Notes under the pieces: generated by a model
The model's input: only the letters and a program-made list of their open reading frames with translations
What the model was told of the DNA's origin: nothing
The model's database searches: none
Shown here: one piece after another, positions 1-64,000 of the stretch
How the letters are laid out: each line of letters begins with the position of its first letter
How positions within the stretch are numbered: the stretch's first letter is position 1
Assembly (NCBI GenBank): GCA_008632985.1
Contig: QPGO01000131.1
Location: forward strand, 62,001-126,000
DNA: 64,000 bases
DNA from: Psammoneis japonica
Taxonomy: Eukaryota
Reading direction: 5' to 3'
Position numbers and translations under genes: made by a program

Positions 1-54
1 ACACAAAAACCATTGGAGGTCCAACACACACATTTGTGAAAAAAAAATGTTGAA

Positions 55-722
55 CCTTCTGACAGAATTTGAACAAGAATGACTCGCTCTTGCTCTGCCC
101 CTGTCATTCAAGCATTGGTGGTGTCAGGTGGACATGGCGCAAGCAGAACTCTGGCCCACTGCAAGATCTGGTGCAACACCTTGCTGCTGTCTCCATGGCA
201 GACAAGTCTCCATGCAGAGACCATCACAGGTGCCCCTGTGAACAATGAGGACATGTGTTCCAGGGTCAGGAACAGTTTCATTTTGGTCTGGCCAGGTGGA
301 GGTGCCTGGTCTCATGCCTGTGATGACACGCCCAGATGTTCAGACACCCAGACAGCTGAGACACACAGTTGGTGTGACTCGAATCCAAGCCCACTCGCAC
401 CAGAATGCACCACCATTGTCACCAACAGATCACTCCACTCCCCAACACAAAAACCATTGGAGGTCCAACAGGCATGACACCAGGCACCTCCCCCTGGCCA
501 AACCAAAAGTTGTTTCTGACCCTGGAACACATGTCCCCATTGTTCACAGGGGCACCTGCAATGGCCTCTGCATGGAGACTTGTCTGCTGTGTAGACAGCA
601 GTGAGGTGTTGCACCATGTCTGGGCTGGAGCTCTGCTTGCTGTGTCCACCTGAAGTCATTGACACTCAAATGACAGAGACAGAGCAAGAGTGAGTCATTC
701 TTGTTCAAATTTTGTCAGAGGT
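55..722. repeat. Foldback/MITE-like inverted repeat (arms about 55-322 and 467-722, spacer about 145 bp)
   Basis: ctgacagaatttgaacaagaatgactc...ggtgcctggtctcatgcctgt on the left is the diverged reverse complement of acaggcatgacaccaggcacc...gagtcattcttgttcaaattttgtcagag on the right. acacaaaaaccattggaggtccaaca occurs at 1-26 and again at about 445-470. Confidence 0.75.
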
Positions 723-2502
723 CCAGACAAGTGAAAAGGTGTTGGAAGTCCAACACCATTGGAAAAACTGCAGGGTGGACCTCAAGGGTTTTGGCTCAAA
801 ATGCAAAAGGCCTCAAACTCCTCTTTTTTGATGACAAGCAAGCATTGTGATGATGAAATTTGAGCTGTCTGAAGGCATTGCTTTTGACCCTGTTGCTCCT
901 GTTGGAAAGAAGTGTCGCTTTGGCATGGGTTCTGTTGTTCTGTTGCCAAGAAACAATCCGCGTCAATCTGGCAGGAAGAATTTGTTCAATCATGAGTGGG
1001 GGGCACTGCCTGTGTTGACACACATGCCAGACCAAGTTGATGGCAAACACCCCATGTCAATGTTGAACAAAACCCATGTGGCAAAGGAGCGCCAAACAAC
1101 AAACCTTCCCATTCAGCAACTCCTGCAGGAAACTGGAGGAGCAAGGAATTCCATTCAAACCCACTGCAACATGTGCAGAACTCAACACTCTGCTGCATCA
1201 AAACAAACAAGCTGTTTCTTTTTGCTGGACTGCAAACAAATCAAAGAGACTTCAGATGGGTTGGATTGCTGGGGTGTCAAACATCTTTCAATCACCTCCC
1301 ATGCCAGTCAATGCCACCCAAGGTTCCCACACAAAATGGCGCAGAGCAAAATTCAAAATCAACATCATCATCAACAACATGGCCTCAAGCTCCATTGCAT
1401 TGACTGCTGGATGAATGAAATGAACAAGGTGTTGTGTGCCAACACATGCCATGCTAGAAGATCTTGAGTGGCAGTCATGAAAAAATGCAGCTGGGGCCAT
1501 CCCCAGCCAAACCACAAGAGAAGACATGCTCAACAACATCAACCGGAGTGCCAGAAACTGACAAACATCAGCAGCAAGAGCTGTGCACACCAGAGATGTC
1601 AACATCAAAAGTGCAACATGTGGCTTGCATCCAACAAGACACCTCTCCACAGCCTGCAAAGAAGGCTGGTGTAAAAAGGAAGGCAGGGCAATGAAAACAT
1701 CAACAATGGCTTGATTTGAGAGCTGCTGGGCCTCACACCATGTCAAGAAGCACCCTGTCAACTGCAGCGCAGATGAGCCCATCAATGCAATGGCAGCTGC
1801 AATTGATGTGGATGGCAAAGTGAAGAATGCTGAAAGAGTGCGATGTCAACAGCCAACACAGCCGTGTCATCACATCCATCTCAGAGAGTGCAGTCTCCAT
1901 GTGAAGTGCACCACTCAAGCTTGAATGTTTTTGTGCATGACAGATGCAGCCATGGACTTGACAAAACCAGCAACAGACCAGAAACACAGTGAGGTGCAAA
2001 AGACAGCCCTCATTGTGGTTGCTGCCAAAGCCACAGGACACAGAGGAGCGTTTCCACATGGTCCAGATGCAAAATCCAGACACAAGCCAAAGACAAGAAA
2101 GGGTGCCTCAACACAAATCATGTGCACTCCTTCAGAGGAGCCAAGGTCACCATTGCAAGACCAAAAATGGCCAAGCAAGAAAGAAAACACTTGCTTGCTG
2201 CTTGGCAAAATGTCAAGCAAGAGCCGATGGATGGAAACCTGGCGAAGCTGGCAAGGAGCTCCAGCTCCCTGGAAGGGAACCAGCAGCAGTGGGGGCAGGG
2301 CTTTGGCACTTCAAATTTTTCACATCTTGCCTGGTGTCATGCAGAGCTCTGCACATTTTTGCATGATTTTGCACCAATTTTGTGCTGTTTTGCAGTGCAG
2401 TCATTGGGCCGGCCACCTGCCCACTCAACAACTTTTGGCATTTTTGCGCAACAGCTGCACCTCTGACATCATGATGTCCGCAGAGAGACCAGAGCTGCTG
2501 TG

Positions 2503-2534
<32 letters not shown>

Positions 2535-2700
2535 CAGATTTTCCAATGCTTTGAGCATTGAGAGACACAATTTGGTGCTGCAACAAAAGCTGTCTTTTGT
2601 TTGGGTGCTGAAAACAACCCGTGCTTGTCTCCTGCCTGACAACACATGATGTGGGTGCCAAGAACAACACACGCTCTGAGAGCTCAACTCAGACATCGAG
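723..2700. mobile_element. Decayed repeat/TE relic depleted in TA and CG, family not recognisable
   Basis: Very few TA or CG dinucleotides; many overlapping Tyr-free, Cys/His/Gln-rich spurious ORFs. Confidence 0.5.
2502..2536. repeat. (CA)n microsatellite
   Basis: gcacacacacacacacaaacacacacacacacaga. Confidence 0.9.
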
Positions 2701-3413
2701 ACAGTGCCCCCCGCTCACTCTCTGGTGGATCAGCAGCAAAAACTGCATTTCACCAGGATCGTCATTGGGGGGTTGTTCACATTTTATTTGTGGGATGAAC
2801 CCAAACCGTCGCCACACCCACAAACGTGTTCAGGCAAGGGGTCAAGCGGGCGGGTGGTGAGAAAAGCCTCACGCCCAAAATTTATTCGGATATAAGCTCT
2901 CTTAGAAATAACATCCTTTCAACGGATTTCCAACGATAGTTTTATGTACATCACTTTTTTAGAGTACTGATAAAACAAAGTACACAGGACATGACACAAA
3001 ATTCCAAAAGTTGCGTCGGTGTCAAATTCCGCCCACAGGGAAAGGGGAAAAAGCGAGAATACCATAAAATAGGACCGGACCACCGCACTTCTTGTGGTGC
3101 TGTAATTACTCAATCACAATCTACTGTAGGGAGGAACTTCAGAATCCTTTGAGTTAACCACCATGGTGTGTCGGATCTTTGCATTTCTGTGGCACCTACA
3201 ACCACAAGACTTTTTGGTTTCTCCAGGATACACTCACTTTACTTGGAACGAACATCTGGTATGACTTCTGGAATGCAACACAAAAGAGCTGATCCTCCTC
3301 GTAGTCGAAAGCCATGCTAACTTTCCAAGTTGTTTTCCTTCATTGTATAGACATATTCAAAGAGGAATGGCAAGGATCTTCGGGACCGCCTTACCGCTCG
3401 CTTTTCATCTTCC

Positions 3414-4034
3414 ATGGTAGTCGTCGCCCTCTTTATCAACGTGGAATTGGCACTACTATTCTCTCCGTCTGAAGTAGGAACGATAGTGCGGGAAGCCATG
3501 CGAGAAGAAAGAAAGGGGACAGCATCCTCCTTTGGTATTCTGCTAATAATATCCATCTTTTTCGCCATTCTATGCATCATTGCGACATTTGGCGCGTGGA
3601 CTTCGCTGTCGGCTGTGAGTGACGAGAATGTGCATCTTTTTCTCCGTTGGACCATTGGTCGATATGTGGTGCAGCTCCCAAAGACTCTGTTGCTCTTGTC
3701 AATGTACACTTTTCTAGCCTGGCTGTGTATGGTTCTATTTCTTCTTCTTCCGGACAACTTGGCGTGGCCGATCCTTGGTGTTGCTTTGGCAATTCTTCTT
3801 CTCACCATTTCGTTGAACAGCCTCTTTGAACGAATGGTAATGGATTCCGGGGCGATGGGAGAGAAGCGGATTCTTAACGGCAATGATGTTGACACCTTTA
3901 AACCTTCAGAGCTTGATGAAGTCATTCTTGGACGTTCCAGAGAGAATCGAAAGAATCGAGTTTCCGCCCGCAGTTACTATCCTGCCATGTACAAAGAGGA
4001 GATGGGAGATCAAACGTTTTCAATGGAGGACTAA
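3414..4034 (+). CDS. Hypothetical multi-pass membrane protein; 5' end uncertain, frame open back to a possible acceptor at about 3350
   Basis: 206-aa ORF with about four hydrophobic segments and normal genic dinucleotide composition. Confidence 0.65.
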   Translation: MVVVALFINVELALLFSPSEVGTIVREAMREERKGTASSFGILLIISIFFAILCIIATFGAWTSLSAVSDENVHLFLRWTIGRYVVQLPKTLLLLSMYTFLAWLCMVLFLLLPDNLAWPILGVALAILLLTISLNSLFERMVMDSGAMGEKRILNGNDVDTFKPSELDEVILGRSRENRKNRVSARSYYPAMYKEEMGDQTFSMED

Positions 4035-4822
4035 ATACCCAGAAAATGCTCTGTCCTCGTTCACTGTTTACTGGAACCTATCCTGCCATGCATGAAAATG
4101 AAGAAGTGAGACCAAAGATCCTTTATATTCTCTACATCTTTCATTAAGTTGGTAATGCGTCCCAGTTCCCCTCGCTGTACTTTGAACTTGTACCTGCATT
4201 CCTCTTCCAAATTCCTTCGCCACCTGCCCCTTACAATGAGAGTGTCTCTTTCACACAGAGATCCGAGAAGTCTACACACAAGGGAATATCTGCGCTACTA
4301 GGGCATGCGCTCTGAGTCCTGTCTGAAGTGCTTCAACAGTGGAGATTTCCTGGATTCCTCTTGTGCTATGTCACTTCGTAGCAAAGGCAAGCGATTCGCT
4401 CCCCCTACAGTAGCTAACTGTTGTGGAACAAATTTCGTGCTTCTCTTCACAGCACAGCAAGCTATGGAAAGGAACCGCAGCTACTAGAGTGGCTACTTTA
4501 GCTATGGCTACTCTAGCTACTAGAAGTACTAGCTTGCTGTTGCTGGCTGAAGTACGAGGAGATAGCTACTACTAGCTAGCATGAACGCCCACCCGCCGCC
4601 GGGGCCTCATTTTGCGAATTTTGAACGCGCGTTTTCGCGCGCACTCTGAGTCAGTCGCTTGGCCTCACATTTTTTTGAACTTTGAACTCGCACGAACATG
4701 CCGTGTCGTCGTCGACCACGTCTCGTTTTCTCGATCGTTCCCGCTTCCATCCAGTCGCATACCTGTAACAGAAGTTTGGAAAGATAAACTGCCACAAAAA
4801 AGAGAACAGGAATGTGCTAGTC

Positions 4823-7366
4823 ATGCAATCTACAGTCCAAACGACTGCTTTGATATCCAATCTTCGAGCCAAGGTAACAGGCGCAGACGTGAACTATGTA
4901 GGAAGCGTTACAATTGATGCTGTCCTGTGCGATTATGTCGGCATCTTTGACAGACAACTCCTGCACATTAGAAATGAATCTACCGGAGTCGACCTGTGGA
5001 CCTATGTGATATACGGAAGACGCTCCTCATCCGTTCCGCCAGGCACTGTTTGCCTGAACGGAGCTGCTGCTCATCTTGTTTCGGTCGGTGATGTTGTGAA
5101 CCTTACTGCATGGGGGCGCTTCCCCGCATGTGTGTCGTTACCTGAACCAAGAACATGGGACGCGGTTGTGAATGGGTTTGAACCGCCATTAGGCTATACT
5201 CCAGATGAGCTCTGGGCTCACATGGCTTCTGTAGAAATAGCTATCGGAAAAATTCACCGCCCTCGAATCTCACAAGTTTGTGAAATTCCCATCGGAGGGG
5301 GGCATGCGCCATCTATTGCGGTCGACAAAGATTGGGCAGATGAGGCTGGTCTATTGGAAGGCCAAGTTGCGCACCTCGTCAACATTACAACAGGGCAGAG
5401 AGATGTCTTACCCATCAAATATGCAAGCGCTGGATCAAAAGCATGTATACTTTCAATGCCTGCGTCCGGTGTCTACGCAACGGAAAACTACGGTTCGCGA
5501 TCTGGTCATTTTGCAGGCGATATTGTTATTGTCATGTGTTATGCAACGGTAATGCGCTCCGCCTTGAAATCTGGGTCCATACCCAGCATGAAGATATCTT
5601 TCCCATGTGAGCGCGCAGAAGATGCTGAAGATCCTTTGGACACGAGTTGGTATTCGGCTACACGAATTGTATGGGAAGAACCAAAGCTTGCCGCAGGACT
5701 TGTCGATCTTCTGGACCTAAAGAGACCTGGGTTAAGGGTGTTGGACTGTTCTTGTGGAAATGCTTTTCCAGCGACATATTTGATCAAGGCTGGGGTGGAT
5801 CTTCACTTGTCTGATTGCTCAGAGCTTGTTTGCACGAGTGCCAGAGAAAGACTAGCCGAGGAGCTTGGACCAGACCATGGCGTTGATGTACGATGTGTGC
5901 AATGGGATAAATTAGCTTGCGAATACGGCAAGCAGTCTTTCGACGTTATCATTTGGAGGGGAGTCTCCCTGCCCTATGTCGAAGGGGGGTGTTGTAGTGC
6001 AACTTCGATCGGACGAGAGTCAATTGCAGCCACTGGGTACAGGAACCTTCACTCGGCCGCTGCTGGTATATTCAATGTCTTAGCCCCGGGAGGCAAGCTG
6101 TATGTCGATTGTGTCCCTAGCTACGCTGAAAATGGTAAGGCCATAAAGAAAGACGGGCTTTCACCCGAGACTGAAAGTGGAGCACAAGTCACGGTCGAGT
6201 GGGAGACCCGCGTTGACGAGGAGCAACGTTCACGTAAATGGAGTAGCACAACAACAATCGATAAGGACGGACAGTCGACTCGCACAATGAACTCGAACTT
6301 AACTGCATTGCTGGTGAGAGAACAAGAAATCCGCTCTGTACTATCCTACGTTGGATTTGGAGTCGTCGAAAGCACCACGTGTGACGGCGAAGATGTGTAC
6401 CAGCCATTTATTGCACACAAACCAACCGCTGAGATTGGCTATTACGATCGTCAAGTAGAGCGCTATCGTAGCGTGTGGAACGACAATGGCAAAATACTAT
6501 GGGGCTTGTTTGCTGGTGTCGCTCCTTATGTCATGACGCCAGAGATGACTGAAATGTCGTCCGTTTGTGGTAAAGGGGCTCTTGTCGGACCAAACCTAGC
6601 CATGCAAGCTTTCATGGTGAGCAAACTCGATCCAATAACGGTGAAAAGTATATTAGACGTGGGATGCGGAACGGGCAGGTCAACAATAGATCTGTCGAAA
6701 CATTTTTCCACAGCTCAATGTGTGGGCTGCGATCCCAGCGGCGTCAGTATCCGGCAAGGTGTGAGTCGGGCAAAGGACGAGGGAGTTTCTGACAGGACTA
6801 CGTTCTTCCACGGGACTGTGCAGGATTTGATTGCGAGCGGTTGTGTCAAGGGGGCATTTTCGGCGGCATGGTCGGAGGCTGCTCTATGTCATGCCCCGCC
6901 TGGTGAACGTGCCGACGCAATTCGTGCAATAGCAGACCATGTGGAAGACGGCGGTATGTTTGTTCTGAACGATGCTGTCGCAGGACTGGCCCCCGTTTCG
7001 GCTGCGGCGCAACTTCACTTTTATGAGCGTTTGCATTACACTGGGCTTTGGACGGGTCGCATGTACATGGAGTTGCTTGAGTCTTGCGGCCTGCAGATTA
7101 TCGAGTATGTAGATTTGACTCAACACCTTGCGGCAAGCTACGATAAGTTAGCCGAGGAAGCAAAGATGGCGGCGGACGCATCAGGAGAGGACGTCGAGGC
7201 CAGACAAACATTCGCGACTCTCGCCGTGGATTACAAGATATCTGCGGAATGTGCACGGAGGGGTGAGCTCGGCTGGAATCTTTTCGTATGCAAGAAGTTG
7301 GGACGTGCTGGAGTTCAGAGGCAGAATTATAACGAAGCGGACAGCGAGGAAAAGAAACTTGACTGA
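4823..7366 (+). CDS. Fusion protein: PanD-like, PanD-like, glycine/sarcosine N-methyltransferase-like, sarcosine/dimethylglycine N-methyltransferase-like
   Basis: Domain 1: ADVNYVGSVTID, LWTY, NGAAAHLVSVGD. Domain 2: GKIHR, AGLLEG, NITTGQR, GDIVIVMCY. SAM motif I twice (VLDCSCGNA, ILDVGCGTG). SDMT-like C-terminus (FYERLH...DLTQHL...SY...GELGWNLFVCKK). First ATG at 4823; no introns. Confidence 0.85.
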   Translation: MQSTVQTTALISNLRAKVTGADVNYVGSVTIDAVLCDYVGIFDRQLLHIRNESTGVDLWTYVIYGRRSSSVPPGTVCLNGAAAHLVSVGDVVNLTAWGRFPACVSLPEPRTWDAVVNGFEPPLGYTPDELWAHMASVEIAIGKIHRPRISQVCEIPIGGGHAPSIAVDKDWADEAGLLEGQVAHLVNITTGQRDVLPIKYASAGSKACILSMPASGVYATENYGSRSGHFAGDIVIVMCYATVMRSALKSGSIPSMKISFPCERAEDAEDPLDTSWYSATRIVWEEPKLAAGLVDLLDLKRPGLRVLDCSCGNAFPATYLIKAGVDLHLSDCSELVCTSARERLAEELGPDHGVDVRCVQWDKLACEYGKQSFDVIIWRGVSLPYVEGGCCSATSIGRESIAATGYRNLHSAAAGIFNVLAPGGKLYVDCVPSYAENGKAIKKDGLSPETESGAQVTVEWETRVDEEQRSRKWSSTTTIDKDGQSTRTMNSNLTALLVREQEIRSVLSYVGFGVVESTTCDGEDVYQPFIAHKPTAEIGYYDRQVERYRSVWNDNGKILWGLFAGVAPYVMTPEMTEMSSVCGKGALVGPNLAMQAFMVSKLDPITVKSILDVGCGTGRSTIDLSKHFSTAQCVGCDPSGVSIRQGVSRAKDEGVSDRTTFFHGTVQDLIASGCVKGAFSAAWSEAALCHAPPGERADAIRAIADHVEDGGMFVLNDAVAGLAPVSAAAQLHFYERLHYTGLWTGRMYMELLESCGLQIIEYVDLTQHLAASYDKLAEEAKMAADASGEDVEARQTFATLAVDYKISAECARRGELGWNLFVCKKLGRAGVQRQNYNEADSEEKKLD

Positions 7367-7616
7367 CTGAAAGCTGCTGGACGGATACCTGTACCAATCT
7401 TTGTACCGGTTTCATTTTGCACTCTAGGGCAAGAGCGTATACTACCGGAGTTGCACAAGCAAGGTGGCCGATGACGACGCAACAACAAAATAATGCAGCT
7501 ACTCGGTGCGCGAGCGGAAATCTAGCTTAATAAAGTACCGCCCTCTCTAGAGTAAACATTTGAATTAAAGCTACATAATCAATCATAACATCTGTGTTCA
7601 ATGTCAAGAAGGAAAC

Positions 7617-9487
7617 TTAAATGCCGTCGCACAAAGTCTGGAACTCACGCTCCATTTCTTCGACAATGGCGCCGTAGTTCTTGTTGATGTTCTCCTGTGT
7701 CTCCTTCGGGTCAACGTACTTGGTATCAATGACCTTCTGGATGACAGGGGCAAGTGCGGTCTTGATGTGGGCGTACGTGAGCTTGGCATCAGCGGGAGAG
7801 TCGGCAATCGCCTTTTGGCAGAGATCGTAAAAGGTGATGATGACCTTGAGCATACCAACAGTCTTGGGGAGAGGACAAGTATAATCGTGCTCCGTGAAAG
7901 CGTTCTGGGCAAGGAAATCCTCACGAATAAGCTTGGCAACCTCCATTACGACCTTCTGATCCTCAGAAAGAGACTCCTTACCGACGAGCTGCACAATCTC
8001 AGAAAGGTTGTCTTCCATCTGGAGGATGTTACGGCCCTGGTTACGCAAGTACGAGTACTTCTCGTCCAAGGAGTTGAAGTACGGCTCAAGCACCTGCATG
8101 TACTTGGTGTACGAGATGAGCCAATTTAAACTTGGAAAATGTTTACGCTGGGCGAGCTTCTTATCGAGACCCCAGAACACTTGCACAATGGAAAGTGTAG
8201 CAGCGGTAACGGGATCAGAGAAATCACCACCGGGAGGGCTCACAGCACCAACAACCGTAACAGTTCCTTCACGCTCGGGAGAACCAAGACAAGAGACACG
8301 GCCAGCACGTTCATAGAAAGCAGCAAGACGGGCTCCAAGGTAGGCGGGGTAACCGGAATCTGCAGGCATCTCTCCCAAACGTCCAGAAATCTCACGAAGA
8401 GCCTCGGCCCAACGCGAGGTGGAGTCAGCCATCATGGACACGTTCATTCCCTGATCACGGAAGTACTCGGCAAGGGTAATACCAGTGTAAATGGAAGCCT
8501 CACGGGCTGCCACGGGCATGTTGGAAGTATTTGCTACAAGAGTAGTACGCTTCATGATTCCAACCTCCTTTTCTGTCCGGTTGCCTTGTCGACAATCTGC
8601 ATCGTCAATTCCGGGAAGTCACAAAGGACCTCCGCCATTTCATTTCCTCGTTCTCCACAGCCGACGTAGACAATGGCGTCGGAGTTTGAAAACTTGGAAA
8701 GAGACTGACTAATCACCGTCTTTCCACATCCAAAGGCCCCAGGCACAGCACATGTACCTCCAAGCACTGAGGGGAAAAGTCCATCAATAACACGAAGACC
8801 GGTAATAAGAGGGCGGTTTCCGGGAAGCTTCTCATTGATGGGACGAGGGCGGCGCACGGGCCAGAAATGACTGAGTGTAAGGTGATGAGTCTTGTCTTGG
8901 GATTCATTGTAGACTTCCATGACGACATCATCAACAAGGAAAGTCTCCTTTCCATCTGTTCCAGTGGTGTGAATCTTTTTGATTTCTCCATAGACATTGG
9001 GTGGACAGAGAATCTTGTGCGAATCGATAATCTCGTTTTCGTAGACAACACCAATCACGTCACCTCCACTGACAGGCTGCCCCTCCTTGAAGTTTCCGGG
9101 GGTAAAGGTCCAGCGAGTATCGCGGGTAAGGCAGGGAACATCCACACCCTTTGGCACGTAGACATCACCCGAGTCTTGGAAAATGTGCTCCAGAGGACGC
9201 TGAATACCATCGAAAATGGTTCCCATGATACCGGGACCAAGCTCAACGGAAAGTGGCTGCTTCTTACGAAGAACAGGATCACCCACGGTAAGACCAGAGG
9301 TATCCTCGTAGACCTGAATGGAAGCGGTATCACCCTCAAGCTTGATAATCTCTCCGACGAGCTTGGAGTGCCCGACACGGACAAGCTCGTACATCGCACT
9401 TCCACTCATGCCGTCAGCAACGACAAGGGGACCGGATACCTTGAAGATAAATCCATAGTCGCTTTCCTTTTCGGTGTCAAGGTTCAT
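7617..9487 (-). CDS. ATP6V1A: V-type H+-ATPase catalytic subunit A, with a one-base frameshift near 8570
   Basis: [10 protein letters not shown]-loop [48 protein letters not shown]. Adding one A in gga cag aaa agg joins the two ORFs as [11 protein letters not shown]. Confidence 0.97.
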
Positions 9488-10328
9488 GTTGGCTGTTTCT
9501 CTTGGCGGGATTATGACAAGTCTGTGATTTGGCGAGAAAACAAAATGTGAGCAGACAAGTCCACGTGCAAGCGCACGCAAGTAGAAACAGTACCACAATC
9601 CCCGTAGAAAAGTATCCGACGCCTCAGCAACGGTTCGATTTCGGAAGCACAAGGAGCTCGATCAAACCAGCGGTGCAAAGCTCCGCTATCTCTTCCGATT
9701 CAATGGACAGACAGTATCGACACAGAGCGGATTCTGGGAGGCGATGTCGAAAAGCGGCAAGCCGATAGATCAATCTGCAAACAAAAAATACCGTTTGTCG
9801 GTATGTTCGGATCGCCAACCATGACAGCACATGGAGGGGAAAACCAGAGCAAATATTGACACAGACGCCCTCTCATAGCATCATGAAAGCTATCCTCATT
9901 TTCCAAACGCTCAGTTATACTGAACATGCCGCACGGGACAGCGGCTGTTCGCCATGGACCACTCACCGTCGGTATCTCCGGAAGATTGAAGATTGTGCCG
10001 CCTGCATCACACCTGCACGCCGCGTGATGCAAAATAGCAAGAGCCGTTCGCTCAAATAAATGACGCTTATCGTCGTACTGCTGCTACGAAAGTTCTACGT
10101 ACGGAATCTGACCGATTTTAGAGTTCGTTTGACAGGAAGAGCCGAACAGATTTTATTAGAACCATGCATAATTTTAAAATGAATTTGATATGAATTATAA
10201 AATAAATGAAGAATATATATGATGTGGTCATTATTGACATTTTCCAGACATTTGAGCCTGCTCTGGACATTTTCATGTTGTGTGCTTCACGCTTCACGTT
10301 TCACGTCTCGGGGTGTTGGGTGTTAACC

Positions 10329-13300
10329 ATGGGAAACTGCCGTTCAGGCCACGCTGAGAAGGAATGTGCACGGGTTAAGACACAGGGCTCGGTTCAGGCT
10401 AGTCACAGTGTCAATGGCAGACCACCGTTTCGAAAGAGATCCTCCATTCGTGACTCGCTAGTCTCCTCGAATGCCGACGGCTTTTCTGTTCAACTCCGCG
10501 TTGCGGACAACAGCACGTTGGATCTGGAGGATGCCTTGGAGATGGCAAGGGTGCTTTTAGAGACGCGACAGGATGAGAATTCTCTTTCTTCTGATGAAAT
10601 AAAGGCTGCGCTGCGACTGTACAAGGAATTGCAGAGAGTGTTGTCCGTTGCGACTCGGACAGGAAACCTCATGCAACGAAAGACGGATTTCAAACATGAC
10701 ACACCTTTTAACGAGCGATACCAAAAGCTCGTAAAAGAATTTGATGACGCACAAAATGATTGCAACAAGGCCTTGGCGACACCCGCAGCAGTAAGGCCGC
10801 TTTCGATAGATGCTCTACAGGAAGTGAATGACTTTTTCATACTTGACAACAGCCTAAGGGAAACAACAGTTGGAGCCGCAAAAGGTCACACCATGGAAGA
10901 AAAGCTGAAAATCATAGAATCCATTACAGAAACAGGTCTAGAGGAAGTAATCCTTGGAAGCTTTGGAGCTAAAGTATCTGTCGATACTCAAGTGGCGGCG
11001 AAATGGAAGAATCTGGGAAAGTCCTTTGATTGTGCATGGGGTTTTCAGATGCTTTCGACATGCATGCATTGGACGCACAGGCCGAAGAAGCCTTATGGAA
11101 TTCTGTACCTGACCTATTGGAAGCCGAAGCAAGAGGGGAGAAAACGAACTTTTACGTACCACCAGCCGATCCCAGAACAAAATACACGAAGAAGGACCTG
11201 CATCTGTTGAGAAAGGCATCAAAAGGATTTCGACCGAATGCGTTTGGTGGTGCATCTCTACAAAAGGTTTTGCTAAAGTCGCAATCCAAAAATGGGCGTG
11301 TTCCGCTTGGACTTCTCATGATGGCTGGCTATGGCATTTGCAATGCTATTATCGAGATTGATACTTCTGTTGAAAGCTTCGATTACGAGAAATACGATAT
11401 TGTAGAACGGTGCAAGTTTCTCATTCGTTGGTGCAAGGAGAATCTCCCTCGAAGAGAAAAAGTACCACCCGGTCAAGACAACACTGCAAGAGTCTTACTC
11501 AATCTTCGTGACTTTTCCAATTACAATCGGTCGAGTGGTGGGATGGAGCAAGCCCTCCGACTTGTTGATGCGTTGAGTTCCGTACCGCCAGAAGATCGCC
11601 CGTTTGGTTTTATCTACGAAGAGCCTACGGGTCTCTTGTGGCCGGATGAGGTTGGGCGCTTATGCCGTATGATCAGGTTGACCATGAATCGAGCGGGATT
11701 CCCGCAAGGACGTCTTCTTATTCACGTGCACTGGTATTTTGGTCTAGCTGAAGCAACTCGACTGACTGCATGTGCAATGGCGCTGATGGAGTTTGGGCCG
11801 CAGTTTGTAAAGTCGGCGCACAGGTCGGTCACGCCTGCTCAACCATGACAGCCGTCAATTTGCTCCGAGCAGGACACAACGGCATTCCCGCGGAGTACAA
11901 TTTGGCGAAAATGTGTAAAGCCGCTCGGGAAGTAACAGAAATTTCCACTCGACATCCTTGTGGAACTCACGAAGAGATCTATGGTGAGCAAGCCTTTGAC
12001 GTACCGTTCTTTATGGTGAATGTCCCCGCTTGTCGATATGCCCTAGCGCAGCTTTTGAAGGAGCTTGACATTGACGTGCGTCGGGTGCGACTGAACGAGA
12101 TCATCGTTCCATCGGCAGTAGCCCAAGCCATGACATCTCATTTTGGGCCTCCAAAGGAGTCGGGGTGGAATCCCGATCATTGCAAAAAGATGTTTGATGC
12201 TATTCACAACCATCTCATGACGGGTTTGAGTCGTGACTACAATACGCCACTTGGCCTTGGTCACTTGTATGGACTCGTTTCTCAAGAGATGATTCCTACC
12301 GAAATGGTGAGGATAATGATGCAAGAATCCCCAATTTCTGATTACCATCCGACTGTTCTTGAGTTTATTGATCGATGGAATCGACTGTGCGCACACTATG
12401 AGGGTGAGGAGCTCCCACCGCATCCTGCTGTGCGCTCCAAGAGTATTATGATGTGGGGCACGGACGTGAATGTAAAACCCCGTAGAATTTCCCTTCCTTT
12501 TGAGTTCTTTCTCGCTGACGTTATGAGGAATCCTGTTCTTGAGCCTGTCCCTCGATTATTCAAACTGCAGGTTCTTTCGCTTGTGACAAAGAATGAGCGG
12601 GAGTTGCAACATAAGCAGGTGCCCGAGATCAATTTTTTCGAGGCCGTTCTAAGGCTCAAGCTGTTCATCATGGAAGCAGAGAGTCTAGGCGTTATGGGAC
12701 TAGTAGATGATTTCTGCATTCGAAAAAAGTGAGTCGCATGTTGCGGTTGCTTCTGCTTGTTGATTCGCTTCTTTCATCAATGTGCTTACCCTCCTCCGCG
12801 CTGTTCAGTCATGACTACTTCTTCGGCGAAGATCATCTTTGGTTGCAACAAGTTCGTGGAAACAAACCCAGAGTCGTAAACAAAATGCTTCGCTCCCACA
12901 TCGATTGGTTTCCAAAATTTTACATGAACCAGGGAAACAACGCCATGGTGCGTTGCGTAAGAGCTGCCGCAAAGCGCATTGAAGAGAATAAATGCATTGA
13001 TTCTGATATACAGCAGACCTTTGAGTCCGAGGACGCCCAGATGGCTCTTGAAAAGGTCATCGCCATGGAGGATGAAATCGAGAAAACCGAGAACACTGGG
13101 ATCTTTTCTGTTTCACACGAAAAAATGCTTAAAGACATGGCCGAGGATGAAGGACAAGACGAGGAGGCTGCTGCTGCTTATATGGATCGTAATATGGATT
13201 TGCTTGGTATCTCTGGAGAAGTTGTGAGCAATCTAGCGGATGCCTACACAGAGGAATCAAAATCGGTAGTAAACGGGATGCCGAAACGCTCGGATAATCG

Positions 13301-13433
13301 ACACAGCGCGAGGAAGCTGATTCAGGATGGTTTAAGAGCTCAAGAAGAGCGGATGATAAACATGGAAGAGCAGGAGCAAGAAGAAGAAATGAGAGAACAG
13401 CATCTTCATTCTGAAGATATAGACGAGGAATAG
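10329..13433 (+). CDS. Uncharacterised protein with an HMGL-like/DRE-TIM barrel; frameshifts near 11045 and 11770, intron 12729-12808
   Basis: FILDNSLRETTVG, IHVHWYFGLAEA, GADGVWAAVCKVGAQVGHACS. N-terminus MGNC. GTGAGT...TTCAG intron keeps frame into the acidic C-terminal exon. Confidence 0.7.
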
Positions 13434-13799
13434 TAAAGGTAACATGAAGGTGAAAAACGTAGCCTGCGTGCGTGTGTGTCGGAGTGGGAGCGACAACGGG
13501 GGCGGTATCATCGACCACTGCTTCAGCGCAATCTCCGTTGAGCCAATAACCCTCAAACTTCTCACATCACTTTCATCGCATTTAATGGCTATTCTAGAGA
13601 GGAGATCATGAATCGAGGAGCCATACTGCCGGCCGCACGCAGGGCCTATGCTATCGAGGCGCCGCACGCATGCGTTGCTTGCGGCTTATTTCGGCTCACC
13701 TAAAAATCTCAGCTAAACCTTAGCATCACGATTGCCTTACAACTCAAACCAGGCCCAACAGTCAAAACATCTTATTGCTGACTCTTTTGACTTGATCGC

Positions 13800-14846
13800 T
13801 TGTGGATGAAGGCTAGGTCTATCGTATTTGGAAACGAAAGAATGACAGCACAACGACTTCCTCACCTAGACTGCTGGGCACTGTTGTTTGTCGTACTGCT
13901 GATGCTATCGACCGAGCCTGTAGAGGGGGCTCTGCAAACTCACTCGCACCATTCGACATGGAAAGTAGCGGGACGGCAAAATACAGTAGCTCATGATATG
14001 TCCTTTGTGCCAACGTCGCCTGGTGCGTGGTCACAGCTCAGCATGATGACATCGCAACGAAACATTAACCGAAAAGTGGGGTTCACGAAAACTGCAAAAG
14101 AATCCCAGCCATTTCACGCTCGAGTTCGAGGCACAACTACCTTGCTAAGAGCCAGCAGCAACAATGGTGACTCGACGAAGACAAGGTCTGCTTCCAGCCG
14201 AGCAACGGCGGTTTATGTTCTGATGCTGATCAACTTTGTTGTCTATGTCGCCGACAAGGTATTGCAAAAGCCCTTTGTGCCTCAACAGTTGTATTTATAT
14301 CATCGTCGGTGGAGGTGGTGGCAGCCTTTGACTAGTAGCTTTTGCCATATGAATCGGGGGCACTTGATCAACAATTCGTTCATGCTACTTTTGTTTGGTC
14401 GTTCCATTGAAGACGATTGGGGCTGGGGTGGATTAATCTTGAGTTTTGTTTTCTGCGGGGTCGTGTCCAGCTTGGTTTCAATCCTTTTGCTTCCAGCGAA
14501 TACCGTGAGTCTTGGAGCTTCAGGATCCGTCTTTGGGTTGTTTACCGTGTCAGTCTTGGCGAAATTGGAATGGAAAGATGGGTTGGATTGGCGCAAGTGG
14601 GTGGAGTTGGTAGTCCTTGGGGAATTCGTCTTTGGACAGCTGGCATCCGAAGTCTCCACCGTTGCTCGAGGAGGCCATGCGGGTGTAAATCATGTCGCTC
14701 ACTTGTCAGGTGCTGCAGCTGGAGCCGTAATGGTGAAGGGAATGCAGGCGGTCGTAGCCAGCTTTGACCGAAAAAAAATCCAAAAAGCGGAAAGAGAACA
14801 GAAAGCGGAAAGAAACCAGAAATCCTCGTCAGCAGAAACAACATGA
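13800..14846 (+). CDS. Rhomboid-family intramembrane serine protease, probably organelle-targeted; start uncertain
   Basis: WWQPLTSSFCH, HLINN, catalytic GASGS, HVAHLSGAAAG, multiple TM segments, long N-terminal extension. Confidence 0.9.
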   Translation: MWMKARSIVFGNERMTAQRLPHLDCWALLFVVLLMLSTEPVEGALQTHSHHSTWKVAGRQNTVAHDMSFVPTSPGAWSQLSMMTSQRNINRKVGFTKTAKESQPFHARVRGTTTLLRASSNNGDSTKTRSASSRATAVYVLMLINFVVYVADKVLQKPFVPQQLYLYHRRWRWWQPLTSSFCHMNRGHLINNSFMLLLFGRSIEDDWGWGGLILSFVFCGVVSSLVSILLLPANTVSLGASGSVFGLFTVSVLAKLEWKDGLDWRKWVELVVLGEFVFGQLASEVSTVARGGHAGVNHVAHLSGAAAGAVMVKGMQAVVASFDRKKIQKAEREQKAERNQKSSSAETT

Positions 14847-16599
14847 TTGATATTGTGGAGCACGTTCAACTCTGTATACCCGCCGTCTCTTTTCTCGCTG
14901 CTGTATCTGTCAATATTGTCTCTACTGGCTTTGTTCTCTGTGGCGATAGCAACTAGCAACTAAAGTGTCTTGTTGAATTCACGAACTTCTTTAGAAAGTC
15001 GTCAGGTGCCATACTTTGTCCGAAAGCGCTGCATAGACCAGAAAATCAGTTGCGTCTCATTAGAAGTTCATTGTTGCTTGTTTGCTTACGACTGTAAGAC
15101 TAGAGGAGATAGAAAATAGTTATGCCGGTACGAATGAACGAGGCTGTGGCATCACAGTGGAATGCCGCTTGTTTTCTCTGCCAGTTTGTGAGCGCATCCC
15201 GTCAAATAATCTCCACCCCGATGCTTCCATGGGATCAACAGGATCCTCGTCTTTTCGAGGAGTAGGTTCAGATTGCGTGGTAAGCTGATACTGCGACTCT
15301 GTTGAAACGACAAAAGAAAGGAAATGTGTTAGAAAACCACAGTGTATCGTGCGAGTTGATCTCTGACTGGTGCTTTATAAGGCAAACGCACCAGCATAAT
15401 CTGTATGTTTTTTTTAAAGGTGAAGCTCGAGTGCTGTACGTGACATGGCCCCGACTGAGAAGCTCGCTCTTTGTTGAGCCTAACCAGTTGTACAGAGTCT
15501 AGATCTACTCAACGACGGAGTTGATGGTGCGGAGGCTGCATGTATATGGATCATCTTGCGACAGGTATCGGTGTAGCGGAGAAGGCACCGAGCGCAGGAG
15601 ACGGAGCTGCATACCTCGATGATGGTGCCAATGGCGAAGCTTTGCGAGTAGATCCATTGGCTCCTATCCGCATGTCACGGTGACGTTGCAATCTTCCGGT
15701 GGGAACAGCAGCCGCGCCCTAGCCTACGAAAATGAATTGGAGGTGCTCTCTTGGCAAAGGCACCGGGTTTGGAGCAGGAGTGCAGCAGGCAGTCATGCAG
15801 CCTCCCGAGTTGGCTGTACCACAAAATAAGGGGTAGAGGCATGTGACGGGGATGGAGTGGGAAAAGTGCAGCCGGTAAACAACTTACGAGAACAGATGTC
15901 GCAAAATGTTAAGGAAAGAAATGGTTCGGTCCAGTGGCTCCTAGCAATGGTGCATCCCATCGAAGTGCATCTTTGTCGCGATTCTCCTTTTCTTTCCTTG
16001 TACATCTTACGGTGCATCGTTCACGTTCATCGTCACAGCACGAAGTGTTTCCAAACATGGCTTGGTTCTGCTGATGGTGCTTTTGATGGCACGTCACTAT
16101 AAGCAGCACTTGGTATTGTCAAAGCACTGTCGACAACACGAACGATTTGATTTTGTTGAGGTTTGAGAAAAAATGGCTCGCTGAATTGCGATTGCAAAAA
16201 CGGTCGTGAATATAAATATTTGTATCTTTATGTATCATAATAAAAACTGACCTGCGGACACAACGAAAATATTATTAAACAATATCTTTATCAATACCCT
16301 TATATTAATGGGCGTTTTTAAGGTTCCGAACGGACCTTCTAACCGGCCAACTCTCAGTACTTATGTACACGTGCTTATATACGACCAATTCTCGTTACAA
16401 AATACTGGAGGATGACGTCAAGATAGAATGACCTCGCAAGTATCAAAATAAAAAGTGAACAGCACGATACTTCATCGTGGTTTTGACCATGGCGGCTCAG
16501 GACGACAAAGCGAAAAATCCACACCCGTGAGTGTTTACATTTTTGACACATGTGGTCGTTTGTGATGTACTTATTTTACATCCATTGGAATGTAAACAC

Positions 16600-18070
16600 T
16601 CACCCACTTGTTTGCCATGATTTTATCAGGTTCTGTGAAAGTGATGATGGTGCCGGCGATGACATGGCATGCCTGCAGCGGCGGGAACAAGGGGAGTCAC
16701 AGAAGTTCCTACAGCGTTTAAACATGGTTCTTACAACTATTGAGACTAAATCTGCCCTCTGGTTGAATGACAAGTTTGCACGGCTGAGGCAGTTCGTGCA
16801 CACCGTGTCTCATCACCCTGAACGGTGTCCACCATTGCGCCCCACGGAAGCGGCGCAATTGCCATCCAACGCCGGGTCGGAGACTTTCGAATTGACCAAA
16901 GACATTGCAAAATGTTTGACAGCTCGAGAACCTTTACCTCCTGCCCCCATTGTTGTAAAAGTTGCCATCAAGGACAAGAGAACCGAGCGATGACACAACA
17001 AGAAAAATTTTACAAAAGTGACACTCCGCGCTGTTGTGCCGAGTTTCAGGAGAGCTGCCACCCTTCTCCACATCATGATTGAAACTAGAGCCACTGATCT
17101 TTGATGCACTTGTCTTGGATTCGGCATCTTCCGTCTCCAAACTCTTTTCATCCGGGGCACGAGTGCAGCCGGCATTCTCCAACACGTTGTGTGCATCTTG
17201 AGACAGCGTCTTGTTCCGAATGAAGTAGTTTGGCGCAATCCTTGGAATGGTGACGAATGAATCACGCTGTTCTTTGTAACACCTGTGACCATTTTCTCGA
17301 AATCCAAACTTACAGCAAGTGTGATGAGCACCGAGGGTGTTGAATCGGTCCCGTTCCGTCGCGGCGGCATCACGCTTCCCACGCACTGCATTCTCCACAT
17401 CACAAAGGGGGAGTGACGGACAGCCACCATGCTTCAGAATCGAGTGCATCGCTGCGTTGTCCATCCAATGCCACTTGAGATTGGGTGGAAGGTGAAGGAG
17501 CACTGTCGACACAGCGCTGCAAACGCCATTGTCATTCGCGCGCATTCTGAGATTTTCATGATTTTTGAGAACTGTGGCATGTTCGTGTAGATTCCAACGC
17601 ATTCCCCTCCACGCGGCGCTGCTGCATTTTTGTATGGAGCATGTCTGGGTTGCAGGTCCATTCGGAACCTTAAGACAAGACATGTGCTTTTCAACCCTCA
17701 GAGAGAGATCGCGCGGGGACTGGCGCGGCGCCTGCGCACGCTGCAGCGCTGCAAAAAACAAAAACAAAAAGCAAAAACGACCGCCGCAATCCGCGGGCGC
17801 TGATGATGATGCTCGACACTACGAATTGTTGAACAATTGCATGATGCATGTGCCCGAAGCTCGAATGTCGTTGCCCAAAGCAACAATCACCGTTCGTGCA
17901 GATGTCCATTCTACATGGCACATGGCATTGAAAACACCATTGGAGTCGCGTGAGTCATCGCGGGAATTTCATGAAATGACCTCTGTGGTGCAGTGCTACG
18001 TGATCTACACAAATCGGACATTCTCAAATGCTGGTGCATGTTCTGTGGTCTCCATGTGCGCGAAGCTCGA
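16600..18070. mobile_element. Partly decayed repeat of unknown family; the neighbouring DNA transposon abuts it
   Basis: TA-poor, with broken Cys/His-rich minus-strand ORFs (16813-17767); no domain recognised. Confidence 0.35.
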
Positions 18071-18294
18071 ATGGAACCATGGGAAAGTCAAAATCGTGGG
18101 GCAGCACTGAAACGCCGTAGAAAATCAAGTAGAAAATGAATGGTCGAAGGAGTCAAAAACCCACCATCCAATGATCGCGATCGCTTTGGGGCCCTGCTTT
18201 GCTGCCAGTCGTCGAGTGACAGCATCCACTCGGAGTGCGACTCTAGCCAGCCAGAGGGCCTGCCATCTAAAAGCCACCAAGCTGTTCCAACACC

Positions 18295-18570
18295 AGCACA
18301 GATCCAAGTGTCATTTTGACATCACACACCATGCGCCTTTGTTGAAATGCATCACACAAAAAGCTGACTCGGAAAGTCCACGCCTCCCAGACTTCGCAAA
18401 AACTAAACCAAGGCGACAGCTGCGACTGCACAACATGTAAAAGCCATGCAACTGGTCTAAAATTAGTGCAGATCTGAGTGTCACTTTGACACAAAACTGT
18501 GAGCCTTCACTGAAATGCATCACACACAAAGTTGACTCGGAAAGTCCATGCCTCCCAGACGTCGCAAACT
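18295..18570. repeat. Diverged tandem duplication (period about 170 bp) of the transposase 3' end
   Basis: tgaaatgcatcacac..gactcggaaagtcca.gcctcccagac at 18343 and 18511; both copies translate as WEAWTFRV.F.CDAFQ. Confidence 0.8.
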
Positions 18571-20183
18571 AAATCAACACTCCATTGCTGGTTTCTCATG
18601 CCGCAACTGAGAAACCAGGACAGTTTGCATCGTTTTACGGCTCGCTCATTGCCTGATCTTGTCACAGCAACACATGCTGAACGAAGTGCATTGACACCTG
18701 AAAGCTTGTCAACTCTGTCTGGTTGGCAACACAGCTGCTCCTCCCACTTTGCTTCCAACAGCAGATGGCATCCTTTGTCAAATGTGTTCAAGAAGTGCTT
18801 CACAATTGTGCCCTCTCCTCCCGCAGGCGTGTCATTCTCAGCAAAACGTTTTTGCAGCTCAAGCATCTTTGTGAATCGAATCTGCTGGTCATCATCACAA
18901 TGGCCTGTGACAAGAGGAAGGCCAAAAATCCAGTTGCAGAGCTGCGCGGCAATTCCAGCTTTGGCGCAGCACATTCCACAATGTACATTGTGCAGTGATT
19001 GATTCACATCCCCAGAGCTCGGGTCTCCCATGTGCATGTTGGACGCATCATGCATCACAGGTCGGTGGCCATCTTTGGGGTTAAAGTGTCGGTCCCACTG
19101 GCGCTTGCGGAACTTCACATCCTCGTCGTATGATGCATGCATTGGCCATCGCTCATGGCACTCCAACTCCTTCTTCAATCGGCATTTTAGCGCCTTTCCC
19201 AACGTCTTGTGATCTGCACCATGCTCCCTCTCCCAGTCCTCCCAACGTGCCATTGTTCGGCCAAATGAAAATTCGCACGTGAAGAGGAGCTCTTCAACAA
19301 AAGTCACACAGGTTGCCGTCTTCATCATTTCATCCAAATTGCCACCGTGCACTGTTGCACCATGCTTGAGAAGATGCTTCAAATTTGAAAATCCCGTGCG
19401 ACGCTTCACTTCCTTGGGAGTGAGTGAGAAGAGCCCGATCTTTGGTTTGTCCCGGCATCGACCTGCAGCTTTCTCACCGGCTGTTGCTTCCTTTTGTGAA
19501 GAAGTTTTTTTGCTCTCATGCAATCCTTCTTGTACAAGCGCATGTTGCGTCTGAACAGACAAGACAGATTCTTGAGCACTTGCATTGACAACATGGCGGA
19601 GCATTTCTCGGTCAGTCCCCAGTCCATCAGAATCAGTTCTTGGAGGCGAGTGAAAGCTCTTCTGAGACCCGATTGGCTTTGGCGCTTCAAATGCTTTGAT
19701 CGGCACATGCTCCTTGTTGCACTTCGTTGACTTTCCTTTCACCATTTCCATTGGGTGCTCGTCACAATGCCTGAGCTCTCCTTTGCCATGCGCTCTTCCC
19801 AGGCCCATGCGATCAGTCCACTCGCGCCGCTTGAACAGTCGGATTTGGTGAGATTTTTGTCGTTGATTGCTCGAGCCGGACGGCAGCTCCTTTGGATGGT
19901 TCGGAGCTTTGTGAAATTTTCCAAAGCAATTCTTGCCATTGTTTGAGCAACCTTTGAAGTGACAGTGTTTGTGCTTTCTCTTTTTCTTTTCAGGACTGGG
20001 TTGCACATTTTTGGTGGAATGCAAACGGTCGGTGGCAGAACTCAAAATGTTTGTCATGTCAGCAAGCAGCCGCCCTTGACGCAAACAAGAACCGGCGCTT
20101 CTGCTGGTGCCTGAACCCGCCAGCAATCGAGGTCGCTTCGATGATGGTTTTATCACAGAAGGCGCTTCTATCCCCGTTTCCAC
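18507..20183 (-). pseudogene. DDE_Tnp_4 (Harbinger/ISL2EU-type) transposase with a THAP-like N-terminal region
   Basis: CHFKGCSN...FHKAP...W...HCDEH; RRTGF; VMHDASN; TGHCDDD; FDKGCH (DKGY-like); RSGNERAVKRCK. Confidence 0.75.
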
Positions 20184-22999
20184 CCTCGCCTTGACGAATG
20201 CTGTAAAATGGCATTCTCAAATCTATCTGCCATGCGATGCACCCACTGGTGCTCGGAATTATAATCCACCGCGGGATCATTTGCTCTTGGAGATCGAGCA
20301 TGCGCAAGCTTCACACCAATTGGAGCATCCACGTTGTTGGCTTTCGCTGACTCTTTTTCTGGATGCAGCTCGTTCATTCTGTCTTTGCCAAATGGCACAG
20401 ACATTGTTTTGGTCGCCAAGACAACGTTGTCGAATTCGGCCGTGGTTGCCGTCCCTTTGGGCATGTTGGGAATGTCAATGCCAAAAAGGGGCTCGGGGTT
20501 AGATTCAGGGTTGCTTTCGTTTTTTATCAAGTTGTCGGCTTTCCTAACAGGACTTTCGCACTTTCTTTGTCGTGCAACAGACCAAGATCTTGCAACATTG
20601 GTTCTCCCGGGGAAAGCTTTTCCCGTCTGTTGTTGCTGAGCAATCATTCAACAGCTCCACAACCGTGGCAGTGGATTGCAAGGTGGGCGGAACCCGACCC
20701 GACGCCTTGATCAATTGAATGACGTTGTCCTTCAACTTTTTCAACAATGGAGCCCCCACCTGACCGCTGATGTTTTCTTCCTTTCTAAGGCGACTGCAAA
20801 GGCCAGCAAGGACAAAAGATGACATTGTTCCACCACTTCGAAACAGCAACTGGCTTCCCTGAGCTGGCCGACCAAAACTGTGCATGCAGGCAACACGATC
20901 CTCTCCCAAATTTGATGCAGACTCGTTCACACACCCAGCCCGGCAGCGACATGATGCAGCAACTAGTTCAGTGGCATTGAATGCCGTGGCTCCCCTGCAT
21001 TTCAGCGATTTCATCGAAGCAAGAATCTCGTTGCTCAAAATCAGACACTCTTTCCCCTCGTGGGCAGCAAGAGTCACGGTTCCAAGTAAAATGTCCGGAG
21101 CACCGGCGTCCGTTGCGTGTCGAATGCCCCTCTTGCACAGTCGCTCACCTGTGTGAACTCTGGCGTTTTCAGCCACAGCCATTGCATTCCGCGGAAGGAC
21201 GTGCTTGTGTGAAAGCTTCTCCCCTGGCTTTTGGATTCCGAGTTTGGTTAGAGACGCCAGAATGTCAACAACAGCTACGACGGAAGCAAGCGGCATGTCT
21301 TCATCTGCAATGAGCTCCGGCAGCTCCTCCACATTAACAGTTTTCGATTGAACAAGATGGGGCTGAGATGCATGAAGGGCGGATGTTGGCAACAGAGGAC
21401 ATGCCACTCCTTTGACTTCTTCCTCAAAATCAAGAAACAAGCCGGACTTGGCATCCTCGTACAGCGACAATGCTTCAAGGTATGATGCATCCACGGGCAC
21501 GGACTGGCCTTTTGTTGCAATGCATTGTCGCATTTCCTGTTCGTCAAGGTTGTCACCTCCACCACCTTCACCAGCACCAAACACGATGCCTCTGAAGCAC
21601 TCAAGGCACACTTACATTCCTCTCCACCTGGCAGCTCCTCCTTTTCATCGACAAAGCAAAATGCACACAGTGCACTGTTGCACATGGCACATGTCTGTAC
21701 AGACTCCACCCCCAAAAAAGTGTGACTCCCACATCCTGACCCTTTACATGTTGCAATTTCGGGACCCTCGACGACCCTTGTCTCTGACGCGGCAAAGTCA
21801 GAAAGGCAAGACTCGAGCACCGCTGGCGCCCCGCACATGCAGCCGTTGTCATCGTCACTCGTTTTTTCGTGCAACAATCCCTTTGCTAGACATGACACTG
21901 CATCGCTGGAGTTGACAGCTCCTCCATTCACACCCGCAATGTCTTCCGCAAGAGCTTTGTGCAGCTCTTTCCCAGTCTTCTGTGAGTGCCTTGCAAGCAA
22001 ATCAACTGCAGCTTTTGGACCACATCCATCGACTCCTTGTGGACAAGCATCACAACCCAACAGGAGAGCTGCAAGGGCCCTTGTCATCGGATCATCAACC
22101 CCACTGAATGTTGGGTGGCCTGGAGTTTGGCCATCGCGTTTGGTGTCTTTGTCTTTTTCAAATGGCGAATGCCCCAATTTCACACTCAGAGTCTCCTCGA
22201 CAATCTCAGCAATCTTTTGCTGACCAGTGCAAAGCCGACATGCTGTAATGGGATCCTTCATTTTCGAAATAGAGATGTCTTTGATCATAACATCAAGTCC
22301 ATTTGGACCGACGTACATCGAGAAATCTGAGTCACCCGACGCAATTGCATCGGCATCCGAGTCGACAACCAATTTTGCAACACACGGGTCCGCCTGCATC
22401 GGTGCAGTGACAATGGAGACCACGCCTTTCCCCTGTGGATCATATTCTTCCACCACACTTGTAAGATTTGTGTGAAAATCCGGCGTCAACCCGCGATCCA
22501 GCATGCTTTCTAGGCTGCGGATCTTCTTCTGGGCCTTGCCCACTTGCTCCGCATGGTCTGCCGGACTTTCAACGCTTTCAGCTCCAAGGAGACTCTGCAA
22601 ATTAGATTGAGCAATAAAGAGCCGAGTCTTGGCCTTTTCAGCTTCAGCACGGCGTCTACAAGAGGCATGCTTGGAGGCATGACGGTTCGTCGGATGGTCG
22701 CAGACAATGTGAACGTCGCACAGTTTTTCAGACAGAGCCTTGGCTGTGTGAAAGACAGCATGCTCTGGGAGGAATGATGAGCAGTTGCCAGCATACTTAT
22801 ATGCTAATAGATTCGCATCAAGCACTATCTTCAATCGTTGTCTCGGGGGAGAGGAGTCGATCTCAACGCTCTCTGCCGCTGCTCGAGTTTGTCGTTCCAA
22901 ATGATCCCTTTTTGCCACTTCTTGGATGACCAGCAGCATCAAATCAAGAGGAAGCTTTACAGTCTTCCAAAGAATAAGATGAGCACCCTTTAGACCCAT
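20168..22999 (-). pseudogene. Transposon-borne XPG/FEN1/EXO1-like PIN nuclease plus Cys-rich finger and SWIM-like finger, frameshifted
   Basis: KIVLDANLLAY, VHIVCD, APMQADP, IASGDSDF, H3TH-like LLGCDACPQGVDGCGPKAA; CAMC..LCAFC..CLEC; CRCRAGC...ACMH. Confidence 0.7.
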
Positions 23000-23414
23000 C
23001 TTTCATACAGAGGAGTGTTGGTTCGGCAACAATATGATGACTTGTCAAAGAAGAGTGCGTCACGATTGATGGCTGTAATGAATTTCAAGCCGTCTCAAAA
23101 TTTCTCGTTTTAGCGCGGCGAAGTACGATCGTACTTTCTACGTAATTTTAAATAATACTGCCCCACACTTTTGGACTTTCCCACGGTTCCATTTCGTGCC
23201 CGAAGCAACAATCACCGTTCGGGCACGTGTATCGCGCAATTGTTCAGCAATTCGTGTAGTACTTCGTTTTCAGTTTGTTCTGTGTTCTTGTCGCTTGTCG
23301 CTGCTGTTGCGAGTGATTGATATTGTTCGTCTACAGAAACGTAGCAACATTCGAACCCTTGTTTGTTTTTCGATTGGAAGGGCATTCTACAAGGTCCCTG
23401 CTACGTCAGTCGCA

Positions 23415-24665
23415 ATGATGAGTTCTTCCATGAAGACACCGTTTCGAGAAAATGCAGAAGAGGTCTTGCCCGTCCACGTGAGCACTCCTCAAGACATGGC
23501 TCACGTGGTTGTAACCCTCTGCCCCGACTTGTTTCCTCGTCTGAATAGCAACAAGGACGAAACTGCTCCATGGGATGGCTTTCACGAAAAGAAAGAGGAC
23601 GCACAAGTCACCGCGAGCTCTCCCGGTCGTTGCAACGTACGACCTCTTTCAGGAGGGCTTTCGAATGAACTGTTTATTGTATCGTCGCGGGAAAAGGAAA
23701 GCAATTCTGTCTTGGTTCGGATTCATCCTCCTAGTCAAGAGGGACAAGACGATATTGTCAATCGAGAGGTTGAGAATCGAGTCATGGCCTTTCTGAGCAA
23801 AGAGGGAATTGCTCCCACCTTTTACGGACGCTTTCTGAATGGACGTGTCGAGGAGTTTTATACGAATTACCGCCCCTTGTCGTGTCAAGAAATGCCGCAA
23901 TACGCCTCTCAAGTAGCATTTCGTTTGGCTCAACTTCATCAGCTGACTGTTCCTGACGGAGTTCTTGCGATCAACGCAGTAGACTCCAGCGACTTCGGGG
24001 ACTACTGTGCTCAGGTCGAGTCTTGGCTCCAACTGGCACACAGACAACAAGAGCTTCATAAACGAGAATTATTAGAGGGAAAAGATTCCGTATTGTATCT
24101 GGATACACTCGAGAATGAACTTCAGTGGCTGAAACAACAACTGAGCTCGTCAAAAGTTGATGCCGACAGCAGTAGCACGGCATCTCGAGCGGCGACGTTT
24201 TGTCGAGAGATTGTTTTCACTCACATGGATTGTCAGTGTCTCAACGTGTTATTGTCTGAAAAAACAAATGATTTGAAAGTCATTGACTTTGAATACGCGG
24301 GTCGAAATGCCCGTGCCGCTGATATTGCCAATACCTTTTGCGAATTTTGCGACATGAACAAGCTCAAGGCGGACTTTGCAACACAGTATCCGTCGATTGC
24401 GTTGCAAAACGAATTTATTGAAGCCTACATGAACGTTATTAGGCCGGAATGGGTGCTAGAGTTAAAAGATACAGACTGTTGGGGGGAATTCTTATCCGGT
24501 ATGCGGCACGAGATTGGTCGACACACCTTGTTGTCGCATTTGGGATGGGCGGTATGGAGCATTGTACAGAGCGAGAAGTCTGCAATCGATTTTGATTATA
24601 TTGCTTATGCGAAACTTCGAATGGAGGGGTACAACTACTTTCGATCGAAATACTTTGACATATAA
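23415..24665 (+). CDS. Choline/ethanolamine kinase
   Basis: LSGGLSNEL, VLVRI, RFLNGRVEEF, Brenner motif FTHMDCQCLNVL, VIDFEYAG, DIANTFCE. Confidence 0.93.
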   Translation: MMSSSMKTPFRENAEEVLPVHVSTPQDMAHVVVTLCPDLFPRLNSNKDETAPWDGFHEKKEDAQVTASSPGRCNVRPLSGGLSNELFIVSSREKESNSVLVRIHPPSQEGQDDIVNREVENRVMAFLSKEGIAPTFYGRFLNGRVEEFYTNYRPLSCQEMPQYASQVAFRLAQLHQLTVPDGVLAINAVDSSDFGDYCAQVESWLQLAHRQQELHKRELLEGKDSVLYLDTLENELQWLKQQLSSSKVDADSSSTASRAATFCREIVFTHMDCQCLNVLLSEKTNDLKVIDFEYAGRNARAADIANTFCEFCDMNKLKADFATQYPSIALQNEFIEAYMNVIRPEWVLELKDTDCWGEFLSGMRHEIGRHTLLSHLGWAVWSIVQSEKSAIDFDYIAYAKLRMEGYNYFRSKYFDI

Positions 24666-24925
24666 TGAAGAACTGTTAAACTATTATGGGATGCTATTGG
24701 AATGCATGTGGCTTTTTTATTTTCAATTTGCGCGGAAGGACCAACGATGAACGGATGGCAGACAGAATGATTGAGTCGTGTTTGAACAACTCGAATAAGT
24801 TCTACGTTCAGTTCTACGTGAGTTTGTACCAGAGGACTTCAACACGCGGCGAAATGTGGCATCAGCCCGCCCAGCTTCGCGATCTCCAGATCTTCTCACA
24901 ATGACACGGTTCGCAAATTCGCACA

Positions 24926-26714
24926 ATGGAGACAACGGAAGAAGACAAGAGCGCCGCTCTGACGGCAAGTTTATTGGAGGGAAACACTGAGGATGTGAAT
25001 AATGAAGAAGCTGTTATTCGGCCTGTTGAACCAGTCGATGTGGAACAACAACCGTTGGACCCGAATGCGTCGTCTGCTCGTGATTGGGAGGTTGGAGAAA
25101 AGCAGGAATCGAAGTTTCGTGATGTGGTTTGGGCAGCTCTCTTTGTAGTACACGTGCTTGTCGTGCTGGTCATTGCATGTGTTTGGGGCATTCCTGCATT
25201 CAGCTGGGTACCAGATGGAGGGACAAACGAAGATACTACCGTTCACGTGTCTGGTGTTTTGTATCTTTGCCTACTCGCTGGACTAGCGTCGGTGGTGATT
25301 TCCGGGTTGACCTTGGGCGTCATGATTCGACACGCTGAGGTCTTGGTACAGATAAGTGTCCTGTTTTCGATCACAATGTCATTAGCTTTGGTGGTGATTA
25401 TGGCTTGTCAAGGAGAAGCGGGTGGCGCGAGTAAGTGGTTCAATGTTGGTTTCTCTCTGCGTTGTCTGGCGAAAACATGTGTACTTGTTCACTAATCCAT
25501 ATTTTCTTCTTTCTTCCTCATTCAAGTCATTGGGATTGTTTTCTTTCTCTTTGGCTGTTGCTACGCTTGGCGTGTGTGGAATCGCATCCCCTTTGCGGCA
25601 GCCAACCTAAGCACTGCCGTAACTGCCGTCCGAGCCAACTTGGGCGTGGCCTTGGTAGCGTACGGCATGGTGCTTGTAGTCTTTCTTTGGACAAGTCTCT
25701 GGCTGCTTTCACTTACCGGCGTTTACTTGAAATCAGTCCATTGTGAAGATGGGGTTTGTCAGGGACATGTTAATAGCTGGGTTATTGTGTTTTACCTCTT
25801 TTCCTACTACTGGACGCAGCAAGTCATCAAGAATGTCATTCACGTCACGGTTGCTGGCGTGGTGGGCACCTGGTGGATCGTCCCCTCGGAAGCGTCGTCC
25901 TGTTGCTCTCCAGCCATTATGGATTCCCTTGTAAGGAGCCTGACGTATTCCTTCGGATCCATATGCTTTGGAAGTCTCCTGGTGGCAGTCATCCGGGTGT
26001 TGCACAGCCTCGTAAGACAAGCTCGACGTGAAGGCGAGGACAATATTTTACTGTGCTTGCTGGAGTGTGTCATTTCACTTCTCGAGAGAATTATGATGTA
26101 CTTTAACAAGTGGGCTTATGTCTATGTCGGACTGTACGGTTATCCCTACAAGGAAGCCGGCCACCGCGTCATGACGCTGTTTTCAGCTAGAGGATGGTCA
26201 ACGATAATCAATGATGATCTCGTGTCCAATGCATTGGGTTTGATGACGCTTGTGATTGGGTGCCTCACTGGTGTTGCGGGTATGGCTCTCTGGAAGCTGG
26301 AACCCTCGTGGTTGACACCTTTTGCAGACTCTGCGCAAGGTGTTTCCTTTGGGTGAGTAAGATGCCGGACGTTGTAGTCTTGATTCGTCACTCCGCTTCA
26401 TCTCATTGTTGTTTAACATTATTTCTTCTGTGGGTAGGTCGGCTTTCTTCGTTGGAATCATGATTTCTTCTACTCTTGTACGTTTCGACAAGATTACTTC
26501 CTTTGGGCGCCTCTGTAATCCCAAAATGTTCCTCTCACCGTCTTTTTGTTTCCGTTCGTCGGTTGTTTAGATGAGTGTGATTGCCAGCGGAGTCGACACA
26601 GTTGTCGTATGCTTTGCCGAAACTCCATCCGAGTTTAGAGCAAATCATCCGGAATTGAGTGAAAGGATGCTTCAAGCATGGACGGCGGCTTACCCAAGGG
26701 ACTTTCGTGTTTAG
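24926..26714 (+). CDS. Choline transporter-like protein (CTL/SLC44/Pns1); introns about 25431-25526, 26353-26437, 26478-26570
   Basis: FRDVVWA, RIPFAAANL, HVTVAGVVGTWW, SFGSICFGSLLVA, FNKWAYVYVGLYG, IINDDLV, VDTVVVCFAE; GT-AG sites in frame. Confidence 0.92.
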
Positions 26715-27126
26715 AAAATATTCCGGATTCTTCATTGGAATCCTGTCCGAGATTCAGTCGCACGAGTTTGATTCGATCGAGACAAAAGTACGCGCTGCAT
26801 CAGTAATTCTACGTATTCTCTAGAGGAGTAATTACATTTTTCTATTTTCGAGTCGTCGCTGGTCGTACCTTACGCTCATTCGCACTTCTCACAACGTTGG
26901 TGTCTGGAGCATACTCTAGTTCGTTGCGTACTAGCTCGTTGGATTAAAAAACATACTGAAGATTGCCACAACACGTTTTGGGGAGATACCCCGACAAATT
27001 GAGAAAGTACGAGTCTACAAAAAGGACGTCTGTCGACTGGCGATGATTCAATTCATACTCGAGATTCCCGCAATTTGCGCAGAGTCAAAAATGTAAGTCG
27101 CGCTCGCCTAGACCCGCGGCAACTCA

Positions 27127-28518
27127 TCAACTGCTTCTTACTGGTAGCTTGTTTCGAGCTTGCTCAATAGCATCTTCATTCTTCAATATCAGCAATCTGT
27201 CCTCATCCACAATGTTTTGACCATCATCTCCCACACCAAACGCCAGCGAATGCAGCTCATCCAACACCATGTGTAGTGCCAGTGATTCCTGCAATTGGTA
27301 AAAGAGGGATGGTCGCTTTCCATTATCCGTGTGCCGTTCAATGACAATGGCATCGTCACCCAGCCCAATCGAAAACATTGCAGTCTCATCCTTGAATACC
27401 ATCCCCAGCGGCACATCGTCTTGCTGAACGAACCGCCACGTTCCCTTGGACGGCTTATTCTGCAAGGCCAGCAAGAAAAAGGAAAGCGCCACACGCAAAC
27501 CGCCGTGTCGCATCTCTACAACTGGAATTTCAAGTACCTTAGTAGGTGCGTTTGGATCACTTGCGGCAGAAGCTGCGCCACTGTCGTCATCACCATTAGT
27601 GTACCGCGGAACAATCTCCGCCGGCTCTGTGTCATCAACGTACCATAGCGCAAGGTATACTCTCCTTGGCTCCGCGCAATTCTCCTTCTCGTCACTTTCA
27701 CTGCTGCATATCATATCCTTGTTTTCATCGTGAGCACCGACGACAATATTCTCAACCGGCAATGCACCGTGCAAATTCTCAATTCCACTGCTAAAGTACG
27801 CCATCCGTCCAGGTTCGGGCTTGACGAGGACCTCGGGTTCGCCAGTTTTATGATTTGCCCAGTAGAATTCACCTCCACCAAAGCTATTGTAATCATTAAC
27901 GTAAACTATGCTTGCAGCTACTCTGGTAGGAAAAGGATGCTTTCTGTTTGGGTCGCATCGAAGAATACCGTCAATGTCGCGTGTGTAGAAGCAGTTGTCA
28001 GCATGGGGCGTGTGCTTGCCACCCTTTGTCTTTTGAGATAAATGAGTAAAATCAATCCTCAGCGTCCCAGGACACAGACCGAGAGCAAGTTCCGTCTCTA
28101 ACCGGATCTTTTCCCGTATACTCAAATATCGTTTGTACTGCTCCTCGGTAGCAAAACCGGTGGTTGGGTTGGACAATTGCTTCAGCTCCAATCCAGAGAG
28201 GTTGGGCTGGGATTGAGTTTCACCGCCGTATTGCTGAGCGTTGTATCCTGATCCCGAAACGTACTTGTCGGAGGAGACTGTATCTAGGAGGAAGCGACAT
28301 TCTTCAGGAGTTAGCACATTGTCCTTTGTTCCTCGGAGCCTCTGGAGATGAGGTGTTGGACTACTGGTTTTCTGGTCGAGGGCATGTGAAATGCGATCTT
28401 GCAGGTCGGTTGAGTTGCTGCAGGATGAAGGCGACGATGACAATGGTGAGCACGATGCTTTGACCACGAGAAAGGTGACGACGGCGATGGAGAAAGTACG
28501 GACTCCCATCGTCACCAT
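27127..28518 (-). CDS. Secreted or ER 2OG-Fe(II) dioxygenase (prolyl hydroxylase-like)
   Basis: Signal peptide; HTPHADNC (HxD), YVND...FGGGEF, ENLHGALPV, RRVYLALW. Confidence 0.8.
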   Translation of the reverse strand: MVTMGVRTFSIAVVTFLVVKASCSPLSSSPSSCSNSTDLQDRISHALDQKTSSPTPHLQRLRGTKDNVLTPEECRFLLDTVSSDKYVSGSGYNAQQYGGETQSQPNLSGLELKQLSNPTTGFATEEQYKRYLSIREKIRLETELALGLCPGTLRIDFTHLSQKTKGGKHTPHADNCFYTRDIDGILRCDPNRKHPFPTRVAASIVYVNDYNSFGGGEFYWANHKTGEPEVLVKPEPGRMAYFSSGIENLHGALPVENIVVGAHDENKDMICSSESDEKENCAEPRRVYLALWYVDDTEPAEIVPRYTNGDDDSGAASAASDPNAPTKVLEIPVVEMRHGGLRVALSFFLLALQNKPSKGTWRFVQQDDVPLGMVFKDETAMFSIGLGDDAIVIERHTDNGKRPSLFYQLQESLALHMVLDELHSLAFGVGDDGQNIVDEDRLLILKNEDAIEQARNKLPVRSS

Positions 28519-28559
28519 AGCATTACCGGTATGTTGAGCTCCGACCAGACTTCAAAACT

Positions 28560-28587
28560 CACGCACGCACGCACGCACGCACACGCA
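28560..28587. repeat. (GCAC)n microsatellite
   Basis: cacgcacgcacgcacgcacgcacacgca. Confidence 0.85.
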
Positions 28588-29004
28588 GTTTTGCGCAGCA
28601 CAGGAGACCATATCTGATTAAGGAGAACGTCAAAATTTTGGCCCTAGCTCTTTGAGTTTCAGTTTGCTGGTGGCTTGTATTAGATTAGCCAGTTCGCAGC
28701 TACAGCACCAATGATGCACTGATTTTGGTCGTCAATCTCATTCATTCTTGCTGCCTACTCTATTCTAGAGTGGCTATTTGAGCTATCACAGCTAGCTAGC
28801 TAGCTCTTGAGTTTGAGACAGAGCGTCCGTCGTCCGTCCAGTGGACAGTGGAGGGTGTGAGTGCGGCAGACAGTCAGACCGGATCCGGATCTTGGATCGC
28901 TCGCCATGGCGGCTGACTGATTCCGTAGATTATAAGGAAGGTGTTGTAGCATTGTTCAGAAGAGTCGCTGTTCTTGGTCCATCTTCTTGGTTTTGTGTCG
29001 AACC

Positions 29005-30346
29005 ATGGTGAGCTGTGTCTCGACTTGCCTGGATTCATTCCAACACTCTCCACAACCCACAACACGTTCTTACGACGCGTGCGATTCTGTTGCAGTCTCT
29101 TATCCTTGGACCTCATGCAGTTGTCAAGCCCAAAGGTGTTGTGATTAAGCACGTCCGAGCTTATACCTTTGGAAATGATGACCTAGAAAAATCTTCTGGA
29201 GGAGGCGCTGATTGCCATAAACAGGCAGCGGGGCACTGGATTGTCGACAGCGACATTGCAAATCCCATGAGTGTCTACGAACAGTACCGAGCTTCTAGAA
29301 CAAGTTGGGGAATTAACGCCATGGGAAGCATCGTTGTGGAAATAGAACTTTCAAATGCAATGGTAGGGGTGGGAATTTCCATTGGCGGTGAAGCTGCCTG
29401 TTTTATCGTTGAGAAGCATCTATCGCGTTTCGTAGAGGGACAAGAGCCATCGAATGTAGAACTGATTTGGGATCAAATGTGGAGGTCTACCATCAACTAT
29501 GGCCGAAAGGGTTTGGCGGTTCAGGCCATTAGTGCAGTCGACCTTGCGATTTGGGATGCTCTTGGTCATCTCCGGGGTCTCCCAGTCTATGAACTACTTG
29601 GGGGTAAAACAAAGGAAACCATGCCTGTTTACGCTACTACTGCAAGGCCGGACTACGCAAAAGAGATGGGCTTTCATGGTGCCAAGTTCCCTCTCCCATT
29701 TGGTCCGGCCCAAGGGCAGGAAGGAATGCGCAAAAATATTGAATTAGTAAAGAAATGGCGTGAAGCAGTTGGGCCGGACTTTCCGCTCATGATTGATTGT
29801 TACATGTCCCTGACGGTGCCGTACGCCATTGAGCTCGCCAGACGGTGCGAACCATACAATGTCCAATGGATTGAAGAAATGCTTCCTCCAGATGAATATG
29901 ATGGATACGCAAGAATCAAGGAACAGGTCAGCTCAACACTCCTGACTACGGGTGAGCACGAATACACGCGTTGGGGTTTCCGAACTCTACTGGAGAAGAA
30001 GTGTTGCGACGTGCTACAGCCTGATATAACCTGGTGTGGCGGAATCACAGAAGCTAGACGAATTGTTGCATTGGCTTCCGCCTTTGATATTCCCATCATT
30101 CCTCATGGCTCAAGCGTGTATTCATACCATCTGCAGATTGCTTTCCCCAGCTGTCCAATTGCCGAGTTTCTCGTCATGTCTCCCAAAGCTGACCAGATTG
30201 TCAGCTATTTTGGAAAACTCTTCAAGGACGAGCCACTACCAAAGGATGGGTATGTAGAGCTTGCCTCTGACAAGCCTGGCTTTGGCGTAGAGCTCAATCG
30301 AGACGAGCTAAACCTTATGCGTCCATACCCGCGTGGCACGCAATAG
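29005..30346 (+). CDS. rhmD: L-rhamnonate dehydratase (enolase superfamily, RhmD/LRA3); ATG-only first exon, intron 29008-29095
   Basis: GHWIVDSDIANPMSVY..Y..SRTSWGIN, YGRKG, AISAVDLAIWD, LMIDCYMSL, WIEE, GEHEYTRWGF, QPDITWCGG, IPHGS. Confidence 0.92.
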
Positions 30347-30407
30347 TAGCATGGTAACTCCTTTACCTAAGATTGGCTGTCTTTGTTTTCAATTGTCCCA
30401 TTATTGT

Positions 30408-32163
30408 TCAGTAAACGGCCCTTCCTCTACTGGCGTCAAAGAAAAAGCCAGTCGTAAAGGCGGCTTCCGGAGAGGCAATGAGGCAACTAGCCTCGCAATC
30501 TCATCAATCGTTCCACGCCTCTTCATCGGTATTTCTTCAGTCATGTGCTTCACCTGCACAGCAGGAACATCTTCCACCATTTTCGTCTTTTACTACAGCC
30601 GGTACAAGCGCATTGCAGGTGATGCTGGTCTCGGCGCATTCTTTTCCAGTCGTCTTTGCTGCAGCAATCACGGCCGCCTTGCTGGCAGAGTGGGTCGTGG
30701 GCTGGCATCCCTGTGTTGTCCTCCTTCCCGACAATGGACGCAATGTTGACGGTGTGTCCACATCTGTGATCCTTCATGTGGGGAAGCAAAGCTTTACATC
30801 CATTGAAGATGCCCTTGATGTTGACATGAAAGATGGCACCAAAGTTGTCAGGTACGACATCTTCAGTCTTGTGGTTTGTTGCTCCCACAATCCCTGCACC
30901 TGCCCCAGAACATCTGCACAACCACCACTTCTTTCCACAGTGCTCCTCCCCAGGCATTTGAAACTGCTGTGGCATCTGTCACATTGCAAGCATCAAACTG
31001 AAAAGGTTGAACAATGTGTCGCATCTTGGAGCACACTGTGTTGAGTGTGTCTTGGCCCAAACCAAGAACAATTGCAACATGGGAAGCCAACTCCAAACCA
31101 AGTTGAGTGGCAATGATGTGTGGCCAATTCCACAAGCACCACCAATGACAATGCATGTCATGCCCTGGAGGCAACTGGAGAGAAATGGCTTTGCAAGCTC
31201 AACAACATTTTCTTCTCATGGTTGCAGAGGTCCCACAATCAGCGCAACCAGCACTCCAATGCCATCAATCTCACACTTGACAACGTGTCACCAGGTGCAA
31301 TCCACCTTGGAGGATTGCAAAAATGCCCCGCTCCTGGAGGTGTCCCCATTGCAACAATGTCTCAAGCGTGCAAGGTTGCTCATGAATCTGGATGTGAGTG
31401 TGATGAGTGTGTCAAGGGGGGAAGAAGACAAGCTCTTTTTGTCGAGGAGACTTGGAGCATCTTGCCATTGACACAGCACCAAATTCCAGCATTGTGAACA
31501 CTTTCAAATGTCACCTCATCTTGAGTGACACAGCTGCTGGACCAATTCTTGGAGCATGTCCATCTGCAGCTTTTCCCAGCAGCTGCTGATCTCCATTCTG
31601 TTCAACAAGCTGCCGATCTCTTGCCAAGATGTCATGGTGCACCGCTGTGTGACGGCTGCCAGTGTGATGATTCGCAGCTTTTTCTCATGGTGCATTTCAA
31701 GGCACCATCAATCCACAATGACCACACCAAGCCTGGCTTCACAATCAAGCTTTTTGGTGGCTTTGTCTTTTGATGCCAGATTGCCTGGTCCAACAAAACA
31801 AGAGCCAAATGTTTCAAAAAGACTGGCACCAGCTCTTCCAGAGTCGGGACATTTTGTCAAGTGCAGTGATCAATGCAGCTCATTCCCACGCAAAAGAACT
31901 TCCCTCCACAAGCCACCCATCAAATGGAGCAAGATTGCAACAATCTTGTGACTGCACATGTGACAACAGGCTTTTGAGAGTGCAAGATTTAATGAGAGGG
32001 TTTGTTTTCAAGAACGCGCTGCCAGATCGGCAGCCAAAAATGCTCTTGCATCAGGAGAAATCAATGAAAAGTCACAGCACCTTTTAGCATTGAGGGTCTG
32101 AGCAACAAACTTCACCTTGCTGAGATGGGCAATGCTTGTAAGATGGGCCGTGGTGAAGCACAT
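30408..32163 (-). pseudogene. Decayed fusion of a fumarylacetoacetate-hydrolase domain and a short-chain dehydrogenase (LRA6-LRA5-like)
   Basis: FAH remnants: GKFFCVGMSCIDHC, KLDCEARLGVVI, LLGKAADGHAP, MGTPPGAG...PPRWIAPGD, KCEIDGIGVL. SDR remnants: CIVIGGACGIG, VNIKG.F, VNIASIVGKE, HSASKAAVI, IPMKRRG, GRAVY*. Many frameshifts and stops. Confidence 0.85.
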
Positions 32164-32199
32164 GTTGGGATCTGGAATCTGGGACACTTCCAACTCCTG

Positions 32200-34700
32200 C
32201 TGGGGGATTGTCGCATGATGTGGAGGTTCTTTCCATGTGATTTCTGCAAGTCACTTCCTGGTGCAAAAAGCCAACAGCACAATGCAAAGTGTGGGTGCAG
32301 CAATGCAGGCTCTCTCAACACCAGAGTGCACCAAGATGGCTGGGTGTTGTGGGTTCATCTCTTTCCTTTGGCAAGCTGGTCAACAGATGTGACACAACAG
32401 AGGCTGCTTTCATTTCTGCTGCACTCTTTGCATGGAGGTTGAGCACTGCCATGATGACCAGACTAGAGAAATGGCAATTGTCAACGCAAGCTCTTTCAGG
32501 TCTGTGAGGAAATGCAAGAGAGCACATGGGTGCCATCTGATTTTGAAGGAAGTTGTCATGGGTGAGAGTTTTGTCAAGAAATTTGCAGATGTTTTCATGA
32601 TGATGAAAACTGAGTGACTTTGTTGTGTCACAACAAGAGTGAGAGCTGATCACAAAAGAGGCTGCTTGAAAACATCTTTCAAGTGAGTCAATCAACACAG
32701 AAACAAGCACTTTTGTCCCTTTTCAATGGGTGGTCCCACACACACTGCACATGCATTTTTTCATCTCTTGGCCTGTTGGTGTGCTGCTGGCAATCTCTCA
32801 AGACACACACAGTGTGCAATGTCCAGTGTGCTGCACGCCAACCAGGCCATTGAAGAAATGCATTGATTGATGTTTTACAAAGAGTGCTTCACTTTGGACT
32901 GCTTTGAACACAAAGCAAGCCTGTGGTTGCTTTTGTGCACACTTGATTTTTGACCAGTTTGCAGCTCTTGCATGCATTTGCTCAAAGTTTGGCTGCCACC
33001 GCAATGCAGACACCTCCTTTCTTGTTTTGGCATTGTGGCAATGGTTGTCTGTTGTGAAGAAACATTCCTGCTGCAGTGGTTGAAGAAGGCAGCACTCTTT
33101 TCCTTTTCTGAACGCCCCCAGGGTTCTGCAAGCACCCTGGTTTTGCTTTTGTGGAAGAAGTTTTTGAGAAGAGAGACTGGGCACATGACTCTGTTGCTTT
33201 CCTGCCATGATGCTTGCAACATGCAGCTGGGAGCAAGTTGTCAAATTGGAACTTTCCTGCTGAAGTCTGTGAGTTCTGATTGTGAGCAGGCACTCAAGGA
33301 TGGCAGCAGCACCAAAATTTTCATTTTCTGCAACACCTTTTCTTCAACCCATTTCAAGCTCGCATTGACCTTGTTTGGCAGCAAGAGTGCAGCCCACTGC
33401 TGATTCCCATTGTCTTTGTTGTTGTTCTGTGGCTGGCAAGCACAATGTGTGAAATCAATGGAGGAGGTTGTGGGCACATCACAGTGCTCATTTCTGATCC
33501 AACGGCTCATGGATTGATTGGATGATGTTGCAAGTTGAAGTTCAGCACAAGAAGATGTCACAGATGTGGTCAACCACAATGTGTTGGTGGTGTCATGATT
33601 GGGGGAATCAAGCAAAGAGATTGGAAGGAGAGAGCAGGGGTGTTTGGCAGGTGGGTGGAGAAGGAGGGGCAAGAGCCAGAAAGTCAAAGGAGCTGGCCCA
33701 GGAGGGTGGCTTGGGTGGAGATTTGGCATGTGGAGAAGGAGGGGCAACAGCCAGAAAGTCAGAGGGGCTGGCCCAGCGTGGCTTGGGTGGGGAGGGATGG
33801 AAGAGAAAGGGGAGCTGGAGAGTCTGAAAAGGAAGGCAGCACTGTGTTTGTGGCAGCAGTGGCAAAGCAGCTGCCAGAGGTGAATGTGCTGTGGTGCCAG
33901 AGCTTGTCCCAGGCACTGCTGAGGCAAGCCTTGGCAATGATGTGTTCTAAAAGGGGCTGCAGATGGGGCAAAGAGGAGCAGGGGGGCAGGGACAGCAATG
34001 TTGACAGCAAGAAAGAGCGGTGAGTGGGTGGGGTGCTGGGGGGTGGGTGGAGCCAGGCAGGAACAAGAAGCTGAGCTCTGGGATGCTCTCAAGGGGGGAG
34101 GGCAGTCAGGGAGGAAGCCTTGGAAGGCTTGAGAAAGACTTGATGATGGGGTGTTGGCAGTTGGCAGAGGCTGCTGAGGGGGTGGAGGGTTTTGACAATG
34201 GAGCAAACAGCGTTGTGGGTGCGGGGCTGGATGAGGAGCCTTTGCGCTTTGCGCGCATTTTAGAGCACACGGCACATGCTGGAGGCACATGATCGCCAAA
34301 TGTCTCTGGGGACAAGTGACTGCAGGGGCAGGGAGAGGAGTGTCAGAGGTTTGGAGGGGTGGCAGGGGTGGTGGGAGCAGCAGGGAGCCAAAGCCGTTGA
34401 AGGACAAGGGGGGCAAATTGTTGGGGCAAGAGCAGGGGCGGAAGCTGCAGAGGTGGGAGCAGGAGAGGGAGGAGTGTTGGAGGGCAGAGGCTGGCAAAGG
34501 GAGAGAGCAGTGAAGGGAGTGTCAGTTGGAGGTTGGGGTGTTGAAGAAGGAGAGGGTGGTCAGCACTCACCTGTGTTGTTGTGGGCAGGTGTGTGTTGGG
34601 CCGGGTGCTGGAGGTTGTTGCCAGAAGTGGCAGAGGGCAGGAGGGGCAGCGAGTCAAACAAGCTGGAAGAGTTTGGCCAAAGAGGGTGGAATCGAGGAGC
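32200..34700. mobile_element. Relic block depleted in TA and CG, with a G-rich low-complexity part
   Basis: Dinucleotide depletion; internal repeat agccagaaagtca.agg.gctggcccag near 33673 and 33749; only spurious ORFs. Confidence 0.45.
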
Positions 34701-35226
34701 CAAAAGATGGAATAAAGGCGGAGGGAGAAGCGAGGGTTAGACCAAGAAGAGAGGGCGGCAGTGCGGCTGGGCGGTGGAGCGAAATGTTGATCGCCGATTG
34801 CATGTGCAGTGCCCAGCCATGGGGGCGGGCACATGACCTCACTTCTTACGAGTGCCACGTCACTTACTTATGCATTGATTGGATGATGTCACATGTTGAA
34901 GTTCAACATGAAGATATAGCGAAGAATCATCAATCAATCACAAAAATAATTAGCACACACACAGCATCGATCACGCTTTGATCACACAACCATCACTCCT
35001 CGCCCTGCTTCATCATACTCTGTTCTGCGAGCAGTCTTGGTCGTGTCAAATAAGCAAATCGAACTTTCGTGAACCCTTGTGTTGCAGAACTCTGCGGCAA
35101 TCTCATATTTCAGGCCAAAGGAAATTGTCCTTCAGCACTCAGCACAAGCCCATTGGACAGCGAGTAGACAGTTTCAGAGAACTCCTAACAAAGTCGGATC
35201 AAGAAGCGACACAGCATCTTCAAAAC

Positions 35227-35769
35227 ATGTCGGATAAGGAAGAGGTCTTCGATTCTGGTCTCAAGGATTGCTATTGTGGCAAGACAAAATTCCGTGTCAC
35301 CGGTCCCTTGGCAGACGTTTGTTACTGCCATTGCCGTCTCTGCCGTCAATTCTTCAACCAACCCTTCAACAACATTGCCATCTTTGCAAAACAGGGGACC
35401 GTCATGATTGACGACAACGATACCTGCATGGACGTTCCCAAGAACGTCACGTTCTTTGATGAACCCATGACTATGGTTCGTACTCGATGCAAGACCTGCG
35501 GTGCTACCGTCGTCGAACGTGTCCAAGAGTGGCCATCCCTGGAGTTCGTACCCGTCGTCCAGCTATTGGCTCAAGACGCCGACGACATTCCCGACGCACT
35601 CCGTCCAACGAAGCACATTTTCTACAAAGAGCGAGTCGTTGACGCTGCGGATGATTTGCCCAAGTATGACGCCTTCGCTGCGGATTTGACCTATGACCCG
35701 CCCCTTCCCCTGCCGGAGCTCACCAAAGAACAGCTTGAAACAATGACACATCGAATCGTCAAAATCTAG
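35227..35769 (+). CDS. GFA/Mss4-like (CENP-V family) zinc protein
   Basis: CYCG, CYCHCRLCR, RCKTCG, PTKHIFY...DDLPKY. Confidence 0.85.
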   Translation: MSDKEEVFDSGLKDCYCGKTKFRVTGPLADVCYCHCRLCRQFFNQPFNNIAIFAKQGTVMIDDNDTCMDVPKNVTFFDEPMTMVRTRCKTCGATVVERVQEWPSLEFVPVVQLLAQDADDIPDALRPTKHIFYKERVVDAADDLPKYDAFAADLTYDPPLPLPELTKEQLETMTHRIVKI

Positions 35770-36761
35770 TGTTTCCGTTCGCACTCTTTATCCTCGCGTA
35801 GTATACATAATTGCACGATATTTAGTTTCCATAATTTTACGGTATGAGGTAATCGTCTTTTCAGCAAATCCACAATTCTATTTTTTGCTCGTTGCTCCGT
35901 ATGTATTTCAAGTCTTGCGGTGAAATAATGAGAATGCTGGGCAAAGTACTGCGTTTCCGCACAAGTTTCCCCTTCAATTAACACTATTCTTTGATCTCGA
36001 GAGGGTAAATCAATCCCCTTTATGTTTCGATGCCGTTCAAGAGAATGGTCTTGAGTCATCGTTGGGTTGCAACAAGGATGTAATGTCGGTCTTTGGAAAA
36101 AAGCTAAACACGTAATCATGAAGCTAGCTCCGCCGCGAAACACGCCAAAGGGGTTTCCATGCCATAGATATCTTGTGAGATATCAACCATCGGCTAGTGA
36201 TGTCTTCTATAGAGAAGCGGATACGCCTCATCAATGTTTGCTCGATTCATCATTCATCATTGAGCTTGTGCATGACCACACCTTGAAGGCAGCCCAAGAC
36301 CCAAGACACAAAAATGGGTGTTGTTCATGGGTGACACAAGGTAGAATCGAGTACGTAAGGCCTATACAATTTATGGTCTTGTTTCAATAGTTTGCTCCGA
36401 GAAGACTCCGAGGCAACGTCACTTTACAGTAGGATTAAACTGAAAATAGGCTCTACCATGCTATCGAGATTAGCTGATGACAGTGCTGTAGCTCTAGCTC
36501 TAGAGCTATGGCCCTAACGATAACATGATCGCGTTTCGCGAATGCGGCGTCTCTGGCGGGCGTGTCTTAGAGATGCGCGCGCGTTTTTTTCTCTCGCATA
36601 TTATCATCACGTCATTGCAAAACGAGGCAACTAACGCAACAGCAACTGACCACCACACAAAAAAACCTTGTTGTTCTGATCATTCGTTGACACCCTTATC
36701 TCGTTTGTCGATTGAAGATTGAAGAATTTGCATCATCAACAATATTATATACCCGTAGAAC

Positions 36762-38197
36762 ATGGCGTCTGAACCAGCAACCTCAGCTTCACAACGATCC
36801 TCTTCGGTGGAATCCTTCAAAGTGATGGACGTCTTGCAACGAGCTAACGAATTGCAAGCTCAAGGACACAAGGTTTGGCATTTGGAAGTAGGACAACCAG
36901 AATCAGGGGCACCAGCCCAAGTCTCTAAGGCTGCGCAAGAAGCCTTGGAGAATAACGAAACCATGGGATACACCAATTCTTTTGGATTGCTAGCCTTGAG
37001 GCAAAAGATTTCCGACTTTTATCAGAAGAAGTACCAGGTTTCAGTCAAAGTGGAAAACATTGTAGTTACAACCGGTTCGAGTGGTGCCTTCTTGTTGGCT
37101 TTTACTGGCTGCTTCGATGCTGGTGATACAGTAGCAATTGCCAGTAGTGGGTATCCCTGCTATCGCAACATTCTACAGGCTCTAGGGTGCTCACTTCTGA
37201 GTGTAGAGATGAATTCTGAATTCAAATTGACGGCCAAGGAATTGAAGCAGGCCATTGAATTGCGGAGGAAGAAAACACCAGAATTGCCCCCAATCAAGGG
37301 TTTGATCTTGAGCAGTCCATCTAATCCGACGGGCGCCATGTTAACACCGGATGAATTGAAGGACCTTTGTCTATTGTGCGATGAGGAAAACATTCATTTC
37401 TTGTCCGATGAAATATACCATGGCATCAGTTATGGAATGCCAGAAGCGACAGCGGTTACCTACTCTCAGAATGTCTTCGTCATCAACAGCTTTTCCAAAT
37501 ACTATTCGAGTGAGTGAGCTTCTACTGCAGGTTGCAGGTCTGAGCACGCGTTGTGCGCACTACTCTGTCTCATCCAACTCCTTTCCTCCTTCTTGATTTG
37601 ATTCCATGTTCAACCGATTGATTCTATAATACAGTGTCCGGATGGCGACTAGGTTGGATGGTTATCCCTGACCACATGATTGATCCCATTAACACACTCC
37701 AACAGAACATGTTCATCAATGCCCCAACCATTTCTCAAACGGCAGCCCTCAAATGTTGGGAACCTGAAACGATTGAAGAACTGGAGCGACATGTGACCAA
37801 GTATCAAAAGAGTCGGACCATTATTTTGGACTACTTGCAGCAAATTCCAGAATTGCGAAACGAAAGTAGGGATAGCGATGCTGCAACGACAGCCACTCAG
37901 ACGAAGCATCAACATCACGTCGCACCAGCAGATGGTGGTTTCTACGTCTACGTTGATTTGGGCCCGAATAATGTTGCACCAGGTCATGGAAGTGTTGCTA
38001 TGTGTCAAGCCTTACTGGAAGAGTGTCATGTCGCCTTCACACCTGGAACAGACTTTGAAAGTTCACCGGAGGTGGGAGACAGACGATTTCGAATCAGTTA
38101 TGCCGGAGGAGTCGAAACGGCGACAGAAGGATTGAAGCAATTCGTGCAATTCTGGCCGACATGGTTAGCTCGAGTAAAAGAGGCACAACAGCAGTAA
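36762..38197 (+). CDS. Class I/II PLP-dependent aminotransferase (aspartate aminotransferase-like); intron 37510-37634
   Basis: HLEVGQP, VTTGSSGAF, SPSNPTG, SDEIYHG; the spliced PLP-lysine motif is SFSKYYSMSGWRLGW. Confidence 0.93.
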
Positions 38198-38559
38198 GAT
38201 AAAGACTATCGACACGAGAATGTGTGAGCCTTTTGCATGAAAAAAGAGCGTGTGCTCATCACACAACATCAGATAAACAAAAATCTAAGAGATTCCTCTC
38301 CTTCAGTGCACAAAAAGGCTTCCTTAGCACAATGCAAGCACCTGGATGACCCCCCTCACTCGAAACAAGGACGATTTTCGGTTTTCCGGCATACATTAGT
38401 TGTTGCTCGGCCCCGACATTTCTTGGAGCTTGGGTTAAATGTTTTGTCGTGTCTCCATAGAAATGTTATGTGTCTATGGGCGGGGGGCGCGGCTGGAGCA
38501 TACGTCCCTTTTATTACAGGCTAAGGGTTTGTTGCACGATCGTTGTCTTTGCCGTGCTT

Positions 38560-39840
38560 GTAGGGATGGCAAGTTGTCATTTGCCAGTGCGCCTTCTACC
38601 TCAACATCTTTTGCACACTGGGTCAATGGAAGGTGAGACCAAGGGAGAACTTGTCAGCAGACGTTTGTGTGAGATTTCTTGTTGCTTGTCAAGGGCTTCA
38701 CCAGGTTGGATTTGAGGCATTTTGGTTGCTTGGGCATTCATCAAAATGACAGCTGCAGTGGAGCCAGAGGTCAAAGACAACAATCAATTCTTGGTGTGTT
38801 TGTGGAAAGGCCAAGATGCAATTGCATGGTGGGGAAATGTGCTGGAGGCAGGACAGGCCATCAAAGTGTGAGCTGAAGTTTCAGTGGGGGCATTGCAAAG
38901 GAAACAACTTGGCAAATTGACAAAATGCATTTTGTGGGGGTGTCCACCACAGAAGAGCTCTTTTGCCAATTGAGCCACCATCTGGAACACAGGCAGATGA
39001 GTGACTGGAGAAAGGAGCTGGCACCCTGCTTGAAGTTGGCTCTTGTGGCACCACACATCATGTCACAAGCCAGGAGCTGGCAGCACCATGTTGTGAGTCA
39101 GCTGGGCTGCTGGATGTGAGTTGTGAGCACTCTTGTCATTTGAGAATGGACCTCAGTGCACAGTGGGTTGTGTGATTTGATTGAAGAAGAAGGTTGTTTG
39201 CTCATCATGACAGAGGCTGAGTGTTTTCCTCAACTCCAATGCAAGCAGAGGCCCCCTGGAGATCAACGGAGAGTTGCAAGTCGTGCACTGGCAATGACAG
39301 CACAGTGAGTGCCACATTTCGAGCTGGACAAAAACTCTCATTGACAAGAATTGTGTTGTTGGAGATGCACTGCCAGAAAGATTTTTAAAGGCACATTGCA
39401 GGGGGGGGGGGGGCACAAAGCCTCAGCACAGGCAAATGTTGCGTGAACAAACGGCTCTGGGTTGTGCAGAAAGTGTTTTTGTGCTGGCATTTTTCAACAA
39501 GGAAGGCCACACAGGGAATTGCGGGCATGATTTGAGTCTTGGCAGCAGTTTTCTTCAAGAACAATGCCATTGTCATGTCAGCATTTGTGAAGAGCACCCA
39601 GGTTGCTGAGCGAACGGAGAGCAAGCTTTGTGCTCTTGGACCTGTGGTCTCTCTGTGCCAGCACCAGGCTCTCAACGGACAAGCTTTTGTGCATCACGCA
39701 GGAGGGAAGAATGAGAAGGGAAACCAGACAGGAGGGCCACAACATTCAAGAATGCTGTGGATGCATGAAATGCATGCAATGCATGCAATGCAAAAAGGCT
39801 TGTTGCAGCGAAGCTGACATTTGAGTTTTCGTCTGCTTGC
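38560..39840 (-). mobile_element. Decayed repeat block including a probable non-LTR retrotransposon 3' remnant
   Basis: Depleted in TA and CG; minus-strand CFLCNAPTETSAHTLMAC resembles the C-terminal zinc knuckle of LINE ORF2. Confidence 0.45.
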
Positions 39841-40136
39841 ACCCATGTTGTGGGTGCGAGATGTGTTGTTGGCAAGGCATAAACATGTCTATGTATGAAT
39901 ATATTGAAATCTAATCGTTTACAACGGAAGAATCGGTTAACTCCCCTAAGTATTTCAGATAGATCGCGAACACCAACATTTGAAAAAAATGCCCCTGCGA
40001 CGCTCCTGTGCCATGACCGCCCGACCCGTGCTCGTTGTGAACGGTAGTTACTAGTCCTCATCACATCTGCATTCTGTGATTCTCGATAGACTCAATCATT
40101 GTTGCTCAACGTTTGTCGAGTTTCTTGGAAAAACAA

Positions 40137-41167
40137 TGAGCAGTGCAGGCGTTAACCGCAAGCGCTTGTCCTACCAATGGTTGTGGTTGGTCATTCTTTC
40201 TCTCCTTATCATGTCGAGTTTAGCCGAGTTTGACCCGTACTATTTTGATACTCGTGGATGGGCAGAGAAAATGGCATATTTGGATGTGGAGAGTAGCTCT
40301 GAATGGAAACGTGTGACTGAGACTCCTTGTTTCAGTCCAAAAGAAGAGCCGTGCCGATTGGTGCACAGGAACGTTGGGAAGAGCGAGACAGAGAACGGGA
40401 CGATTGCGGTGCAAATGAGGGAGCCGCGTTTTTCAGAGCTGATTCTTTTGTATGATAAGCTTACAGAGTTGAGCCAAGAGGGTTTTATTCCCGAGCTTGA
40501 CTCATCAAAAACGTATCACCACCCCTCCGAGTCATGGGGTGTCTATTTTCTAAAGAAATTCGGAGAGACGGTGCCACTTGTAGATTATGTGAACGCCACC
40601 AAAGACGAAAGAGCCATCGTTCAGCTGGCCGAAGACATTGTCCAGATTCTCTCCCGTCTTGCTGAGATTGGAATTCAGCATCATGATCTATCTCTCTATC
40701 ATGGTCTAGTAGACGAGGTCAGAAGCAATGGGAACTGGTTGGTCCGCAACGGACGAGCCTTTCTTTGGAACTTTGGATGGGCCCAGGATGAGATTGACTC
40801 CTCAACCAGTCGTGTTCCAACCTTTGTCAGTCGACCGGAAGAATGCACCAGTGGATGTGATGATTGCGTTGCATCCAACACCTTTGCCAGACTCTTTAAG
40901 GATTCTCACCCATGGATTGCACAAGTGTTCTCCACAATGGTACCGCCCTTTTGCAACGCAGCACAACAATCAAGTTTACGCGAGGCTTTTGCTGCTGCAA
41001 AAGCAAAGAATTTTGTCCCTCCTTCCGACGTAAGCGAGAAACTACCAGAAAAGCTAGACAACGACAAGGTCATAGTGAAGAAGAAGAAGAAAAGGAAAAA
41101 GACGAAGAAGCCAGCGGCTGACAAAGACGAAATCGTAGCGGCGAAGCCCGTGGAACAGGAACAGTGA
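40137..41167 (+). CDS. Hypothetical protein with N-terminal TM/signal segment, kinase-like core and Lys-rich tail
   Basis: WLWLVILSLLIMSSLA; IQHHDLS...NWLV...FLWNFGWA, resembling HxD..N..DFG. Confidence 0.65.
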
Positions 41168-41551
41168 TGGCAGTGTTCATGTGCTTATATTGTCAATTTA
41201 AGCAAGAAACTGCGGCGGTGGTTGCACGGCCTTTACTATATCTACAATGGTGCGTTCCGGTTCTTTATATTATGAGCAAGCTGCGTTACTAGTTCAAGAA
41301 AGAGATCCTGACGCCTCTGTAGCACGAATGGTCGGCTGTATTATTAAATATTTCATCACAGCTTTCAAATTAAAAATTTATGATTTTTTACCGGTCTGAG
41401 ACCTTGCTCAGGGTCCGTTGCGTACGGATGTTCTGATTACGGGAGCTTGCTGCATCAGGCGTCTCAGTCTTTTCAACGGACGTATCAGACACAGCCTCAC
41501 CTTTTCCACCTCACTCGTCGTGGTCTGGTACAGATTTAAAGCGTTTCAAGT

Positions 41552-43383
41552 TCAAAAGTCTTCCAAACCATATGGATCAAAATCGTCCAGGTCCTCGTCT
41601 TCCAAAACGGCGGCAAAGGGTATTGCCGACGGACTAATAGCATCATCTTCGTCAGCATACAGCAAATCGTACAAGTCTCGTCGCTCTTCGCGTAATCGTG
41701 AGATACTACCATCGGGTTCCGTCTTTTTGGCGCCCTTGGTTTTCTTCTTTTTCTTTGCCGCAGTCTTTTTCGGCTTTGCTTTGCGTGCCGTAGTTGTCTT
41801 TTTGATCGCAGGCTTTGCCACCTTTTTCTTTTTGACCGCTACGACTTTCTTTACCTTTTTTACTGCTCGCGGTTGCACCGCTCGAACCTCGTCCGTCTTT
41901 TTCCGTCTCGTGCGACGTGGAGATGGCAAAATTCCCATCTCTTCTCGCTTCTTGGCCATGGCATTAACAATTTTATTCCGGTATTCTTGATCTTGCCACT
42001 TTTTCTTCATGGCTTCACTGATACGCTGTCGGTGTGTTTTACCGTATCCTTTTTCTGGGCTCTTTCGTGTGTGGATTTTGGCCATCATTTTTTCACGAAA
42101 TTCAGGATCTTGCCATTTCGCCTTGAGCGTTTCCGAGATGCGTTTGCGGACATCCTCAGCCGAATTGCTAACGTTTGACTTTTCTACCATGTTGTCACGG
42201 TAAGACTTGTCGTTGGCCCATCTCTTTTTCAGAGACGCACTGATTTTAGCTCTTGTTTCCGCGCTGTGTGTAAATCCGCGCCTCACCTTGGAGGGATCAA
42301 CTGGCGTTCGTTTAATTTCACCCTTCGCATACTTGTCCTTGAGCACTTTCGATATCTTTTCTTTCGTCTCTTTTGTTGGTCGAAGGCCTCCCTTTTCGGT
42401 TCTTCTAGCCCGTCGCTCAGCATCCTTTTTCCTTCGTTCTGCCCGTTTCTGTTCCTTGTACTCCTCCTCGGTAATACCCTGTTCCTCTAGTTTCTTGAGA
42501 AAGTTTTGCCGGTTCCTGGCTCGCACACCCGCTGCAATTCGCGCTCTTGTCTCCTCAGAACGTGCCTTGCCCTTGTTCCATGGGATTTTCCCCTTGTTTG
42601 CGGCTGATATTTTTGCCTTGGACGACTTGGTGTGGGTGTATCCGCCGTTTGCGGTAGGATGAGGCACGTCATCGTCCGTGGGTTGCTCTGTTTCCCATAT
42701 CGGAATGTTAGACTCGTCTATTACTGAAGCGCCATTAACAGTAACAGAATTTTCCTTTCCATTTGATGCTGGAACGTTAGTCAACAGAGTGGCATTACTT
42801 ATACCGGAAGAGGAGTTCTGCGGAGCAGGGTCACTGCTTTTTCCATTCACTGTAGCTTCCGCTGTTGCATTCTGCGCCGGAGCAACTACATTTTCGACTG
42901 TAACTTCAGCTTTGTCAACTTGGGTAGAAGGGCCTGGCGATTCAGCTATATCCACTTCTGTGCTCCACAATCTAACCAAGCCCAGTGAAGGCGAAGAACA
43001 CTGTCCTAGCTCAGTCGATTGAAATAGTGGCCGATGAAACGGAACTCTACGAGGACACGGAGGAGCGTTAAAGCACGGACCTCCACGGCGCTCTCGTCGG
43101 TGCATACCCCTTGACCATGGTATCCATCGTCCTTGAAAGGCATCAACGACCATCCTAGGGCGAGTCTGACTTCCACCGGGCAGCAATACAGGATTGAAGC
43201 CAGAGTTGCAACAAGCGGTAGTTTTCGTCTACGTCGCTTAGAAGTTGACCTCTGAGGTCTCATCTCTGAATTCATCGTTTCTATCGCCTCTTTTCTTTTC
43301 ACTGTGTTCTCTAGCTCTGCTATTGACCGTTCTATGGTGTCCTTGGTTGCCGAAAGCCTCTTGTTTAGCATTTCATCCATCAT
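41552..43383 (-). CDS. Basic protein with NUMOD3-like repeats, full-length copy; one-base frameshift near 43187
   Basis: HTKSSKAKISAANKGKIPWNKG, SEETRARI, ETKEKIS, HSAETRAKISASLKKRW; acidic tail. The paralog has caataaca where this copy has caataca. Confidence 0.8.
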
Positions 43384-44062
43384 CCAAGCTGTCTTCGGGA
43401 TTTGAGTGATGGAAGTAGTGATTATGTAGATGCGATTTGATTGGTTGTTGACGTTGTGTCGGGGCCACTGACGGTTGCCGTAAAGGCAGTATGTTCTCTA
43501 CGTAGAAAGCGAAAGCATCCGGATGACGGAGAGGGTAAGAATTACACCGGCAAGCTCATTAGGCCCCCAGGGCCCTGGAGCTAAGGAGCAACATCCTAGG
43601 AGACATCGTGATAAAGAAGACGACAAAACGACTGGTGTCATTGATCGCATGGTTGCAGCATGAGCCACCACGATGGCTTGGGTTTCCGGCACTTTCGACA
43701 TGTGAAGGAAAGTTTCCCCTTCTACTCCTGCAACAGCTCTTTTTCGAACGAATCATGAGTCCAATGATTGCTGCATTGTCAACTTTTCACAGCCACAGAA
43801 GTTCCTCATGTCTCTTGTCATTTTGACTTGGTGTCTTCCCAGGCTCTGCATCCCTCAGGACTTGCTTTTCTTTCTGTGTTTGCGCTTTTTCATTTTTGTG
43901 CTTTTTCCTTTTTCGTTCATCGCTGGAGCCATCATTGCTGCTTGCCCCATTCACTGGATGCTGTAAATTGTTGTCACTCTCACAGTGTTGTCTTGTGCTG
44001 GATTTTGTTTTGTCAGTGTGTCCGCCCATGGCACCTCTTGCCTTGCTTGCTTCCACGGCTCT
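42008..44062 (+). repeat. Direct segmental duplication, copy A (about 2.05 kb)
   Basis: Collinear with 46290-48369 from catggcttcactgat to ccacggctc. Confidence 0.95.
43855..44062 (-). pseudogene. Truncated, mutated 3' fragment of the FRA10AC1-like gene
   Basis: KARGAMGGHTDKTKSS.RQHCESD...ERKRKKHK matches the end of the 48161-48964 ORF. Confidence 0.85.
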
Positions 44063-46070
44063 GGCAGAGGCAGCGACCTGCACGAGTGGGTTTCAAATCT
44101 GGCTGAGTCATGAGGTTGCTGCTCTCTGCACTGTCTTGTGCCACAGCATTGGAGAATCTGTGTGGGTCAATGTTGACAATCGGGCAACAAAGGCGTTTGC
44201 ACTGCACAACTGCCAGTGCCAACTCTGAAAATGTCACCAGCACTGTCTCCAGATGGTTGTGACTGATCTTTGTGCACCTTGTGGGTGCAAAGCTCTTCAG
44301 CTTTGTGATTGGCTGGCCACTGGCCAACTGCCAATGGGAGGAAACCAAGCAGATGTGCACCATTCATTCTCAAAAATGCAGCATTCCATCCACAAACTTT
44401 TGATGTGCATCAGAGCTGGGATGCATGAGGAACATAGAATGAAGGAGAGTTGATGCACAGACCACCTCCACTGCACTTGCCTGGATTGTCTGAAGTTGCC
44501 ATTGCTGCCGTGTTGCAAGTGGGGCAAAATGTTTTTTTGGCACAAATTTTTGAGCTAAATTGGCCAAATTTGAGTTGCAAAAAGCAGCGATTGGCACCCT
44601 TGAGTGAAGGCTGCGGCAGTAGAGGGAAGTTCTGCCTTGCGCATTGTGGCTGCATGTTGAGTCTTGTGAGTCATCATGACAACACTCTTTTGTCTGGATG
44701 GCAACCACCACCATGGCCCAATTGGGCGAAGAGGTGGATTTTGTGAAAACAATGGCACCTGCATGATTTCTGTTGTGTCCCCACCCACAGCGGCCAGCAA
44801 CATGACTCTGGTGCCAGACATGTGGACAGGTGAGTGGATGGATGAACAGACCCTGACTTTTTGAAGTCCACCCGCTCATCAGTTGTAAAAAGATTTTGCA
44901 AAGATTTGATCTTGAATGAACTTGATCTTGATCTTGAACCTGCAACAACAAACAACAATGTCAAATGTCACTGCTCAAAATGGTGCTGTCGAGTTGTTGC
45001 TCTCAGCACCGCAGCTGTGCATTCAATTGCAAGCACAGACATTTCTGAACTCAGAGATGACTGGACCACCTGCACGTGTGCATCTTCCACCTGTGTGGAA
45101 GAAGTGCTGCAAGCACAAAGGTTGGGAGCACAATGAAAAGGATCTCATTTTGCTTGGAAAGGAACAACATGGGCAAGTCGATGCTGCAAAGTGCTTGATC
45201 GACATGTTTGTTGGAATCACAACTGAAAAGGGTGGCATCAAGAAGCTCAAGCGAAGCAAGGCTGACCCTTGCATGTTGCATCATCATGATGACAAGGGGC
45301 AGTTGGAGACTGTCATTTTGATGTGCATGGACAATGGGGTTTCACATGCAAAAAGCCGGAAGTCATCAAGGAAGCCAAGGACCATTGTTTGGCAAAGAGA
45401 GTTAAGATGATGGACATTGGATGAATCAACGGCTCATTTAGGAGTTGATTGTGAATTGAACAAAGACAAACATGGTTGGCACTTTGAGTGCAGCATGCGC
45501 AAGTGCTTGGAGAAGATGATTGCAGAGTGCAAACAACCCTTCAACAAGAAGGTTGAGAACTGTGAGACACCTGCAGAGGGCAAGGGAATGTGCTGATGAA
45601 GGCAGACAAAGATCACAAGCCAGCCAAGCAAAGTGGATGTGAAGCCTTTGTTGGAAAGAGGTTGTGTGCATGTTGAAGGTCTCACCTGATTGTGCAAATG
45701 CAGACAGAGCCCCGACAATGCATTTGACGAATCCAGCTGATGAGCGCTGGTGCACGTGCTGGACAGATTCGTGGGACATCTGAAATTTCACTGTCAGGAG
45801 CCATTGAAGTTGAGGTTGCCTTTGGAGTCAAGGAGCTCAGGAACATTTGACACTGAGTGAAGAATGGACAAGAATGACCAAAAGAGCATTTCAAGTGACC
45901 TCTCCACACTGGGCGGCATGTCCTCAATCAGCTGGCAATCGAAGAAGCAGACCTTGGTGGTGGCGCTGAGCAGTTGTGAAAGTGAGACCATGGCAGGTGC
46001 GGCGGGGTGCGCACAGAGCATTCAGTTTCAGAGTCACTTGTTGGAGGACATCGTCAACGCGTGTTGATTT
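44063..46070 (+). mobile_element. Ty1/Copia LTR-retrotransposon pol relic (RT and RNase H)
   Basis: LLGKEQHGQVDAAK (LYG motif), SKADPCML, LMCMDN (YVDD), KSISS...LGG..ISWQSKKQTLVVALSSCESE. Confidence 0.85.
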
Positions 46071-46235
46071 GAGAGATCGGCTCCATAGCTCTGTAGGTGG
46101 TTGAACGACAATGGCGGAGAATTGACAAGTGGAAATTCGGTTTGGTAAGATTGAATCGGCATCAGAAAGATTAAAACAGTAGATCATAATTTAGCGAGAA
46201 TGAGAAAAAAAGACTATATATTTTATTTTTGTGTG

Positions 46236-47654
46236 CTACTGACGAGTGTTAGTAGTGTATGTATGTAGATCGGCATCTGGGTCGTCCAACATGGCTTCAC
46301 TGATGCGCTGTCGGTGTGTTTTACCATGTCCTTTTTCTGGGCTCTTTCGTGTGTGGATTTTGGCCATCATTTTTTCACGAAATTCAGGATCTTGCCATTT
46401 CGCCTTGAGCGTTTCCGAGATGCGTTTGCGGACATCCTCAGCCAATTTTCTACCGTTTGACTTTTCCACCATGTTGTCGCGGTAAGACTTGTCGTTGGCC
46501 CATCTCTTTTTCATAGACGCACTGATTTTGGCTTTTGTTTCCGCGCTGTGTGTAGATCCGCGCCTCCACTTTGAGGGATCAACTGGCGTTCGTTTAATGT
46601 CACCCTTCGCCCACTTGTCCTTGAGCACTTTCGATATCTTTTCTTTCGTCTCTTTTGTGTGTCGATAGCCTCCCTTTTCGGTTCTTCTAGCCCGTCGCTC
46701 AGCTTCCTTTTTCCTTCGTTCCGCCCGTTTCTGTTCCTCGTACTCCTCCTCTGTAATACCCAGTTCCTCTAGTTTCTTGAGAAAGTTTTGCCGGTTCCTG
46801 GCTCGCACACCCGCTGCAATTCGCGCTCTTGTCTCCTCAGAACGTGCCTTTCCCTTGTTCCACGGGATTTTCCCCTTGTGTGCAGCTGATATTTTTGCCT
46901 TGGCCGCCTTGGTGTGGGAGTATCCACCGTTTGCGGTAGGACGAGGCATATCATCGTTCGTGGGTTGCTCTGTTTCCCGTGTCGGAATGTTAGACTCGTC
47001 TATTACTGAAGCACCATTAACAGTAACAGAATTTTCCTTTCCATTTGATGCTGGAACCGTAGTCAACAGAGTGGCATTACTTATACCGGAAGAGGAGTTC
47101 TGCGGAGCAGGGTCACTGCTTTTTCCATTCACTGTAGCTTCCGCTGTCGCATTCTGCGCCGGAGCAACTACATTTTCGACTGTAACTTCAGCTTTGTCAA
47201 CTTGGGTAGAAGGGCCTGGCGATTCAGCTATATCCACTTCTGTGCTCCACAATCTAACCAAGCCCAGTGAAGGCGAAGAACACTGTCCTAGCTCAGTCGA
47301 TTGAAATAGTGGCCGATGAAACGGAACTCTACGAGGACACGGAGGAGCGTTAAAGCACGGACCTCCACGGCGCTCTCGTCGGTGCATACCCCTTGACCAT
47401 GGTATCCATCGTCCTTGAAAGGCATCAACAACAACCCTAGGGCGAGTCTGACTTCCACCGGGCAGCAATAACAGGATTGAAGCCAGAGTTGCAGCGAGCG
47501 GTATTTTTCGTCTGCGTCGCTTAGAAGTTGACCTCTGAGGTCTCATCTCTGAATCCATCGTTTCTCTCGCCGCTTTTCTTTTCACTGTTATCCCTAGCTT
47601 TGCTATTTTCCGTTCTGTGGTGTTCTTGGTTGCCGAAAGCCTCTTGTTTAGCAT
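46236..47654 (-). CDS. 3'-truncated paralog of the NUMOD3-like protein, with an open frame and a new short tail
   Basis: 472-aa ORF similar to copy A up to RISEAM, then LDDPDADLHTYTTNTRQ from junction DNA. Confidence 0.65.
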   Translation of the reverse strand: MLNKRLSATKNTTERKIAKLGITVKRKAARETMDSEMRPQRSTSKRRRRKIPLAATLASILLLLPGGSQTRPRVVVDAFQGRWIPWSRGMHRRERRGGPCFNAPPCPRRVPFHRPLFQSTELGQCSSPSLGLVRLWSTEVDIAESPGPSTQVDKAEVTVENVVAPAQNATAEATVNGKSSDPAPQNSSSGISNATLLTTVPASNGKENSVTVNGASVIDESNIPTRETEQPTNDDMPRPTANGGYSHTKAAKAKISAAHKGKIPWNKGKARSEETRARIAAGVRARNRQNFLKKLEELGITEEEYEEQKRAERRKKEAERRARRTEKGGYRHTKETKEKISKVLKDKWAKGDIKRTPVDPSKWRRGSTHSAETKAKISASMKKRWANDKSYRDNMVEKSNGRKLAEDVRKRISETLKAKWQDPEFREKMMAKIHTRKSPEKGHGKTHRQRISEAMLDDPDADLHTYTTNTRQ

Positions 47655-48369
47655 TGAAACCCAGCATCCAACCTGCCTTCAGGATGAGAGTGATGGAGGT
47701 GATTAGTCTAGGTGCGATTTGATTGGTTGTTGACGTCGTGTCGGGGCCACTGACGATTGCCGTAAAAGGCAGTATGTTCTCTACGTAGAATGCGAAAGCA
47801 TCCGATGACGGACAGGGAATTCAAAAAGATCTCGGTGAAGATTTAGTAGCCCTACCGTAGATAGACTCCTCTTCCTCCTCTACTAGTAGCTAGAGCTAAG
47901 TAGCAACATCCTAGGAGACAACATGATAAAGGAGACGACAAAACGACAAGTAGGTATCGTCGAACGCACAGTTACAACACAAGACACCACGATGGCTTGG
48001 GTTTCCGGCACTTTCGACGACAAAAGTTTCTCCTCCTGATCCCAGTTCTTTTTCGAACGAATCATAAGTCCAAGAACTACAGTGTTCCCTTTCCATAGCC
48101 ATAGAAGTTGACCACACTTCTTGCCAAGACGACTTGGTGCCTTCCCAGGCTCTGCGTCTCTCAGGAACTCCTTTTCTTTCTACGTTTGCGCTTTTTTCGT
48201 TTCTTGTGCTTCTTCCTTTTTCGTTCAACGCTAGAGTCATCATTACTGCTTGTCCCATTCAATGACTGCTGTGAATCGTCGTCGCTCTCGTGGTGTTGTC
48301 TTTTGTTGGATTTTGTTTCGTTTGTGTGTCCCTCCATGGCGTTTCTTGCCTTGCGTGCTCCCACGGCTC
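46290..48369 (+). repeat. Direct segmental duplication, copy B
   Basis: Collinear with 42008-44062. Confidence 0.95.
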
Positions 48370-48964
48370 CACCCTTGTTGTGAAACAGCAAAGGTGCACA
48401 CCGCAGGCACAGACGTAGCTTTACCAATTCATTCTTTTGGACACCACCCTCTTTATACGAAAAGTTGACCTCGTAATCGTGCAATCCCAGTCCATGACGA
48501 ACACTTTTTAGTAGTTCCAATTCGTCTTCTTGGGTAGCTGGAGCGGCTGACTGGTAATAAGCTGCCTGCACGGTGTCAATTTCTCGTCTACTTTGGACCA
48601 CTCCCGTTTCTTTATAAGATGGACAATGCTTGTTGCCACACGTTTCGTGTCCTTTTCCTCCTTCAACTTCTGCTCTTGTACGCCATCGCAGACCAACCTG
48701 ACCGGGACGAGTCAAATCCGCCAAGACATACTCCTTATACAAGTGAGAATGATAGTTGTTCACCATACGCTCTTGCCACGATGAGCTCTTGTTGGACGGT
48801 ACAAAGGTATAACACCGCTCCAGTTCAGCTTGGTCTGCTGCACTCGTCACGTTTTTAACGCGGCGAGGCTTGATCTCATCCTGCTGCGCTCGGGCGGAAT
48901 GGGAATTTGGTGGTGGAGGACGGTTCTTTTCGACTCTATCTTTTCGAGGAACGATAGCAGACAT
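48161..48964 (-). CDS. FRA10AC1: FRA10AC1-like spliceosome-associated protein
   Basis: WQERMVNNYHSHLYKEYVLADL, GLRWRT..EV..GKG..TCGNKHC, YEVNFSY.E....NELVKLRLCLRCA. Confidence 0.88.
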   Translation of the reverse strand: MSAIVPRKDRVEKNRPPPPNSHSARAQQDEIKPRRVKNVTSAADQAELERCYTFVPSNKSSSWQERMVNNYHSHLYKEYVLADLTRPGQVGLRWRTRAEVEGGKGHETCGNKHCPSYKETGVVQSRREIDTVQAAYYQSAAPATQEDELELLKSVRHGLGLHDYEVNFSYKEGGVQKNELVKLRLCLRCAPLLFHNKGGAVGARKARNAMEGHTNETKSNKRQHHESDDDSQQSLNGTSSNDDSSVERKRKKHKKRKKRKRRKKRSS

Positions 48965-49410
48965 GTTCTGATTACAGTCCAGCGCACTTTGATTGCTTTA
49001 TTGTATCTCGCCGCTATTAATATTGCAACGGCAATGCAAAGATGGATAACCATCATCGTGAATATGACGGCGAGCGACGATTGCGCGTGAGCCGTGAGGC
49101 GTGCGCGAATACCTGTAGTCATGTAAAGGCGCGCGTGCTAATTCCAGATCTTTTTCTTGCGTGCATGCTCTGCTTCAGAAGATCCAGGATCCGACCATGG
49201 CGTATGTATCCTGAATCTCCAAGATAATCTCTACCATAGTAGCCTGCATCCATCGAGGCCTTCTACTGTTGATCCTTTGACGAGTCATTTCAAGACGACA
49301 AACCCCTGCTACTAGAGAGTGTGTCGCCGTGCGCAAGCTTTTCTTCCATGTCTTTGTCGAGTTGTGTTCTTGTCTTGTGCTGTTTTGCGTCGTATCAGGT
49401 AGCATATACA

Positions 49411-50232
49411 ATGTCTACTACTGTTTCCCTAAGAAGTCGTCTTCTTGCCTCTCGATCCGCAAAATCCTATGGTCCCTTTTTGTTGTCATCATCGCCAACG
49501 ATTGCTGAAATACTTGCAGGCATTGGATACTCGCATATTGTTGTGGATATGGAACACGCTCCCTTGGATATCGGCTCTACTCTCGACATGTTTCGCGCCA
49601 TTGACGCCATGAGGCATCCTTCTACAACCACCATTGTGCGCATGCCATGCCACAATGATGTAGCCATGACGAAAAAGATCTTGGACGTGCTAAAGAAACC
49701 GGCTGGGATTTTGTTTCCGTTAGTGGAGACTGCAGAGGATGCGAAATTGGCGGTTTCGAGTACACGATATCCAGAATTTGGTGGAATTCGAGGATGTGCA
49801 CATCCTTTTGTTCGAGCGTCTGGGTACGGAAAAGACACGGAATACTATGACAAGACATCGAGAGATCTGTTGACGATGGTGCAGGTGGAGTCTTTTGCAG
49901 CCATTCAAAACATACCAGAAATTGCAGCTGTTGAAGGGCTGGATGGTATTTTCATTGGACCATTTGATGTCAGTGCTAGTTTGGGCAAAGTGGGTCAATT
50001 TGAAGAGGGTGGAGAAGTAATGCAGCTCATTCGCCAGGCAGAACAGTCCGTGACGGATGCAGGAGTTGTTTTGGCGGGGTTTCGTAACGCAGATCGCAGC
50101 CTACATGACATGTTTTCGTCGGGCTATCAACTAGTATGTGGTTCAATAGACCTTGGTTTAATTCGCGATGCGGCCACTCGTGATCTCGAGGCGGCCGAAG
50201 CAATTATGGACGACGATACACATGCAGATTGA
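49411..50232 (+). CDS. HpcH/HpaI-family class II aldolase (GarL/RhmA-like)
   Basis: VVDMEHAP, IVRMP, RYPEFGGIRG, VQVES, IFIGPFDVSASLG. Confidence 0.9.
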   Translation: MSTTVSLRSRLLASRSAKSYGPFLLSSSPTIAEILAGIGYSHIVVDMEHAPLDIGSTLDMFRAIDAMRHPSTTTIVRMPCHNDVAMTKKILDVLKKPAGILFPLVETAEDAKLAVSSTRYPEFGGIRGCAHPFVRASGYGKDTEYYDKTSRDLLTMVQVESFAAIQNIPEIAAVEGLDGIFIGPFDVSASLGKVGQFEEGGEVMQLIRQAEQSVTDAGVVLAGFRNADRSLHDMFSSGYQLVCGSIDLGLIRDAATRDLEAAEAIMDDDTHAD

Positions 50233-50571
50233 GATCTTACTAGACGATGAGCTCTTAGAAGTAGTTTACGTTGCCGACAACTCCTGGTCTAGGCAGTCGT
50301 CGACGATACACTCCACCTTTAGTTGTTGGGACCACTCTCAGCTTATTGTATTGCAGACACTCTCTCTACTACTAGAGTAGCTGTTGTACAGCCCCGTGCT
50401 GGCGCCTCGGATCAAGCGCGTTATTCGCGCCTTTTTGCTTGTGTGTTTGGCTGACCAACAGTGGCGCGGACACGTCACTTCTCGCTTGCTCATTGATGTT
50501 GCAATGATCAATGATCGTTGCGTTGGTTGCTTGCATCATTTGATTTCTTTGTTCTTATCGTAGCTTCTACA

Positions 50572-52040
50572 ATGGAAATGACACCAAAAGCTGCGCTAGC
50601 GTTGAAAGGGAGGAAAAGGAACTTTTTGGTGGGATGCTTTCTTGTTTTGCTGAATATACTTCCATGTACTTCAATTTCAATGCGTGGGATTGCGGAACGA
50701 CCAAGGGCAGGTTGGGGTGTAACGACTTGGGCACAGGGTGGGGCCTTATGCGGAAGCTCATCTCAAACAACAGTCTCTCCGTGGAAGTCAAGTGTTTCGT
50801 TTGTGTCCTCTGCGTCATTACTGAAACGTGATCACAATTTCTCAAGAATACGGCGAGCAAGGTGCATACTCTTCATGGGCAAGGGGGATGGGAAAAAGAA
50901 GCGAAAGAAAAAGTCGGCGTCGACCACACCAGCAGTACCATCTCAACCAGCAAAACAGCCTGCGCCACAACGGGTTTCTAACGATATCAATGTACCCATT
51001 CGAATGCAAATTAAATATGGTCGCATGAGAAAAGAAGCTGCGCGACAAGCAGGGTCAAGCTTTCGTCAGAAAAAGGTGGAAAGAACAAAGTTTCGAAAAA
51101 CGTGGAGTAAGTTCAGTCTTTTGTTTATGCTTTGATATTGCTGATCTCTTCATCAACCTTATGAATCAACTCATTCTTACTGTCTGTCGGCTGTTCTGTA
51201 GACGAAGAAGAAATTGAATTGAAACGAGAAGAGCGCAAACGCAAAGGGCAGGATCCGGATTGGGATGTCATTTTGAGTCGAAATGCAACACGGCCGCTTG
51301 TGATTGTCGATGGGTATAACATTATACATAAATGGCCACGATTGAAGAAGCACATGAGAAAAGGGGACTTGCCACGCGCACGGCGATTGCTTATTGATGA
51401 TTTGGAAGATTTGCGATCCATCAACAAGTGGAGAATTGAAGTGGTCTTTGATGGCATGGGAAGATCAACAGCTGGACCTCTCGCATCGACGGGTACTGGA
51501 ATCAACAATAGCCACAGACCGTCACCGCAGGATAAACAGGCCAACATTGATGTCAGCAAACACGGTGTGCGTGTAGTATTTACCGGCGTGGGGGTAGAAG
51601 CAGACTCGTACATCGAATCACGTTGTGCTGAAGCCAAGAAAGTAACAGAAGGCGAAACGACGGGATCCTTTATTGTTGCAACGGATGACTCTATGATTCG
51701 ACTGGCAGGAACCAGTGCGGGTGCCCTTTGTATGAGTGCAGACCGTCTCGTGAATGAGCTCAAAGCAGTAAGGGCAAACACCGGCTATCGAGTTGAAGCT
51801 GCAGTCGCCAAGGCCAATGGCCACGCAATTCGACCCGAGAAGTTACGAGGGACGGACTTCAACTTGCAATTTGGTAGGAATCAATTTGTGATTGAAGATA
51901 AACGAAACCGAACAAATACAAAGAAGTTGGAGAAGCAAGAGTTTGAACGACAAGCCCTCGCCGTGGATTTGAAGCTAGACGAAGATGACGACGATTTTTG
52001 GTGGGCAACAATACCAAATCACACGAGAAGATACCCGTAG
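50572..52040 (+). CDS. NYN-domain (YacP/Rae1-like) ribonuclease, probably plastid-targeted; intron 51107-51201
   Basis: VIVDGYNIIHKW, EVVFDG, EADSYIE, VATDD; hydrophobic leader followed by a Ser-rich transit-like region. Confidence 0.85.
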
Positions 52041-52188
52041 ACCACAGGTAAAACCAACTCTCTTATAATTTATAGAAAATAATAGAAGCATTGCTCATAA
52101 ATCCCACGGATTGTCAAAACAGGAAAGTAAAAAGGTATGCCTCGGAGTTGTCGGTTCACATCCCACATCTCATGACATTCTATCCTTC

Positions 52189-52374
52189 TTACTTTTTAGT
52201 TTCAGCCTTGGTACTTGTACTCGATTGCGTTAGACACGACTGCATTGGGAAGCGGTACTTCCAGTTAGGACAACGATCTTGTTCCTTGACGCCTCTAAGC
52301 GCACTCTCGATATGCATGCCACATCCACTCCACGTGGGCTTTCCGCAAGTACGGCAAGTTACTCTCTGGCACAT
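52189..52374 (-). CDS. Small Cys/His-rich putative zinc-binding protein (61 aa)
   Basis: MCQRVTCRTCGKPTWSGCGMHIESAL...RC, a pattern I recognise from small conserved hypothetical proteins. Confidence 0.7.
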   Translation of the reverse strand: MCQRVTCRTCGKPTWSGCGMHIESALRGVKEQDRCPNWKYRFPMQSCLTQSSTSTKAETKK

Positions 52375-52714
52375 GACAAAAGCCAAAAGCGATCCCAAGT
52401 TGCGAACCAATCGATCGTGGGGATATGATGAGTAAGATGCGAAGCATAATAAGCAATGATGGGAAAGGCACGTGATTATGGTAGCGTGTGATGTGGTGGC
52501 GGGAAAATAGAAACTCCGAAAATTACCTTGTGACGTGTTATACCAACTTTCACGCTTGTTGTACATACGTGATTCATAGTACCAGAGCTACGTGGGAAAG
52601 TTACCTTTTGGCGCGCGCATAGGTCGTCTGTATGTCAACCCAACAGACAGATGGACGGACATGATGAAATCCAAGAAAAGTGTGTCACAACAACAAAAAC
52701 GAAGGCTGTCAACC

Positions 52715-53674
52715 ATGGCATCAAACTCTGCTCCCAACGGGACAATCCCTGGTGCAGCGGCCTCTGGTACGGCTTCTGATGGAAGTGATAAAAAGGGAAA
52801 AGGAAGTGCTGTTGTTTCAGCGGAGACTTATGGGCGTTTAGATACCGAAAGCGTATCAAATCAGGTATGGATGCTTCGAGTCCCACCCAAACTCGCAAAA
52901 GTCTGGGAGGGTGCACCAGAAGGGACTGTGTTGGGTGATTTGGTGTTTACAAAAGGAGGGGACGTGCAAGTGGCTTCTGGAAATAATACGAAACCAGCCG
53001 CGCAAAAGAAAAAGACACCGCCGTCTTTTGAAGTTCATGTTAATGAAGACTTAGCAAACACTTCAGCAGCAAGTACGCAGCAAAACAACAGCGATTTACC
53101 CTTGACGTATAGCCTCCAAGCAATGACAAAGCGCGTGCCAGTCTTGCACCCTTTTACTCGACACCCAGATGGCTCGGTCAAATTGCACGGCACTGTAACC
53201 CGGTCGGCCAATTTGCAAATGAAACCGCAGGACGAACGCTACCGGCAGTTGTGCAAGAACCGCCTGTTGCAACAAAACGTGAATTCCGATCGTTATGTCC
53301 GTCCTGTAGATGCTACGGAGCTATCGGTACGCAAAACACATGTCAGTGCTGCTCTGCAGACATCTTCGGGAGGAGGTTTTGGCAACGCTGTTCAGGCATT
53401 TGGCTCGCGACTACTAGAAGCCACACAGAGCGGCGGAGCGGACGTTTCCAATTCCAGAAAACGCAAATACGAAGGACAAACAACACGGTCGGTTGTCTTT
53501 GAATTGTTTTCGGAGAAGCCATATTGGACTGTCAAGGAAATGCGAAGTGTGTGTGGACGCCCCGAAAAGGAAATACGTGCCGTTCTTGGAGAGATTGGCG
53601 AGTTTCATCGCAGCGGGGAACACAAGGGTTCCTGGAGTCTACGGAGTGAATTTCAGAAACAGGATGGGAAGTAA
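52715..53674 (+). CDS. GTF2F2: Transcription initiation factor TFIIF beta subunit (RAP30)
   Basis: VWMLRVPPKLAKVW, KLHGTV; winged-helix tail LFSEKPYWTVKEM...PEKEIRAVLGEIG...G.WSLRSEF. Confidence 0.85.
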   Translation: MASNSAPNGTIPGAAASGTASDGSDKKGKGSAVVSAETYGRLDTESVSNQVWMLRVPPKLAKVWEGAPEGTVLGDLVFTKGGDVQVASGNNTKPAAQKKKTPPSFEVHVNEDLANTSAASTQQNNSDLPLTYSLQAMTKRVPVLHPFTRHPDGSVKLHGTVTRSANLQMKPQDERYRQLCKNRLLQQNVNSDRYVRPVDATELSVRKTHVSAALQTSSGGGFGNAVQAFGSRLLEATQSGGADVSNSRKRKYEGQTTRSVVFELFSEKPYWTVKEMRSVCGRPEKEIRAVLGEIGEFHRSGEHKGSWSLRSEFQKQDGK

Positions 53675-54113
53675 ATCGGAGAGATGGCTATGATGTGTAG
53701 AGGGGTAACCATGAATTGCAATTAAAACATTTGATTTTTGTTGAGCAAATCAAGCGTTGCTGTTGCTCTATCGATAGCTTGTAGTTTGCTTGAATGACAA
53801 AAGATAACGCCTCAACAACGCCACAGACAGAGAGAGGTGATGAAATGTGTATTTTTTGAACTGCGAAGCGTGTACGGATGTTCGTCGTACCGGTATAAGT
53901 GTAACGCCTTGATATGTCGTTCTCTTGCCAGAAGTCCCGACGAACCGCTTTTGAAACCCTTTAGTTTCTTACTCGTACGTCGTGCATTATCTACCGTATG
54001 ACTAAGCCTCAAGACATTACATTGTTAAGCTAGTGACAAAGCAAATTCATGTATGTGTTACAGGTGATGTATTGGTGTAGGTGTAGACTAGCTGGATAAT
54101 TCGTATTCTTGAT

Positions 54114-55826
54114 CTAGAAGTCCATCATCTGAGCTTGATGCCGTCGCACAGCACTTCTCTGAAGCGCTGCACAATGCAACCTCATGTTCTTCTCTACGAT
54201 TTCATCGACAATCGCAGCAAAACATATAAACAGCGCGGGATCAACCCCCCGGGCAACCGACAGTGCCATGTGGACGTCATTCTCATCGTTAGCATTCAAG
54301 GAAATGGTTGCACAACCCTTGTATTCTCTTTCAAACTCGGTTCGTCCGACAACACAAATATCGGCCGATCCTGCAGATGTGTGATTCGCACGATAGGATG
54401 GTTCCTTTTCAAACCTACCGTCGGATCCGGTTGACATGTAAATAGAATATGTAAAGGACATGGGAAATTCTCCGTCAGTGACAATTTCAGCCCACGCGTA
54501 GAGCGGCATTGTGCTCGACCATCTGATACCTAAATCCTTGGTTGTTGCAGCGTGTCGTTGACCATATACGCGTTGCTTCGTAGCGTAGATCCTTACAATG
54601 GGTGATCCATTTAGCGACTTTAGCGCACAAACAGCCAGCGGAATCCCTGATCGCCGATGAAGCAATACAATATAATGATCGGGACTCTTTTGTTGTTTTG
54701 GCAATTGATATGCATGTAATTGTCTGCCTCTGTTCCGATCTACCATTCCGAGAGACCCTGTAACAGCCATGTCTAGAAAGGAAGACCCATCAATGGCGAG
54801 GTTCACAGGAGACGAAGGTACACCGGGAAACAAATCAACAACGGACGGATCAGATCTATTCGATGACCCATCAGAGCTGATGCTCTCAACGGTAGGGGTG
54901 GAGTCCTGCCTTTTCTTCGGAATGCCAGTTGACATGAGTACTGATAAATAAGCTGAAGGGTCGGGACAAAATCTCAAATATTGATTCCGGTAATAGTCCG
55001 ACATCTTGGCAGCCATGGAAAGATTCAAAACGTTGGTAGCAACTCCTGTTCCATGCGCAGGTGGGTAAGTCAAGCAACTGTACTTTCCATCAACCGACAA
55101 CAGTTCTCTTGATGGGTAGCTTCCAACTACTCCTGAATTCGATTTCTGGTTGTGACCTCTGCCGGTGTGGAGCTGCGGACTCCGCTGAATGTCATCAGTA
55201 GATTCGAATGCAACGAATTGTGCCATATTAGCATGCTCCCGATTGCCGTTAACGCTGACATCAGAGAAAGTTGAGCCCCGACTGGACGAAGAAGAGCTAC
55301 TGGATGAGAGGTACGAACGTCGCCGTTCTCTGCTCCGGCGTTTACTTCCTCTTCTAGTTGGAAGGGACTCCTCACGGCAGGCAGCACGCAGAATTTGTTG
55401 CTCACGAAAAGTATCCTCGTGGAGTCTCGATCTTCTGGCGTTTCGGGGGTTAGCTTTCATTGCATATCGATCGGAATTTGAGACCAAAAGTGTCGTATCT
55501 GTGTCAATTGTCACGTTTGTGAAAGTTGTGGCTGCTTGAGAAGGTGCTCTCCTGTGGCCATACAAAATCCCAGAGTCCGAGTCAGAGTCGTCGCAGCTGT
55601 CGAAAAAGGGATCATCTGCATTTTCGTGTTCTATTACACCAAATGCTTGAAGTGTGGTCTTCTGGGCGTCAAGTGCTGTCACCTCCGCTTGATGATGAAG
55701 CATGCTGTCAACTTCGTCACGGTCTAAAATGCAGCGATTGCCCCGATCAGGTCTATGAGACACGAGAAAGCTGGTGTCGTCATATTCATCGGAGACACTC
55801 GGAGGAACAACTGCACATTGTCCCAT
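54114..55826 (-). CDS. Hypothetical protein with a Ser-rich N-terminal half and a possible Tubby-C-like C-terminal domain
   Basis: 570-aa ORF with normal composition; MGQC start; ends VARGVDPALFICFAAIVDE. Confidence 0.7.
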   Translation of the reverse strand: MGQCAVVPPSVSDEYDDTSFLVSHRPDRGNRCILDRDEVDSMLHHQAEVTALDAQKTTLQAFGVIEHENADDPFFDSCDDSDSDSGILYGHRRAPSQAATTFTNVTIDTDTTLLVSNSDRYAMKANPRNARRSRLHEDTFREQQILRAACREESLPTRRGSKRRSRERRRSYLSSSSSSSSSRGSTFSDVSVNGNREHANMAQFVAFESTDDIQRSPQLHTGRGHNQKSNSGVVGSYPSRELLSVDGKYSCLTYPPAHGTGVATNVLNLSMAAKMSDYYRNQYLRFCPDPSAYLSVLMSTGIPKKRQDSTPTVESISSDGSSNRSDPSVVDLFPGVPSSPVNLAIDGSSFLDMAVTGSLGMVDRNRGRQLHAYQLPKQQKSPDHYIVLLHRRSGIPLAVCALKSLNGSPIVRIYATKQRVYGQRHAATTKDLGIRWSSTMPLYAWAEIVTDGEFPMSFTYSIYMSTGSDGRFEKEPSYRANHTSAGSADICVVGRTEFEREYKGCATISLNANDENDVHMALSVARGVDPALFICFAAIVDEIVEKNMRLHCAALQRSAVRRHQAQMMDF

Positions 55827-56614
55827 TCTGCAGGCAACAAGATTCTAGGTTTGTATCTTCTAGTAAAGCAACTATTCCACGAAATCCGGCTGGTCCCCAA
55901 TCCTAATCCCAACTTGATCTGGTCTCCAATAGGTCAACTGCCAGCAATGGAAGTGAGTCGGCCTCTCCTTTTAGCGAAAGATGGCTACAACTGACGTTAA
56001 TCTTGCCGTGCTTGTTGTGGCCGCCTGGTGCTCACATGCACATTTTGAAGTCGAAAGTGATATGAGTCTTGTTCTGTAATGCGAGTGATGACCAACTCCA
56101 TTCCGCATCCGACCAAAGCCTATATCAGTATCGTCACAATCCGTTATATTTGTATCCGTTCCTTTTATTTCTCTAGCTAAATTTGGCGGGCAATCTCTCC
56201 GATACCGATAGTGGTAACCGTTGAACCGGGATTAGCATAAATAAAAAAACTGCTGAAATTTTTGCTGGCACGACTATTCCACCGTTTCCCGCCAAAACGC
56301 AACTCCCACTTCCAAAAATTTCATTCTCGAGCTCCTCTACCGTCCAGTAGTACGAGCGCGAAAGCTGCGAGAGGTCGGTATTCTTACCAACCTGGCCTCC
56401 GAAAACTCGCAACCTTCCCATTCCGTACAACTTGTTCTTAGTTTCGTTAAACTGGCTAAAGGACTCCGAATAGTACTGAGAAGCCAAAAAACTGAATAAT
56501 ACGGGATCCCGGATAAGTAGCGATTTATTGTTAAATTGACTAGAACTAGCTTACGGTGCGCAGAAAACTACTTTATCTTGTATGAAATGGGCGAGGAAGA
56601 ACCAAAAAGCAGAC

Positions 56615-58418
56615 TTACTTGTTGTAGTTCTGAATTTGAGAAAAAATGAAATGTGAGTGTATGGAAAGACCTAGACAAATGAAATTCTACTGACAGCGGC
56701 TTTCGTACCTTGAGGAAGTCCAAAGCTTCTGCACTGACTTCTTCTTTTTGGAGAACCTTTCCTCCCGCTTCTCCTCCCTTGACAACACCAAGACCAGAAC
56801 CACTAGCCTTAACAGCTGGAGCAGCTGGTTTCGGGGCCGGCGCAGGTGCGGGCTTGGGAGCAGGTTGCGGTGCTGGAACAGGTGCGGGTGCAGGTGCTTC
56901 GGGCTTAGCAGCAGCCTTCTCCTCCATGGCAGCCTTTTTCTCGGCAGCCGCAGCAGCTGCCTCCTTCTCCTTGGCCTTCTGTTCTGCGGCCTTTTCAGCA
57001 GCAGCCTTCTCTTTTGCAAGCTTTTCGGCCTTGATTGCTTCATCCTTAGCTTTCTGTTCGGCATCTTCCGCGGCCCGCTTGTCGGCGAGGGCCTTGGCAG
57101 CAGCCTCCTTATCTTCAGCAACCTTGGCGGCCTGTTCCTCTGCTTTCTTGGCTTTGGCCTCGCTTGCTGCTTTGGCCTTGGCCTCCTGTTCCGCTGCTTT
57201 CTTGGCTTTGGCCTCGCTTGCTGCTTTGGCCTTGGCCTCCTGTTCCGCTGCTTTCTTAGCTTTAGCATCTTTGGCGGCCTGGTCTTTCGCAGCCTTTTCG
57301 GCTTCTTTCTTGGCTTTAGCAGCGGCGGCCTTTTCAGCTTTGGCGGCCTTCTCCTTCTCAGCATCGACGGGTGCAGGTTTTGGTGCGGACTTCTTCGCAG
57401 CCTGCCCGGAACCATCAAAATCATATCCATCTTGGGACTTCAGCTTCTTCGTAGCTTTCTTAACAGGCGCAGCCTTGGTAACCGCGGCCTTTGGTGCACC
57501 AGACTTCCCGATTTCGACCTTTGGCGCAGAAATCGTCGGCGGGGAGATATCAGCAAGCGGCGCAGCAAAAATAAGTCCCAAAGAAGCCGCTCCGGCACCA
57601 AAAAATCCCTACCAAACATAACAGCAACAGAAGAAGTGAGTTTCGCTACGCCAAATCAAGCCAGAGACGAATAAAGAAAGTGCGACTGAACGTACCAACG
57701 CCTTTCCGAGGGTGCCACCATCCACCTGAGAATCGATCTGTTGCTTCTGCTTGCGTGCTTCTTCCTCGGCAATTTCTTTCTCAATCTGTGCGCGACGCTC
57801 CAACGTACCGGTCAAGATACTCCTGGTTCCAGCGAGAAGAGCGACCGGAGCAAGGAGAAGAGGAGCAGCGCCGAGCGCAACACCAACGGGTCCAGCGTTA
57901 GGATCAGCGGAAGTCGATTTGGGCGCCGGAGGAGGCTTGGGCATGACCGCCTTCTTTTCTTTCTTAATCTCCTTACGGACTGCGACTGGCTTCGCGGGCG
58001 CGGCAGCCACCTTCTTTTCGAGAGTTTTGGTCTCAAGCTGCACATATTCACTCTTCTTGGGGGAAGAACGTTTCGCCTTGGGTGCAGGAGCTGGCTTTTC
58101 AACGACAGGTGCTGGTGGTGGTGGAACCGGCTTCTGCTTCGCAGCAGGTTTGGGCTTTGGGGCGGGTTTGGGCTTCGGAGCAGGTTTCGGCCTTGGAGCT
58201 GGCCGAGACTTTTGAGGCGCAGGAGGGGGGGAGCTCAATAGCTTGTTCTCCAGATCCGACAAGTCCATGCTCATGCCACCCTTCGCAGCACGTGCCGGGG
58301 TAGATCGGGTGAAGGTAGGGATAGCATTCCTGGATACAAAACTGCTGTGACTAGACGACGGCACAAAAGCGTCGGTGGTAGCCACCGTCGCAAAGAGGGC
58401 AAGAGCGCTGAACTTCAT
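56615..58418 (-). CDS. Probable plastid-targeted Ala/Lys/Pro-rich membrane protein; introns 57609-57695 and 56630-56708
   Basis: Signal peptide then AFVP; PKPA and KAAE repeats; two hydrophobic segments; GT-AG splicing joins the frames and ends FLKNYNK*. Confidence 0.8.
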
Positions 58419-58789
58419 TGTCGACTATATAAACCAACAAGTTTCAGAGCTAAAACCTGCAACCGTCAGCACTGTCCAGCACAAAAGCGTTGACGATGTT
58501 GGATGGTCACGTTCGTTTGGTTGTTTGGTTGCCGCTTGCAACACCAGCCACTGACATACGCGTTTGTTGAGGTTTCTCGCCCGGCGAACACCGTATCTTT
58601 TTGATTTCCTTGATTCAAACTGTGACGTAAGCGACCTCCACGACGCGCTCGCGAGATGGAGGAGCGCGCGATCCGAAGGCACTCACGAGTGGTCACTCTT
58701 TCTCTGTCTCTCTCATGTGAGCACATCTGCCAAGTTGCTGATGCTGAGGAAAAGAACAACAACACTGTCGAAATCATGTTGATCACCCA

Positions 58790-60975
58790 GTCACCCATTG
58801 CAAGGCTGATCTTGTGGTGTTGTGTTGCCCGTGTCACCTTTTGTTCCCAACAGCAATGACCGACTTTAACCTCCAAAGTTCACACTGAAAGGGTGCCATG
58901 ACGCCCCCCACCAAGCTGACATCTACAAGCTGGGGACACTGGTGGCATCTGGTGGACCCAGGGTGAGACTTCAAGAATTCAAGAGCTGTTGTTGGGTGCT
59001 GCAAGGTTGATCCTGTGGTTTTGTGCCCCAGGTCACATTGTCCTCCCCAACAGCAGCCAACATGACCAAAGGTCAAGGATCTCATCATTGCACCAACCAC
59101 CTGACAACTGCCAGCAGAGGGCATTGGTTTTTTTTTGTGAACCCTGGGTGAGATTTAAGAGCTGTTGTTTTGGGCATTGCAAGGTTGATCCTGCTGTGGT
59201 GCCATGGTCGTGTGTCATGTTGTGCCCAAGAGGGAGCAGACTTGAAATTCCAAAAATTCTCAAGTGAAAGAACCCTGCACAATGGCACCAACCAACCTCA
59301 CAACTGCAAGCTGAGGGCATTGGTGGTCTGTGGTGGACCCCAGGTGACAGTTTGAGAGCTGCGGCTGAGCACTGCACAGTTGATCTTGTGGTGTTGTGAC
59401 ACCATGTCAGGTTGTCCCAACAGCAGTGGGACTTGAACCTTGAACTTCCAAACTCCAGAGTGCAGGGATCCCTTGGTGGCACTCAACCAACCCAACAACT
59501 GCCAATGGAGGGTGCTGGTGATGTCTGGCAAACTCCGGGTGAGACTTTGAGAAACTGTGGTGAGGAGGGGGCACCGCAAGGTTGATGTTGCGGCATTGTG
59601 GCCCCACACATGTCACCTTGTGTGCCCAACAGCAGCAGACTTGGCTTTCCCAACTCCAAAGTGCAAGGATCCCATCATGGCATCAACCAACCTGACAACT
59701 GCCAGAAGAAGAGGGCACCGGTGGTCTTTGGGAAATCCTGGGGTGAAACTTCTTTGAGAGCTGTTGTTGGGCATTGCAAGGTTGAGCGCTGCAGCCATGT
59801 GTCACATTGTGCCCAACAGGAGCAGAGCTGAACTTCCAAATTCCAAAGAGTGAAAAGATCCCATGACAGCACCAACCAACCTCACAACTGCAAGCTGGGG
59901 ATGTTGGGGGTTTGTGGCAGACCCCAGGGACAGTTTGAGAATTGTGCCGGAGTGCTGCAAGGTCAATCCCATGGCATCGTGGGGTGCCACATGACCTTGT
60001 CCCCAACAGCAGCGGACGACTTGCCAAACTTGTTCCAAACTCCCAGAAAAGTGCAGGGGTCCCATGGCAGCACCAACCAACCCAACAACTGCTGGCAAAG
60101 AGCATTGGTGGTGTCTGGCGGCAAACCCCAGGTGGTGCTTGAAGATTTGCAGCTGGGCATTGCAAGTTGCAAGGTCGTTGTGGTGTTGTGGCCCCATGTC
60201 ACCTTGTGCCCAACCACAGCACAGCAACTTGAACTCCAAAAGTCCACATTTGGAGGATCCCATCACAGCACCAACCAACCTGGCAACTGCAAATTGAGGG
60301 AACTGCTGGCAGTGTCTGGCACACACCAGGCGCGACTTAAAGAATTGTGGCTGGGCATTGCAAGGTTGATGTTGTGGCACTGTGGCCCCATGTCACCCCC
60401 TCTTGTGCCCAAGAACCACAGCAGACTTGAACTTTCAAACTTCACATTTGGAGGATCCCATTGTGTGGTGCCAACCAACCTGACAACTGCAAGTTGAGGG
60501 CACTGGCAGTGTCTGGTGTGCACCAGGGTGTGACTTCAAGAATTGTGGCCGAGAGCATTGCCAGGTTGGTGTTGTGGCATTGTGGCCCCATGTCAGCTTG
60601 TGCCCAATGGCAGTGGACTTGACTTTCCCAACTCCAAAGTGCAAAGATCCCATCATGGTGCCAACCAACCTGTGACAGCTGACAGCAGAGGTCATTGTCA
60701 GTCTTTGATGGACCCCATGTGAGACTTGGTACATGATGAGCTGTTGTTGGGCACTGCAAGGTTAATCTTGTGGTGCTGTGGCTCCATGTTGCCTTGTCCC
60801 TGACAGGAGCAGACTTGAGCTTCTTGCTCCAAACTCCAGAGTGTGAAAGAACCCCACAGTGACACCAGTCAACCCACCAATTGCCAGCAGAGGGCACTGG
60901 CAGTGTCTGGTGGACACCAAGGGCAAGGCTTGAAGAGCTGTTGTTGTTGGGCATTGCAAGGTTGATCTTGTGACA
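58790..60975. repeat. Degenerate tandem array, about 12 units of about 180-200 bp
   Basis: ttgggcattgcaaggttgat..gtgg / ccaaccaacc.gacaactgc recurs near 58800, 59000, 59180, 59375, 59577, 59777, 59957, 60160, 60360, 60560, 60757, 60957. Confidence 0.85.
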
Positions 60976-61604
60976 AGGATTGAACAATCCTGTTTTTCAA
61001 TCCAGCGGCATTGGACAAAACCAAGGTTGAGTGAGTCTTGTGTGACCTTGGTCCTTGACTCTTTCTGCACCCATCTGAGCAGAGCTGGAGCCAACATGTT
61101 TTGCTGTGACTGCTGACCAAAACCTTGTGGGGGAGAGCAGGGCACGCACCACACACCCGGCCTTTCTGACAATGACAGCAAGGGAGGATCTGGCTGTGGA
61201 AAATGACTCAGATTTCAGACATGGAAGCCAAGGATTGGATTTCTACAATCAAGAGACTGCATTGGGAAGTGAGGGCAGTGACAAAGAAAGACAGAGAAAT
61301 TCTAAGTGGCGCAGTTGACTCAACCAAACAACAACATGGCACACATCAAACATCAAACTCACGTCAGAGCCAAAAGCTGGCAAGGAGCACAAAGATCTGC
61401 CAAGGCGCTGGTCAAACAAATGGGGTGGAAGAAGGTTTGTGCTCATGCACTGTGCTGGTGCTGGGTGTGATTCAGGATGCAAGCTCCATGGCGCACCCCC
61501 AACTGTCACAAAGTCCTTGATGGCAATGTGAGGTGCCTTGCGAACAAATGGTTTGTTGCCAAGTTGTGCAAGGCTGTCATCAAGAAATGTGATGAAGAGC
61601 ATGG

Positions 61605-61812
61605 CAAGAACTTTGTCGTCAACCATTTGGATGAATCAACAAGCTTCAGAGCCAAACCTGCAACCACCAGCACTGTCCAGCATGACACTGGTGTTGATGA
61701 TGTTGGATGGTCACATTTGTTTGGTTGTTTGGCTGCCGCTTGAGGTTCTCACCCAGCAAACACTGCACCCTTTTGATTTCTTTGACTCAAACTGTGATGC
61801 AAGCAACCTCCC
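61605..61812 (+). repeat. Mutated duplicate of 58410-58640 (start and upstream region of the Ala/Lys/Pro-rich gene)
   Basis: Shared aaacctgcaacc..cagcactgtccagca, gatgttggatggtcac, tttggttgtttgg, ttttgatttc.ttga.tcaaactgtga. Confidence 0.85.
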
Positions 61813-63199
61813 CAAAGGCAGTCACAAGGGATCCATGTGGTGGTTCATCCCTCTCCACAGAAGTCTTTCCAACTCTTTGCCAGTCAAAAAAACTTGAGAC
61901 AGATGAATTCAGGCAACAAGTTGAGGACATTTTGGCTGAAAATTCCTTCCCTTGACCCTGCAATGTGGAGAGAGAATGCAAGAGTGCATGACACAACATC
62001 ACATCACTCTCATTGCTCGCGGGCATGCGGTGCATCCACAGCCAATGCTGCTGCTGGTGGTGTGGTGGCAAGCAAAAGAAAAGTTGTGCTGTCAAAGCCA
62101 AGTTGGCCACCCTGTCACCACACATCCAAGTCACCAAGTCATGGTGTGCAGGACCCTCTTGGGGGTGGTGCATGATGGGGGGCAAAACATCACAAGAAAA
62201 ATGTCATCTTGTGCCAGGGGCATGCCAGCAGCTGGCACACATCAGGGCACCTTCCCGCACAATGGCCACTGTCTTGTCTTAAATGGTGACAAATGCTCTC
62301 ACCAGTTGGCCCCTCCTGACATGGGCCAATGCTTCAAGTGATGAGAAACACCATGCTTTAAACACCATGAGTTCCTTGCTGCAACTCCTTGCTGCGCAGC
62401 TTGAGAAAGTGACCTTTTTCTTTTTCTCACAGACAAGTGTTGCCTCATTTCAGAGAAACATTCAGCACCAACATGTGTGGGTTGAGAGAAGAGAGTGTTG
62501 CAAGCCCATCCTCAATTCTCTTGCAATGCTCCTCACACCTCCAGCACTGTGATGAATCACCTCTCTTTCATCTGTGCCCAGAGAGGCAATGCTGAGAAAA
62601 AGAAAAGTCTTGGCATTGAGCACACAGTGCACCCCCCAAACAGCAAAGTTGCCACTGGCATGTCTGCATGCACCCTGCCCAATCTTGAGAGATGAGCCAC
62701 ATGAACAACAAGTGGGTGCAAAGAGTGGGACCTCAACAAAAAAGCACAAATGTGAGAGGTGCGCAAGAGTTTGTTGGGTCCAGCTGCCAACTTTGGGTGC
62801 AAAACCAAAGCTGCCTCTGCCCCCTGCACACAAACTTCCAGCTCTTGACCAAGAGTTGGCAGAATGTGTCAGCCCACCTGTTGTGCGATGGACAGACTGT
62901 GTGCGGATGATGACCGGACCATTTGGACAGACGAGCAGATCTCTCTGAGATCTGCCTCTCACTTTCTCATCTGCTGGCACTCGTGTTGTCACAGTCCCAG
63001 TGCTCAGGGAGTCTTTCACACCTCTGTCATCATTGACCTTCGGCATTCTGTCAGGTTGTGGCCTTACGCTGTGCCACAGAACTCTGCGCCAAGCTTTCCA
63101 TCTCGATTCATTTGTTTTGTGAGCTGACCGAGCAAGCCTCATCTTCTGTTCCAACAACAATTTTTTTCTCGCTTTCCCGGCATTTTTCACGATCGCAGA

Positions 63200-64000
63200 A
63201 ACATGCCAGATTTCTTCATGTGCATGACCAAAAATGCCCTCATCAAGTGAAACCATGGCGTCTCCCGACCTTGCAAAGGCCGCTCCGACGTCCATTGCAG
63301 AGATCCACCATGAGTTTCAAGAACACACAATGACACCTCATTTCCATGCGACCTTGAACAAGATGCGCGCCGATTCAACATTTGATCTGGACCCGTTCTT
63401 TGATGATCCAGAACATGCTCAACCGAAGAAAGATTTTGTTGATGTGTTTCGAGATCACCTCGTCCACACGGCGTTCCCACCTTGCACGGTCCATCCTGTG
63501 GACATGCAGGCTGTCAAGATGATTGTGGATGAAGCTGCGCTCCGCATTGTTGACTCTGCCAGGCCTCGTGCGATCCGCATGACGCCCGCATCTCTCTCGT
63601 TGATCATCAAGACCAATCTCTGGGGAGCCACGATCAAATCATGTGCGTTGTCATCTCCACACACCACATTGATGATGACCCCGACATGACATGGAACTGT
63701 CAGGATTGGAAGGAGTTCTCCCTCATGCCCCACCCGCAGAACCCACAGCCTGCACCATCATCTACGACTGCTTCAGGACCTGCGACAGTTGGTGTGAATG
63801 ACTCAATCACCACCCTCAACAAGTTTGCGTCAAGCCACGCTCCGCCTTCCACTGCCTCTGGCAAGACCTCTGGAACTCCCGCAACTTCCACAGCATCCAA
63901 ATGTCTCTTCAATCCCAACACCCTGCCTCCCGATGTTTGCACACGCTGCGACCGCAAAGAAAGTGGTGCCGTCACCCTGAAGAGCTCTCTGGTCCCTTGT
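63200..64000 (+). mobile_element. Start of a younger TA-depleted, CG-retaining coding relic, running off the window
   Basis: Protein-like, Tyr-free ORF 63234-63689; many CG, very few TA. Confidence 0.4.

Follow-up and report, generated by a model that had tools for sequence, protein, structure and literature searches.

We found that one open reading frame (ORF) in the analysed window, by which we mean the whole 64-kb stretch of DNA, encodes two PanD-like domains, D1 and D2, followed by two SAM methyltransferase domains, MT1 and MT2. Judging from the sequence, we modestly favour the reading in which this single multifunctional enzyme converts L-aspartate to beta-alanine and then to N-methylated beta-alanine, most likely beta-alanine betaine. 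The fusion gene is the leading candidate, and the best one so far, for an algal beta-alanine betaine route. The two PanD copies should be complementary halves of one composite aspartate site, with each copy half-dead. A literature search, in which subscription journals were thinly covered, returned no description of this fusion or of tandem PanD.

The ORF starts with ATG at position 4823 and ends with a stop codon at 7364-7366 on the + strand, and the reading frame is unbroken over 847 codons. Homologues begin at the same position and an in-frame stop lies upstream, at 4766-4768, both of which back the start codon. In the Pfam search, Asp_decarbox was found in two stretches of the ORF (E 4.8e-27, 94.6 bits, cut-off 25), and Methyltransf_25, _31, _11 and _12 were each found in two stretches as well. 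Both the ORF reading and Pfam confirm the architecture of two PanD-like and two SAM methyltransferase domains in one ORF that a sequence-only reading had described, and the domain limits given there (4823-5120, 5230-5550, 5670-6420 and 6430-7300) match ours within a few tens of bases. The same reading had called the gene intronless, which is consistent with the open frame and with homology that spans the whole ORF from end to end. The features of the ORF are listed in Table 1.

Table 1. Position of the fusion ORF and of its predicted domains and motifs in the window.
Feature	Position	Strand	Basis
Whole ORF, PanD(D1)-PanD(D2)-MT1-MT2	4823..7366	+	847 aa plus stop
PanD-like D1, 'cis' half, aa 8-113	4844..5161	+	Alignment to PDB PanD 2c45, 1pt1, 1ppy
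Predicted self-cleavage site Gly27-Ser28	4901..4906	+	Alignment with G24-S25 of PanD from E. coli and M. tuberculosis
PanD-like D2, 'trans' half, aa 136-262	5228..5608	+	phmmer alignment to 1pyq, 4azd, 1ppy
MT1, class I SAM methyltransferase, GSMT/GNMT type, aa 271-538	5633..6436	+	Profile and AF2/Foldseek
MT1 variant motif I VLDCSCGNA	5738-5764	+	Sequence
MT2, class I SAM methyltransferase, SDMT/PEAMT type, aa 540-830	6440..7312	+	Profile matches
MT2 motif I ILDVGCGTG, intact, aa 610-618	6650-6676	+	Sequence

The fusion gene sits in diatom nuclear DNA. A V-ATPase A gene lies on the opposite strand 250 bp downstream of the ORF, and the V-ATPase fragment shows 87-95% identity to diatom proteins. 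Genes for TFIIF-beta, Fra10Ac1 and choline kinase are present elsewhere within the window. The GC content of the fusion ORF (0.507) and its GC3 (0.475) lie within the spread of values from 13 other ORFs in the window, so that contamination or a very recent transfer is unlikely. These two explanations were set aside on the basis of composition together with the eukaryotic neighbour genes.

The catalytic residues of PanD are divided between the two copies. D1 keeps Gly27-Ser28, Thr60 and Tyr61 (T57 and Y58 in E. coli) and the segment N79GAAAH84, and lacks K9, H11 and R54, at whose positions Ser12, Leu14 and Asp57 are found. D2 keeps Lys143, His145, Arg146 and Arg193, which correspond to K9, H11, R12 and R54, and is devoid of G24 (Pro163), T57 (Leu196), Y58 (Pro197) and the NGAAA motif. 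A residue table was compiled from 20 tandem PanD proteins. In D1 of these proteins G24, S25, T57, Y58, N72 and G73 are each present in 20/20, with K9 and H11 each in 0/19 and R54 in 1/20; in D2, K9, H11 and R54 each occur in 20/20, G24 and T57 in 0/20, and Y58 in 1/20. The equivalent of the predicted cleavage pair Gly27-Ser28 is invariant in all 20. According to the accessible text of two studies, Lys9 and Arg54 work from the opposite subunit of the PanD dimer and substrate specificity is set by Arg54 (PMC3314653), while Arg54 binds the beta-carboxylate, Thr57 is needed for activation and Tyr58 is the proton donor (PMC3975893). As the neighbouring subunit provides Lys9 and Arg54 in solved PanD, the tandem should assemble its one aspartate site from both copies. 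The sequence-only reading had described two PanD-like domains; the residue pattern over the 20 tandem proteins makes them putative complementary halves of one site and not two decarboxylases. D1 and D2 each form one clade in the tree (SH-aLRT 98 and 99, respectively), which suggests that the division of labour is old and has been maintained. The catalytic residues are shared invariantly among the tandem proteins despite only 34-70% identity. A 296-aa protein from Seminavis robusta is a tandem PanD without the listed methyltransferase domains, and tandem PanD of this type may have ordinary beta-alanine supply as its role.

Bacterial PanD (E. coli 1ppy/1aw8, M. tuberculosis 2c45) shares the double-psi beta-barrel fold with the tandem. 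Its Gly-Ser pair, Thr57, Tyr58 and Asn72 are matched in D1, and its Lys9, His11 and Arg54 in D2. The combination of the self-cleavage Gly-Ser with Thr57, Tyr58 and Asn72 in the same subunit is thus seen in D1 and not in D2, and Lys9, His11 and Arg54 are not found in every subunit; the site is complete only as a composite of D1 and D2. The PanD part of the ORF scores 94.1 bits against TIGR00223, below the equivalog cut-off of 106, and both halves are long-branched in the tree. Bacterial PanD assembles from four subunits of ~120-140 aa into a homotetramer whose sites are all identical, and it has no methyltransferases attached, whereas the diatom tandem can have at most two of the four interfaces active, since each copy keeps half a site.

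The predicted structure of the tandem conforms to this picture. The AF2 model has a pLDDT of 86.9 and a pTM of 0.83, and its best PDB folds in Foldseek are PanD, with TM to target of 0.77-0.92, so that AF2, Foldseek and Pfam all point to the double-psi beta-barrel. The tandem was also predicted to form a homodimer with an ipSAE of 0.84, compared to 0.00 for the best control; the homodimer mark was reached by 20/30 proteins solved as same-chain pairs and by 1/23 solved as single chains. Contacts agree at least 90% between the homodimer runs, and partner pLDDT is at least 86. The predicted contacts with the lowest error connect residues 9, 10 and 13 of D1 to residues 162, 163 and 197 of D2', which suggests that it is the two dead halves that come together between the chains. 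The pairing is predicted to be ring-like, similar to the tetramer of bacterial PanD, and as PanD tetramers have already been solved, the homodimer pass may reflect likeness to them.

Fusions of PanD to methyltransferases were also found in marine filamentous cyanobacteria. In Symploca sp. SIO1C2 a single PanD of canonical type is fused to MT1-MT2, and this PanD passes the TIGR00223 cut-off of 106 with 119.3 bits. Dapis and Cyanobacteria bacterium J06592_8 have PanD-MT1 fusions, and the one in Okeania is truncated. These loci came from a scan with P0013 as the sole query. The uncharacterised fusions share the three domain families of the diatom ORF and their order, but in place of the split tandem they possess one canonical PanD whose site is complete. 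In the phylogenetic trees the cyanobacterial PanD and MT1 branch outside the diatom-type clades, which indicates that the fusion arose separately or is very old. The possible bacterial origin suggested from the sequence alone is therefore not shown by the trees. The existence of a separate cyanobacterial fusion supports the view that decarboxylase and methyltransferases are functionally linked. In a scan of 401 genomes sampled from the phylum, the query used detected the fusion only in G001 itself, and one other genome matched over the MT2 part only. A gene of EamA exporter type adjoins the fusion in 2/3 intact cyanobacterial loci, and Symploca carries a second PanD-like gene near the fused one.

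The two methyltransferase domains are related to enzymes that methylate small amines, at a distance. MT1 matches NF051855 (GlySarMtaseBact) with an E-value of 2.2e-5 and 24.2 bits, far under the cut-off of 350. The closest solved structures to a profile of MT1 and its relatives are those of the glycine/sarcosine N-methyltransferase GSMT, 5h02/5gwx (2e-26), followed by GNMT (7e-20). The AF2 model of MT1 has a pLDDT of 85.3, and Foldseek placed assorted N- and C-methyltransferases on top and GSMT at rank 24, a ranking that does not discriminate between substrates. Motif I of MT1 carries CSCGNA rather than the canonical ACGTG or ATGTG of GSMT/GNMT, and this variant is conserved in P0001, P0002, P0003, P0006 and P0010. 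In the profile alignment no Arg of MT1 and its relatives is aligned to the R of the GSMT DQRNY segment after strand 5, which presumably binds the glycine carboxylate. MT2 matches NF041675 (sarc_dimgly_tmase) with an E-value of 2e-9, and the match spans positions 57-276 of the 278 in the profile; its 37.8 bits fall below the cut-off of 550. The SAM-binding motif I of MT2 is intact. The best PDB match of the MT2 family profile is the phosphoethanolamine N-methyltransferase PEAMT 5wp5 (1.4e-40), with the sarcosine/dimethylglycine N-methyltransferase SDMT 2o57 at 7.6e-29; MT2 of the window alone matches 5wp4 weakly (E 0.0059). No domain of the ORF passes an equivalog cut-off, so that substrates are not fixed by homology.

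The order of the methyltransferases, a GSMT/GNMT-like domain followed by an SDMT-like one in one chain, is shared with GSMT plus SDMT and with the fused GSDMT of T. pseudonana, as these are described in the accessible text of PMC7240134 and PMC12650439. The definition of this arrangement was taken from PMC7240134, and TpGSDMT was compared by its description. Glycine betaine synthesis also has its logic in common with the proposed enzyme: a small amino acid is N-methylated with SAM, step by step, to give a betaine (PMC7240134, PMC12650439). Unlike GSMT, SDMT and GSDMT, the diatom ORF has an N-terminal decarboxylase that would make the likely substrate on the same chain, and its MT1 departs from GSMT in motif I, which is a variant, and in the absence of the DQRNY Arg. 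Plant and apicomplexan PEAMT (5wp4, 5wp5, 3uj6), among which is the best solved match of the MT2 family, likewise take an amine to a quaternary ammonium, but they act on a phospho-base and carry no decarboxylase domain.

On these grounds a four-step scheme can be proposed for a cytosolic enzyme, in which turning aspartate into beta-alanine betaine would consume three SAM. D1 would self-cleave at Gly27/Ser28, leaving a chain of 820 aa that would begin with the pyruvoyl group formed from Ser28. Aspartate would be decarboxylated to beta-alanine in the composite site, where, as the conserved residues suggest, D1 would give the pyruvoyl group, Thr60, Tyr61 and Asn79 and D2 would give Lys143, His145 and Arg193; two chains would pair, and their four barrels would form a ring like that of PanD, in which two sites would be live and the other two dead. 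MT1 would then put the first methyl group(s) on the free amine, and MT2 would finish the quaternary ammonium. The route from aspartate through beta-alanine to a betaine in one protein had been put forward from the sequence alone. Its architecture and its proposed chemistry fit all the computed evidence; the substrate and the end product, whether the full betaine or a partly methylated form, we infer, because both methyltransferases lie far below the GSMT and SDMT cut-offs.

Four other explanations were weighed. Aspartate could be decarboxylated in the same way and the product could be only mono- or dimethylated beta-alanine, or a building block, for a lipid head group or a secondary metabolite for instance, instead of a free osmolyte; we regard this as unlikely. 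MT2 is degenerate or absent in six fused homologues (SAM motif degenerate in P0002, P0003, P0004 and P0010, domain missing in P0005 and P0006), so full trimethylation by MT2 is not family-wide. The structural neighbours of MT1 in Foldseek include many N,N-dimethyltransferases, among them DesVI, TylM1 and CypM, and the exporter-type gene beside the cyanobacterial fusions suits a secreted product. However, in the protein of the window motif I of MT2 is intact and the domain matches, over its full length, SDMT and PEAMT, which are makers of quaternary amines; the order of a GSMT-like and then an SDMT-like domain is also that of known three-step betaine synthases (PMC7240134, accessible text).

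It is equally unlikely that the composite site takes another acid, such as glutamate, cysteate or cysteine sulfinate, or O-phosphoserine, with GABA betaine, N-methyltaurines or phosphocholine as the product. Every aspartate-contacting residue of PanD is kept across D1 and D2 in 20/20 proteins, and the PanD of the cyanobacterial counterpart passes the curated cut-off for aspartate 1-decarboxylase. This counts against such a substrate, although the PanD halves are long-branched and under the panD equivalog cut-off, the top PDB match of the MT2 family is a phosphoethanolamine N-methyltransferase, and GABA betaine and sulfobetaine occur together with beta-alanine betaine in marine protists (PMC11965087, accessible text).

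The ORF might also join two unrelated activities, with MT1-MT2 acting as a glycine betaine synthase like GSDMT of T. pseudonana and the tandem PanD feeding pantothenate and CoA synthesis. The domain order is that of GSDMT, the enzyme with which one diatom makes glycine betaine (PMC12650439, PMC7240134, accessible text), and the two parts also exist apart, as the PanD-less MT1-MT2 homologue P0008 (567 aa, 43% identical) and the Seminavis tandem. We consider this quite improbable, given that two forms, assembled separately, join PanD with this pair of methyltransferases, that Symploca has a second PanD-like gene near the fused one, that the Arg of DQRNY is missing in MT1 and its relatives and that the scores obtained with the GSMT and SDMT models are very low. 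That the protein is a pseudoenzyme, decaying or regulatory, and plays no part in a decarboxylase-methyltransferase pathway is very improbable: the MT1 changes specific to the window (RGVSLPY and SDCSE, with RGNSLPY and SDGSE in the closest relative and the family consensus, i.e. N-to-V and G-to-C), the degenerate site of D2 and the degenerate SAM motifs in both methyltransferases of P0004 would suit it, but the 847-codon frame is open, the catalytic residues are invariant at 34-70% identity, the losses of residues are complementary and not random, and confident folds were predicted for all domains tested.

Two other roles were considered. A DMSP or other sulfonium product, raised as an alternative from the sequence alone, gained no support and was rejected, because the residue of D2 that corresponds to Arg54 is invariant and fits an acidic side chain rather than a sulfonium. 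The head group of DGTA is hydroxymethyl-trimethyl-beta-alanine; a role in this betaine lipid was set aside, as no result connects the protein with lipids and the family has a scattered distribution among diatoms. Metagenome data were scanned with P0034, the closest relative of MT1 that consists of a single domain; the scan returned 11 loci at no more than 36% identity, none of them with a PanD tblastn match, and so yielded no evidence of an operon. One short segment of 42 residues in these loci showed 49% identity.

The plant beta-alanine N-methyltransferase is a single COMT-like protein of the O-methyltransferase family, and the beta-alanine of the plant pathway is not known to come from PanD. 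No O-methyltransferase family is among the 13 Pfam families listed for the diatom protein (E up to 1), so any function shared with the plant enzyme would be convergent. The proposed product is the same as that of the Limonium (Plumbaginaceae) enzyme, which is reached by three SAM-dependent methylations (PMC9321204, citing the plant pathway). Beta-alanine betaine has been measured in marine particulate metabolomes, where it takes up SAM-derived methyl (PMC9321204), and one dinoflagellate and one haptophyte contain it (PMC11965087); for its synthesis, the accessible text of both papers cites the plant pathway alone.

Somewhat more tentatively than the reaction scheme itself, and just short of an even chance, we propose that this is the first non-plant beta-alanine betaine gene, with the whole route from aspartate to the osmolyte on one diatom polypeptide. 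Its decarboxylase would be an obligate pseudo-heterodimer from an ancient tandem duplication, with one pyruvoyl-bearing and one substrate-gripping half. Marine cyanobacteria would have put the same pathway together separately, and it would explain the beta-alanine betaine of ocean metabolomes. The recognition of the two PanD copies as complementary halves is new here. The tandem PanD would be a clean natural case of subfunctionalisation in a homo-oligomeric enzyme, each copy having lost exactly what the other keeps, and it bears on the evolution and engineering of pyruvoyl enzymes. A route from aspartate to a betaine in one gene may be of use in engineering stress tolerance, for which TpGSDMT has been tried (PMC12650439). 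With a candidate gene in hand, the producers of beta-alanine betaine, its response to salinity and its place in nitrogen and methyl cycling can be tested.

The fusion gene is a single uninterrupted reading frame of 847 codons. An in-frame stop lies upstream at 4766-4768, the next ATG is at 4823, and in alignment this start matches the N-terminal residue position of the homologues. In Pfam, Asp_decarbox (E 4.8e-27) and each of four generic families of SAM methyltransferase match two stretches. Among the NCBIfam models, panD scored 94.1 bits, below its cut-off of 106, glycine/sarcosine N-methyltransferase (GSMT) matched weakly at aa 282-383, and sarcosine/dimethylglycine N-methyltransferase (SDMT) matched at aa 598-824 (profile positions 57-276 of 278); both methyltransferase domains, MT1 and MT2, fell far short of the curated cut-offs for GSMT and SDMT. 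The ORF with two PanD and two methyltransferase domains proposed in the sequence-only reading is real, and the four domain ranges proposed there are correct to a few tens of bases by Pfam and NCBIfam. The fusion is a new variant arrangement of known enzyme families.

The window is gene-dense with eukaryotic gene content. The end of the V-ATPase A gene lies on the opposite strand, 250 bp downstream from the fusion gene, and TFIIF-beta, Fra10Ac1, rhomboid, choline kinase and choline-transporter-like protein are also encoded. The V-ATPase fragment shares 87-95% identity with proteins from diatoms including Thalassiosira, Skeletonema, Discostella and Odontella, which places the source of the window among the diatoms. 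Contamination or very recent transfer of the fusion gene is unlikely, because its GC (0.507) and GC3 (0.475) are inside the range of 13 other window ORFs. The two V-ATPase A ORFs lie in different frames and share 4 bases, probably reflecting a short intron or frame change. The choline/ethanolamine kinase and choline-transporter-like pair, 16-19 kb downstream of the fusion, denotes further quaternary-amine metabolism and may be a coincidence. Two long ORFs in this diatom nuclear window possess NUMOD3, a motif typical of homing-endonuclease-type DNA binding.

Locations of the fusion gene, other window features and the cyanobacterial loci
Feature	Location	Strand	Remark
PanD-PanD-MT1-MT2 fusion	window 4823-7366	+	
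V-ATPase catalytic subunit A	window 7617-9487	-	split into ORFs 7617-8555 and 8552-9487
Choline/ethanolamine kinase ORF	window 23415-24665	+	
Choline-transporter-like ORF	window 25667-26356	+	adjoins choline/ethanolamine kinase
NUMOD3-motif ORF, 533 aa	window 41552-43153	-	
NUMOD3-motif ORF, 472 aa	window 46236-47654	-	
2Fe-2S ferredoxin, 465-aa two-methyltransferase protein, second PanD-like ORF	Symploca L001 10054-12615		directly after PanD-MT1-MT2
EamA-family transporter	Dapis L003 6965-7918	same as PanD-MT1	adjoins PanD-MT1, 77 bp gap
EamA-family transporter	J06592_8 L002 6924-7874	divergent from PanD-MT1	adjoins PanD-MT1
Okeania sp. SIO2F4 PanD-MT1	L004 1116-3054		truncated, query residues 132-409 only

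In alignment with PanD of E. coli and M. tuberculosis, the first PanD-like domain, D1, keeps Tyr25-x-Gly27-Ser28 (Y22, G24, S25), Thr60-Tyr61 (T57, Y58) and Asn79-Gly-Ala-Ala-Ala-His (N72-H77), and carries Ser12 for K9, Leu14 for H11 and Asp57 for R54. The second, D2, keeps Lys143, His145, Arg146 and Arg193 (K9, H11, R12, R54) in the same kind of alignment; G24 is replaced by Pro163 and T57-Y58 by Leu196-Pro197, and the NGAAA motif has been lost. Across 20 tandem-PanD proteins (E. coli numbering), G24, S25, T57 and Y58 are present in every D1 and in 0, 8, 0 and 1 of the 20 D2 domains, respectively; N72 and G73 are also found in D1 of all 20. K9 and H11 each occur in 20/20 D2 and 0/19 D1 domains, and R54 in 20/20 D2 and 1/20 D1, the sole D1 with this Arg being that of homologue P0018. 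According to the available text of two reports, the PanD active site is at the dimer interface, with Lys9 and Arg54 donated by the other subunit and Arg54 determining substrate specificity (PMC3314653), while Thr57 is needed for pyruvoyl formation, Tyr58 donates the proton and Arg54 pairs with the beta-carboxylate (PMC3975893). The complementary residues, together with a site shared between subunits, indicate at the sequence level that D1 and D2 are halves of one enzyme and that the tandem encodes exactly one complete aspartate site, in which D1 would carry the cofactor and D2 would grip the substrate.

A PanD tree was constructed from the tandem domains, 26 canonical PanDs and three cyanobacterial fused PanDs (109 columns, many deep forks unresolved). 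D1 and D2 sequences group in separate clades (SH-aLRT 98 and 99, respectively), and the duplication and division of labour are older than the divergence of all 20 tandem proteins. AlphaFold2 on aa 1-275 with a 19-row alignment gave pLDDT 86.9 and pTM 0.83, and Foldseek matches this model best to PDB structures of PanD (TM to target 0.77-0.92). The two-copy complex test of the tandem scored 0.84 (ipSAE) versus 0.00 for the best control, a mark reached by 20 of 30 solved one-chain pairs and 1 of 23 solved single chains; contact agreement between runs was at least 90% and partner pLDDT at least 86. PanD tetramers are already solved, so this pass may reflect likeness and not independent evidence. 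Because the lowest-error contacts join D1 residues 9, 10 and 13, near the lost K9/H11, to D2' residues 162, 163 and 197, at the lost G24/Y58 positions, the two dead half-sites are predicted to meet across chains. We infer a four-barrel ring whose live halves would pair inside each chain, so that a dimer would have two live sites and two dead ones.

A word-indexed search returned five relatives, all in Logan assemblies, and an exhaustive search 24 proteins, with E up to 1e-30. Tandem PanD with MT1 and MT2 is found, for example, in P0002, P0004, P0007 and P0010, and P0003 is a further four-domain fusion from the word-indexed search, which also gave P0006, a tandem PanD with MT1 and no complete MT2. 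P0018 (1101 aa) has an extra insert of about 250 residues between tandem PanD and MT1-MT2. P0005 possesses tandem PanD and MT1 only, P0008 only MT1-MT2, P0013 a single canonical PanD with MT1 and MT2, and about ten proteins are tandem PanD alone. The diatom Seminavis robusta has an annotated 296-aa tandem PanD.

P0013 is a protein of Symploca sp. SIO1C2, and Dapis sp., Okeania sp. and Cyanobacteria bacterium J06592_8 each carry a PanD-MT1 fusion. In Symploca the catalytic set of the fused PanD is complete, and at 119.3 bits this domain exceeds the panD equivalog cut-off of 106. Cyanobacterial fused PanDs group with a Thiotrichaceae PanD, apart from D1 and D2; for MT1, the tree unites the diatom-type domains in one clade (99) and places the cyanobacterial ones among single-domain proteins. 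The trees suggest that the PanD, MT1 and MT2 families were joined at least twice, or that both forms are very old. Under both histories the fusions argue that the methyltransferases would use the decarboxylase's product. A search with P0013 through 401 genomes, a sample of the phylum, recovered the fusion from Symploca itself only, and one further genome matched over the MT2 part only. In Symploca, genes for a two-methyltransferase protein and for a second PanD-like protein are located 2 kb from the fusion; the ORF of the latter is without the K9/H11 strand because its frame has a stop just upstream of Tyr-x-Gly-Ser. Dapis has a similar pair of two-methyltransferase gene and PanD on contig 4 of its genome (G003). 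The EamA transporters may export the product of the cyanobacterial fusion. An IS605 OrfB transposase ORF lies directly upstream of the Okeania gene, which is probably an insertion-disrupted copy.

The best solved relatives of a profile from MT1 and 14 single-domain relatives are GSMT (5h02/5gwx, 2e-26), then glycine N-methyltransferases (about 1e-19). Its AF2 model (pLDDT 85.3) matches many primary-amine N-methyltransferases in Foldseek, GSMT from rank 24. MT1 motif I is an unusual VLDCSCGNA, conserved in homologues at 38-58% identity, and in the profile alignment MT1 lacks an Arg opposite the R in DQRNY of GSMT. MT1 has a GSMT-like fold and is probably not glycine-specific. As a caveat, the window MT1 carries RGVSLPY for RGNSLPY and SDCSE for SDGSE at conserved positions, neither column being invariant among relatives. 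MT2 has an intact motif I (ILDVGCGTG), and a profile of MT2 and 13 relatives matches phosphoethanolamine N-methyltransferases (PEAMT, 1.4e-40) and Galdieria SDMT (7.6e-29), enzymes that take amines to the quaternary state. Motif I of MT2 is degenerate in P0002, P0003, P0004 and P0010 (e.g. LHAGCRSG, LIVGFTSI), and MT1 of P0004 is degenerate too; some members of the fusion family may carry MT2 as a pseudo-domain.

Judged from residues and homology, the fusion protein would cleave itself between Gly27 and Ser28 and decarboxylate L-aspartate at the D1/D2 composite site; MT1 would then N-methylate the product and MT2 complete beta-alanine betaine. Against this pathway, MT2 is degenerate in four homologues and missing in P0005 and P0006, and its family is closer to PEAMT than to SDMT; an end product that is partly methylated, or a building block, is rather unlikely, motif I being intact in the window MT2. 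Tandem PanD also occurs without listed methyltransferase domains, a further counter-point; that the decarboxylase acts on another acidic substrate is just as unlikely, the specificity-determining Arg54 being kept in every D2. Glycine betaine synthase and PanD as an unrelated pairing in one chain is improbable: PanD and methyltransferases are found in two joined forms. Every domain of the window fusion scores under its equivalog cut-off, which also counts against the pathway. A pseudoenzyme is very improbable.

The closest characterised systems to the proposed beta-alanine betaine synthase include bacterial PanD and the plant beta-alanine N-methyltransferase, which is COMT-like; Pfam found no COMT-like domain in the window fusion. 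Also among them are the GSMT-SDMT pair and its fused form in T. pseudonana, GSDMT (available text of PMC7240134, PMC12650439). A literature search with most subscription journals outside its reach found no PanD-methyltransferase fusion or tandem PanD, and an earlier description is possible. In the available portions of published reports, beta-alanine betaine is recorded from marine communities, a dinoflagellate and a haptophyte (PMC9321204, PMC11965087) and is among the compounds diatoms take up, and the plant pathway alone is cited for its synthesis. The fusion offers a testable function for a marine metabolite lacking an assigned one, together with a notable split-site decarboxylase.

Follow-up and report, generated by a model that had tools for sequence, protein, structure and literature searches.

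Among pyruvoyl enzymes that process themselves, PanD is a textbook case, and it is also a target of tuberculosis drugs. The bacterial form (PF02261; E. coli 1aw8/1ppy, M. tuberculosis 2c45/6oz8) assembles as a homotetramer. Its identical subunits have ~115 to 140 amino acids (aa), each of them carries the full catalytic set and serves two sites, and the PanD forms named in the literature cited here are all described as homo-oligomers of identical subunits. The active site is reported to lie between a pair of neighboring subunits in the tetramer, with Arg54 coming from the neighbor (PMC6969166). In the description given by PMC3314653, Pyr25, Thr57 and Tyr58 belong to the subunit itself, and Lys9 and Arg54 both come from the other one. 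The ligand carboxylate is bound by the backbone of Ala74/Ala75, which the pyruvoyl subunit provides, and R54A PanD is reported as inactive (PMC6969166). Thr57 is needed for activation (PMC3975893), Tyr58 is described as the proton donor, and Arg54 as binding the distal carboxylate of aspartate (PMC3975893, PMC3314653, PMC6969166). The premise of the sequence-only reading of the locus described here, that Lys9 and Arg54 are supplied by the neighboring subunit, agrees with what PMC3314653 and PMC6969166 report. We take the interface side from these papers for Lys9, Arg54, Thr57, Tyr58, Pyr25 and Ala74/75, and infer it for His11 and Ile86. A lid over the active site of M. tuberculosis PanD is formed in part by the C-terminal loop of the alpha-chain.

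Phosphoethanolamine N-methyltransferases turn a primary amine into a quaternary ammonium compound by successive methylations, and those of plants and nematodes (5wp4, 5wp5, 4kri) have two class I domains per chain. Beta-alanine betaine has been reported from marine communities and diatom experiments. Its plant route is described as iterative SAM-dependent N-methylation of beta-alanine by one trifunctional methyltransferase, in an account that gives plants no PanD homologue (PMC6657504). Fusions of two prokaryote-type protomers, with one pyruvoyl-forming site kept, are described for eukaryotic class 2 S-adenosylmethionine decarboxylase (AdoMetDC) and for bacterial SpeD-SpeD fusions (PMC10407285).

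The window, by which we mean the whole 64,000-nucleotide stretch of Psammoneis japonica contig QPGO01000131.1 that was analyzed, holds on its forward strand a gene that is a diatom-type fusion of two PanD-fold domains, which divide the catalytic residues between them, and two methyltransferase domains. The reading frame stays open for 847 aa plus stop, and its features are as follows.

4823..7366, + strand: whole open reading frame (ORF), PanD-like domain 1 (D1), PanD-like domain 2 (D2), methyltransferase 1, methyltransferase 2 (ORF reading, Pfam, homologues with the same order)
4823..5188, + strand: D1, aa 1-122 (phmmer to PDB chains, family table, fold match)
4823..4903, + strand: predicted beta-chain M1-G27, freed if D1 self-cleaves (PanD alignment; homologue N termini begin at the same place)
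4901..4906, + strand: G27-S28, predicted self-cleavage site, with Ser28 as the would-be pyruvoyl (Gly 31/31, Ser 31/31)
5000..5005, + strand: T60-Y61, equivalent to Thr57 and Tyr58 (31/31 each)
5057..5068, + strand: N79-G80-A81-A82, equivalent to Asn72-Gly73-Ala74-Ala75 (31, 31, 30 and 30 of 31)
5189..5224, + strand: linker joining the barrels, aa 123-134 (falls between the aligned ranges 4..122 and 135..262)
5225..5608, + strand: D2, aa 135-262 (HMMER alignment, family table, fold match)
5249..5257, + strand: K143-I144-H145, with the equivalents of Lys9 and His11 (Lys 31/31, His 31/31)
5399..5401, + strand: R193, equivalent to Arg54 (30/31, the sole miss being the fragment P0015)
5528..5530, + strand: I236, equivalent to Ile86 (28/28 rows having a residue at that column)
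5633..6418, + strand: methyltransferase domain 1, ~aa 271-532, motif I VLDCSCGNAF (second Pfam stretches of several methyltransferase families; residues 9-270 of model m5b4306a84133)
6587..7297, + strand: methyltransferase domain 2, ~aa 589-825, motif I ILDVGCGTG (PF13649, E 3.7e-23, aa 610-711; residues 327-563 of the same model)

Pfam PF02261 (Asp_decarbox) matches two stretches of the ORF above its gathering score (E 4.8e-27, 94.6 bits versus a cut-off of 25), and the same four-domain order is found in homologues P0003, P0004, P0005, P0014, P0017 and P0025. The last of these additionally shows a weak third match of D1 type (aa 340-401, domain E 9.5e-4), located after D2 and before the methyltransferases. 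The sequence-only reading had placed both PanD domains within positions 4823 to 5550; this span ends at aa 243, whereas D2 reaches ~aa 262 (nucleotide 5608). The length of the open frame (847 aa), conservation among homologues and the residue pattern described below speak against a chance ORF or a decayed pseudogene, and we reject both.

With respect to sequence, D1 matches M. tuberculosis PanD 2c45 (E 3.4e-14) and E. coli PanD 1ppy (E 1.7e-12) in a phmmer search of PDB chains, whereas D2 matches E. coli PanD chains at E 2e-4 to 1e-3 (HMMER), a sequence match that is weak by itself. A direct BLASTP comparison of D1 with D2 gave no similarity (E 6.1), and the case for a duplication rests on fold and profile matches. 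HMMER alignment to E. coli PanD places the D1 cleavage motif Y25-V-G27-S28 on Tyr22-x-Gly24-Ser25, T60-Y61 on Thr57-Tyr58 and N79-G80-A81-A82 on Asn72-Gly73-Ala74-Ala75, with Lys9 replaced by Ser12, His11 by Leu14, Arg54 by Asp57 and Ile86 by N93. D2 shows the reverse: the alignment matches Lys9 with K143, His11 with H145, Arg12 with R146, Arg54 with R193 and Ile86 with I236, the cleavage motif Tyr22-Glu-Gly24-Ser25 has become H161-A-P163-S164, Thr57-Tyr58 has become L196-P197, and Asn72-Gly-Ala-Ala has become P213-A-S-G216. Gly24-Ser25 and Thr57 thus occur within one domain in D1 (G27-S28, T60) and not in D2 (P163-S164, L196), and the complete catalytic set (Lys9, His11, Arg54, Thr57, Tyr58, Asn72-Ala75) is present in neither domain singly but in D1 and D2 jointly. 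All motifs quoted in the sequence-only reading (ISNLR, YVGS, TGVD, LWTY and NGAAA in D1; GKIHR, HAPS and TGQR in D2) were found as described there.

An AlphaFold2 model of aa 1-262, built with 21 aligned sequences, has a pLDDT of 91.6 and a pTM of 0.87, the latter indicating a confidently predicted packing of D1 against D2, and its top Foldseek matches are all PanD. In this model, both domains take the full PanD double-psi beta-barrel fold: D1 (aa 4-122) superposes on E. coli PanD 4crz_A with Z 15.6 and an rmsd of 1.9 A over 115 residues, and D2 (aa 135-262) on F. tularensis PanD 3oug_C with Z 16.7 and an rmsd of 1.4 A over 106 residues. The linker region is modeled with a pLDDT of 88 for aa 121-130 and 97 for aa 131-140.

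The complementary pattern of D1 and D2 is present in 31 of 31 tandem proteins, with three single-position exceptions in the family table. D1 retains Gly24, Ser25, Thr57, Tyr58, Asn72 and Gly73 in all 31 and Ala74 and Ala75 in 30 of them, and it rarely or never carries Lys9 (0/30), His11 (0/30), Arg54 (1/31) or Ile86 (1/31). D2 retains Lys9 and His11 (31/31 each), Arg12 and Arg54 (30/31 each) and Ile86 (28/28), and it rarely or never carries Gly24 (0/29, with Pro in 26), Thr57 (0/31), Tyr58 (1/31) or Asn72 (1/25); its Ser25 position is still Ser in 10 of the 31. Among the exceptions, the Arg54 position of D1 is Arg in P0025, and the Tyr58 position of D2 is Tyr in P0014. The sequence-only reading had named homologs lacking this pattern as one point that would count against it; we find the pattern in all 31 relatives, three positions having a single exception each.

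In a tree with 68 single-domain PanDs, D1 forms one clade and D2 forms one clade (SH-aLRT 99 and 98), so each domain type has a single origin. Mean pairwise identity across 190 pairs is 0.38 for D2 versus 0.43 for D1, with the divergences of the two domains being correlated (Spearman 0.51), and the D2 columns conserved at 90% or more include exactly K143, H145, R146, R193 and I236. Since D2 is about as conserved as D1, with the neighbor-side residues among its best-kept columns, the pattern is shared by the family and each domain forms one clade, the tandem appears to have been under selection rather than in decay, as had been proposed from the sequence. The same residue pattern is kept in stand-alone tandems without methyltransferases (e.g., P0158, 296 aa, annotated as aspartate 1-decarboxylase, from Seminavis robusta), which indicates that the tandem is a functional unit of its own. 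With respect to bacteria, 15 long PanD matches (226 to 512 aa) were examined as candidate tandems and rejected, being by eye a single PanD with unrelated or frameshift-like tails. In the ESM Atlas, the best rows are bacterial PanD clusters at 0.86 to 0.88, under the lead threshold of 0.9, one of them a 274-aa cluster.

Like bacterial PanD, the Psammoneis tandem has the PanD barrel fold, in an enzyme family whose site needs residues of two barrels, and unlike it, the tandem is eukaryotic, carries two diverged barrels per chain with a half-set each, and is fused to two methyltransferases. We consider it likely that aa 1-262 form a pyruvoyl-dependent aspartate alpha-decarboxylase, a fused pseudo-heterodimer with a composite D1/D2 site, the product of which is probably N-methylated by the fused domains; the analysis shows the folds of the domains, the residue pattern and its conservation, and one origin per domain type, while the cleavage, the substrate, the geometry of the site and the methyltransferase product are the parts that we infer. 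D1 would be the catalytic half, self-cleaving between Gly27 and Ser28 with the aid of Thr60. Cleavage would free a 27-residue peptide, in line with the length expected in the sequence-only reading (M1-G27 by PanD alignment), and turn Ser28 into the pyruvoyl group. Tyr61, as the proton donor, and the loop Asn79-Ala82 would likewise come from D1. D2 would act as a stand-in for the neighboring subunit, with Lys143, His145, Arg193 and Ile236 reaching into the D1 site. With Gly24 replaced by Pro and Thr57 absent, D2 itself cannot form a pyruvoyl group, and since D1 and D2 hold one half-set each, there would be one active site per D1-D2 pair and not two.

At the level of sequence, this one-pyruvoyl-site design can be likened to that of class 2 AdoMetDC and the SpeD-SpeD fusions, a likeness that we read as analogy and not homology. 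The route described for class 2 AdoMetDC, duplication or fusion followed by the loss of one site (PMC10407285), would be shared with the tandem. The fold and family are unrelated, and PMC10407285 describes a second domain that lost its site, with reciprocal halves not being part of that description; compared with this account, the loss in the Psammoneis tandem is two-sided and complementary.

The composite site most likely lies within one chain. An unlikely alternative keeps the same chemistry and places the working site between chains, with D1 of one polypeptide facing D2 of another, in a four-barrel ring in which a dimer of tandems mimics the PanD tetramer and the within-chain contact is a dead interface between the D2 face and the D1 face. 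This would follow the bacterial PanD tetramer, for which a site at each subunit interface is described (PMC6969166), a dimer of tandems would hold both interface kinds, and the third D1-like match of P0025 (aa 340-401) may mean that the assemblies of some members contain more than two barrels. Against it, the face of D2 on the pyruvoyl side shows little conservation and many indels (columns of Gly24, Tyr22 and Asn72-Ala75; pLDDT 72 for aa 211-230 in the AlphaFold2 model), and such variability is unlike a maintained interface. The C terminus of D1 moreover runs straight into the D2 strand with K143/H145; because the alpha-chain C-terminal loop forms part of the active-site lid in M. tuberculosis PanD, this connection would be compatible with a within-chain site, although the argument is a weak one.

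Rather improbable in our assessment is that the tandem is a decarboxylase of PanD fold that acts on a substrate other than aspartate, i.e., a substituted aspartate or another amino acid, in which case the amine product of that amino acid would be modified by the methyltransferases. PanD-like enzymes of secondary metabolism do act on substituted aspartate. The ORF scores 94.1 bits with the NCBIfam panD equivalog TIGR00223, under its cut-off of 106, neither domain keeps Trp47, D1 having Arg there in 29/31 and D2 Val in 30/31, and the methyltransferase fusion shows a role beyond plain pantothenate synthesis, all of which would suit a different substrate. The aspartate-binding residues, however, are all in the expected halves (Arg54, Lys9, Thr57 and the Ala74/75 backbone), and stand-alone tandems hold the same residue set. 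We likewise considered a link to synthesis of DMSP or another decarboxylase-plus-methyltransferase route, which appears disfavored by the kept aspartate-binding Arg54 and Lys9.

That D2 is a structural or activating partner without catalytic residues, like an inactive paralogue, with the N-terminal region perhaps a non-enzymatic relic, is very improbable: D2 has no cleavage site and is far diverged from PanD sequences (E 2e-4), but D1 is without Lys9 (30/30), His11 (30/30) and Arg54 (30/31) and, R54A PanD being inactive, could therefore not work without a donor, and D2 keeps exactly those residues in 30 to 31 of 31 proteins while other former site residues drift, which a scaffold role alone would not predict.

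If the tandem is a split-site aspartate decarboxylase, as we prefer, the two fused SAM-dependent domains probably N-methylate the beta-alanine from D1-D2, going as far as beta-alanine betaine. Among the homologues, D308, S310 and D374 of methyltransferase domain 1 are invariant, and four of the seven full-length proteins examined (P0003, P0004, P0005 and P0014) have a methyltransferase 2 whose motif I looks degenerate. In a word-based search with aa 270-847, four PanD-fused proteins were the only strong matches (E 5e-57 or better); two more proteins, without the PanD family, match weakly (E ~4e-16), and no named betaine-synthesis enzyme was among the matches. The model of the C-terminal 585 aa has a pLDDT of 77.7, and Foldseek ranks two-domain phosphoethanolamine N-methyltransferases highest for it (5wp4, E 3e-21). 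Overall agreement with 5wp4 is at TM 0.35 to 0.41, with an rmsd of 16 A and 14% identity. Across 5wp4, 5wp5 and 4kri, none of which has a fused PanD, E ranges from 3e-21 to 4e-17, TM from 0.35 to 0.49 and identity from 11 to 14%, with an rmsd of 16 to 19 A for the whole module. The low TM and high rmsd over the whole module indicate that the domain arrangement differs from that of the phosphoethanolamine enzymes, while two class I domains per chain are common to both.

The module also resembles glycine/sarcosine and sarcosine/dimethylglycine N-methyltransferases, with weak profile matches that follow the same order along the chain (NF051855 GlySarMtaseBact at aa 282-383, 24.2 bits versus a cut-off of 350; NF041675 sarc_dimgly_tmase at aa 598-824, 37.8 bits versus a cut-off of 550). 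These scores are far under the family cut-offs. The Galdieria enzyme 2o57, a putative sarcosine/dimethylglycine methyltransferase, is also among the best structural matches, agreeing with one domain at TM 0.72 by target, and the diatom TpGSDMT is likened here from its description only. The same proposed chemistry is found in the plant trifunctional methyltransferase, which is comparable to the C-terminal half by description (PMC6657504) and not by sequence. Because the module most resembles phosphoethanolamine N-methyltransferases, the fusion and this structural resemblance suggest beta-alanine betaine as the methyltransferase product. In its widest form, the proposal becomes tentative, and we hold it as possible with clearly less confidence than the decarboxylase itself: one diatom polypeptide may be the whole pathway, with an obligate pseudo-heterodimeric PanD and a single composite site leading from aspartate to beta-alanine and on, through the two fused N-methyltransferase domains, to beta-alanine betaine, and with the stand-alone tandem as the diatom source of beta-alanine for coenzyme A.

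A literature search in the main texts of openly available articles returned no paper on this architecture or on its betaine or beta-alanine role. With the interface of PanD split between two fused domains, one for either side, nature offers a well-defined experiment in evolution: its pattern indicates which residues act across the interface, predicting His11 and Ile86 besides Lys9 and Arg54, and one site per chain would make it a simpler system for studying pyruvoyl formation. The tandem also repeats, in an unrelated fold, the supposed route by which eukaryotic S-adenosylmethionine decarboxylase originated. For diatoms, the fusion offers a specific gene as a candidate for the synthesis of beta-alanine betaine, and the tandem is a candidate for beta-alanine supply in algae. 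If true, a whole-pathway polypeptide would be a hitherto unknown algal route to an osmolyte that is seen in marine metabolomes.

Fold and Pfam score place the first two domains of the 847-aa protein in the PanD superfamily. The aspartate decarboxylase family (PF02261) matches two stretches of the chain (E 4.8e-27, 94.6 bits versus a cut-off of 25), and after these come matches to generic class I SAM methyltransferase families, likewise in two stretches. Unlike a standard PanD, however, the protein has the catalytic set complete in neither its first (D1) nor its second (D2) domain, and it misses the cut-off of the NCBIfam panD equivalog model (94.1 bits; cut-off, 106). The NCBIfam glycine/sarcosine and sarcosine/dimethylglycine methyltransferase models score far below their cut-offs.

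Features of the window
4823..7366, + strand: PanD-methyltransferase fusion ORF, 847 aa, uninterrupted (ORF reading)
7617-8555 and 8552-9652, - strand: V-type ATPase catalytic subunit A, two overlapping ORFs
41552-43186, - strand: ORF with NUMOD3 motif, 544 aa (E 5e-19)
46236-47654, - strand: ORF with NUMOD3 motif, 472 aa (E 2e-20)

The window is eukaryotic, with further ORFs including V-type ATPase A subunit (two frames), TFIIF beta, choline kinase, and rhomboid. The V-type ATPase A ORFs (7617-9652) lie directly downstream of the fusion gene on the opposite strand, and their split at ~8552 could be explained by a short intron or by a change of frame. The two NUMOD3 ORFs are paralogues lying close together in a region of eukaryotic nuclear type; NUMOD3 is a DNA-binding module typical of homing endonucleases.

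Using phmmer against PDB sequences, aa 14-120 align to PanD of M. tuberculosis (E 3.4e-14) and E. coli (E 1.7e-12). For aa 141-214, the match is to the E. coli enzyme (E 2e-4 to 1e-3). In E. coli numbering, D1 has the cleavage-site residues Y22/G24/S25 (Y25, G27, and S28 of the window protein), T57/Y58 (T60, Y61), and N72-A75 (N79-A82), with Lys9, His11, and Arg54 replaced by Ser, Leu, and Asp. D2 retains Lys9, His11, and Arg12 (K143, H145, R146), Arg54 (R193), and Ile86 (I236), while its cleavage site reads H-A-P-S, Thr57-Tyr58 has become L-P, and Asn72-Ala75 has become P-A-S-G. All PanD motifs quoted in the sequence-only reading are found as described. The end coordinate it gave, 5550, is short, with D2 running to about aa 262 (nt 5608).

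Homologs were collected by a word-based search and by an exhaustive phmmer search with aa 1-260 against 1.84 billion cluster representatives, the latter giving 18 proteins at E <= 1e-30 and 45 at E <= 1e-10. Together with additional relatives from a search among shorter proteins, a total of 31 proteins having both domains were aligned.

Occurrence of PanD residues (E. coli numbering) in D1 and D2 of the tandem proteins; P numbers denote homologs from the database searches
Lys9: D1 0/30; D2 31/31
His11: D1 0/30; D2 31/31
Arg12: D1 28/30; D2 30/31
Gly24: D1 31/31; D2 0/29 (Pro 26/29)
Ser25: D1 31/31; D2 10/31
Arg54: D1 1/31 (P0025); D2 30/31 (exception P0015, a fragment)
Thr57: D1 31/31; D2 0/31
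Tyr58: D1 31/31; D2 1/31 (P0014)
Asn72: D1 31/31; D2 1/25
Gly73: D1 31/31; D2 6/26
Ala74: D1 30/31; D2 7/24
Ala75: D1 30/31; D2 1/23
Ile86: D1 1/31; D2 28/28

The replacements follow a nonrandom pattern: D1 has Arg at its Trp47 position (window R50, 4970-4972) in 29/31 proteins, the Arg54 position of D1 (window D57, 4991-4993) is Asp/Glu in 24/31, and the Gly24 position of D2 (window P163, 5309-5311) is Pro in 26/29. All three may themselves be under selection, e.g., for a salt bridge or a cleavage block.

Passages in the PanD literature place Lys9* and Arg54*, among the conserved residues, on the other subunit of the site-forming dimer, and Pyr25, Thr57, and Tyr58 on the subunit itself (PMC3314653). 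The ligand is described as held by the neighbor's Arg54* and the Ala74/Ala75 backbone, with R54A being inactive (PMC6969166), and Thr57 is shown to be the residue required for activation (PMC3975893). On these assignments, the residues kept in D1 are the pyruvoyl subunit's own set, and the Lys9 and Arg54 kept in D2 are the neighbor's. His11 and Ile86 probably lie on the neighbor side as well, since they share strand orientation with Lys9 and show the same conservation pattern in the tandem family.

A quick maximum-likelihood tree was built from 20 rows each of D1 and D2 together with 68 single-domain PanDs limited to 110-150 aa, omitting the fragments P0015, P0012, and P0003; over its 121 columns, and with some long branches, D1 forms one clade (SH-aLRT 99) and D2 forms one clade (98). 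D2 is constrained about as tightly as D1, since mean pairwise identities are 0.38 and 0.43, respectively (190 pairs; D1-D2 correlation, Spearman 0.51). In the 31-protein alignment, the constraint on D2 falls on the neighbor-side set, with the former pyruvoyl-side positions drifting and gaining insertions/deletions. This is the pattern that selection on one composite site, and not decay, would predict. The sequence-only reading had proposed complementary losses, with Arg54 and Lys9 supplied by the neighboring subunit, and selection rather than decay; the losses recur in both domains across the 31 proteins, the subunit assignment is borne out by PMC3314653 and PMC6969166, and the D2 identity close to that of D1, together with the kept neighbor-side set, supports selection.

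An AlphaFold2 model of aa 1-262, built on a 21-row alignment, has a pLDDT of 91.6 and a pTM of 0.87, and its best Foldseek matches are PanD throughout (E 3e-9 and weaker). With VIA-align, D1 (4-122) matches 4crz_A (Z 15.6, rmsd 1.9 A, 115 residues) and D2 (135-262) matches 3oug_C (Z 16.7, rmsd 1.4 A, 106 residues). These scores and matches indicate that D1 and D2 are predicted complete PanD barrels whose mutual packing is modeled confidently. The sequence-only reading proposed a single intramolecular site, for which K143, H145, and R193 would have to face Ser28 of their own chain. The main rival is a site shared between two chains, one contributing D1 and the other D2. We consider it likely that D1 and D2 together form a composite site and that this site decarboxylates aspartate.

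The closest known design belongs to another fold, that of the class 2 AdoMetDC/SpeD fusions. SpeD-SpeD fusions whose second domain is degraded are found in bacteria (PMC10407285); compared with these, as portrayed in the cited passages, the tandem PanD has reciprocal losses in its two halves. Full-text searches over the main texts of freely accessible articles turned up no description of a tandem PanD or of a fusion between PanD and methyltransferases. One tandem member already carries the plain label aspartate 1-decarboxylase in public databases.

Strong matches to the methyltransferase half (aa 270-847; E 5e-57 or better) occur only in four PanD-fused proteins, and two methyltransferase-only proteins resemble it weakly (E about 4e-16). 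A model of aa 263-847 from a 9-row alignment (pLDDT 77.7, pTM 0.71) displays two Rossmann-type methyltransferase domains. Its top Foldseek matches are the Arabidopsis phosphoethanolamine N-methyltransferases 5wp4/5wp5 (E 3e-21 to 5e-20), with nematode PMT-2 also among the best and 2o57, a putative sarcosine/dimethylglycine methyltransferase, next (TM 0.72 by target); taken whole, the module reaches a TM of only 0.35-0.49 to its matches (rmsd 16-19 A). Phosphoethanolamine and sarcosine/dimethylglycine enzymes are N-methyltransferases building quaternary ammonium compounds. Motif I of methyltransferase 2 (window 6587-7297) is canonical (ILDVGCGTG), as it is in P0017 and P0025, and looks degenerate in P0003, P0004, P0005, and P0014 (4/7 full-length proteins); Pfam found no methyltransferase families in P0003 and P0014. 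In some of the relatives, methyltransferase 2 may be on its way to becoming a pseudo-domain.

Beta-alanine betaine is a SAM-methylated compound reported in marine communities (PMC9321204) and listed among the polar metabolites of a diatom study (bioRxiv 10.1101/2021.11.04.467253). Plants produce it with one trifunctional methyltransferase and lack a PanD homolog (PMC6657504). That the whole 847-aa protein makes beta-alanine betaine is a tentative reading, toward which we lean slightly less than away, and the degenerate motifs and Pfam blanks call for caution.

Other architectures occur among the relatives. P0025 (1101 aa), which alone among the aligned members has Arg at D1's Arg54 position, carries ~280 additional residues between D2 and the methyltransferases (aa 260-560 region). 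A third stretch resembling D1 is matched weakly there, at aa 340-401 (domain E 9.5e-4), and the single chain may hold three barrels or even four. In P0064 (1549 aa), a low-complexity insert of ~370 residues splits D1 (matches at aa 15-55 and 423-463), with D2 at aa 891-1009; its composition resembles that of a protist with expanded low-complexity regions.

Several relatives, including P0158, P0159, and P0160, stop soon after D2. These three, like P0162 and P0163, are methyltransferase-free tandem proteins, and their C-terminal tails have a motif in common, of the form (D/N)L(H/Y)x(L/M)W(D/E)(H/K)S. The record for P0158 (296 aa) belongs to an annotated eukaryotic genome and calls the protein a Seminavis robusta (diatom) aspartate 1-decarboxylase. 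Since stand-alone forms (e.g., P0158, P0159, and P0160) keep the complementary D1/D2 residue pattern, the tandem would work as a unit without methyltransferases, and the stand-alone tandem is plausibly a general beta-alanine source.

Follow-up and report, generated by a model that had tools for sequence, protein, structure and literature searches.

Probable regional TpA hypermutation with slower CpG conversion in transposon and repeat DNA of the diatom Psammoneis japonica

The window discussed here is the whole stretch of 64,000 nucleotides analysed from contig QPGO01000131.1 of the diatom Psammoneis japonica (assembly GCA_008632985.1, positions 62,001 to 126,000, forward strand). It holds sharply bounded blocks that are poor in the dinucleotide TA, with genes of normal composition in between (Table 1). 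The V-ATPase A of the window is 86-93% identical to the matches listed, apart from one at 64%, and the named matches in the 86-93% range are all from diatoms. A transposon with terminal inverted repeats lies next to a choline/ethanolamine kinase gene. Homologues P0121-P0123 align with its degenerate transposase gene from 21281 to 18513 through the frame changes, and full-length proteins of the family comprise 1,446-1,977 amino acids. Contigs of other copies part from the window sequence after 23254/23255, which marks the end of the element. Two partial terminal copies make up a compound left end, where a target duplication is not readable; PIF/Harbinger-like transposons make a 3-bp TWA target duplication.

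The N-terminal part of the transposase is weakly XPG-I/FEN1-like and the C-terminal part is THAP-like and DDE-like. Alignment reveals a C2CH-like motif and a D..D(KGY)..E(RSGNER) pattern, and language-model features place the intact homologue P0121 beside THAP and DDE_Tnp_4 clusters (score 0.91, 184 of 256 features), which serves as a lead only. These properties and the inverted repeats resemble THAP + DDE_Tnp_4 (PIF/Harbinger-like) transposons. The element differs from that group in the size of its proteins (about 1,450-1,980 amino acids, with the weak XPG-I/FEN1-like region) and in its C-terminal ORF, 18507-20216, for which a Pfam search returned no family at E<=0.1 and hence no DDE_Tnp_4 profile match. 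A large transposase with an XPG-I/FEN1-like N-terminus presumably recalls the Academ superfamily.

Table 1. Features of the window, with observed/expected (o/e) ratios of dinucleotides
Feature	Position	Strand	Description
Relic block, TA and CG lost	1..2753		TA 0.02, CG 0.15, TG/CA 1.91
TA-depleted, CG-retaining domain	17086..22293		Sub-blocks 17086-17968 (TA 0.18, CG 1.07) and 18589-22293 (TA 0.13, CG 0.71); TG/CA 1.46-1.49
Outer left inverted-repeat arm	17821..17858	+	Pairs with 23218-23255; 38 nt, 87% complementary; inside TA-poor domain
Inner left inverted-repeat arm	18070..18093	+	Pairs with 23170-23193; 24 nt, 92%
Degenerate transposase gene	18507..23002	-	About 1,500 codons; ORFs 21275-23002, 20544-21611, 20168-20647 and 18507-20216 with frame changes
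Right part of element	22294..23169		TA per 200 bp 3, 4, 6, 6, 11 over 22301-23300; density rises towards background nearing gene
Right terminal repeat arms	23170..23255	-	Outside depleted domain, TA and CG kept; about 170 bp upstream of choline kinase start
Choline/ethanolamine kinase gene	23421..24665	+	Normal composition (TA 0.49-0.56, CG 1.21-1.22); right border of depleted domain
Relic block, TA and CG lost	30742..34719		TA 0.04, CG 0.16, TG/CA 1.78
Relic block, TA and CG lost	38663..39752		TA 0.01, CG 0.16, TG/CA 1.85
Relic block, TA and CG lost	43711..46030		TA 0.05, CG 0.29; left edge from about 43690 overruns end of paralogue b
Relic block, TA and CG lost	58581..63000		Holds degenerate tandem array of about 200-bp units (58839-60996)
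Second TA-poor, CG-retaining stretch, at window end	63001..63999		500-bp windows TA/CG 0.03/0.88 and 0.04/0.64

Seven TA-depleted blocks occupy 31% of the window. Segmentation delimits them as the first four relic blocks of Table 1, the sub-blocks 17086-17968 and 18589-22293, and 58581-63999. Their TA o/e is 0.01-0.18 as compared with 0.59 in the gene-bearing background, for which the pooled CG o/e is 0.95. Depletion concerns just two of the 16 dinucleotides, TA and CG, and enrichment just TG and CA, with TG/CA o/e of 1.49 in the blocks presumed younger and 1.80-1.86 in those presumed older. AA, AT and TT are unchanged, and GC content is flat or slightly raised (0.48-0.52 in blocks versus about 0.48 in the background). 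The pattern is strand-symmetric, with TG making up 0.44-0.55 of TG+CA in all eight blocks scored.

The blocks fall into two states, as a preliminary description of this DNA had proposed. TA is lost and CG kept in the transposon with its inverted repeats at 17.1-22.3 kb (per-kilobase o/e over 18001-23000: TA 0.07-0.30, CG 0.61-0.79) and at 63.0-64.0 kb (63001-64000: TA 0.03, CG 0.75), where the same state had been described for 63200-64000. The five other blocks, described as older relics, lack both dinucleotides. Their CG o/e is 0.15-0.29, and the relic kilobases (1-2000, 31001-34000, 44001-46000 and 59001-63000) have TA of 0.01-0.06 and CG of 0.07-0.29. When the 64 kb are divided into 128 segments of 500 bp, 88 have normal composition, 26 show both TA and CG low, and 14 show low TA with CG kept; none of the 128 is low in CG with TA kept. 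TAA and TAG triplets number 17.7 per kb per strand in the background, 4.9 in younger blocks and 1.6 in older blocks. Pfam searches gave no match in the fully converted blocks or in 63001..63999.

Depletion is limited to regions, and its borders are not those of the transposon. The depleted domain takes in most of the element, its left end included; the right end, beside an active-looking gene, is spared, and a neighbouring paralogue end inside a depleted block is hit. Four of the five mismatches in the outer arm pair are TG/CA on the left versus CG or TA on the right. The inner arm alignment extends to 18065-18123 versus 23199-23135, and there CA/TG on the left faces TA-rich sequence on the right.

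Comparison with relatives gives the direction of change, which is from TA to TG and CA. The family itself is neither TA-poor nor Tyr-poor. TA o/e in the homologous stretch is 0.44-0.85 in 15 of 16 metagenomic relatives against 0.09 in the window, and in 17 of 19 homologues 7-9 Tyr persist at the conserved columns scored per homologue. In the window copy, ten family-conserved Tyr columns hold five His, three Cys, one Pro and one Tyr, whereas 193 of the 246 remaining conserved columns are intact. The His and Cys codons are CAT, CAC, TGT and TGC where relatives have TAT/TAC, and all eight are single transitions from TAY. Peptides in which expected Tyr had been noted to read as Cys or His (DKGCH, HCGMCCAK, WPMHAS) are found in the minus-strand ORF 18507-20216, and Tyr content is 0.2% in the window copy versus a family mean of 3.5%. 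Per kilobase of coding strand, the window copy has 39.5 fewer TA than the family, 20.7 more TG and 16.9 more CA (37.6 for TG and CA together) and 1.8 fewer CG; TA is thus down by 87% while CG per kb is unchanged. When ancestral states are inferred from relatives at 34-66% protein identity, which is feasible for 612 of 1,710 sites and yields small counts, 0 of 14 TA are kept (seven became CA, six TG and one GA) as compared with 7 of 9 CG.

Similar footprints occur in metagenomic members of the family. P0133 has 0 of 9 Tyr, replaced by four His and five Cys, and L010 shows the same Tyr to His/Cys pattern with TA of 0.15, CG of 0.22 and normal flanks. An all-His/Cys pattern is present in 2 of the 143 family proteins that cover at least four Tyr columns, a set biased to intact copies, and the signature is therefore uncommon among predicted proteins of the family. 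Other relatives show decay of CG only (TA/CG of 0.44/0.31 in L006, 0.56/0.17 in L012 and 0.46/0.44 in L014).

Copies within the genome carry further information. In run X1, which may be the window's own source sample and is not independent of it, 355 contigs match 16000-24700 at 80-100% likeness (117 of them at 99% or above), and the stretch is multi-copy. These contigs differ from the window at 517 transition and 135 transversion places. Among 40 of 659 variant places, picked by support, the window has TG/CA versus TA in the other copy at eight, and the reverse holds at one. A 2-kb duplication within the window (88.6% identity) has normal TA counts of 76 and 67, and its differences comprise 79 transversions, 66 other transitions, 28 of CG type and 22 of TA type. 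Over its first 1.5 kb, TA losses number zero in paralogue b and nine in paralogue a. Because the duplication as such is unaffected, duplication alone is no trigger. The edge of paralogue b that lies inside a depleted block can be compared directionally with paralogue a (47780-48369), and TA and CG there have had equal exposure time, so that this edge bears on their relative rates. All 7 TA are converted (five to TG, two to CA), whereas 9 of 17 CG became TG/CA and one became CT. Counting the latter, the contrast of 7/7 with 10/17 has about P=0.06 (one-sided, hand calculation) in a stretch also rich in differences of other kinds (53 and 35 per 300 bp). In the 11 units of the tandem array, CA and TG alternate by double transition in 321 unit pairs versus 93 for the next class; the old blocks formerly held YR sites.

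These observations probably reflect regional TpA hypermutation to near saturation in diatom nuclear repeat and transposon DNA, accompanied by slower CpG conversion. The proposed process would be a region-limited transition hypermutation of TpA to TpG or CpA (A:T to G:C at TpA only), about equal on the two strands, acting on repeat or transposon DNA between normal genes and following region borders rather than element borders. A second conversion, of CpG to TpG/CpA, would proceed more slowly in the same regions, and its simplest cause would be deamination of methylated cytosine, as is usual in methylated diatom transposons. Given a fast and a slow step, an element would pass through two successive states, with TA gone and CG present (17.1-22.3 kb, 63.0-64.0 kb) and later with both gone (the five relic blocks). 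Calling blocks "younger" or "older" presupposes this order, and the old blocks could instead be a different, more heavily CG-methylated repeat class. The TpA step would wreck proteins by turning Tyr TAY into His CAY or Cys TGY, and would remove TAA/TAG stops; the losses of Tyr and of stops bear out what the preliminary description had expected. Its proposal that TpA conversion is faster than CpG decay is supported by the ancestral sites, the family balance and the paralogue edge, and its proposal that the two are separate by the TA-only blocks here and the CG-only relatives. DNA adenine deamination by an ADAT2/TadA-like enzyme appears to be the leading candidate for the chemistry. The natural tRNA substrate of such enzymes, U33-A34, has a TpA-like context.

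The direction of change, its dinucleotide specificity, its strand symmetry, its regional limits and the fuller conversion of TA relative to CG are established from the window. By analogy, the footprint suggests an active, targeted process of the kind described in Bigelowiella natans (Mettrop et al., bioRxiv 10.64898/2026.01.13.699255, 2026). According to the accessible part of that preprint, two integrated viral regions acquired 231 mutations in mutation-accumulation lines, of which 230 were A>G/T>C, all on TpA. The process runs in some lines only, at a rate of about 6e-7 per site per generation (about 1000-fold over background), and clusters depleted in TpA and enriched in CpA+TpG have an excess of DDE and RT domains. 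Both systems have TpA>TpG/CpA changes on both strands, discrete foreign or silent regions, unaffected genes between them and a TpA-depleted, CpA+TpG-rich footprint. In the window, the changes are almost exclusively A>G/T>C (13 of 14 ancestral TA became TG/CA, and 8 of 8 Tyr to His/Cys changes are single transitions), and they occupy seven sharp blocks in which a multi-copy stretch is included and genes are spared. On the TA side they are confined to TpA; the additional CG loss, which follows TA loss here, lies outside the B. natans description, and the accessible text of the preprint contains no mention of "CpG". The hosts also differ (a diatom within Stramenopila versus a rhizarian chlorarachniophyte), as do the targets (a cut-and-paste transposon, tandem repeats and unidentifiable relics versus giant-virus and virophage inserts) and the degree of depletion, which is near saturation here (o/e 0.01-0.18) versus 0.45 in the B. 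natans NCLDV insert.

Other known systems share some of these traits. RIP of ascomycete fungi is likewise a defence-like, dinucleotide-specific, region-limited transition hypermutation that destroys transposons. It converts CpA to TpA and raises TA and AT, whereas TA is removed here by A:T>G:C changes. Fungal-type RIP was rejected, since TA o/e is 0.01-0.18 rather than in excess, GC is flat or slightly up, and the 2-kb duplication is converted only at the end inside the depleted block. DNMT4 enzymes, relatives of fungal RID, are present in diatoms, with their function given as unknown in the accessible part of PMC9998398. Methyl-CpG decay matches the CG>TG/CA change of the five relic blocks and the 9 of 17 paralogue CG, and it occurs alone in L006, L012 and L014. 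Deamination of 5mC cannot explain TA loss, which is more complete and is present where CG is untouched. ADAR-type A-to-I hyperediting is similar in its A>G change, its 5' U/T preference and its direction towards repeats, but it acts on RNA. The change here has become fixed in cut-and-paste element DNA, affects both strands alike and reaches non-element DNA. ADAR-like editing through an RNA intermediate was rejected on the lack of strand asymmetry in the TG and CA gains and on the inverted repeats and DDE-like transposase, which imply no retro-element life cycle.

The enzymology of the two steps can be read differently. A single DNA deaminase with adenine and cytosine activity might convert TpA fast and CpG slowly, with CG loss then being other than ordinary methyl-cytosine decay. 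Both conversions yield TG/CA and share their blocks throughout, with no CG-only segment in the window, and ADAT2 enzymes able to deaminate A as well as C in DNA are cited in the accessible part of the B. natans preprint (bioRxiv 10.64898/2026.01.13.699255). This reading is nevertheless improbable. CG decay occurs without TA loss in the relatives L006, L012 and L014 from other hosts and thus needs no TpA activity, and blocks exist here in which TA is gone and CG stands at 0.7-1.07. CG methylation of diatom transposons is documented (PMC9998398, accessible part), and the accessible B. natans text gives no G/C mutations in hypermutable regions, with A>G/T>C at 210/211 and 20/20 (bioRxiv 10.64898/2026.01.13.699255). 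A rather unlikely reading places the change on the other base, where the thymine of TpA in silenced repeats would be modified by a TET/JBP-type dioxygenase to 5-hydroxymethyl- or 5-formyl-uracil and mispair with G, giving T>C. 5-Formyluracil can mispair with G, and as TpA is self-complementary, T>C and A>G are indistinguishable from sequence. 5hmU serves in dinoflagellates as a silencing mark on transposons and preferentially takes the place of T in TA and TC (PMC11572971, accessible part); however, TC is not depleted in the window (o/e 0.90-1.11 versus 1.12 in the background).

The remaining readings question the process itself. Modified heterochromatin bases might have been misread as transitions during base-calling or assembly, and modified bases are a known source of systematic errors in long-read consensus sequences. 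Such an artefact is very unlikely, as other copies in run X1 differ exactly at TG/CA sites, the unrelated metagenome records P0133 and L010 share the Tyr to His/Cys pattern, and the alternation of TG and CA at homologous tandem-unit sites is not expected from a systematic miscall. The independently assembled X1 contigs also match the window, a point that is weak alone given the possible origin of that run. That there was no targeted process, and that the TA-poor state is native or arose by selection or GC-biased gene conversion among copies, is the least probable reading of all. TA is mildly low everywhere in the window (o/e 0.59), and ectopic conversion is possible in a multi-copy element. 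Yet the transposon family is not TA-poor, Tyr residues of the catalytic core are destroyed, which selection would not favour, AA, AT and TT show no depletion and GC barely moves, contrary to a general AT>GC conversion bias, and the 2-kb duplication keeps normal TA.

Regional TpA hypermutation would affect annotation, since converted blocks lose TAA/TAG and carry long spurious ORFs and real proteins read Cys/His for Tyr; gene callers and domain searches are thereby misled, as in the fully converted blocks without a Pfam match. TpA-specific hypermutation of foreign DNA has probably been described once before, in the 2026 chlorarachniophyte preprint, and the diatom case is probably an additional one; our literature search found no report of TpA hypermutation in diatoms. 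The diatom footprint would move the phenomenon to a second major lineage, a main group of ocean primary producers, and extend its targets beyond viral inserts to ordinary transposons and repeats. Two-step decay, TA first and then CG, could order silencing events. It is conceivable, though doubtful, that diatoms defend themselves by chromatin-directed DNA editing, in which every TpA of silenced mobile DNA is rewritten over an evolutionarily brief period and independently of cytosine methylation, likely by a DNA-acting adenine deaminase of ADAT2/TadA type, and that this is the same system as in Bigelowiella and so is old and widespread in SAR. If so, TA loss would be a fast clock and CG loss a slow clock for dating silencing. 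Hosts of the same transposon family differ, some showing TA loss and others CG loss only, and candidate deaminases and dioxygenases can be compared across them as a handle on the enzyme.

The seven TA-depleted blocks of the window are likely the product of a region-limited hypermutation of TpA to TpG or CpA that outran, and can be separated from, the decay of CpG. The blocks were delimited by per-kilobase ratios and segmentation, occupy 31% of the window and have observed/expected ratios (o/e) for TA of 0.01-0.18, compared with 0.59 in the gene-bearing background. When all 16 dinucleotides were scored, only TA and CG were depleted and only TG and CA were enriched, with a TG/CA o/e of 1.49 in CG-retaining blocks and 1.80-1.86 in the other depleted blocks. 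AA, AT and TT stay at background level in depleted blocks, and the share of TG within TG+CA is 0.44-0.55 in all 8 blocks scored. TA is most depleted in the contexts ATAN and NTAT (ratio to background 0.06-0.15, against 0.23-0.53 in other contexts); as only 55 TA survive, stronger loss after a preceding A is no more than a hint. The preliminary description had reported a TA-poor, CG-rich transposon, the same state at 63200-64000, and older relics lacking both dinucleotides, and the ratios agree with it throughout. The two blocks at ~17.1-22.3 kb, in the TIR-bearing transposon, have lost TA and kept CG, 63001-64000 within the last block has TA 0.03 and CG 0.75, and five blocks have TA 0.01-0.05 with CG 0.15-0.29.

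TA-depleted blocks of the window and their dinucleotide ratios
Feature	Position	TA o/e	CG o/e
Depleted block	1-2753	0.02	0.15
Depleted block	17086-17968	0.18	1.07
Depleted block	18589-22293	0.13	0.71
Depleted block	30742-34719	0.04	0.16
Depleted block	38663-39752	0.01	0.16
Depleted block	43711-46030	0.05	0.29
Depleted block	58581-63999	0.04	0.29

The direction of change can be read from the transposase. The peptides quoted earlier as carrying Cys or His for expected Tyr lie in the minus-strand ORF 18507-20216 (569 aa, 19 homologues), and the inverted terminal repeats are also present. At ten alignment columns, 70% or more of the homologues carry Tyr. The window residues at these columns are His (5), Cys (3), Pro (1) and Tyr (1), so that 8 of the 10 do read as His or Cys; of 246 other conserved columns, 193 are intact. 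The split of 5 His to 3 Cys extends the strand symmetry to the protein. The replacement codons are CAT, CAC, CAT, CAT, CAT, TGT, TGC and TGT, and 16 metagenomic relatives mostly use TAT or TAC. Homologous DNA has a TA o/e of 0.44-0.85 in 15 of the 16 relatives, compared with 0.09 in the window. Per kilobase of coding strand, 12 relatives average 45.4 TA, 41.2 CG, 86.5 TG and 72.7 CA, and the window has 5.9, 39.4, 107.2 and 89.6, respectively; approximately 40 TA are gone, approximately 38 TG+CA are gained (~55:45), and CG is unmoved. In a majority-state ancestor, which is rough as the relatives are 34-66% identical and 612 of 1,710 sites could be inferred, 0 of 14 ancestral TA are kept (7 CA, 6 TG, 1 GA) compared with 7 of 9 CG. 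The family consensus, which would have refuted the reading had it been equally poor in TA and Tyr, is poor in neither, and the direction TA to TG/CA is established by comparison with the relatives.

A profile search of a representative library recovered 1,442 members of this family, the longest of 1,446-1,977 aa. Self-BLAST and tblastn with the 19 homologues found no second copy of the element in the window, and a PDB sequence search with the transposase profile gave no match; the N-terminal ORF gave FEN1 at E 0.2-0.8. Pfam searches of every ORF of 150 aa or more, and then at E<=1 of 23 ORFs from the depleted blocks and transposon, returned sub-threshold noise with the exception of a weak XPG_I. 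The 3' end of the transposase carries a 168-bp tandem duplication (18264-18411 / 18434-18577, 79% identical) in which the last ~20 codons are repeated.

The expected effects on coding, namely loss of Tyr codons and of TAA/TAG stops, are both observed. Tyr makes up 0.2% of the window ORF, where the family averages 3.5%, with Cys at 4.4% (family 3.0%) and His at 5.6% (2.7%). TAA and TAG together fall from 17.7 per kilobase per strand in the background to 4.9 in CG-retaining blocks and 1.6 in the other depleted blocks, and TGA rises from 17.6 to 21.6-24.0. The scarcity of TAA/TAG accounts for the many long overlapping ORFs in the depleted blocks.

The terminal repeats, the TA gradient, other copies of the element and a paralogue edge together indicate that conversion happened in place, in this genome. 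The depleted domain contains the left TIR arm but not the right one, which is found ~170 bp upstream of the start of the choline kinase gene; at their mismatches, TG/CA on the left faces CG or TA on the right. Over the final kilobase of the element, TA counts per 200 bp are 3, 4, 6, 6 and 11 nearing the choline kinase, and since this rise lies within the element, the border is set by the neighbourhood and not by the element. Contigs of a public sequencing run that contains the stretch have 355 placements on it, 80-100% alike, which shows the element to be multi-copy; they differ from the window at 517 transition and 135 transversion places. In the 40 listed of 659 variant places, the window has TG/CA for TA elsewhere in 8 and the reverse in 1, TG/CA for CG in 7, and CG for TG/CA in 3. 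This comparison proves copy variation and not independence, as the run is possibly the source of the window itself. Deletion forms running from TIR to TIR exist, e.g. a contig in which 40 other letters link 18052 to 23213, and contig depth is far higher over the terminal-repeat regions (17746-18036 and 22984-23274) than over the interior; the depth and the joint suggest many short MITE-like derivatives in this genome.

The paralogue edge is provided by a 2-kb duplication (copy a, 46290-48369; copy b, 42008-44061) that is 88.6% identical with normal TA in both copies, except that the final 370 bp of copy b fall inside the depleted block beginning near 43.7 kb. Within this stretch, each of the 7 TA present in copy a is replaced in copy b by TG (5) or CA (2), and of the 17 CG of copy a, 7 are kept, 9 became TG/CA and 1 became CT. 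Over 42008-43507, copy b has 0 TA losses and copy a has 9. A NUMOD3 DNA-binding motif, as in homing-endonuclease-like proteins, also occurs in a long minus-strand ORF of each copy (41555-43228; 46239-47678).

The proposal that TA loss is faster than CG loss and separate from it is upheld. Conversion of TA is more complete in the transposon, at the paralogue edge and across the window. At the edge, where exposure is equal, 7/7 TA compared with 10/17 CG changed (P~0.06, one-sided, calculated by hand). Scoring in 128 steps of 500 bp gave 88 of normal composition, 26 depleted of both dinucleotides and 14 low in TA with CG kept, against 0 low in CG with TA kept. Elsewhere, three metagenomic loci of the family have, in the matched stretch, low CG with normal TA (TA/CG 0.44/0.31 in L006, 0.56/0.17 in L012 and 0.46/0.44 in L014), and CpG apparently decays in their hosts with no TpA process at work. 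CG-only decay there and TA-only loss here make the two processes separable; one enzyme with two rates is a possible cause of both losses. The CG-retaining blocks may plausibly be the younger ones, since the transposase is alignable over ~1,500 codons with few frame changes. In the relics, the block at 58.6-63 kb contains a degenerate array of ~200-bp units. Double adjacent transitions between pairs of 11 aligned units are CA<->TG in 321 cases, followed by AT<->GC in 93, with 0 TA<->CG, and 13 array sites have at least two TG and at least two CA, four of these retaining one CG. As read from the aligned units, this is the residue that independent unit-by-unit conversion of ancestral YR dinucleotides would be expected to leave.

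Judged by its footprint, the process is strictly TpA-specific, limited to transitions, strand-symmetric, regional and near-saturating. This signature excludes both RNA editing fixed through a retro-intermediate and general GC-biased conversion. Fungal-type RIP is excluded because its direction is opposite, and WA mutagenesis of the pol-eta type is rejected because AA is not depleted. Enzymatic oxidation of thymine at TpA is an alternative chemistry: in the available text on dinoflagellates, 5hmU is placed on transposons with a TA/TC preference (PMC11572971), although TC is not depleted in the window blocks, which is mild counter-evidence. TpA being palindromic, A>G and T>C are indistinguishable by sequence alone.

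Hypermutation of TpA is known from a single recent preprint on viruses integrated in Bigelowiella natans, and the present finding probably joins this kind. As given in the available text of the preprint, 230 of 231 mutations in giant-virus and virophage regions of mutation-accumulation lines were A>G/T>C, all at TpA, at ~6e-7 per site per generation in some lines only (10.64898/2026.01.13.699255). Other clusters of the B. natans genome that are depleted of TpA and enriched in CpA+TpG show enrichment in DDE and reverse-transcriptase domains, and the authors proposed an ADAT2-like DNA adenine deaminase (10.64898/2026.01.13.699255). The process so described is matched by the TpA-specific regional transitions of the window. 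Our own arithmetic on these B. natans figures (211 mutations / 6,169 TpA / 3,132 generations) gives ~1e-5 per TpA per generation in that organism, a rate that would erase TA within ~1e5 generations and so put its loss ahead of CpG decay. The same text makes no mention of diatoms, stramenopiles or CpG (10.64898/2026.01.13.699255); new relative to it are a host among the diatoms, the targeting of ordinary transposons and repeats, and the two-step decay of TA and then CG. The literature searched contained no diatom case of TpA>TpG/CpA hypermutation, and that on A-to-G hypermutation as genome defence consisted of base-editor and ADAR papers only. A review of diatom DNA methyltransferases gives, in its available text, the function of the RID-related DNMT4 as unknown (PMC9998398).

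Other hypermutated relatives were found within the family. The homologous protein P0133 has Tyr at 0 of 9 columns (4 His, 5 Cys), and of the 143 family proteins that span 4 or more Tyr columns (142 from databases plus the window ORF), it and the window ORF alone are all-His/Cys. The distant metagenomic member L010 has TA 0.15 and CG 0.22 with normal flanks, and has no Tyr at the conserved Tyr columns. Along its 5.7-kb public contig, the interior (L010:501-5000) has TA o/e of 0.00-0.30 and CG of 0.13-0.33, and the first and last 500 bp are normal; this composition marks a second hypermutated region, independent of the first and sharply bounded.

The remainder of the window has the character of compact eukaryotic nuclear DNA, with ordinary genes and few interruptions. 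Genes are present for V-ATPase A, a rhomboid, choline kinase, a choline-transporter-like protein, an enolase-superfamily enzyme, an aminotransferase, TFIIF-beta and others. Matches listed for the V-ATPase A fragment are 86-93% identical, and all the named ones in that range are diatoms; one other, at 64%, is named from an ostracod record. Named matches of the choline kinase are diatoms at 33-41%, and the host is accordingly treated as a diatom. The choline/ethanolamine kinase (23421-24665) and the choline-transporter-like gene (25496-26353) adjoin, both on the plus strand, and may be a functional pair. An unusual fusion occurs at 4769-7363 (+), where one 865-aa ORF has an N-terminal aspartate decarboxylase and a C-terminal class I methyltransferase domain. 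An imperfect tandem repeat at 57122-57317 (54 and 108 bp, 77-95% matches) lies in GC-rich DNA with ORFs open on both strands (56571-57671).

What the first reader, a model, noticed from the sequence alone, without database searches (positions are those of the whole stretch)
43630..44062. Directional TpA->TpG/CpA mutation (a reverse-RIP signature) alongside CpG decay, shown by paralog comparison
Seen: against its paralog (47950-48369, mostly intact FRA10AC1 3' region), this copy has changed most of its TA and many of its CG sites. Examples: atcataagtcc->atcatgagtcc; catagccatagaag->cacagccacagaag; tttctacgtttg->tttctgtgtttg; gctagag->gctggag; cattactgct->cattgctgct; atcgtcgtcgctctcg->attgttgtcactctca. 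The heavily decayed relic blocks retain only a handful of TA (e.g. near 592, 1455, 1672 in the first 2.7 kb), while genes have normal TA. Known: CpG->TpG follows 5mC deamination, and fungal RIP converts CpA->TpA. Here TpA->CpA runs the opposite way and cytosine methylation does not explain it. Inference: a repeat- or heterochromatin-targeted process acts on A or T in TpA (adenine modification/deamination, thymine modification or biased repair). I know of no description of this, but have not searched the literature.
Basis: partly seen in the sequence, partly recalled or inferred. Interest (0 to 1): 0.92.

Follow-up and report, generated by a model that had tools for sequence, protein, structure and literature searches.

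The report
TpA-erasing mutation islands in a diatom
In silent islands of this diatom chromosome nearly every TA, and most CG, has been turned into TG or CA, the long-term footprint of a TA-targeted mutation process that has so far been reported only once, in an unrelated alga.

Summary
About a third of the window lies in sharply bounded islands. Five of them (14,732 bp) hold 32 TA where about 589 are expected (O/E 0.03), with CG at 0.19 and TG/CA at 1.8. Two more (5,871 bp) have lost TA only (0.13; CG 0.76). Normal DNA, including non-ORF DNA, has TA 0.59-0.68. The direction of change is shown four ways: the paralog pair; loss of conserved tyrosine codons (TAY to CAY/TGY) in a transposase relic (1 of 11 kept against 220 of 298 other residues); a catalytic Tyr-to-His change in a dehydrogenase relic; and repeats inside islands that differ by tandem CA/TG swaps. 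Contigs of another run at about 60x depth carry the same TA-free sequence, so it is not a basecalling artefact. A 2026 preprint measured TpA-only A>G/T>C hypermutation of integrated viral DNA in the chlorarachniophyte Bigelowiella natans. This window looks like a saturated diatom counterpart, acting on a DNA-transposon relic and unidentifiable relics, with ordinary CpG decay following more slowly. Homology-triggered, RIP-like targeting is not supported. The enzyme is untested; an adenine deaminase preferring 5'-T is the leading guess.

The parts
43560..44061 (.). Depleted end of duplicate A (the flagged stretch): a relic of the FRA10AC1 3' end and downstream DNA, abutting block D4
   Evidence: Of 16 TA in B, 10 are TG/CA here. 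Of 25 CG in B, 12 are TG/CA here. TA per 100 bp drops from 6 to 1 at about 43600.
47871..48369 (.). Matching part of duplicate B, used as the reference: the 3' end of the intact FRA10AC1-like ORF (48161-48997, minus strand) and downstream DNA
   Evidence: Fra10Ac1 domain, E 1.8e-31.
42008..43559 (.). Undepleted part of duplicate A (partner 46290-47870), covering most of a NUMOD3-motif gene. TA is kept in both copies.
   Evidence: 1,548 columns, 86 mismatches, 48 shared TA. Polarity is reversed here (8 v 1).
1..2785 (.). Block D1: TA and CG both depleted (runs off the window start)
   Evidence: It contains the inverted repeat 58-321 / 468-719, whose arms differ at 36 positions: 31 are transitions and 8 are tandem CA/TG swaps.
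17311..22246 (.). Block T1: TA depleted (O/E 0.07-0.19 per kb) and CG near normal. The margins run from about 16935 to 22600. A DNA-transposon relic.
18507..20216 (-). Open but dead ORF of a PIF/Harbinger-type DDE transposase family, inside T1
   Evidence: of 11 consensus-Tyr columns, 1 is kept, 5 are His, 4 are Cys and 1 is Pro, against 220 of 298 other consensus residues kept (Fisher 2e-5); 10 of 16 long relatives match DDE_Tnp_4.
21275..23002 (-). XPG-like 5'-3' nuclease ORF at the right edge of T1
   Evidence: of 7 consensus-Tyr columns, 4 are kept and 3 are His/His/Cys. TA O/E is 0.26 here against 0.60-0.62 in the DNA of the two closest relatives (L001, L002).
30853..34713 (.). Block D2: TA and CG depleted (left margin from 30603)
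   Evidence: X1 contigs cover 31016-33360 and 33816-35045.
30400..31260 (-). Frameshifted short-chain dehydrogenase pseudogene straddling the left edge of D2. The catalytic YxxxK tyrosine is now His (CAC, 30690-30692).
   Evidence: adh_short, E 1.3e-11; aligned to YSASK of solved SDRs.
38597..39880 (.). Block D3: TA and CG depleted
   Evidence: A weak zf-RVT match at 38787-39062 lies below Pfam's cut-off.
43723..46086 (.). Block D4: TA and CG depleted. Its core, 44062-46086, lies between the two duplicates.
   Evidence: X1 contigs at 43670-45069 (2 differences, 4 gaps) and 45280-45989 (1 difference).
58628..63065 (.). Block D5: TA and CG depleted. It includes a decayed array of about 200-bp units at 58796-60990.
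   Evidence: Of 30 YR column pairs, 11 are mixed TG/CA with almost no TA/CG. The 34 RY pairs keep AT/GC.
63066..64000 (.). Block T2: TA depleted (2 TA per kb) and CG near normal (48 CG). It runs off the window end.

Best explanation
The window comes from a diatom nuclear chromosome in which particular islands are subject to a DNA-level process that converts TpA into TpG or CpA (A>G on one strand or the other). The islands are a PIF/Harbinger-type transposon relic and older relics that can no longer be identified. The process is far faster than background mutation. It runs to near-completion and stops within about 100-300 bp of the island edge, so gene fragments that happen to lie at an edge are caught too (the FRA10AC1 3' relic of the finding and a dehydrogenase pseudogene). 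Because TA>TG/CA cannot create stop codons, hit genes stay 'open' but lose their tyrosines. CpG decay (C>T, as expected from 5-methylcytosine) is a second, slower process in the same islands. Young islands have lost only TA, and old ones have lost both. The signature is the one measured directly in Bigelowiella natans mutation-accumulation lines (TpA only, A>G/T>C, silenced foreign DNA), so this is most likely the same kind of genome defence in a stramenopile. What is shown: the composition, the direction, the regional confinement, and that it is not an artefact. What is inferred: that it is enzymatic and aimed at foreign or silenced DNA. The weakest step is the chemistry. My leading guess (about 0.35) is deamination of adenine to hypoxanthine by a deaminase that wants T at -1, as ADAT/TadA-type enzymes want U33 before A34 (recalled; also argued in the preprint).
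For: (1) Composition. D blocks, 14,732 bp: TA O/E 0.03 (32), CG 0.19, TG 1.79, CA 1.83. T blocks, 5,871 bp: TA 0.13, CG 0.76. Rest, 42,066 bp: TA 0.59, CG 0.95. The pyrimidine-purine share is 0.239/0.244/0.239, so only transitions are needed. The AA, TT, AG and AC classes are unchanged and AT is only mildly lower, so the process is specific to TpA and is not a general AT>GC drift.
(2) Region-specific. Non-ORF DNA outside the blocks has TA 0.68 and CG 1.0. Edges are 100-300 bp wide.
(3) Direction: paralog pair, 10 v 2 for TA and 12 v 1 for CG.
(4) Direction with outgroups. The DDE ORF keeps 1 of 11 consensus Tyr (5 His, 4 Cys, 1 Pro) against 220 of 298 other residues. The XPG-like ORF has 3 of 7 Tyr changed to His/Cys. 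The SDR catalytic Tyr is now His. Relatives' DNA has normal TA (L001/L002 0.60-0.62).
(5) The change happened after duplication. The inverted-repeat arms differ by 8 tandem CA/TG swaps among 36 mismatches. In the 200-bp array, 11 of 30 YR column pairs are mixed TG/CA without the TA/CG intermediates, while RY pairs keep AT/GC. There are 0 CA/TG swaps among 86 mismatches in the undepleted duplicate part against 4 among 95 in the depleted part.
(6) Real bases. X1 contigs at about 60x word depth cover D2, D3 and D4 with 1-11 differences per contig and no excess of G>A at TG.
(7) Still mutable. Between the window and X1 in D2, 2 of 9 TA sites and 6 of 40 CG sites differ, against 29 differing positions in about 3,243 bp overall.
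(8) Composition at equilibrium implies that TA is lost at least about 50 times, and CG about 10 times, faster than they are made (this assumes neutrality).
(9) Precedent: preprint 10.64898/2026.01.13.699255. By its cut-offs, 16 of 64 1-kb windows here qualify, in three runs of 3 or more.
Against: No de novo mutation was observed here; everything is inferred from one 64-kb window and one run set. X1 may be the sample the assembly was made or polished from, and its library type is not on record. That excludes a long-read basecalling artefact only if X1 is accurate reads, which its depth and contig lengths imply but do not prove.
The origin of the five fully depleted blocks is unknown: of 103 ORFs scanned, only a dehydrogenase fragment and one sub-threshold zf-RVT matched. 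'Foreign DNA' is therefore shown only for T1.
In the undepleted part of the duplication the polarity is reversed (8 v 1). TA<>TG/CA changes are thus not exclusive to the islands, and the reference copy is not pristine.
No strand-coordinated TG/CA patches were found, which a processive single-strand deaminase might leave (runs z -2.3 in blocks v -4.3 in genes).
B. natans showed no CpG component, and its regions are far from saturated (TpA Rho 0.45), so identity of mechanism is an assumption.
No deaminase, methylation or chromatin data could be examined, because no whole genome is held.
Confidence: 0.62

Rival explanations
1. The attacked base is thymine, not adenine. A TET/JBP-type or other oxidase makes 5-hydroxymethyl- or 5-formyl-uracil at TpA in silenced DNA, and its mispairing with G, or faulty repair, gives T>C. 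That change reads as TpA>CpA on one strand and TpA>TpG on the other.
For: The sequence outcome is identical to adenine deamination and cannot be told apart here. TpC (and GpA) is also slightly lower in the blocks (TC 0.92 v 1.11, GA 0.97 v 1.13), and about 10 of 21 non-TA T>C/A>G differences in the depleted paralog part sit in TpC (unpolarised). From recall, dinoflagellate hydroxymethyluracil sits mainly in TpA and TpC, and 5-formyluracil mispairs with G.
Against: No report of such bases in diatoms appeared in the listing of 15 papers holding 'diatom' and '5-hydroxymethyluracil' (listing only; all concern dinoflagellates). The TpC effect is small and unpolarised. No enzyme or modification data exist.
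Confidence: 0.15
2. There is no dedicated enzyme. TpA and CpG are simply the two unstable steps in compact, unrepaired heterochromatin of this species (spontaneous damage plus biased or absent repair), and the islands are old neutral DNA near its mutational equilibrium.
For: Both self-complementary pyrimidine-purine steps vanish together in the old blocks. Polymorphism is raised at both TA and CG sites. One CC>TT difference (31514-5) hints at unrepaired UV damage.
Against: TA-only blocks with CG almost intact and ORFs still open (T1, T2) require a TA process much faster than any other change. P0138 has lost 10 of 11 conserved Tyr while keeping 86% of other consensus residues. The implied TA loss is at least about 50 times the background. 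No known spontaneous lesion is TpA-specific with transition outcome; from recall, UV TA photoproducts give transversions.
Confidence: 0.1
3. RNA-level A-to-I hyperediting of element transcripts, followed by reverse transcription and integration. The islands would then be born edited rather than mutated in place.
For: A-to-I editing enzymes prefer U before the edited A (the preprint's Discussion; also recall). One weak zf-RVT trace lies in D3.
Against: The depleted stretch of duplicate A is continuous with 1.5 kb of undepleted duplicate, and the dehydrogenase relic grades from depleted to normal within one gene. T1 is a DNA transposon. Inverted-repeat arms and array units resolved TA/CG independently after duplication in place.
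Confidence: 0.04
4. Artefact or intrinsic composition. Either modified bases were miscalled in a long-read assembly, or the inserted DNA was TA-poor from the start (or is kept TA-free by selection).
For: The assembly technology is unknown, and only one study holds the sequence.
Against: X1 contigs at about 60x word depth, up to 7 kb long, agree with the window across three blocks, with symmetric differences (A>G 13, G>A 13, T>C 10, C>T 9). Relatives of both T1 genes have normal TA and Tyr. Host-gene relics at the edges are affected. Selection at hundreds of junk-DNA sites is implausible.
Confidence: 0.04

Closest known systems
   Same: Only TpA is hit. The outcomes are TpG and CpA. It is confined to particular, largely silent, non-host regions. 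The long-term trace is TpA-poor, CpA+TpG-rich clusters of 1-kb windows. DDE-endonuclease and reverse-transcriptase domains are enriched among TpA-poor genes. SNP density is raised in the region.
   Different: There it was measured as de novo mutations (231 of 302 SNMs; about 6e-7 per site per generation) in a rhizarian. Here it is inferred from sequence in a diatom. Here it is at saturation (O/E 0.01-0.06 per kb v Rho 0.45 for their NCLDV region), on a transposon relic and unidentifiable relics rather than recognised viral inserts. It overlaps gene relics at the edges and is accompanied by CpG decay, which the preprint does not mention (0 occurrences of 'CpG').
Fungal repeat-induced point mutation (RIP; RID/DIM-2 dependent)
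   Same: A dinucleotide-specific transition process that inactivates mobile DNA and leaks into adjacent sequence. It leaves strongly skewed dinucleotide ratios.
   Different: RIP converts CpA to TpA (TA rises, GC falls), whereas here TA is erased and GC stays at 0.50. RIP is triggered by duplication, whereas here a 1.5-kb 95-100% identical linked duplicate is untouched. Diatom DNMT4 is related to RID, but its function is unknown (PMC9998398, passages).
Methylation-driven CpG decay (5mC deamination) of silenced transposons
   Same: The CG>TG/CA component of the D blocks (CG O/E 0.19). It is also seen alone in relatives of the XPG-like gene from other organisms (L003 CG 0.04 and L004 0.26, with TA 0.48-0.49).
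   Different: It cannot produce TA>TG/CA. In this window it never occurs without TA loss, and it lags behind it.
ADAR/APOBEC editing of viruses and retroelements; DNA deamination by ADAT2 (amphioxus, trypanosomes), as cited in the preprint's text
   Same: Deamination as defence; U/T preferred before the edited A.
   Different: Those act on RNA or single-stranded cDNA, or on C. No natural eukaryotic enzyme is known to deaminate A in chromosomal DNA at this scale, and nothing about the enzyme was tested here.

Membership tests
TpA-targeted A:T>G:C hypermutation of silenced foreign DNA (B. natans type) | Changes fall on TpA and give TpG or CpA | tested here: met
   Paralog: 10 of 13 changed TA became TG/CA. 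DDE ORF: 9 of 10 changed Tyr codons became His/Cys. Composition: only the YR class is distorted.
TpA-targeted A:T>G:C hypermutation of silenced foreign DNA (B. natans type) | [quoted passage not shown] | tested here: met
   16 of 64 windows pass both cut-offs. Runs: 1-3000, 31001-35000, 59001-64000. The cut-offs were set on B. natans, not on this genome.
TpA-targeted A:T>G:C hypermutation of silenced foreign DNA (B. natans type) | Targets are of foreign or mobile origin | tested here: inconclusive
   T1 carries a PIF/Harbinger-type transposase relic and an XPG-like gene. The five D blocks gave no usable match, and two viral-contig scans found nothing.
TpA-targeted A:T>G:C hypermutation of silenced foreign DNA (B. 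natans type) | De novo mutation rate raised by orders of magnitude, in only some lines | not testable with these tools
   The only proxy is that 2 of 9 TA sites in D2 differ between the window and X1, against 0.9% of positions overall.
TpA-targeted A:T>G:C hypermutation of silenced foreign DNA (B. natans type) | Almost no other mutation class in the region | tested here: not met
   D blocks also lost CpG (O/E 0.19). T blocks come close to the pure pattern (CG 0.76).
Fungal-type RIP | CpA>TpA (TA gain, AT enrichment) | tested here: not met
   TA O/E 0.03, GC 0.50 in the blocks.
Fungal-type RIP | Triggered by sequence duplication | tested here: not met
   The 1,548-column duplicate part, 95-100% identical in most 100-bp bins, keeps 48 shared TA.
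5mC-driven CpG decay | CpG>TpG/CpA with low CpG O/E | tested here: met
   12 of 25 CG became TG/CA in the paralog. CG O/E is 0.19 in the D blocks.
5mC-driven CpG decay | Cytosine methylation of the region | not testable with these tools
   No methylation data are available.
RNA hyperediting followed by retro-integration | Edited tract coincides with a retro-copied unit | tested here: not met
   The depletion grades into contiguous unedited duplicate and gene DNA, and T1 is a DNA transposon.

The most novel reading that the evidence does not exclude
Diatoms, and perhaps the whole SAR group, possess a chromatin-guided DNA adenine deaminase system: a true 'A-RIP'. It recognises newly silenced mobile DNA without needing a second copy, erases essentially every TpA within a few generations while leaving reading frames open, and spreads about 100 bp beyond the methylated domain. 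It would be the first natural eukaryotic enzyme system that edits adenine in chromosomal double-stranded DNA, and it could be discovered in a genetically tractable alga.
Probability: 0.25. Interest if true: 0.92.

Novelty: new member of a known kind. Interest (0 to 1): 0.72.

Why it matters
Until 2026, every known dinucleotide-targeted genome defence (RIP, MIP, CpG methylation decay, APOBEC) worked on cytosine. One preprint now shows TpA-targeted A:T>G:C hypermutation in a chlorarachniophyte. Finding its saturated footprint in a diatom would mean the process is neither a curiosity of one rhizarian nor limited to viral inserts. It would instead be a widespread, possibly ancient, way of killing mobile DNA in a major group of marine primary producers.

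The finding also has practical consequences:
- Hit genes keep long open reading frames and will be mis-annotated as genes.
- Tyrosine-free, Cys/His-rich 'orphan proteins' and TA-free islands are easy genome-wide markers.
- The sharp island edges give a natural assay for what guides the process.
- The responsible enzyme, if it is an adenine deaminase acting on chromosomal DNA, would interest base-editing research.

Tried and rejected
- **Whole genome:** none is held, so no genome-wide scan or proteome search for deaminases, DNMTs or TET/JBP was possible.
- **Earlier findings of the scan:** none.
- **Sequencing runs:** only one study holds the stretch and no RNA holder is listed. X2 carries a GT..AG joint at 29006-29095 and very uneven depth, so it may be RNA. 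It has no cover in any bin of D2, D3 or D4. X3 laid nothing.
- **Pfam on island ORFs:** one search listed 108 ORFs of 90 aa or more. 103 went into, and the other five long ones had been scanned. The only matches were an adh_short fragment, a sub-threshold zf-RVT and a sub-threshold XPG_I, so the D blocks could not be identified.
- **Viral-contig scans:** both T1 proteins found nothing, so a viral origin of T1 is unsupported.
- **Strand-coordinated patches of TG v CA:** not found. The TG:CA order in the paralog (8:2) is not significant.
- **Flanking-base preference among surviving TA:** TTAA is enriched (9 of 37 against 4% in normal DNA), and ATAT and ATAC are both absent from the D blocks. The numbers are too small, and new TA arise by back-mutation, so this is a lead only.
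- **Spill-over from D4 into the left end of duplicate B:** 5 of the 8 reversed sites lie at 46304-46612, but a TA-rich 200 bp lies in between. Left unexplained.
- **Literature:** nine searches found no description in diatoms. The only TpA-hypermutation paper found is the B. natans preprint, whose supplementary tables could not be opened.
Full report
**What the window is.**
The window is gene-dense, with GC about 0.48 and long ORFs with few introns. The C-terminal half of its V-ATPase subunit A is 90-95% identical to diatom proteins; every named hit among the best 120 listed is a diatom except one crustacean entry. One secreted protein (57609-58424, minus strand) starts with a signal peptide followed by an 'AF' motif, which I recall as typical of diatom plastid targeting. 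Ordinary genes fill the normal parts: choline kinase, choline transporter, rhomboid, an enolase-superfamily protein, TFIIF-beta, an HpcH aldolase and others. No whole genome is held, so everything below comes from this window, one set of public runs, protein and metagenome searches, and the literature.

**The observation.**
The flagged stretch is the end of a 2.06-kb duplication: A is 42008-44061 and B is 46290-48369, 88.6% identical. B overlaps an intact FRA10AC1-type ORF.
- In the last 489 aligned columns, 10 of B's 16 TA are TG (8) or CA (2) in A, and 3 are kept. The reverse happens twice.
- Twelve of B's 25 CG are TG or CA in A. The reverse happens once (binomial p 0.039 and 0.003).
- Against a simple reading: in the other 1,548 columns, where both copies have normal TA content, A has TA where B has TG/CA at 8 sites and the opposite at 1. 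B is therefore not a perfect ancestor, and such changes are not exclusive to the depleted stretch. I could not explain this (see below).

**The phenomenon is far larger than the finding.**
One-kb bins and TA-free gaps define two kinds of island.
- Five islands have lost both TA and CG: D1 1-2785, D2 30853-34713, D3 38597-39880, D4 43723-46086 and D5 58628-63065.
- Two islands have lost TA only: T1 about 17311-22246 and T2 63066-64000.
- The pooled figures are:

| DNA class | Size (bp) | TA O/E (count) | CG O/E | TG O/E | CA O/E |
|---|---|---|---|---|---|
| D islands | 14,732 | 0.03 (32; about 589 expected) | 0.19 | 1.79 | 1.83 |
| T islands | 5,871 | 0.13 | 0.76 | 1.50 | 1.51 |
| Rest of window | 42,066 | 0.59 | 0.95 | 1.13 | 1.16 |

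- The longest TA-free gap is 1,182 bp, with P about 3e-21 at the normal density.
- The share of pyrimidine-purine steps is the same in all three classes (0.239, 0.244, 0.239). Transitions alone therefore account for the change.
- The other dinucleotide classes barely move (AT 0.79 v 0.91, GC 1.16 v 1.06). This is a TpA- and CpG-specific effect, not a general drift in base composition. GC stays at 0.50.
- Non-ORF DNA outside the islands has TA 0.68 and CG 1.0. The islands are therefore not simply showing the genome's neutral equilibrium.
- Edges are sharp. TA per 100 bp falls from 4-6 to 0-1 within 100-300 bp. At three edges (D2 left, D4 left, D5 left) the TA front lies about 100 bp outside the CG front.
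- CG-poor bins with normal TA do not occur in this window, whereas TA-poor bins with normal CG do. TA loss is therefore the faster or earlier process.

**It is not an artefact.**
Only one study holds the sequence. Its run X1, stored as k-mer contigs with a mean word depth of about 60 and pieces up to 7 kb, covers D2, D3 and D4. Each contig shows 1-11 differences, and the differences are symmetric (A>G 13, G>A 13, T>C 10, C>T 9). If the window's TG/CA were miscalled TA/CG, hundreds of G>A and C>T differences per island would appear. X1's library type is not on record and it may be the sample used for the assembly. What this excludes is therefore a long-read basecalling artefact; errors shared by all data of that sample are not excluded.

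**Direction, shown independently of the paralog.**
(a) The ORF at 18507-20216 in T1 belongs to a large family: 1,442 cluster representatives at E<=0.001.
- Its longer members carry a PIF/Harbinger-type DDE_Tnp_4 domain: 10 of 16 scanned, 8 of them above Pfam's cut-off. Two of the 16 carry a Ulp1 protease, and 4 have no hit.
- At the 11 alignment columns where relatives agree on tyrosine, the window copy keeps one and has His at five, Cys at four and Pro at one. It keeps 220 of 298 other consensus residues (Fisher p 2e-5). TAY>CAY and TAY>TGY are exactly TA>CA and TA>TG.
- The ORF is still 569 codons long, because this process cannot make a stop codon. Open frames inside the islands are therefore no evidence of function.

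(b) The neighbouring XPG-like ORF (21275-23002) has 3 of 7 consensus Tyr changed to His, His and Cys. Its DNA has TA O/E 0.26, against 0.60-0.62 in the two closest metagenomic relatives. Two more distant relatives are CpG-depleted (0.04, 0.26) with normal TA. Ordinary methylation decay without TA loss therefore exists elsewhere in this family.

(c) A frameshifted short-chain dehydrogenase pseudogene straddles the left edge of D2. Its 3' end is compositionally normal and its 5' two-thirds are depleted. The invariant catalytic Tyr of YxxxK is His (CAC at 30690-30692), aligned to YSASK of solved enzymes.

(d) Of 130 family members with at least 5 of 10 conserved Tyr columns covered, only the window copy and one other protein, P0138, show the Tyr-to-His/Cys wipe-out. 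P0138 retains 86% of other consensus residues, as ordinary members do. This argues for a burst that is fast relative to background change.

**The change happened in place, after duplication.**
- Inside D1, two inverted-repeat arms (58-321, 468-719) differ at 36 of 252 positions. Thirty-one are transitions, and 8 are tandem CA/TG swaps, which account for 16 of the 36 mismatched positions.
- In the decayed 200-bp array of D5 (11 units), 11 of 30 pyrimidine-purine column pairs are mixtures of TG and CA with almost no TA or CG. The 34 purine-pyrimidine pairs act as a built-in control: they keep their AT or GC state alongside the single-step derivatives.
- Tandem CA/TG swaps are absent among 86 mismatches in the normal part of the A/B duplication. 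There are 4 among 95 mismatches in the depleted part.
- Four of the listed differences between the window and X1 in D2 are also such swaps.
- All of this is what one expects if TA and CG are short-lived states that each copy resolves at random to TG or CA.
- At the polymorphism level, 2 of 9 TA sites and 6 of 40 CG sites in D2 differ between the window and X1, against 29 differing positions in about 3,243 bp (based on the 40 differences the tool listed, with 24 more not shown).
- If the D blocks are near equilibrium and neutral, their composition implies that TA is destroyed at least about 50 times, and CG about 10 times, faster than it is created (an inference).

**What triggers it.**
It is not duplication as such. 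The 1.5-kb part of the A/B duplication that is 95-100% identical in most bins keeps 48 shared TA. That differs from fungal RIP, as does the direction of change. The identifiable target (T1) is a DNA transposon relic. The D blocks are beyond recognition. Two scans of viral contigs with the T1 proteins found nothing. The gene relics affected (the FRA10AC1 3' end and the dehydrogenase) lie at island edges and are contiguous with unaffected DNA. This points to a regional, DNA-level process, and not to editing of an RNA intermediate. I found no strand-coordinated runs of TG v CA.

**Comparison with what is known.**
Nine literature searches found nothing of this kind for diatoms. A paper on diatom DNA methyltransferases (PMC9998398, passages only) notes that diatom DNMT4 is related to the RIP enzyme RID, with function unknown, and says nothing on TA.

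One preprint is a direct precedent: Mettrop et al., bioRxiv 10.64898/2026.01.13.699255 (abstract, all of Results and Discussion read, plus term searches; supplements closed).
- In Bigelowiella natans mutation-accumulation lines, 231 of 302 nuclear point mutations fell in an integrated giant-virus region and a virophage region, at about 6e-7 per site per generation.
- 230 of the 231 were A>G or T>C, all on TpA, and only in some lines.
- The genome also holds 124 clusters of TpA-poor, CpA+TpG-rich windows. DDE-endonuclease and reverse-transcriptase domains are enriched among TpA-poor genes.
- The authors propose an ADAT2-like adenine deaminase.
- By their cluster rule, 16 of 64 windows here qualify, in three runs of three or more.
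- The preprint mentions neither diatoms nor CpG.

**Verdict.**
'Repeat-targeted' is not supported, and 'undescribed' is no longer true.
- I read the islands as the saturated, long-term footprint in a diatom of the same kind of TpA hypermutation seen live in B. natans, with conventional CpG decay following behind.
- The chemistry (adenine deamination v thymine oxidation v something else), the guide (chromatin mark, small RNA) and the enzyme are all untested.
- The reversed polarity in the normal part of the duplication also remains open. Five of its eight sites lie 220-530 bp to the right of D4, but a TA-rich 200 bp sits in between.

Noticed in passing
protein P0138: A second member of the transposase family, from an ENA-sourced contig of 3,120 bp. 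It has lost 10 of 11 conserved tyrosines to His/Cys while keeping 86% of other consensus residues. The same process has therefore hit another copy, in this or another organism. Its outcomes differ from the window copy at several sites.
   Followed up: partly
L003 and L004 (metagenome loci): Distant relatives of the XPG-like gene are strongly CpG-depleted (O/E 0.04 and 0.26) with normal TA (0.48-0.49). They show classical methylation decay without the TA process, which suggests the gene family is a silenced repeat in other hosts too.
   Followed up: partly
window 42008-43559 v 46290-47870: In the undepleted part of the duplication, A has TA where B has TG/CA at 8 sites, against 1 the other way. 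Five of the 8 cluster at B 46304-46612, close to block D4, but a TA-rich 200 bp (46100-46299) separates them from it.
   Followed up: partly
window 41552-43228 (-) and 46236-47678 (-): These are two copies of a lysine-rich protein gene with NUMOD3 motifs (E 2.9e-19 and 2e-20), a DNA-binding motif better known from homing endonucleases. Copy B is truncated at the duplication breakpoint. Parts of the two copies are 100% identical over 200 bp, suggesting gene conversion or a very recent event.
   Followed up: no
window 58796-60990: A decayed array of about 11 units of about 200 bp (63-80% identical to the reference unit), entirely TA-free, inside block D5.
   Followed up: partly
window 30603-30852, 43560-43722, 58500-58700: At three island edges, TA depletion reaches about 100 bp further out than CG depletion.
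   Followed up: partly
window 31514-31515: A CC/TT tandem difference between the window and run X1, of the kind UV damage leaves. It is a single case.
   Followed up: no
window 4769-7366 (+): An 865-aa ORF that joins an aspartate-decarboxylase-type domain (two matched stretches) to SAM-methyltransferase domains. This is an unusual fusion.
   Followed up: no
window 29006-29095: Run X2 skips 88 bases with GT..AG ends just upstream of the enolase-superfamily ORF, which looks like a spliced intron. X2 therefore behaves like RNA, although it is not recorded as such.
   Followed up: no
D and T blocks, surviving TA sites: Surviving TA are enriched in TTAA (9 of 37 in the D blocks against 4% in normal DNA), and ATAT and ATAC are both absent from the D blocks. 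This hints at a preference for the base after the A. The numbers are small.
   Followed up: partly

Follow-up and report, generated by a model that had tools for sequence, protein, structure and literature searches.

Fungi, through RIP, and animals, through APOBEC and ADAR enzymes, are known to hypermutate selfish DNA in a targeted way. The closest described system is that of the alga Bigelowiella natans, in which, as a preprint describes it, integrated and silent DNA of NCLDVs and virophages undergoes A:T-to-G:C changes at TpA alone, at about 1000 times the background rate (Mettrop et al., bioRxiv 2026, 10.64898/2026.01.13.699255). The same account presents the target region as shown to be single-copy, proposes an ADAT-like deaminase, and describes a long-term footprint in which TpA is depleted while CpA and TpG are enriched (10.64898/2026.01.13.699255). 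Diatoms, for their part, are described as carrying CpG methylation on their transposons, in a DNMT5a-dependent manner in Phaeodactylum, and as having DNMT4 relatives of RID whose function is not known (PMC9998398). Searches of article full texts found no report of TpA hypermutation in diatoms.

Here we analyze a window of 64,000 nucleotides from the diatom Psammoneis japonica (contig QPGO01000131.1 of assembly GCA_008632985.1, positions 62,001-126,000 of the forward strand), in which a gene fragment and its duplicate have come to differ, at their aligned bases, almost only by transitions. Coordinates below are positions in this window. We consider it fairly likely that the duplicate was converted by virtue of its position within a bounded silent domain, by two transition processes, and not because it is a duplicate.

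Two copies of one gene fragment

A first-pass annotation of this DNA had proposed that the sequence at 58410-58640 is duplicated inside a nearby repeat block and converted there. The duplication is genuine: in a blastn self-comparison of the window, 58429-58639 aligns with 61631-61811 (214 columns, 71% identity, E 7e-28), and all six of the conversions quoted in that annotation can be found in the alignment of the pair. Local alignment pairs 58393-58640 with 61595-61812, and when the bases are reduced to purine or pyrimidine the pair reaches a score of 106, the highest null value being 88. We take 58410-58639 as the confident core of the original and 61608-61811 as that of the copy, both on the minus strand; each may extend to the limits of the local alignment. 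Leftward beyond this core, into the coding sequence, the homology is not significant (observed 18, against a null of 16.9 +/- 2.7, with 126 of 300 shuffles reaching 18). The copy lies 3.2 kb from the original, in the same orientation. Further gene-fragment duplicates embedded in repeats, which the first-pass annotation had envisaged, did not emerge; a purine/pyrimidine self-comparison of the whole window yielded only the pairs already known.

The original comprises the first codons, 5'UTR and promoter of a gene and has a normal content of TA and CG, while the copy, a converted duplicate of the gene's 5' region, sits inside a block depleted of both and is spanned by a single X1 read contig. That the original, next to the active gene, retains its TA and CG was correctly noted before: there are 7 TA and 16 CG in the 248 bases of 58393-58640, compared with 0 TA and 2 CG in the 218 bases of the copy. 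CA and TG together occupy about half of the copy (25 CA and 26 TG in 218 bases), and its start codon is ruined, plus-strand CAT in the host sequence standing opposite TGT. The original and both of its flanks are spanned by a read contig, 57228-58826, that differs from the window at 1 position.

The host gene (56568-58418, minus strand) has two introns and encodes a conserved diatom protein. Its open reading frame starts at 58418, the coding sequence of exon 1 occupies 57695..58418, and the intron that follows lies at 57608-57694. The exon 1 product consists of an N-terminal signal-like peptide, MKFSALALFATVATTDAF, and a Pro/Lys-rich region. Along the protein, the hydrophobic core is followed by a motif that contains F; then come a Pro/Lys-rich spacer, the hydrophobic segment GVALGAAPLL, which is invariant, and, after the first intron, a Lys/Ala/Glu-rich tail. 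One source calls a homologue 'HemX'. The N-terminus with its F motif resembles the plastid-targeting signals of diatoms. Nearly all of the 59 homologues are environmental, the one that is named coming from the diatom Attheya, and the closest are about 55% identical. Conservation extends to the N-terminus, where M1 and F3 do not vary among 14 aligned sequences.

Expression of this gene is evident from X2, a sequencing run of the source sample that behaves like a transcriptome. Contigs from X2 skip 57608-57694 and 56630-56708, leaving CT..AC ends (GT..AG on the gene strand), and one of them, with a spliced joint from 57607 to 57695, spans exon 2 and exon 1 and reaches 58515. The original thus belongs to an expressed gene and takes in its promoter, no fewer than 97 bases of its 5'UTR, and its first codons. 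Contig cover from X2 is absent over 44001-46001 and 58675-64000, a blank that carries no weight as evidence of silence.

The main alignment of the two copies contains 207 aligned bases, 176 of them matches and 31 mismatches, together with 50 gap columns in 7 indels. All but one of the mismatches are transitions (30 to 1), a ratio that varies with the method, the counts being 28 transitions and 3-4 transversions under uniform scoring, and 36 and 5 with MAFFT. Where the host has CG, the copy has CA or TG in 12 of 13 aligned cases, and where the host has TA, the copy has CA (4) or TG (1) in all five. Seventeen differences therefore run from TA or CG in the host to CA or TG in the copy, and 1 runs in the opposite direction (58419 T, 61617 C). 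With an asymmetry of 17 to 1, the symmetric changes in both copies that the first-pass annotation had named as a sign against its reading are absent.

This concentration on two dinucleotides is far from what chance would give. TA and CG account for 36 of the 207 aligned bases and take 17 of the 31 changes (p = 2.7e-6); counted per target, 17 of 18 TA/CG dinucleotides changed, compared with 14 of 171 other bases (Fisher p = 7e-15). The CG changes are balanced by strand (5 C>T, 7 G>A) and the TA changes are skewed (4 T>C, 1 A>G). There remain 13 differences outside TA and CG, namely 6 T>C singles, 2 C>T singles, 2 CA-to-TG doublets, one of which is the start codon, and 1 A>C. Twelve of these 13 are transitions, and a process strictly limited to TpA and CpG cannot account for them.

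On the plus strand between 58442 and 58614, the single changes outside TA and CG include 6 T>C and 0 A>G, on the same strand as four of the five TA changes. The skew hints at strand-coordinated events or at a looser context specificity. We considered whether off-target T>C change might be a feature of the whole block and rejected the idea, as it leaves no trace in the dinucleotide composition.

The depleted block and its edge

Between 58629 and the end of the window there are 12 TA in 5372 bases. The last TA before this lies at 58628 and the last clustered CG at 58686; CG depletion extends from about 58700 to 62885, to the right of which CG is back to near-normal density. Composition therefore changes over a few tens of bases: the first satellite monomer, at about 58690-58700, marks the start of the depleted domain, and the original, which is untouched, ends 50 bases away. 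The last unconverted DNA, delimited from the positions of CG and TA, is a CpG-dense boundary zone of 46 bases with 10 CG (58641..58686). Placed exactly between promoter and satellite, it may be a boundary element or one of the core promoter.

The block itself has three parts. The first is a satellite array (58700..60975) of about 11 monomers of about 200 bp, recognized by self-comparison, which are free of TA and CG and about 67% identical; its left edge was placed at the composition boundary, and in purine/pyrimidine space, where monomer identity is about 81%, the satellite also starts at 58700. Summed read depth over the array is 600-1437. Read contigs over the satellite are joined in many different ways, a sign that further arrays, or variants of other lengths, may exist at other sites of the genome.

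The second part is a converted stretch at single-copy depth, 60955..62881, which contains the duplicate. It is reproduced by one X1 contig of 1927 bases at a depth of 58.4, within the range of 54.7-61.6 found in unique neighbours, and summed depth is 58-71 over 61343-62676, although depth here is derived from contigs and is a weak measure of copy number, to which old copies diverged below 85% add nothing. No domain was recognized in this stretch, and none of the 30 open reading frames between 60900 and 64000 matched Pfam at E <= 0.001. The window differs from the contig at 61541, 61617 and 62395 alone, with C in the window and T in the reads; all three positions are at CpG, and each read base removes another CG. 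Position 61617 is also the single reverse site of the pair, being T in the reads and in the host copy (58419) and C in the window, so a TG-to-CG change inside the block is possible there.

The third part, defined by depth and composition, is a high-copy element (62677..64000) that is free of TA, has near-normal CG, and runs off the end of the window. Summed depth reaches 6102 over 62677-63343, about 100 times the unique level of about 58, and is 777 over 63344-64000. The element has a weak match to Transpos_assoc (E 0.0017, below Pfam's cut-off), and a homologue search with the open reading frame at 63228-63686 found none. It could be young, present in many copies and so far affected by conversion at TA alone, or it could represent a family in which the active copies have become TA-free and hence immune to a TpA mutator.

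Comparison of these compartments shows that TA loss and CG loss are separable processes. In 58800-62880 the observed/expected ratio (o/e) is 0.04 for TA and 0.13 for CG, with CA/TG at 1.84, compared with a TA o/e of 0.60 in normal DNA. In 62881-64000 TA is just as scarce (o/e 0.03) and CG stands at 0.70, and in 17000-22500, elsewhere in the window, the values are 0.16 and 0.78. Stretches that are TA-free and CG-normal lie at 62886-64000 and 19189-20963, and other dinucleotides are near normal throughout the depleted blocks. Every CG-poor domain of at least 300 bases is nested within a TA-poor domain, so TA loss is broader or faster than CG loss. The earlier description of a single 'TA/CG conversion' does not survive this comparison, given the TA-only blocks and the nesting of CG-poor within TA-poor DNA. 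We suggest that the CG loss is probably due to CpG methylation followed by deamination.

Direction of the changes and what directs them

The history that we favor would run as follows. A fragment of about 230 bases from the 5' end of a conserved and expressed gene, with its first codons, 5'UTR and promoter, would have been duplicated 3.2 kb away and would have landed in a silent domain composed of the satellite array, DNA at single-copy depth, and the high-copy element. There a first process would have changed TpA to CpA or TpG (A:T to G:C) nearly to saturation, probably through enzymatic deamination of adenine, as proposed for B. natans. A second would have changed CpG to TpG or CpA, again nearly to saturation and probably through deamination of 5-methylcytosine, since diatoms methylate CpG in transposon DNA. 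Both processes would stay within the domain, whose edge falls at the first satellite monomer, no more than a few tens of bases from 58690-58700. With the processes so confined and the edge 50 bases from the original, the copy would have been changed by its location and not by being a duplicate, with chromatin as the likely targeting signal.

A second, linked duplicate in normal DNA bears directly on this distinction. The segments 42008-43503 and 46290-47786 (about 1.5 kb, about 95% identity) differ by 78 mismatches in about 1500 columns, 41 transitions and 37 transversions, and neither has been converted (TA 57 and 51, CG 87 and 88). Duplication is thus not sufficient for conversion, and the single-copy depth of the 1.9 kb surrounding our copy indicates that it may not be necessary either. 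In full, the linked duplicate is about 2 kb long (42008-44061 and 46290-48369), and its right copy is covered by contigs of the spliced run. The last 500 or so bases of the left copy, beside a block at 44100-46000, have lost TA and CG.

The same ordinary duplicate provides a yardstick for the rate of change. In the converted copy 17 of 18 targets changed while only 1-4 transversions arose in 207 bases, and if the spectrum of the ordinary duplicate is used for scale, the per-base excess is roughly hundredfold, a figure that rests on very small counts and, given the saturation of the targets, sets a minimum.

The alternative that fares best, which we nevertheless regard as unlikely, is that mutation was triggered by repeats and overran its target, as in RIP. 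On this account copy number is the primary signal: repeats are sensed, and the single-copy stretch is hit as a bystander. The depleted domain does start exactly where the satellite starts, at 58700, and the converted stretch does lie between repeats with summed depths of 600-1437 and 6102; moreover, RIP is described as overrunning into embedded single-copy genes (PMC3105345). Set against this are the unconverted linked duplicate, 1.5 kb long and about 95% identical, and the report of the same signature on a single-copy insert in B. natans (10.64898/2026.01.13.699255). An overrun would also have to reach 1.9 kb or more on the right-hand side of the satellite, yet less than 50 bases on the left, into the active promoter. 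Such an asymmetric spread favors a bounded domain, an overrun that halts at an active promoter being the less likely reading. Selection on the promoter may also have helped to keep the original intact.

The first-pass annotation had attributed the targeting to location or chromatin, 'unlike RIP'. The former view is upheld insofar as only the embedded copy differs (17 to 1) and the linked duplicate is unconverted, and it is weakened in that the pair by itself cannot polarize the changes. The contrast with RIP is sound for the original and the 1.5-kb duplicate, both unmutated, and overstated in view of the overrun into embedded single-copy genes that has been described for RIP (PMC3105345).

The pair is no guide to its own polarity, since TA or CG arises from every transition within CA or TG, and a reversed history would leave the same alignment. 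Two degenerate-pattern scans of metagenome contigs for an outgroup gave 0 matches, the stretch being found only in the source sample's own sequencing runs, and the protein homologues, at about 55% identity, are too distant for an alignment of the promoter. Taken together, however, six indirect arguments make it very probable that the TA and CG of the host are ancestral and that the copy was converted. The opposite history, in which TA and CG were absent from the ancestor and were regained beside the gene by ordinary transitions, seems to us improbable. Its appeal is that CA and TG make up about half of the copy, so that ordinary transitions would strike them about as often as is observed (17 of 31), and that allelic differences in normal DNA are transition-rich as well. 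It has to contend with the following.

The homologous segment takes in the start codon, and the N-terminus that the gene encodes is conserved; this points to the gene locus as the source, although the coding overlap behind the argument is only 9-25 bases. The composition of the copy is foreign to normal DNA: among 38,805 sliding windows of 217 bases, none has 0 TA and at most 2 CG. A reversed history would have created CG 12 times and TA 5 times (p = 0.002 at an expectation of 2:1, p = 0.07 at 1:1), which contradicts the usual GC-to-AT mutation bias. In addition, the entire 5-kb block is depleted, including the satellite, whose monomers have both CA and TG in 29 of 78 columns, where control dinucleotide pairs range from 4 of 48 to 15 of 57. 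A CG persists in seven of the mixed columns and a TA in 1, as expected if an ancestral CG or TA had been resolved differently among monomers.

The excess of transitions is a less decisive guide. At 30:1, or 28:4 in the worst case, the pair departs strongly from the 41:37 of the ordinary duplicate (p = 3.6e-6 and 4.8e-4), but not significantly from the 10 transitions and 2 transversions among the 12 differences listed between window and reads in normal DNA (p = 0.18 and 0.66). We therefore discarded transition bias as a proof of polarity and keep it as moderate support. A weak argument comes from an exonuclease-like open reading frame in a TA-poor block, which has His in two of the five columns where Tyr is conserved in five homologues.

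This reading frame (21278-22999, minus strand, in the TA-poor block at 17000-22500) matches XPG_I at E 9e-5, just below Pfam's cut-off, which was the only match among 37 open reading frames of the other depleted blocks compared with Pfam. Its five environmental homologues are 41-52% identical, and one is labelled a 5'-3' exonuclease. It may represent an insert of foreign origin or of viral type, comparable to that of B. natans.

A history in which an RNA or single-strand intermediate was edited on one strand by an ADAR-like or ADAT-like deaminase, before integration, appears very improbable. The strand skew speaks for it: on the plus strand, TA sites and other singles combined give 10 T>C and 1 A>G, and on the minus strand the base inferred to precede the edited A is T in 4 cases, A in 4, G in 2 and C in 0, a pattern that resembles the neighbour preference of ADAR. 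Such editing would leave unexplained the absence of TA from the whole 5-kb block, including the satellite and the flanks outside the copied fragment, and the lack of strand bias in the CG changes (5 C>T, 7 G>A). The fragment also extends upstream of the transcript contig end at 58515, although the true start of transcription may differ from this position.

Finally, misreading of modified TA and CG bases in silent DNA, in the assembly or in base-calling, is hardly credible. Methylated motifs do lead long-read base-callers into A>G and C>T errors, and the window does differ from the reads at three CpGs of the block. But the read contigs, which come from the same sample as the assembly and are not independent of it, reproduce the TA/CG-free sequence at a word depth of about 58 with 3 differences in 1927 bases, values that speak for accurate reads, and the indels, satellite divergence and Tyr-to-His changes fit real mutation.

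Implications and comparison with known systems

The pair amounts to a small natural experiment, in which the same 230 bases at two sites 3 kb apart met opposite fates, the unconverted copy being only 50 bases from the edge of the domain. It makes testable what directs the mutator, whether chromatin state, repeats or transcription, and whether the CpG methylation mark is shared. The diatom case would be a second instance of a TpA process so far reported once, in one alga, in a 2026 preprint. More tentatively, and as a conjecture that may well fail, diatoms might carry a defence mutator that deaminates adenine at TpA independently of copy number, has its limits set by a chromatin edge that comes to about 50 bases or less from an active promoter, differs from methylation-driven CpG decay and exceeds it in speed or breadth, and is the same system as in B. 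natans. Were this true, TpA editing of silent DNA would be an old defence common to the SAR supergroup. There is also a practical consequence. Conversion hides homology, since the TA and CG targets are lost and Tyr codons turn into His or Cys, and repeat and pseudogene annotation in such genomes therefore needs a comparison that is blind to transitions.

Among the known systems, the ADAR and ADAT deaminases share with the diatom pair an A-to-G outcome and a preference for a 5' T or U neighbour. The substrate of the known ADARs is, however, double-stranded RNA and not DNA resident in chromosomes. The decay of methylated CpG resembles the second half of the pattern: CG gives way to TG or CA on both strands, at 12 of 13 host CG, and only in repeat-rich silent DNA. 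It covers the CG half alone, whereas TA loss in the diatom reaches beyond CG-poor DNA and is everywhere at least as advanced.

RIP, in Neurospora and other ascomycetes, is similar in that hypermutation confined to transitions ruins repeats and leaves dinucleotide skews in discrete blocks. Its chemistry points the other way, because CpA is changed to TpA and TA rises, whereas the diatom block erases TA (o/e 0.04, against 0.60 in normal DNA). RIP mutates both duplicates; in the diatom the original and the separate 1.5-kb duplicate are untouched. A duplicate of 230 bases also falls below the length threshold for recognition by RIP. Furthermore, RIP is tied to the fungal (premeiotic) sexual cycle and to RID. 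A last point of resemblance is that embedded single-copy sequence is also hit by RIP, as described for Leptosphaeria maculans (PMC3105345).

The comparison with B. natans is the closest (10.64898/2026.01.13.699255). The changes described there are at TpA only, whereas the diatom pair adds 12 changes at CpG and 13 outside both contexts to its 5 at TpA; a second process best accounts for those at CpG. The TA loss of the diatom is accompanied, separably, by CpG loss, and the term 'CpG' has 0 occurrences in the available preprint text. The host there is a rhizarian and here a diatom, a stramenopile, and the target there is a viral insert, where here it is satellite, transposon-like DNA and an embedded fragment of a host gene, with no viral insert recognized. 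Depletion is also far more advanced here, nearly total at a TA o/e of 0.03-0.04, compared with 0.45 in the viral insert. In both organisms the rate would be far above background, the roughly 1000-fold figure for B. natans coming from mutation-accumulation lines and the diatom excess being a crude value from one sequence pair. Confinement to a discrete silent region, independent of copy number, may be a parallel: the diatom block has a sharp edge at about 58690-58700, and its converted copy is at single-copy depth, flanked by repeats. What the two have in common is the TpA signature itself: in the diatom pair all five host TA would, with the polarity that we infer, have become CpA or TpG, and the block has the same footprint of scarce TpA and abundant CpA and TpG.
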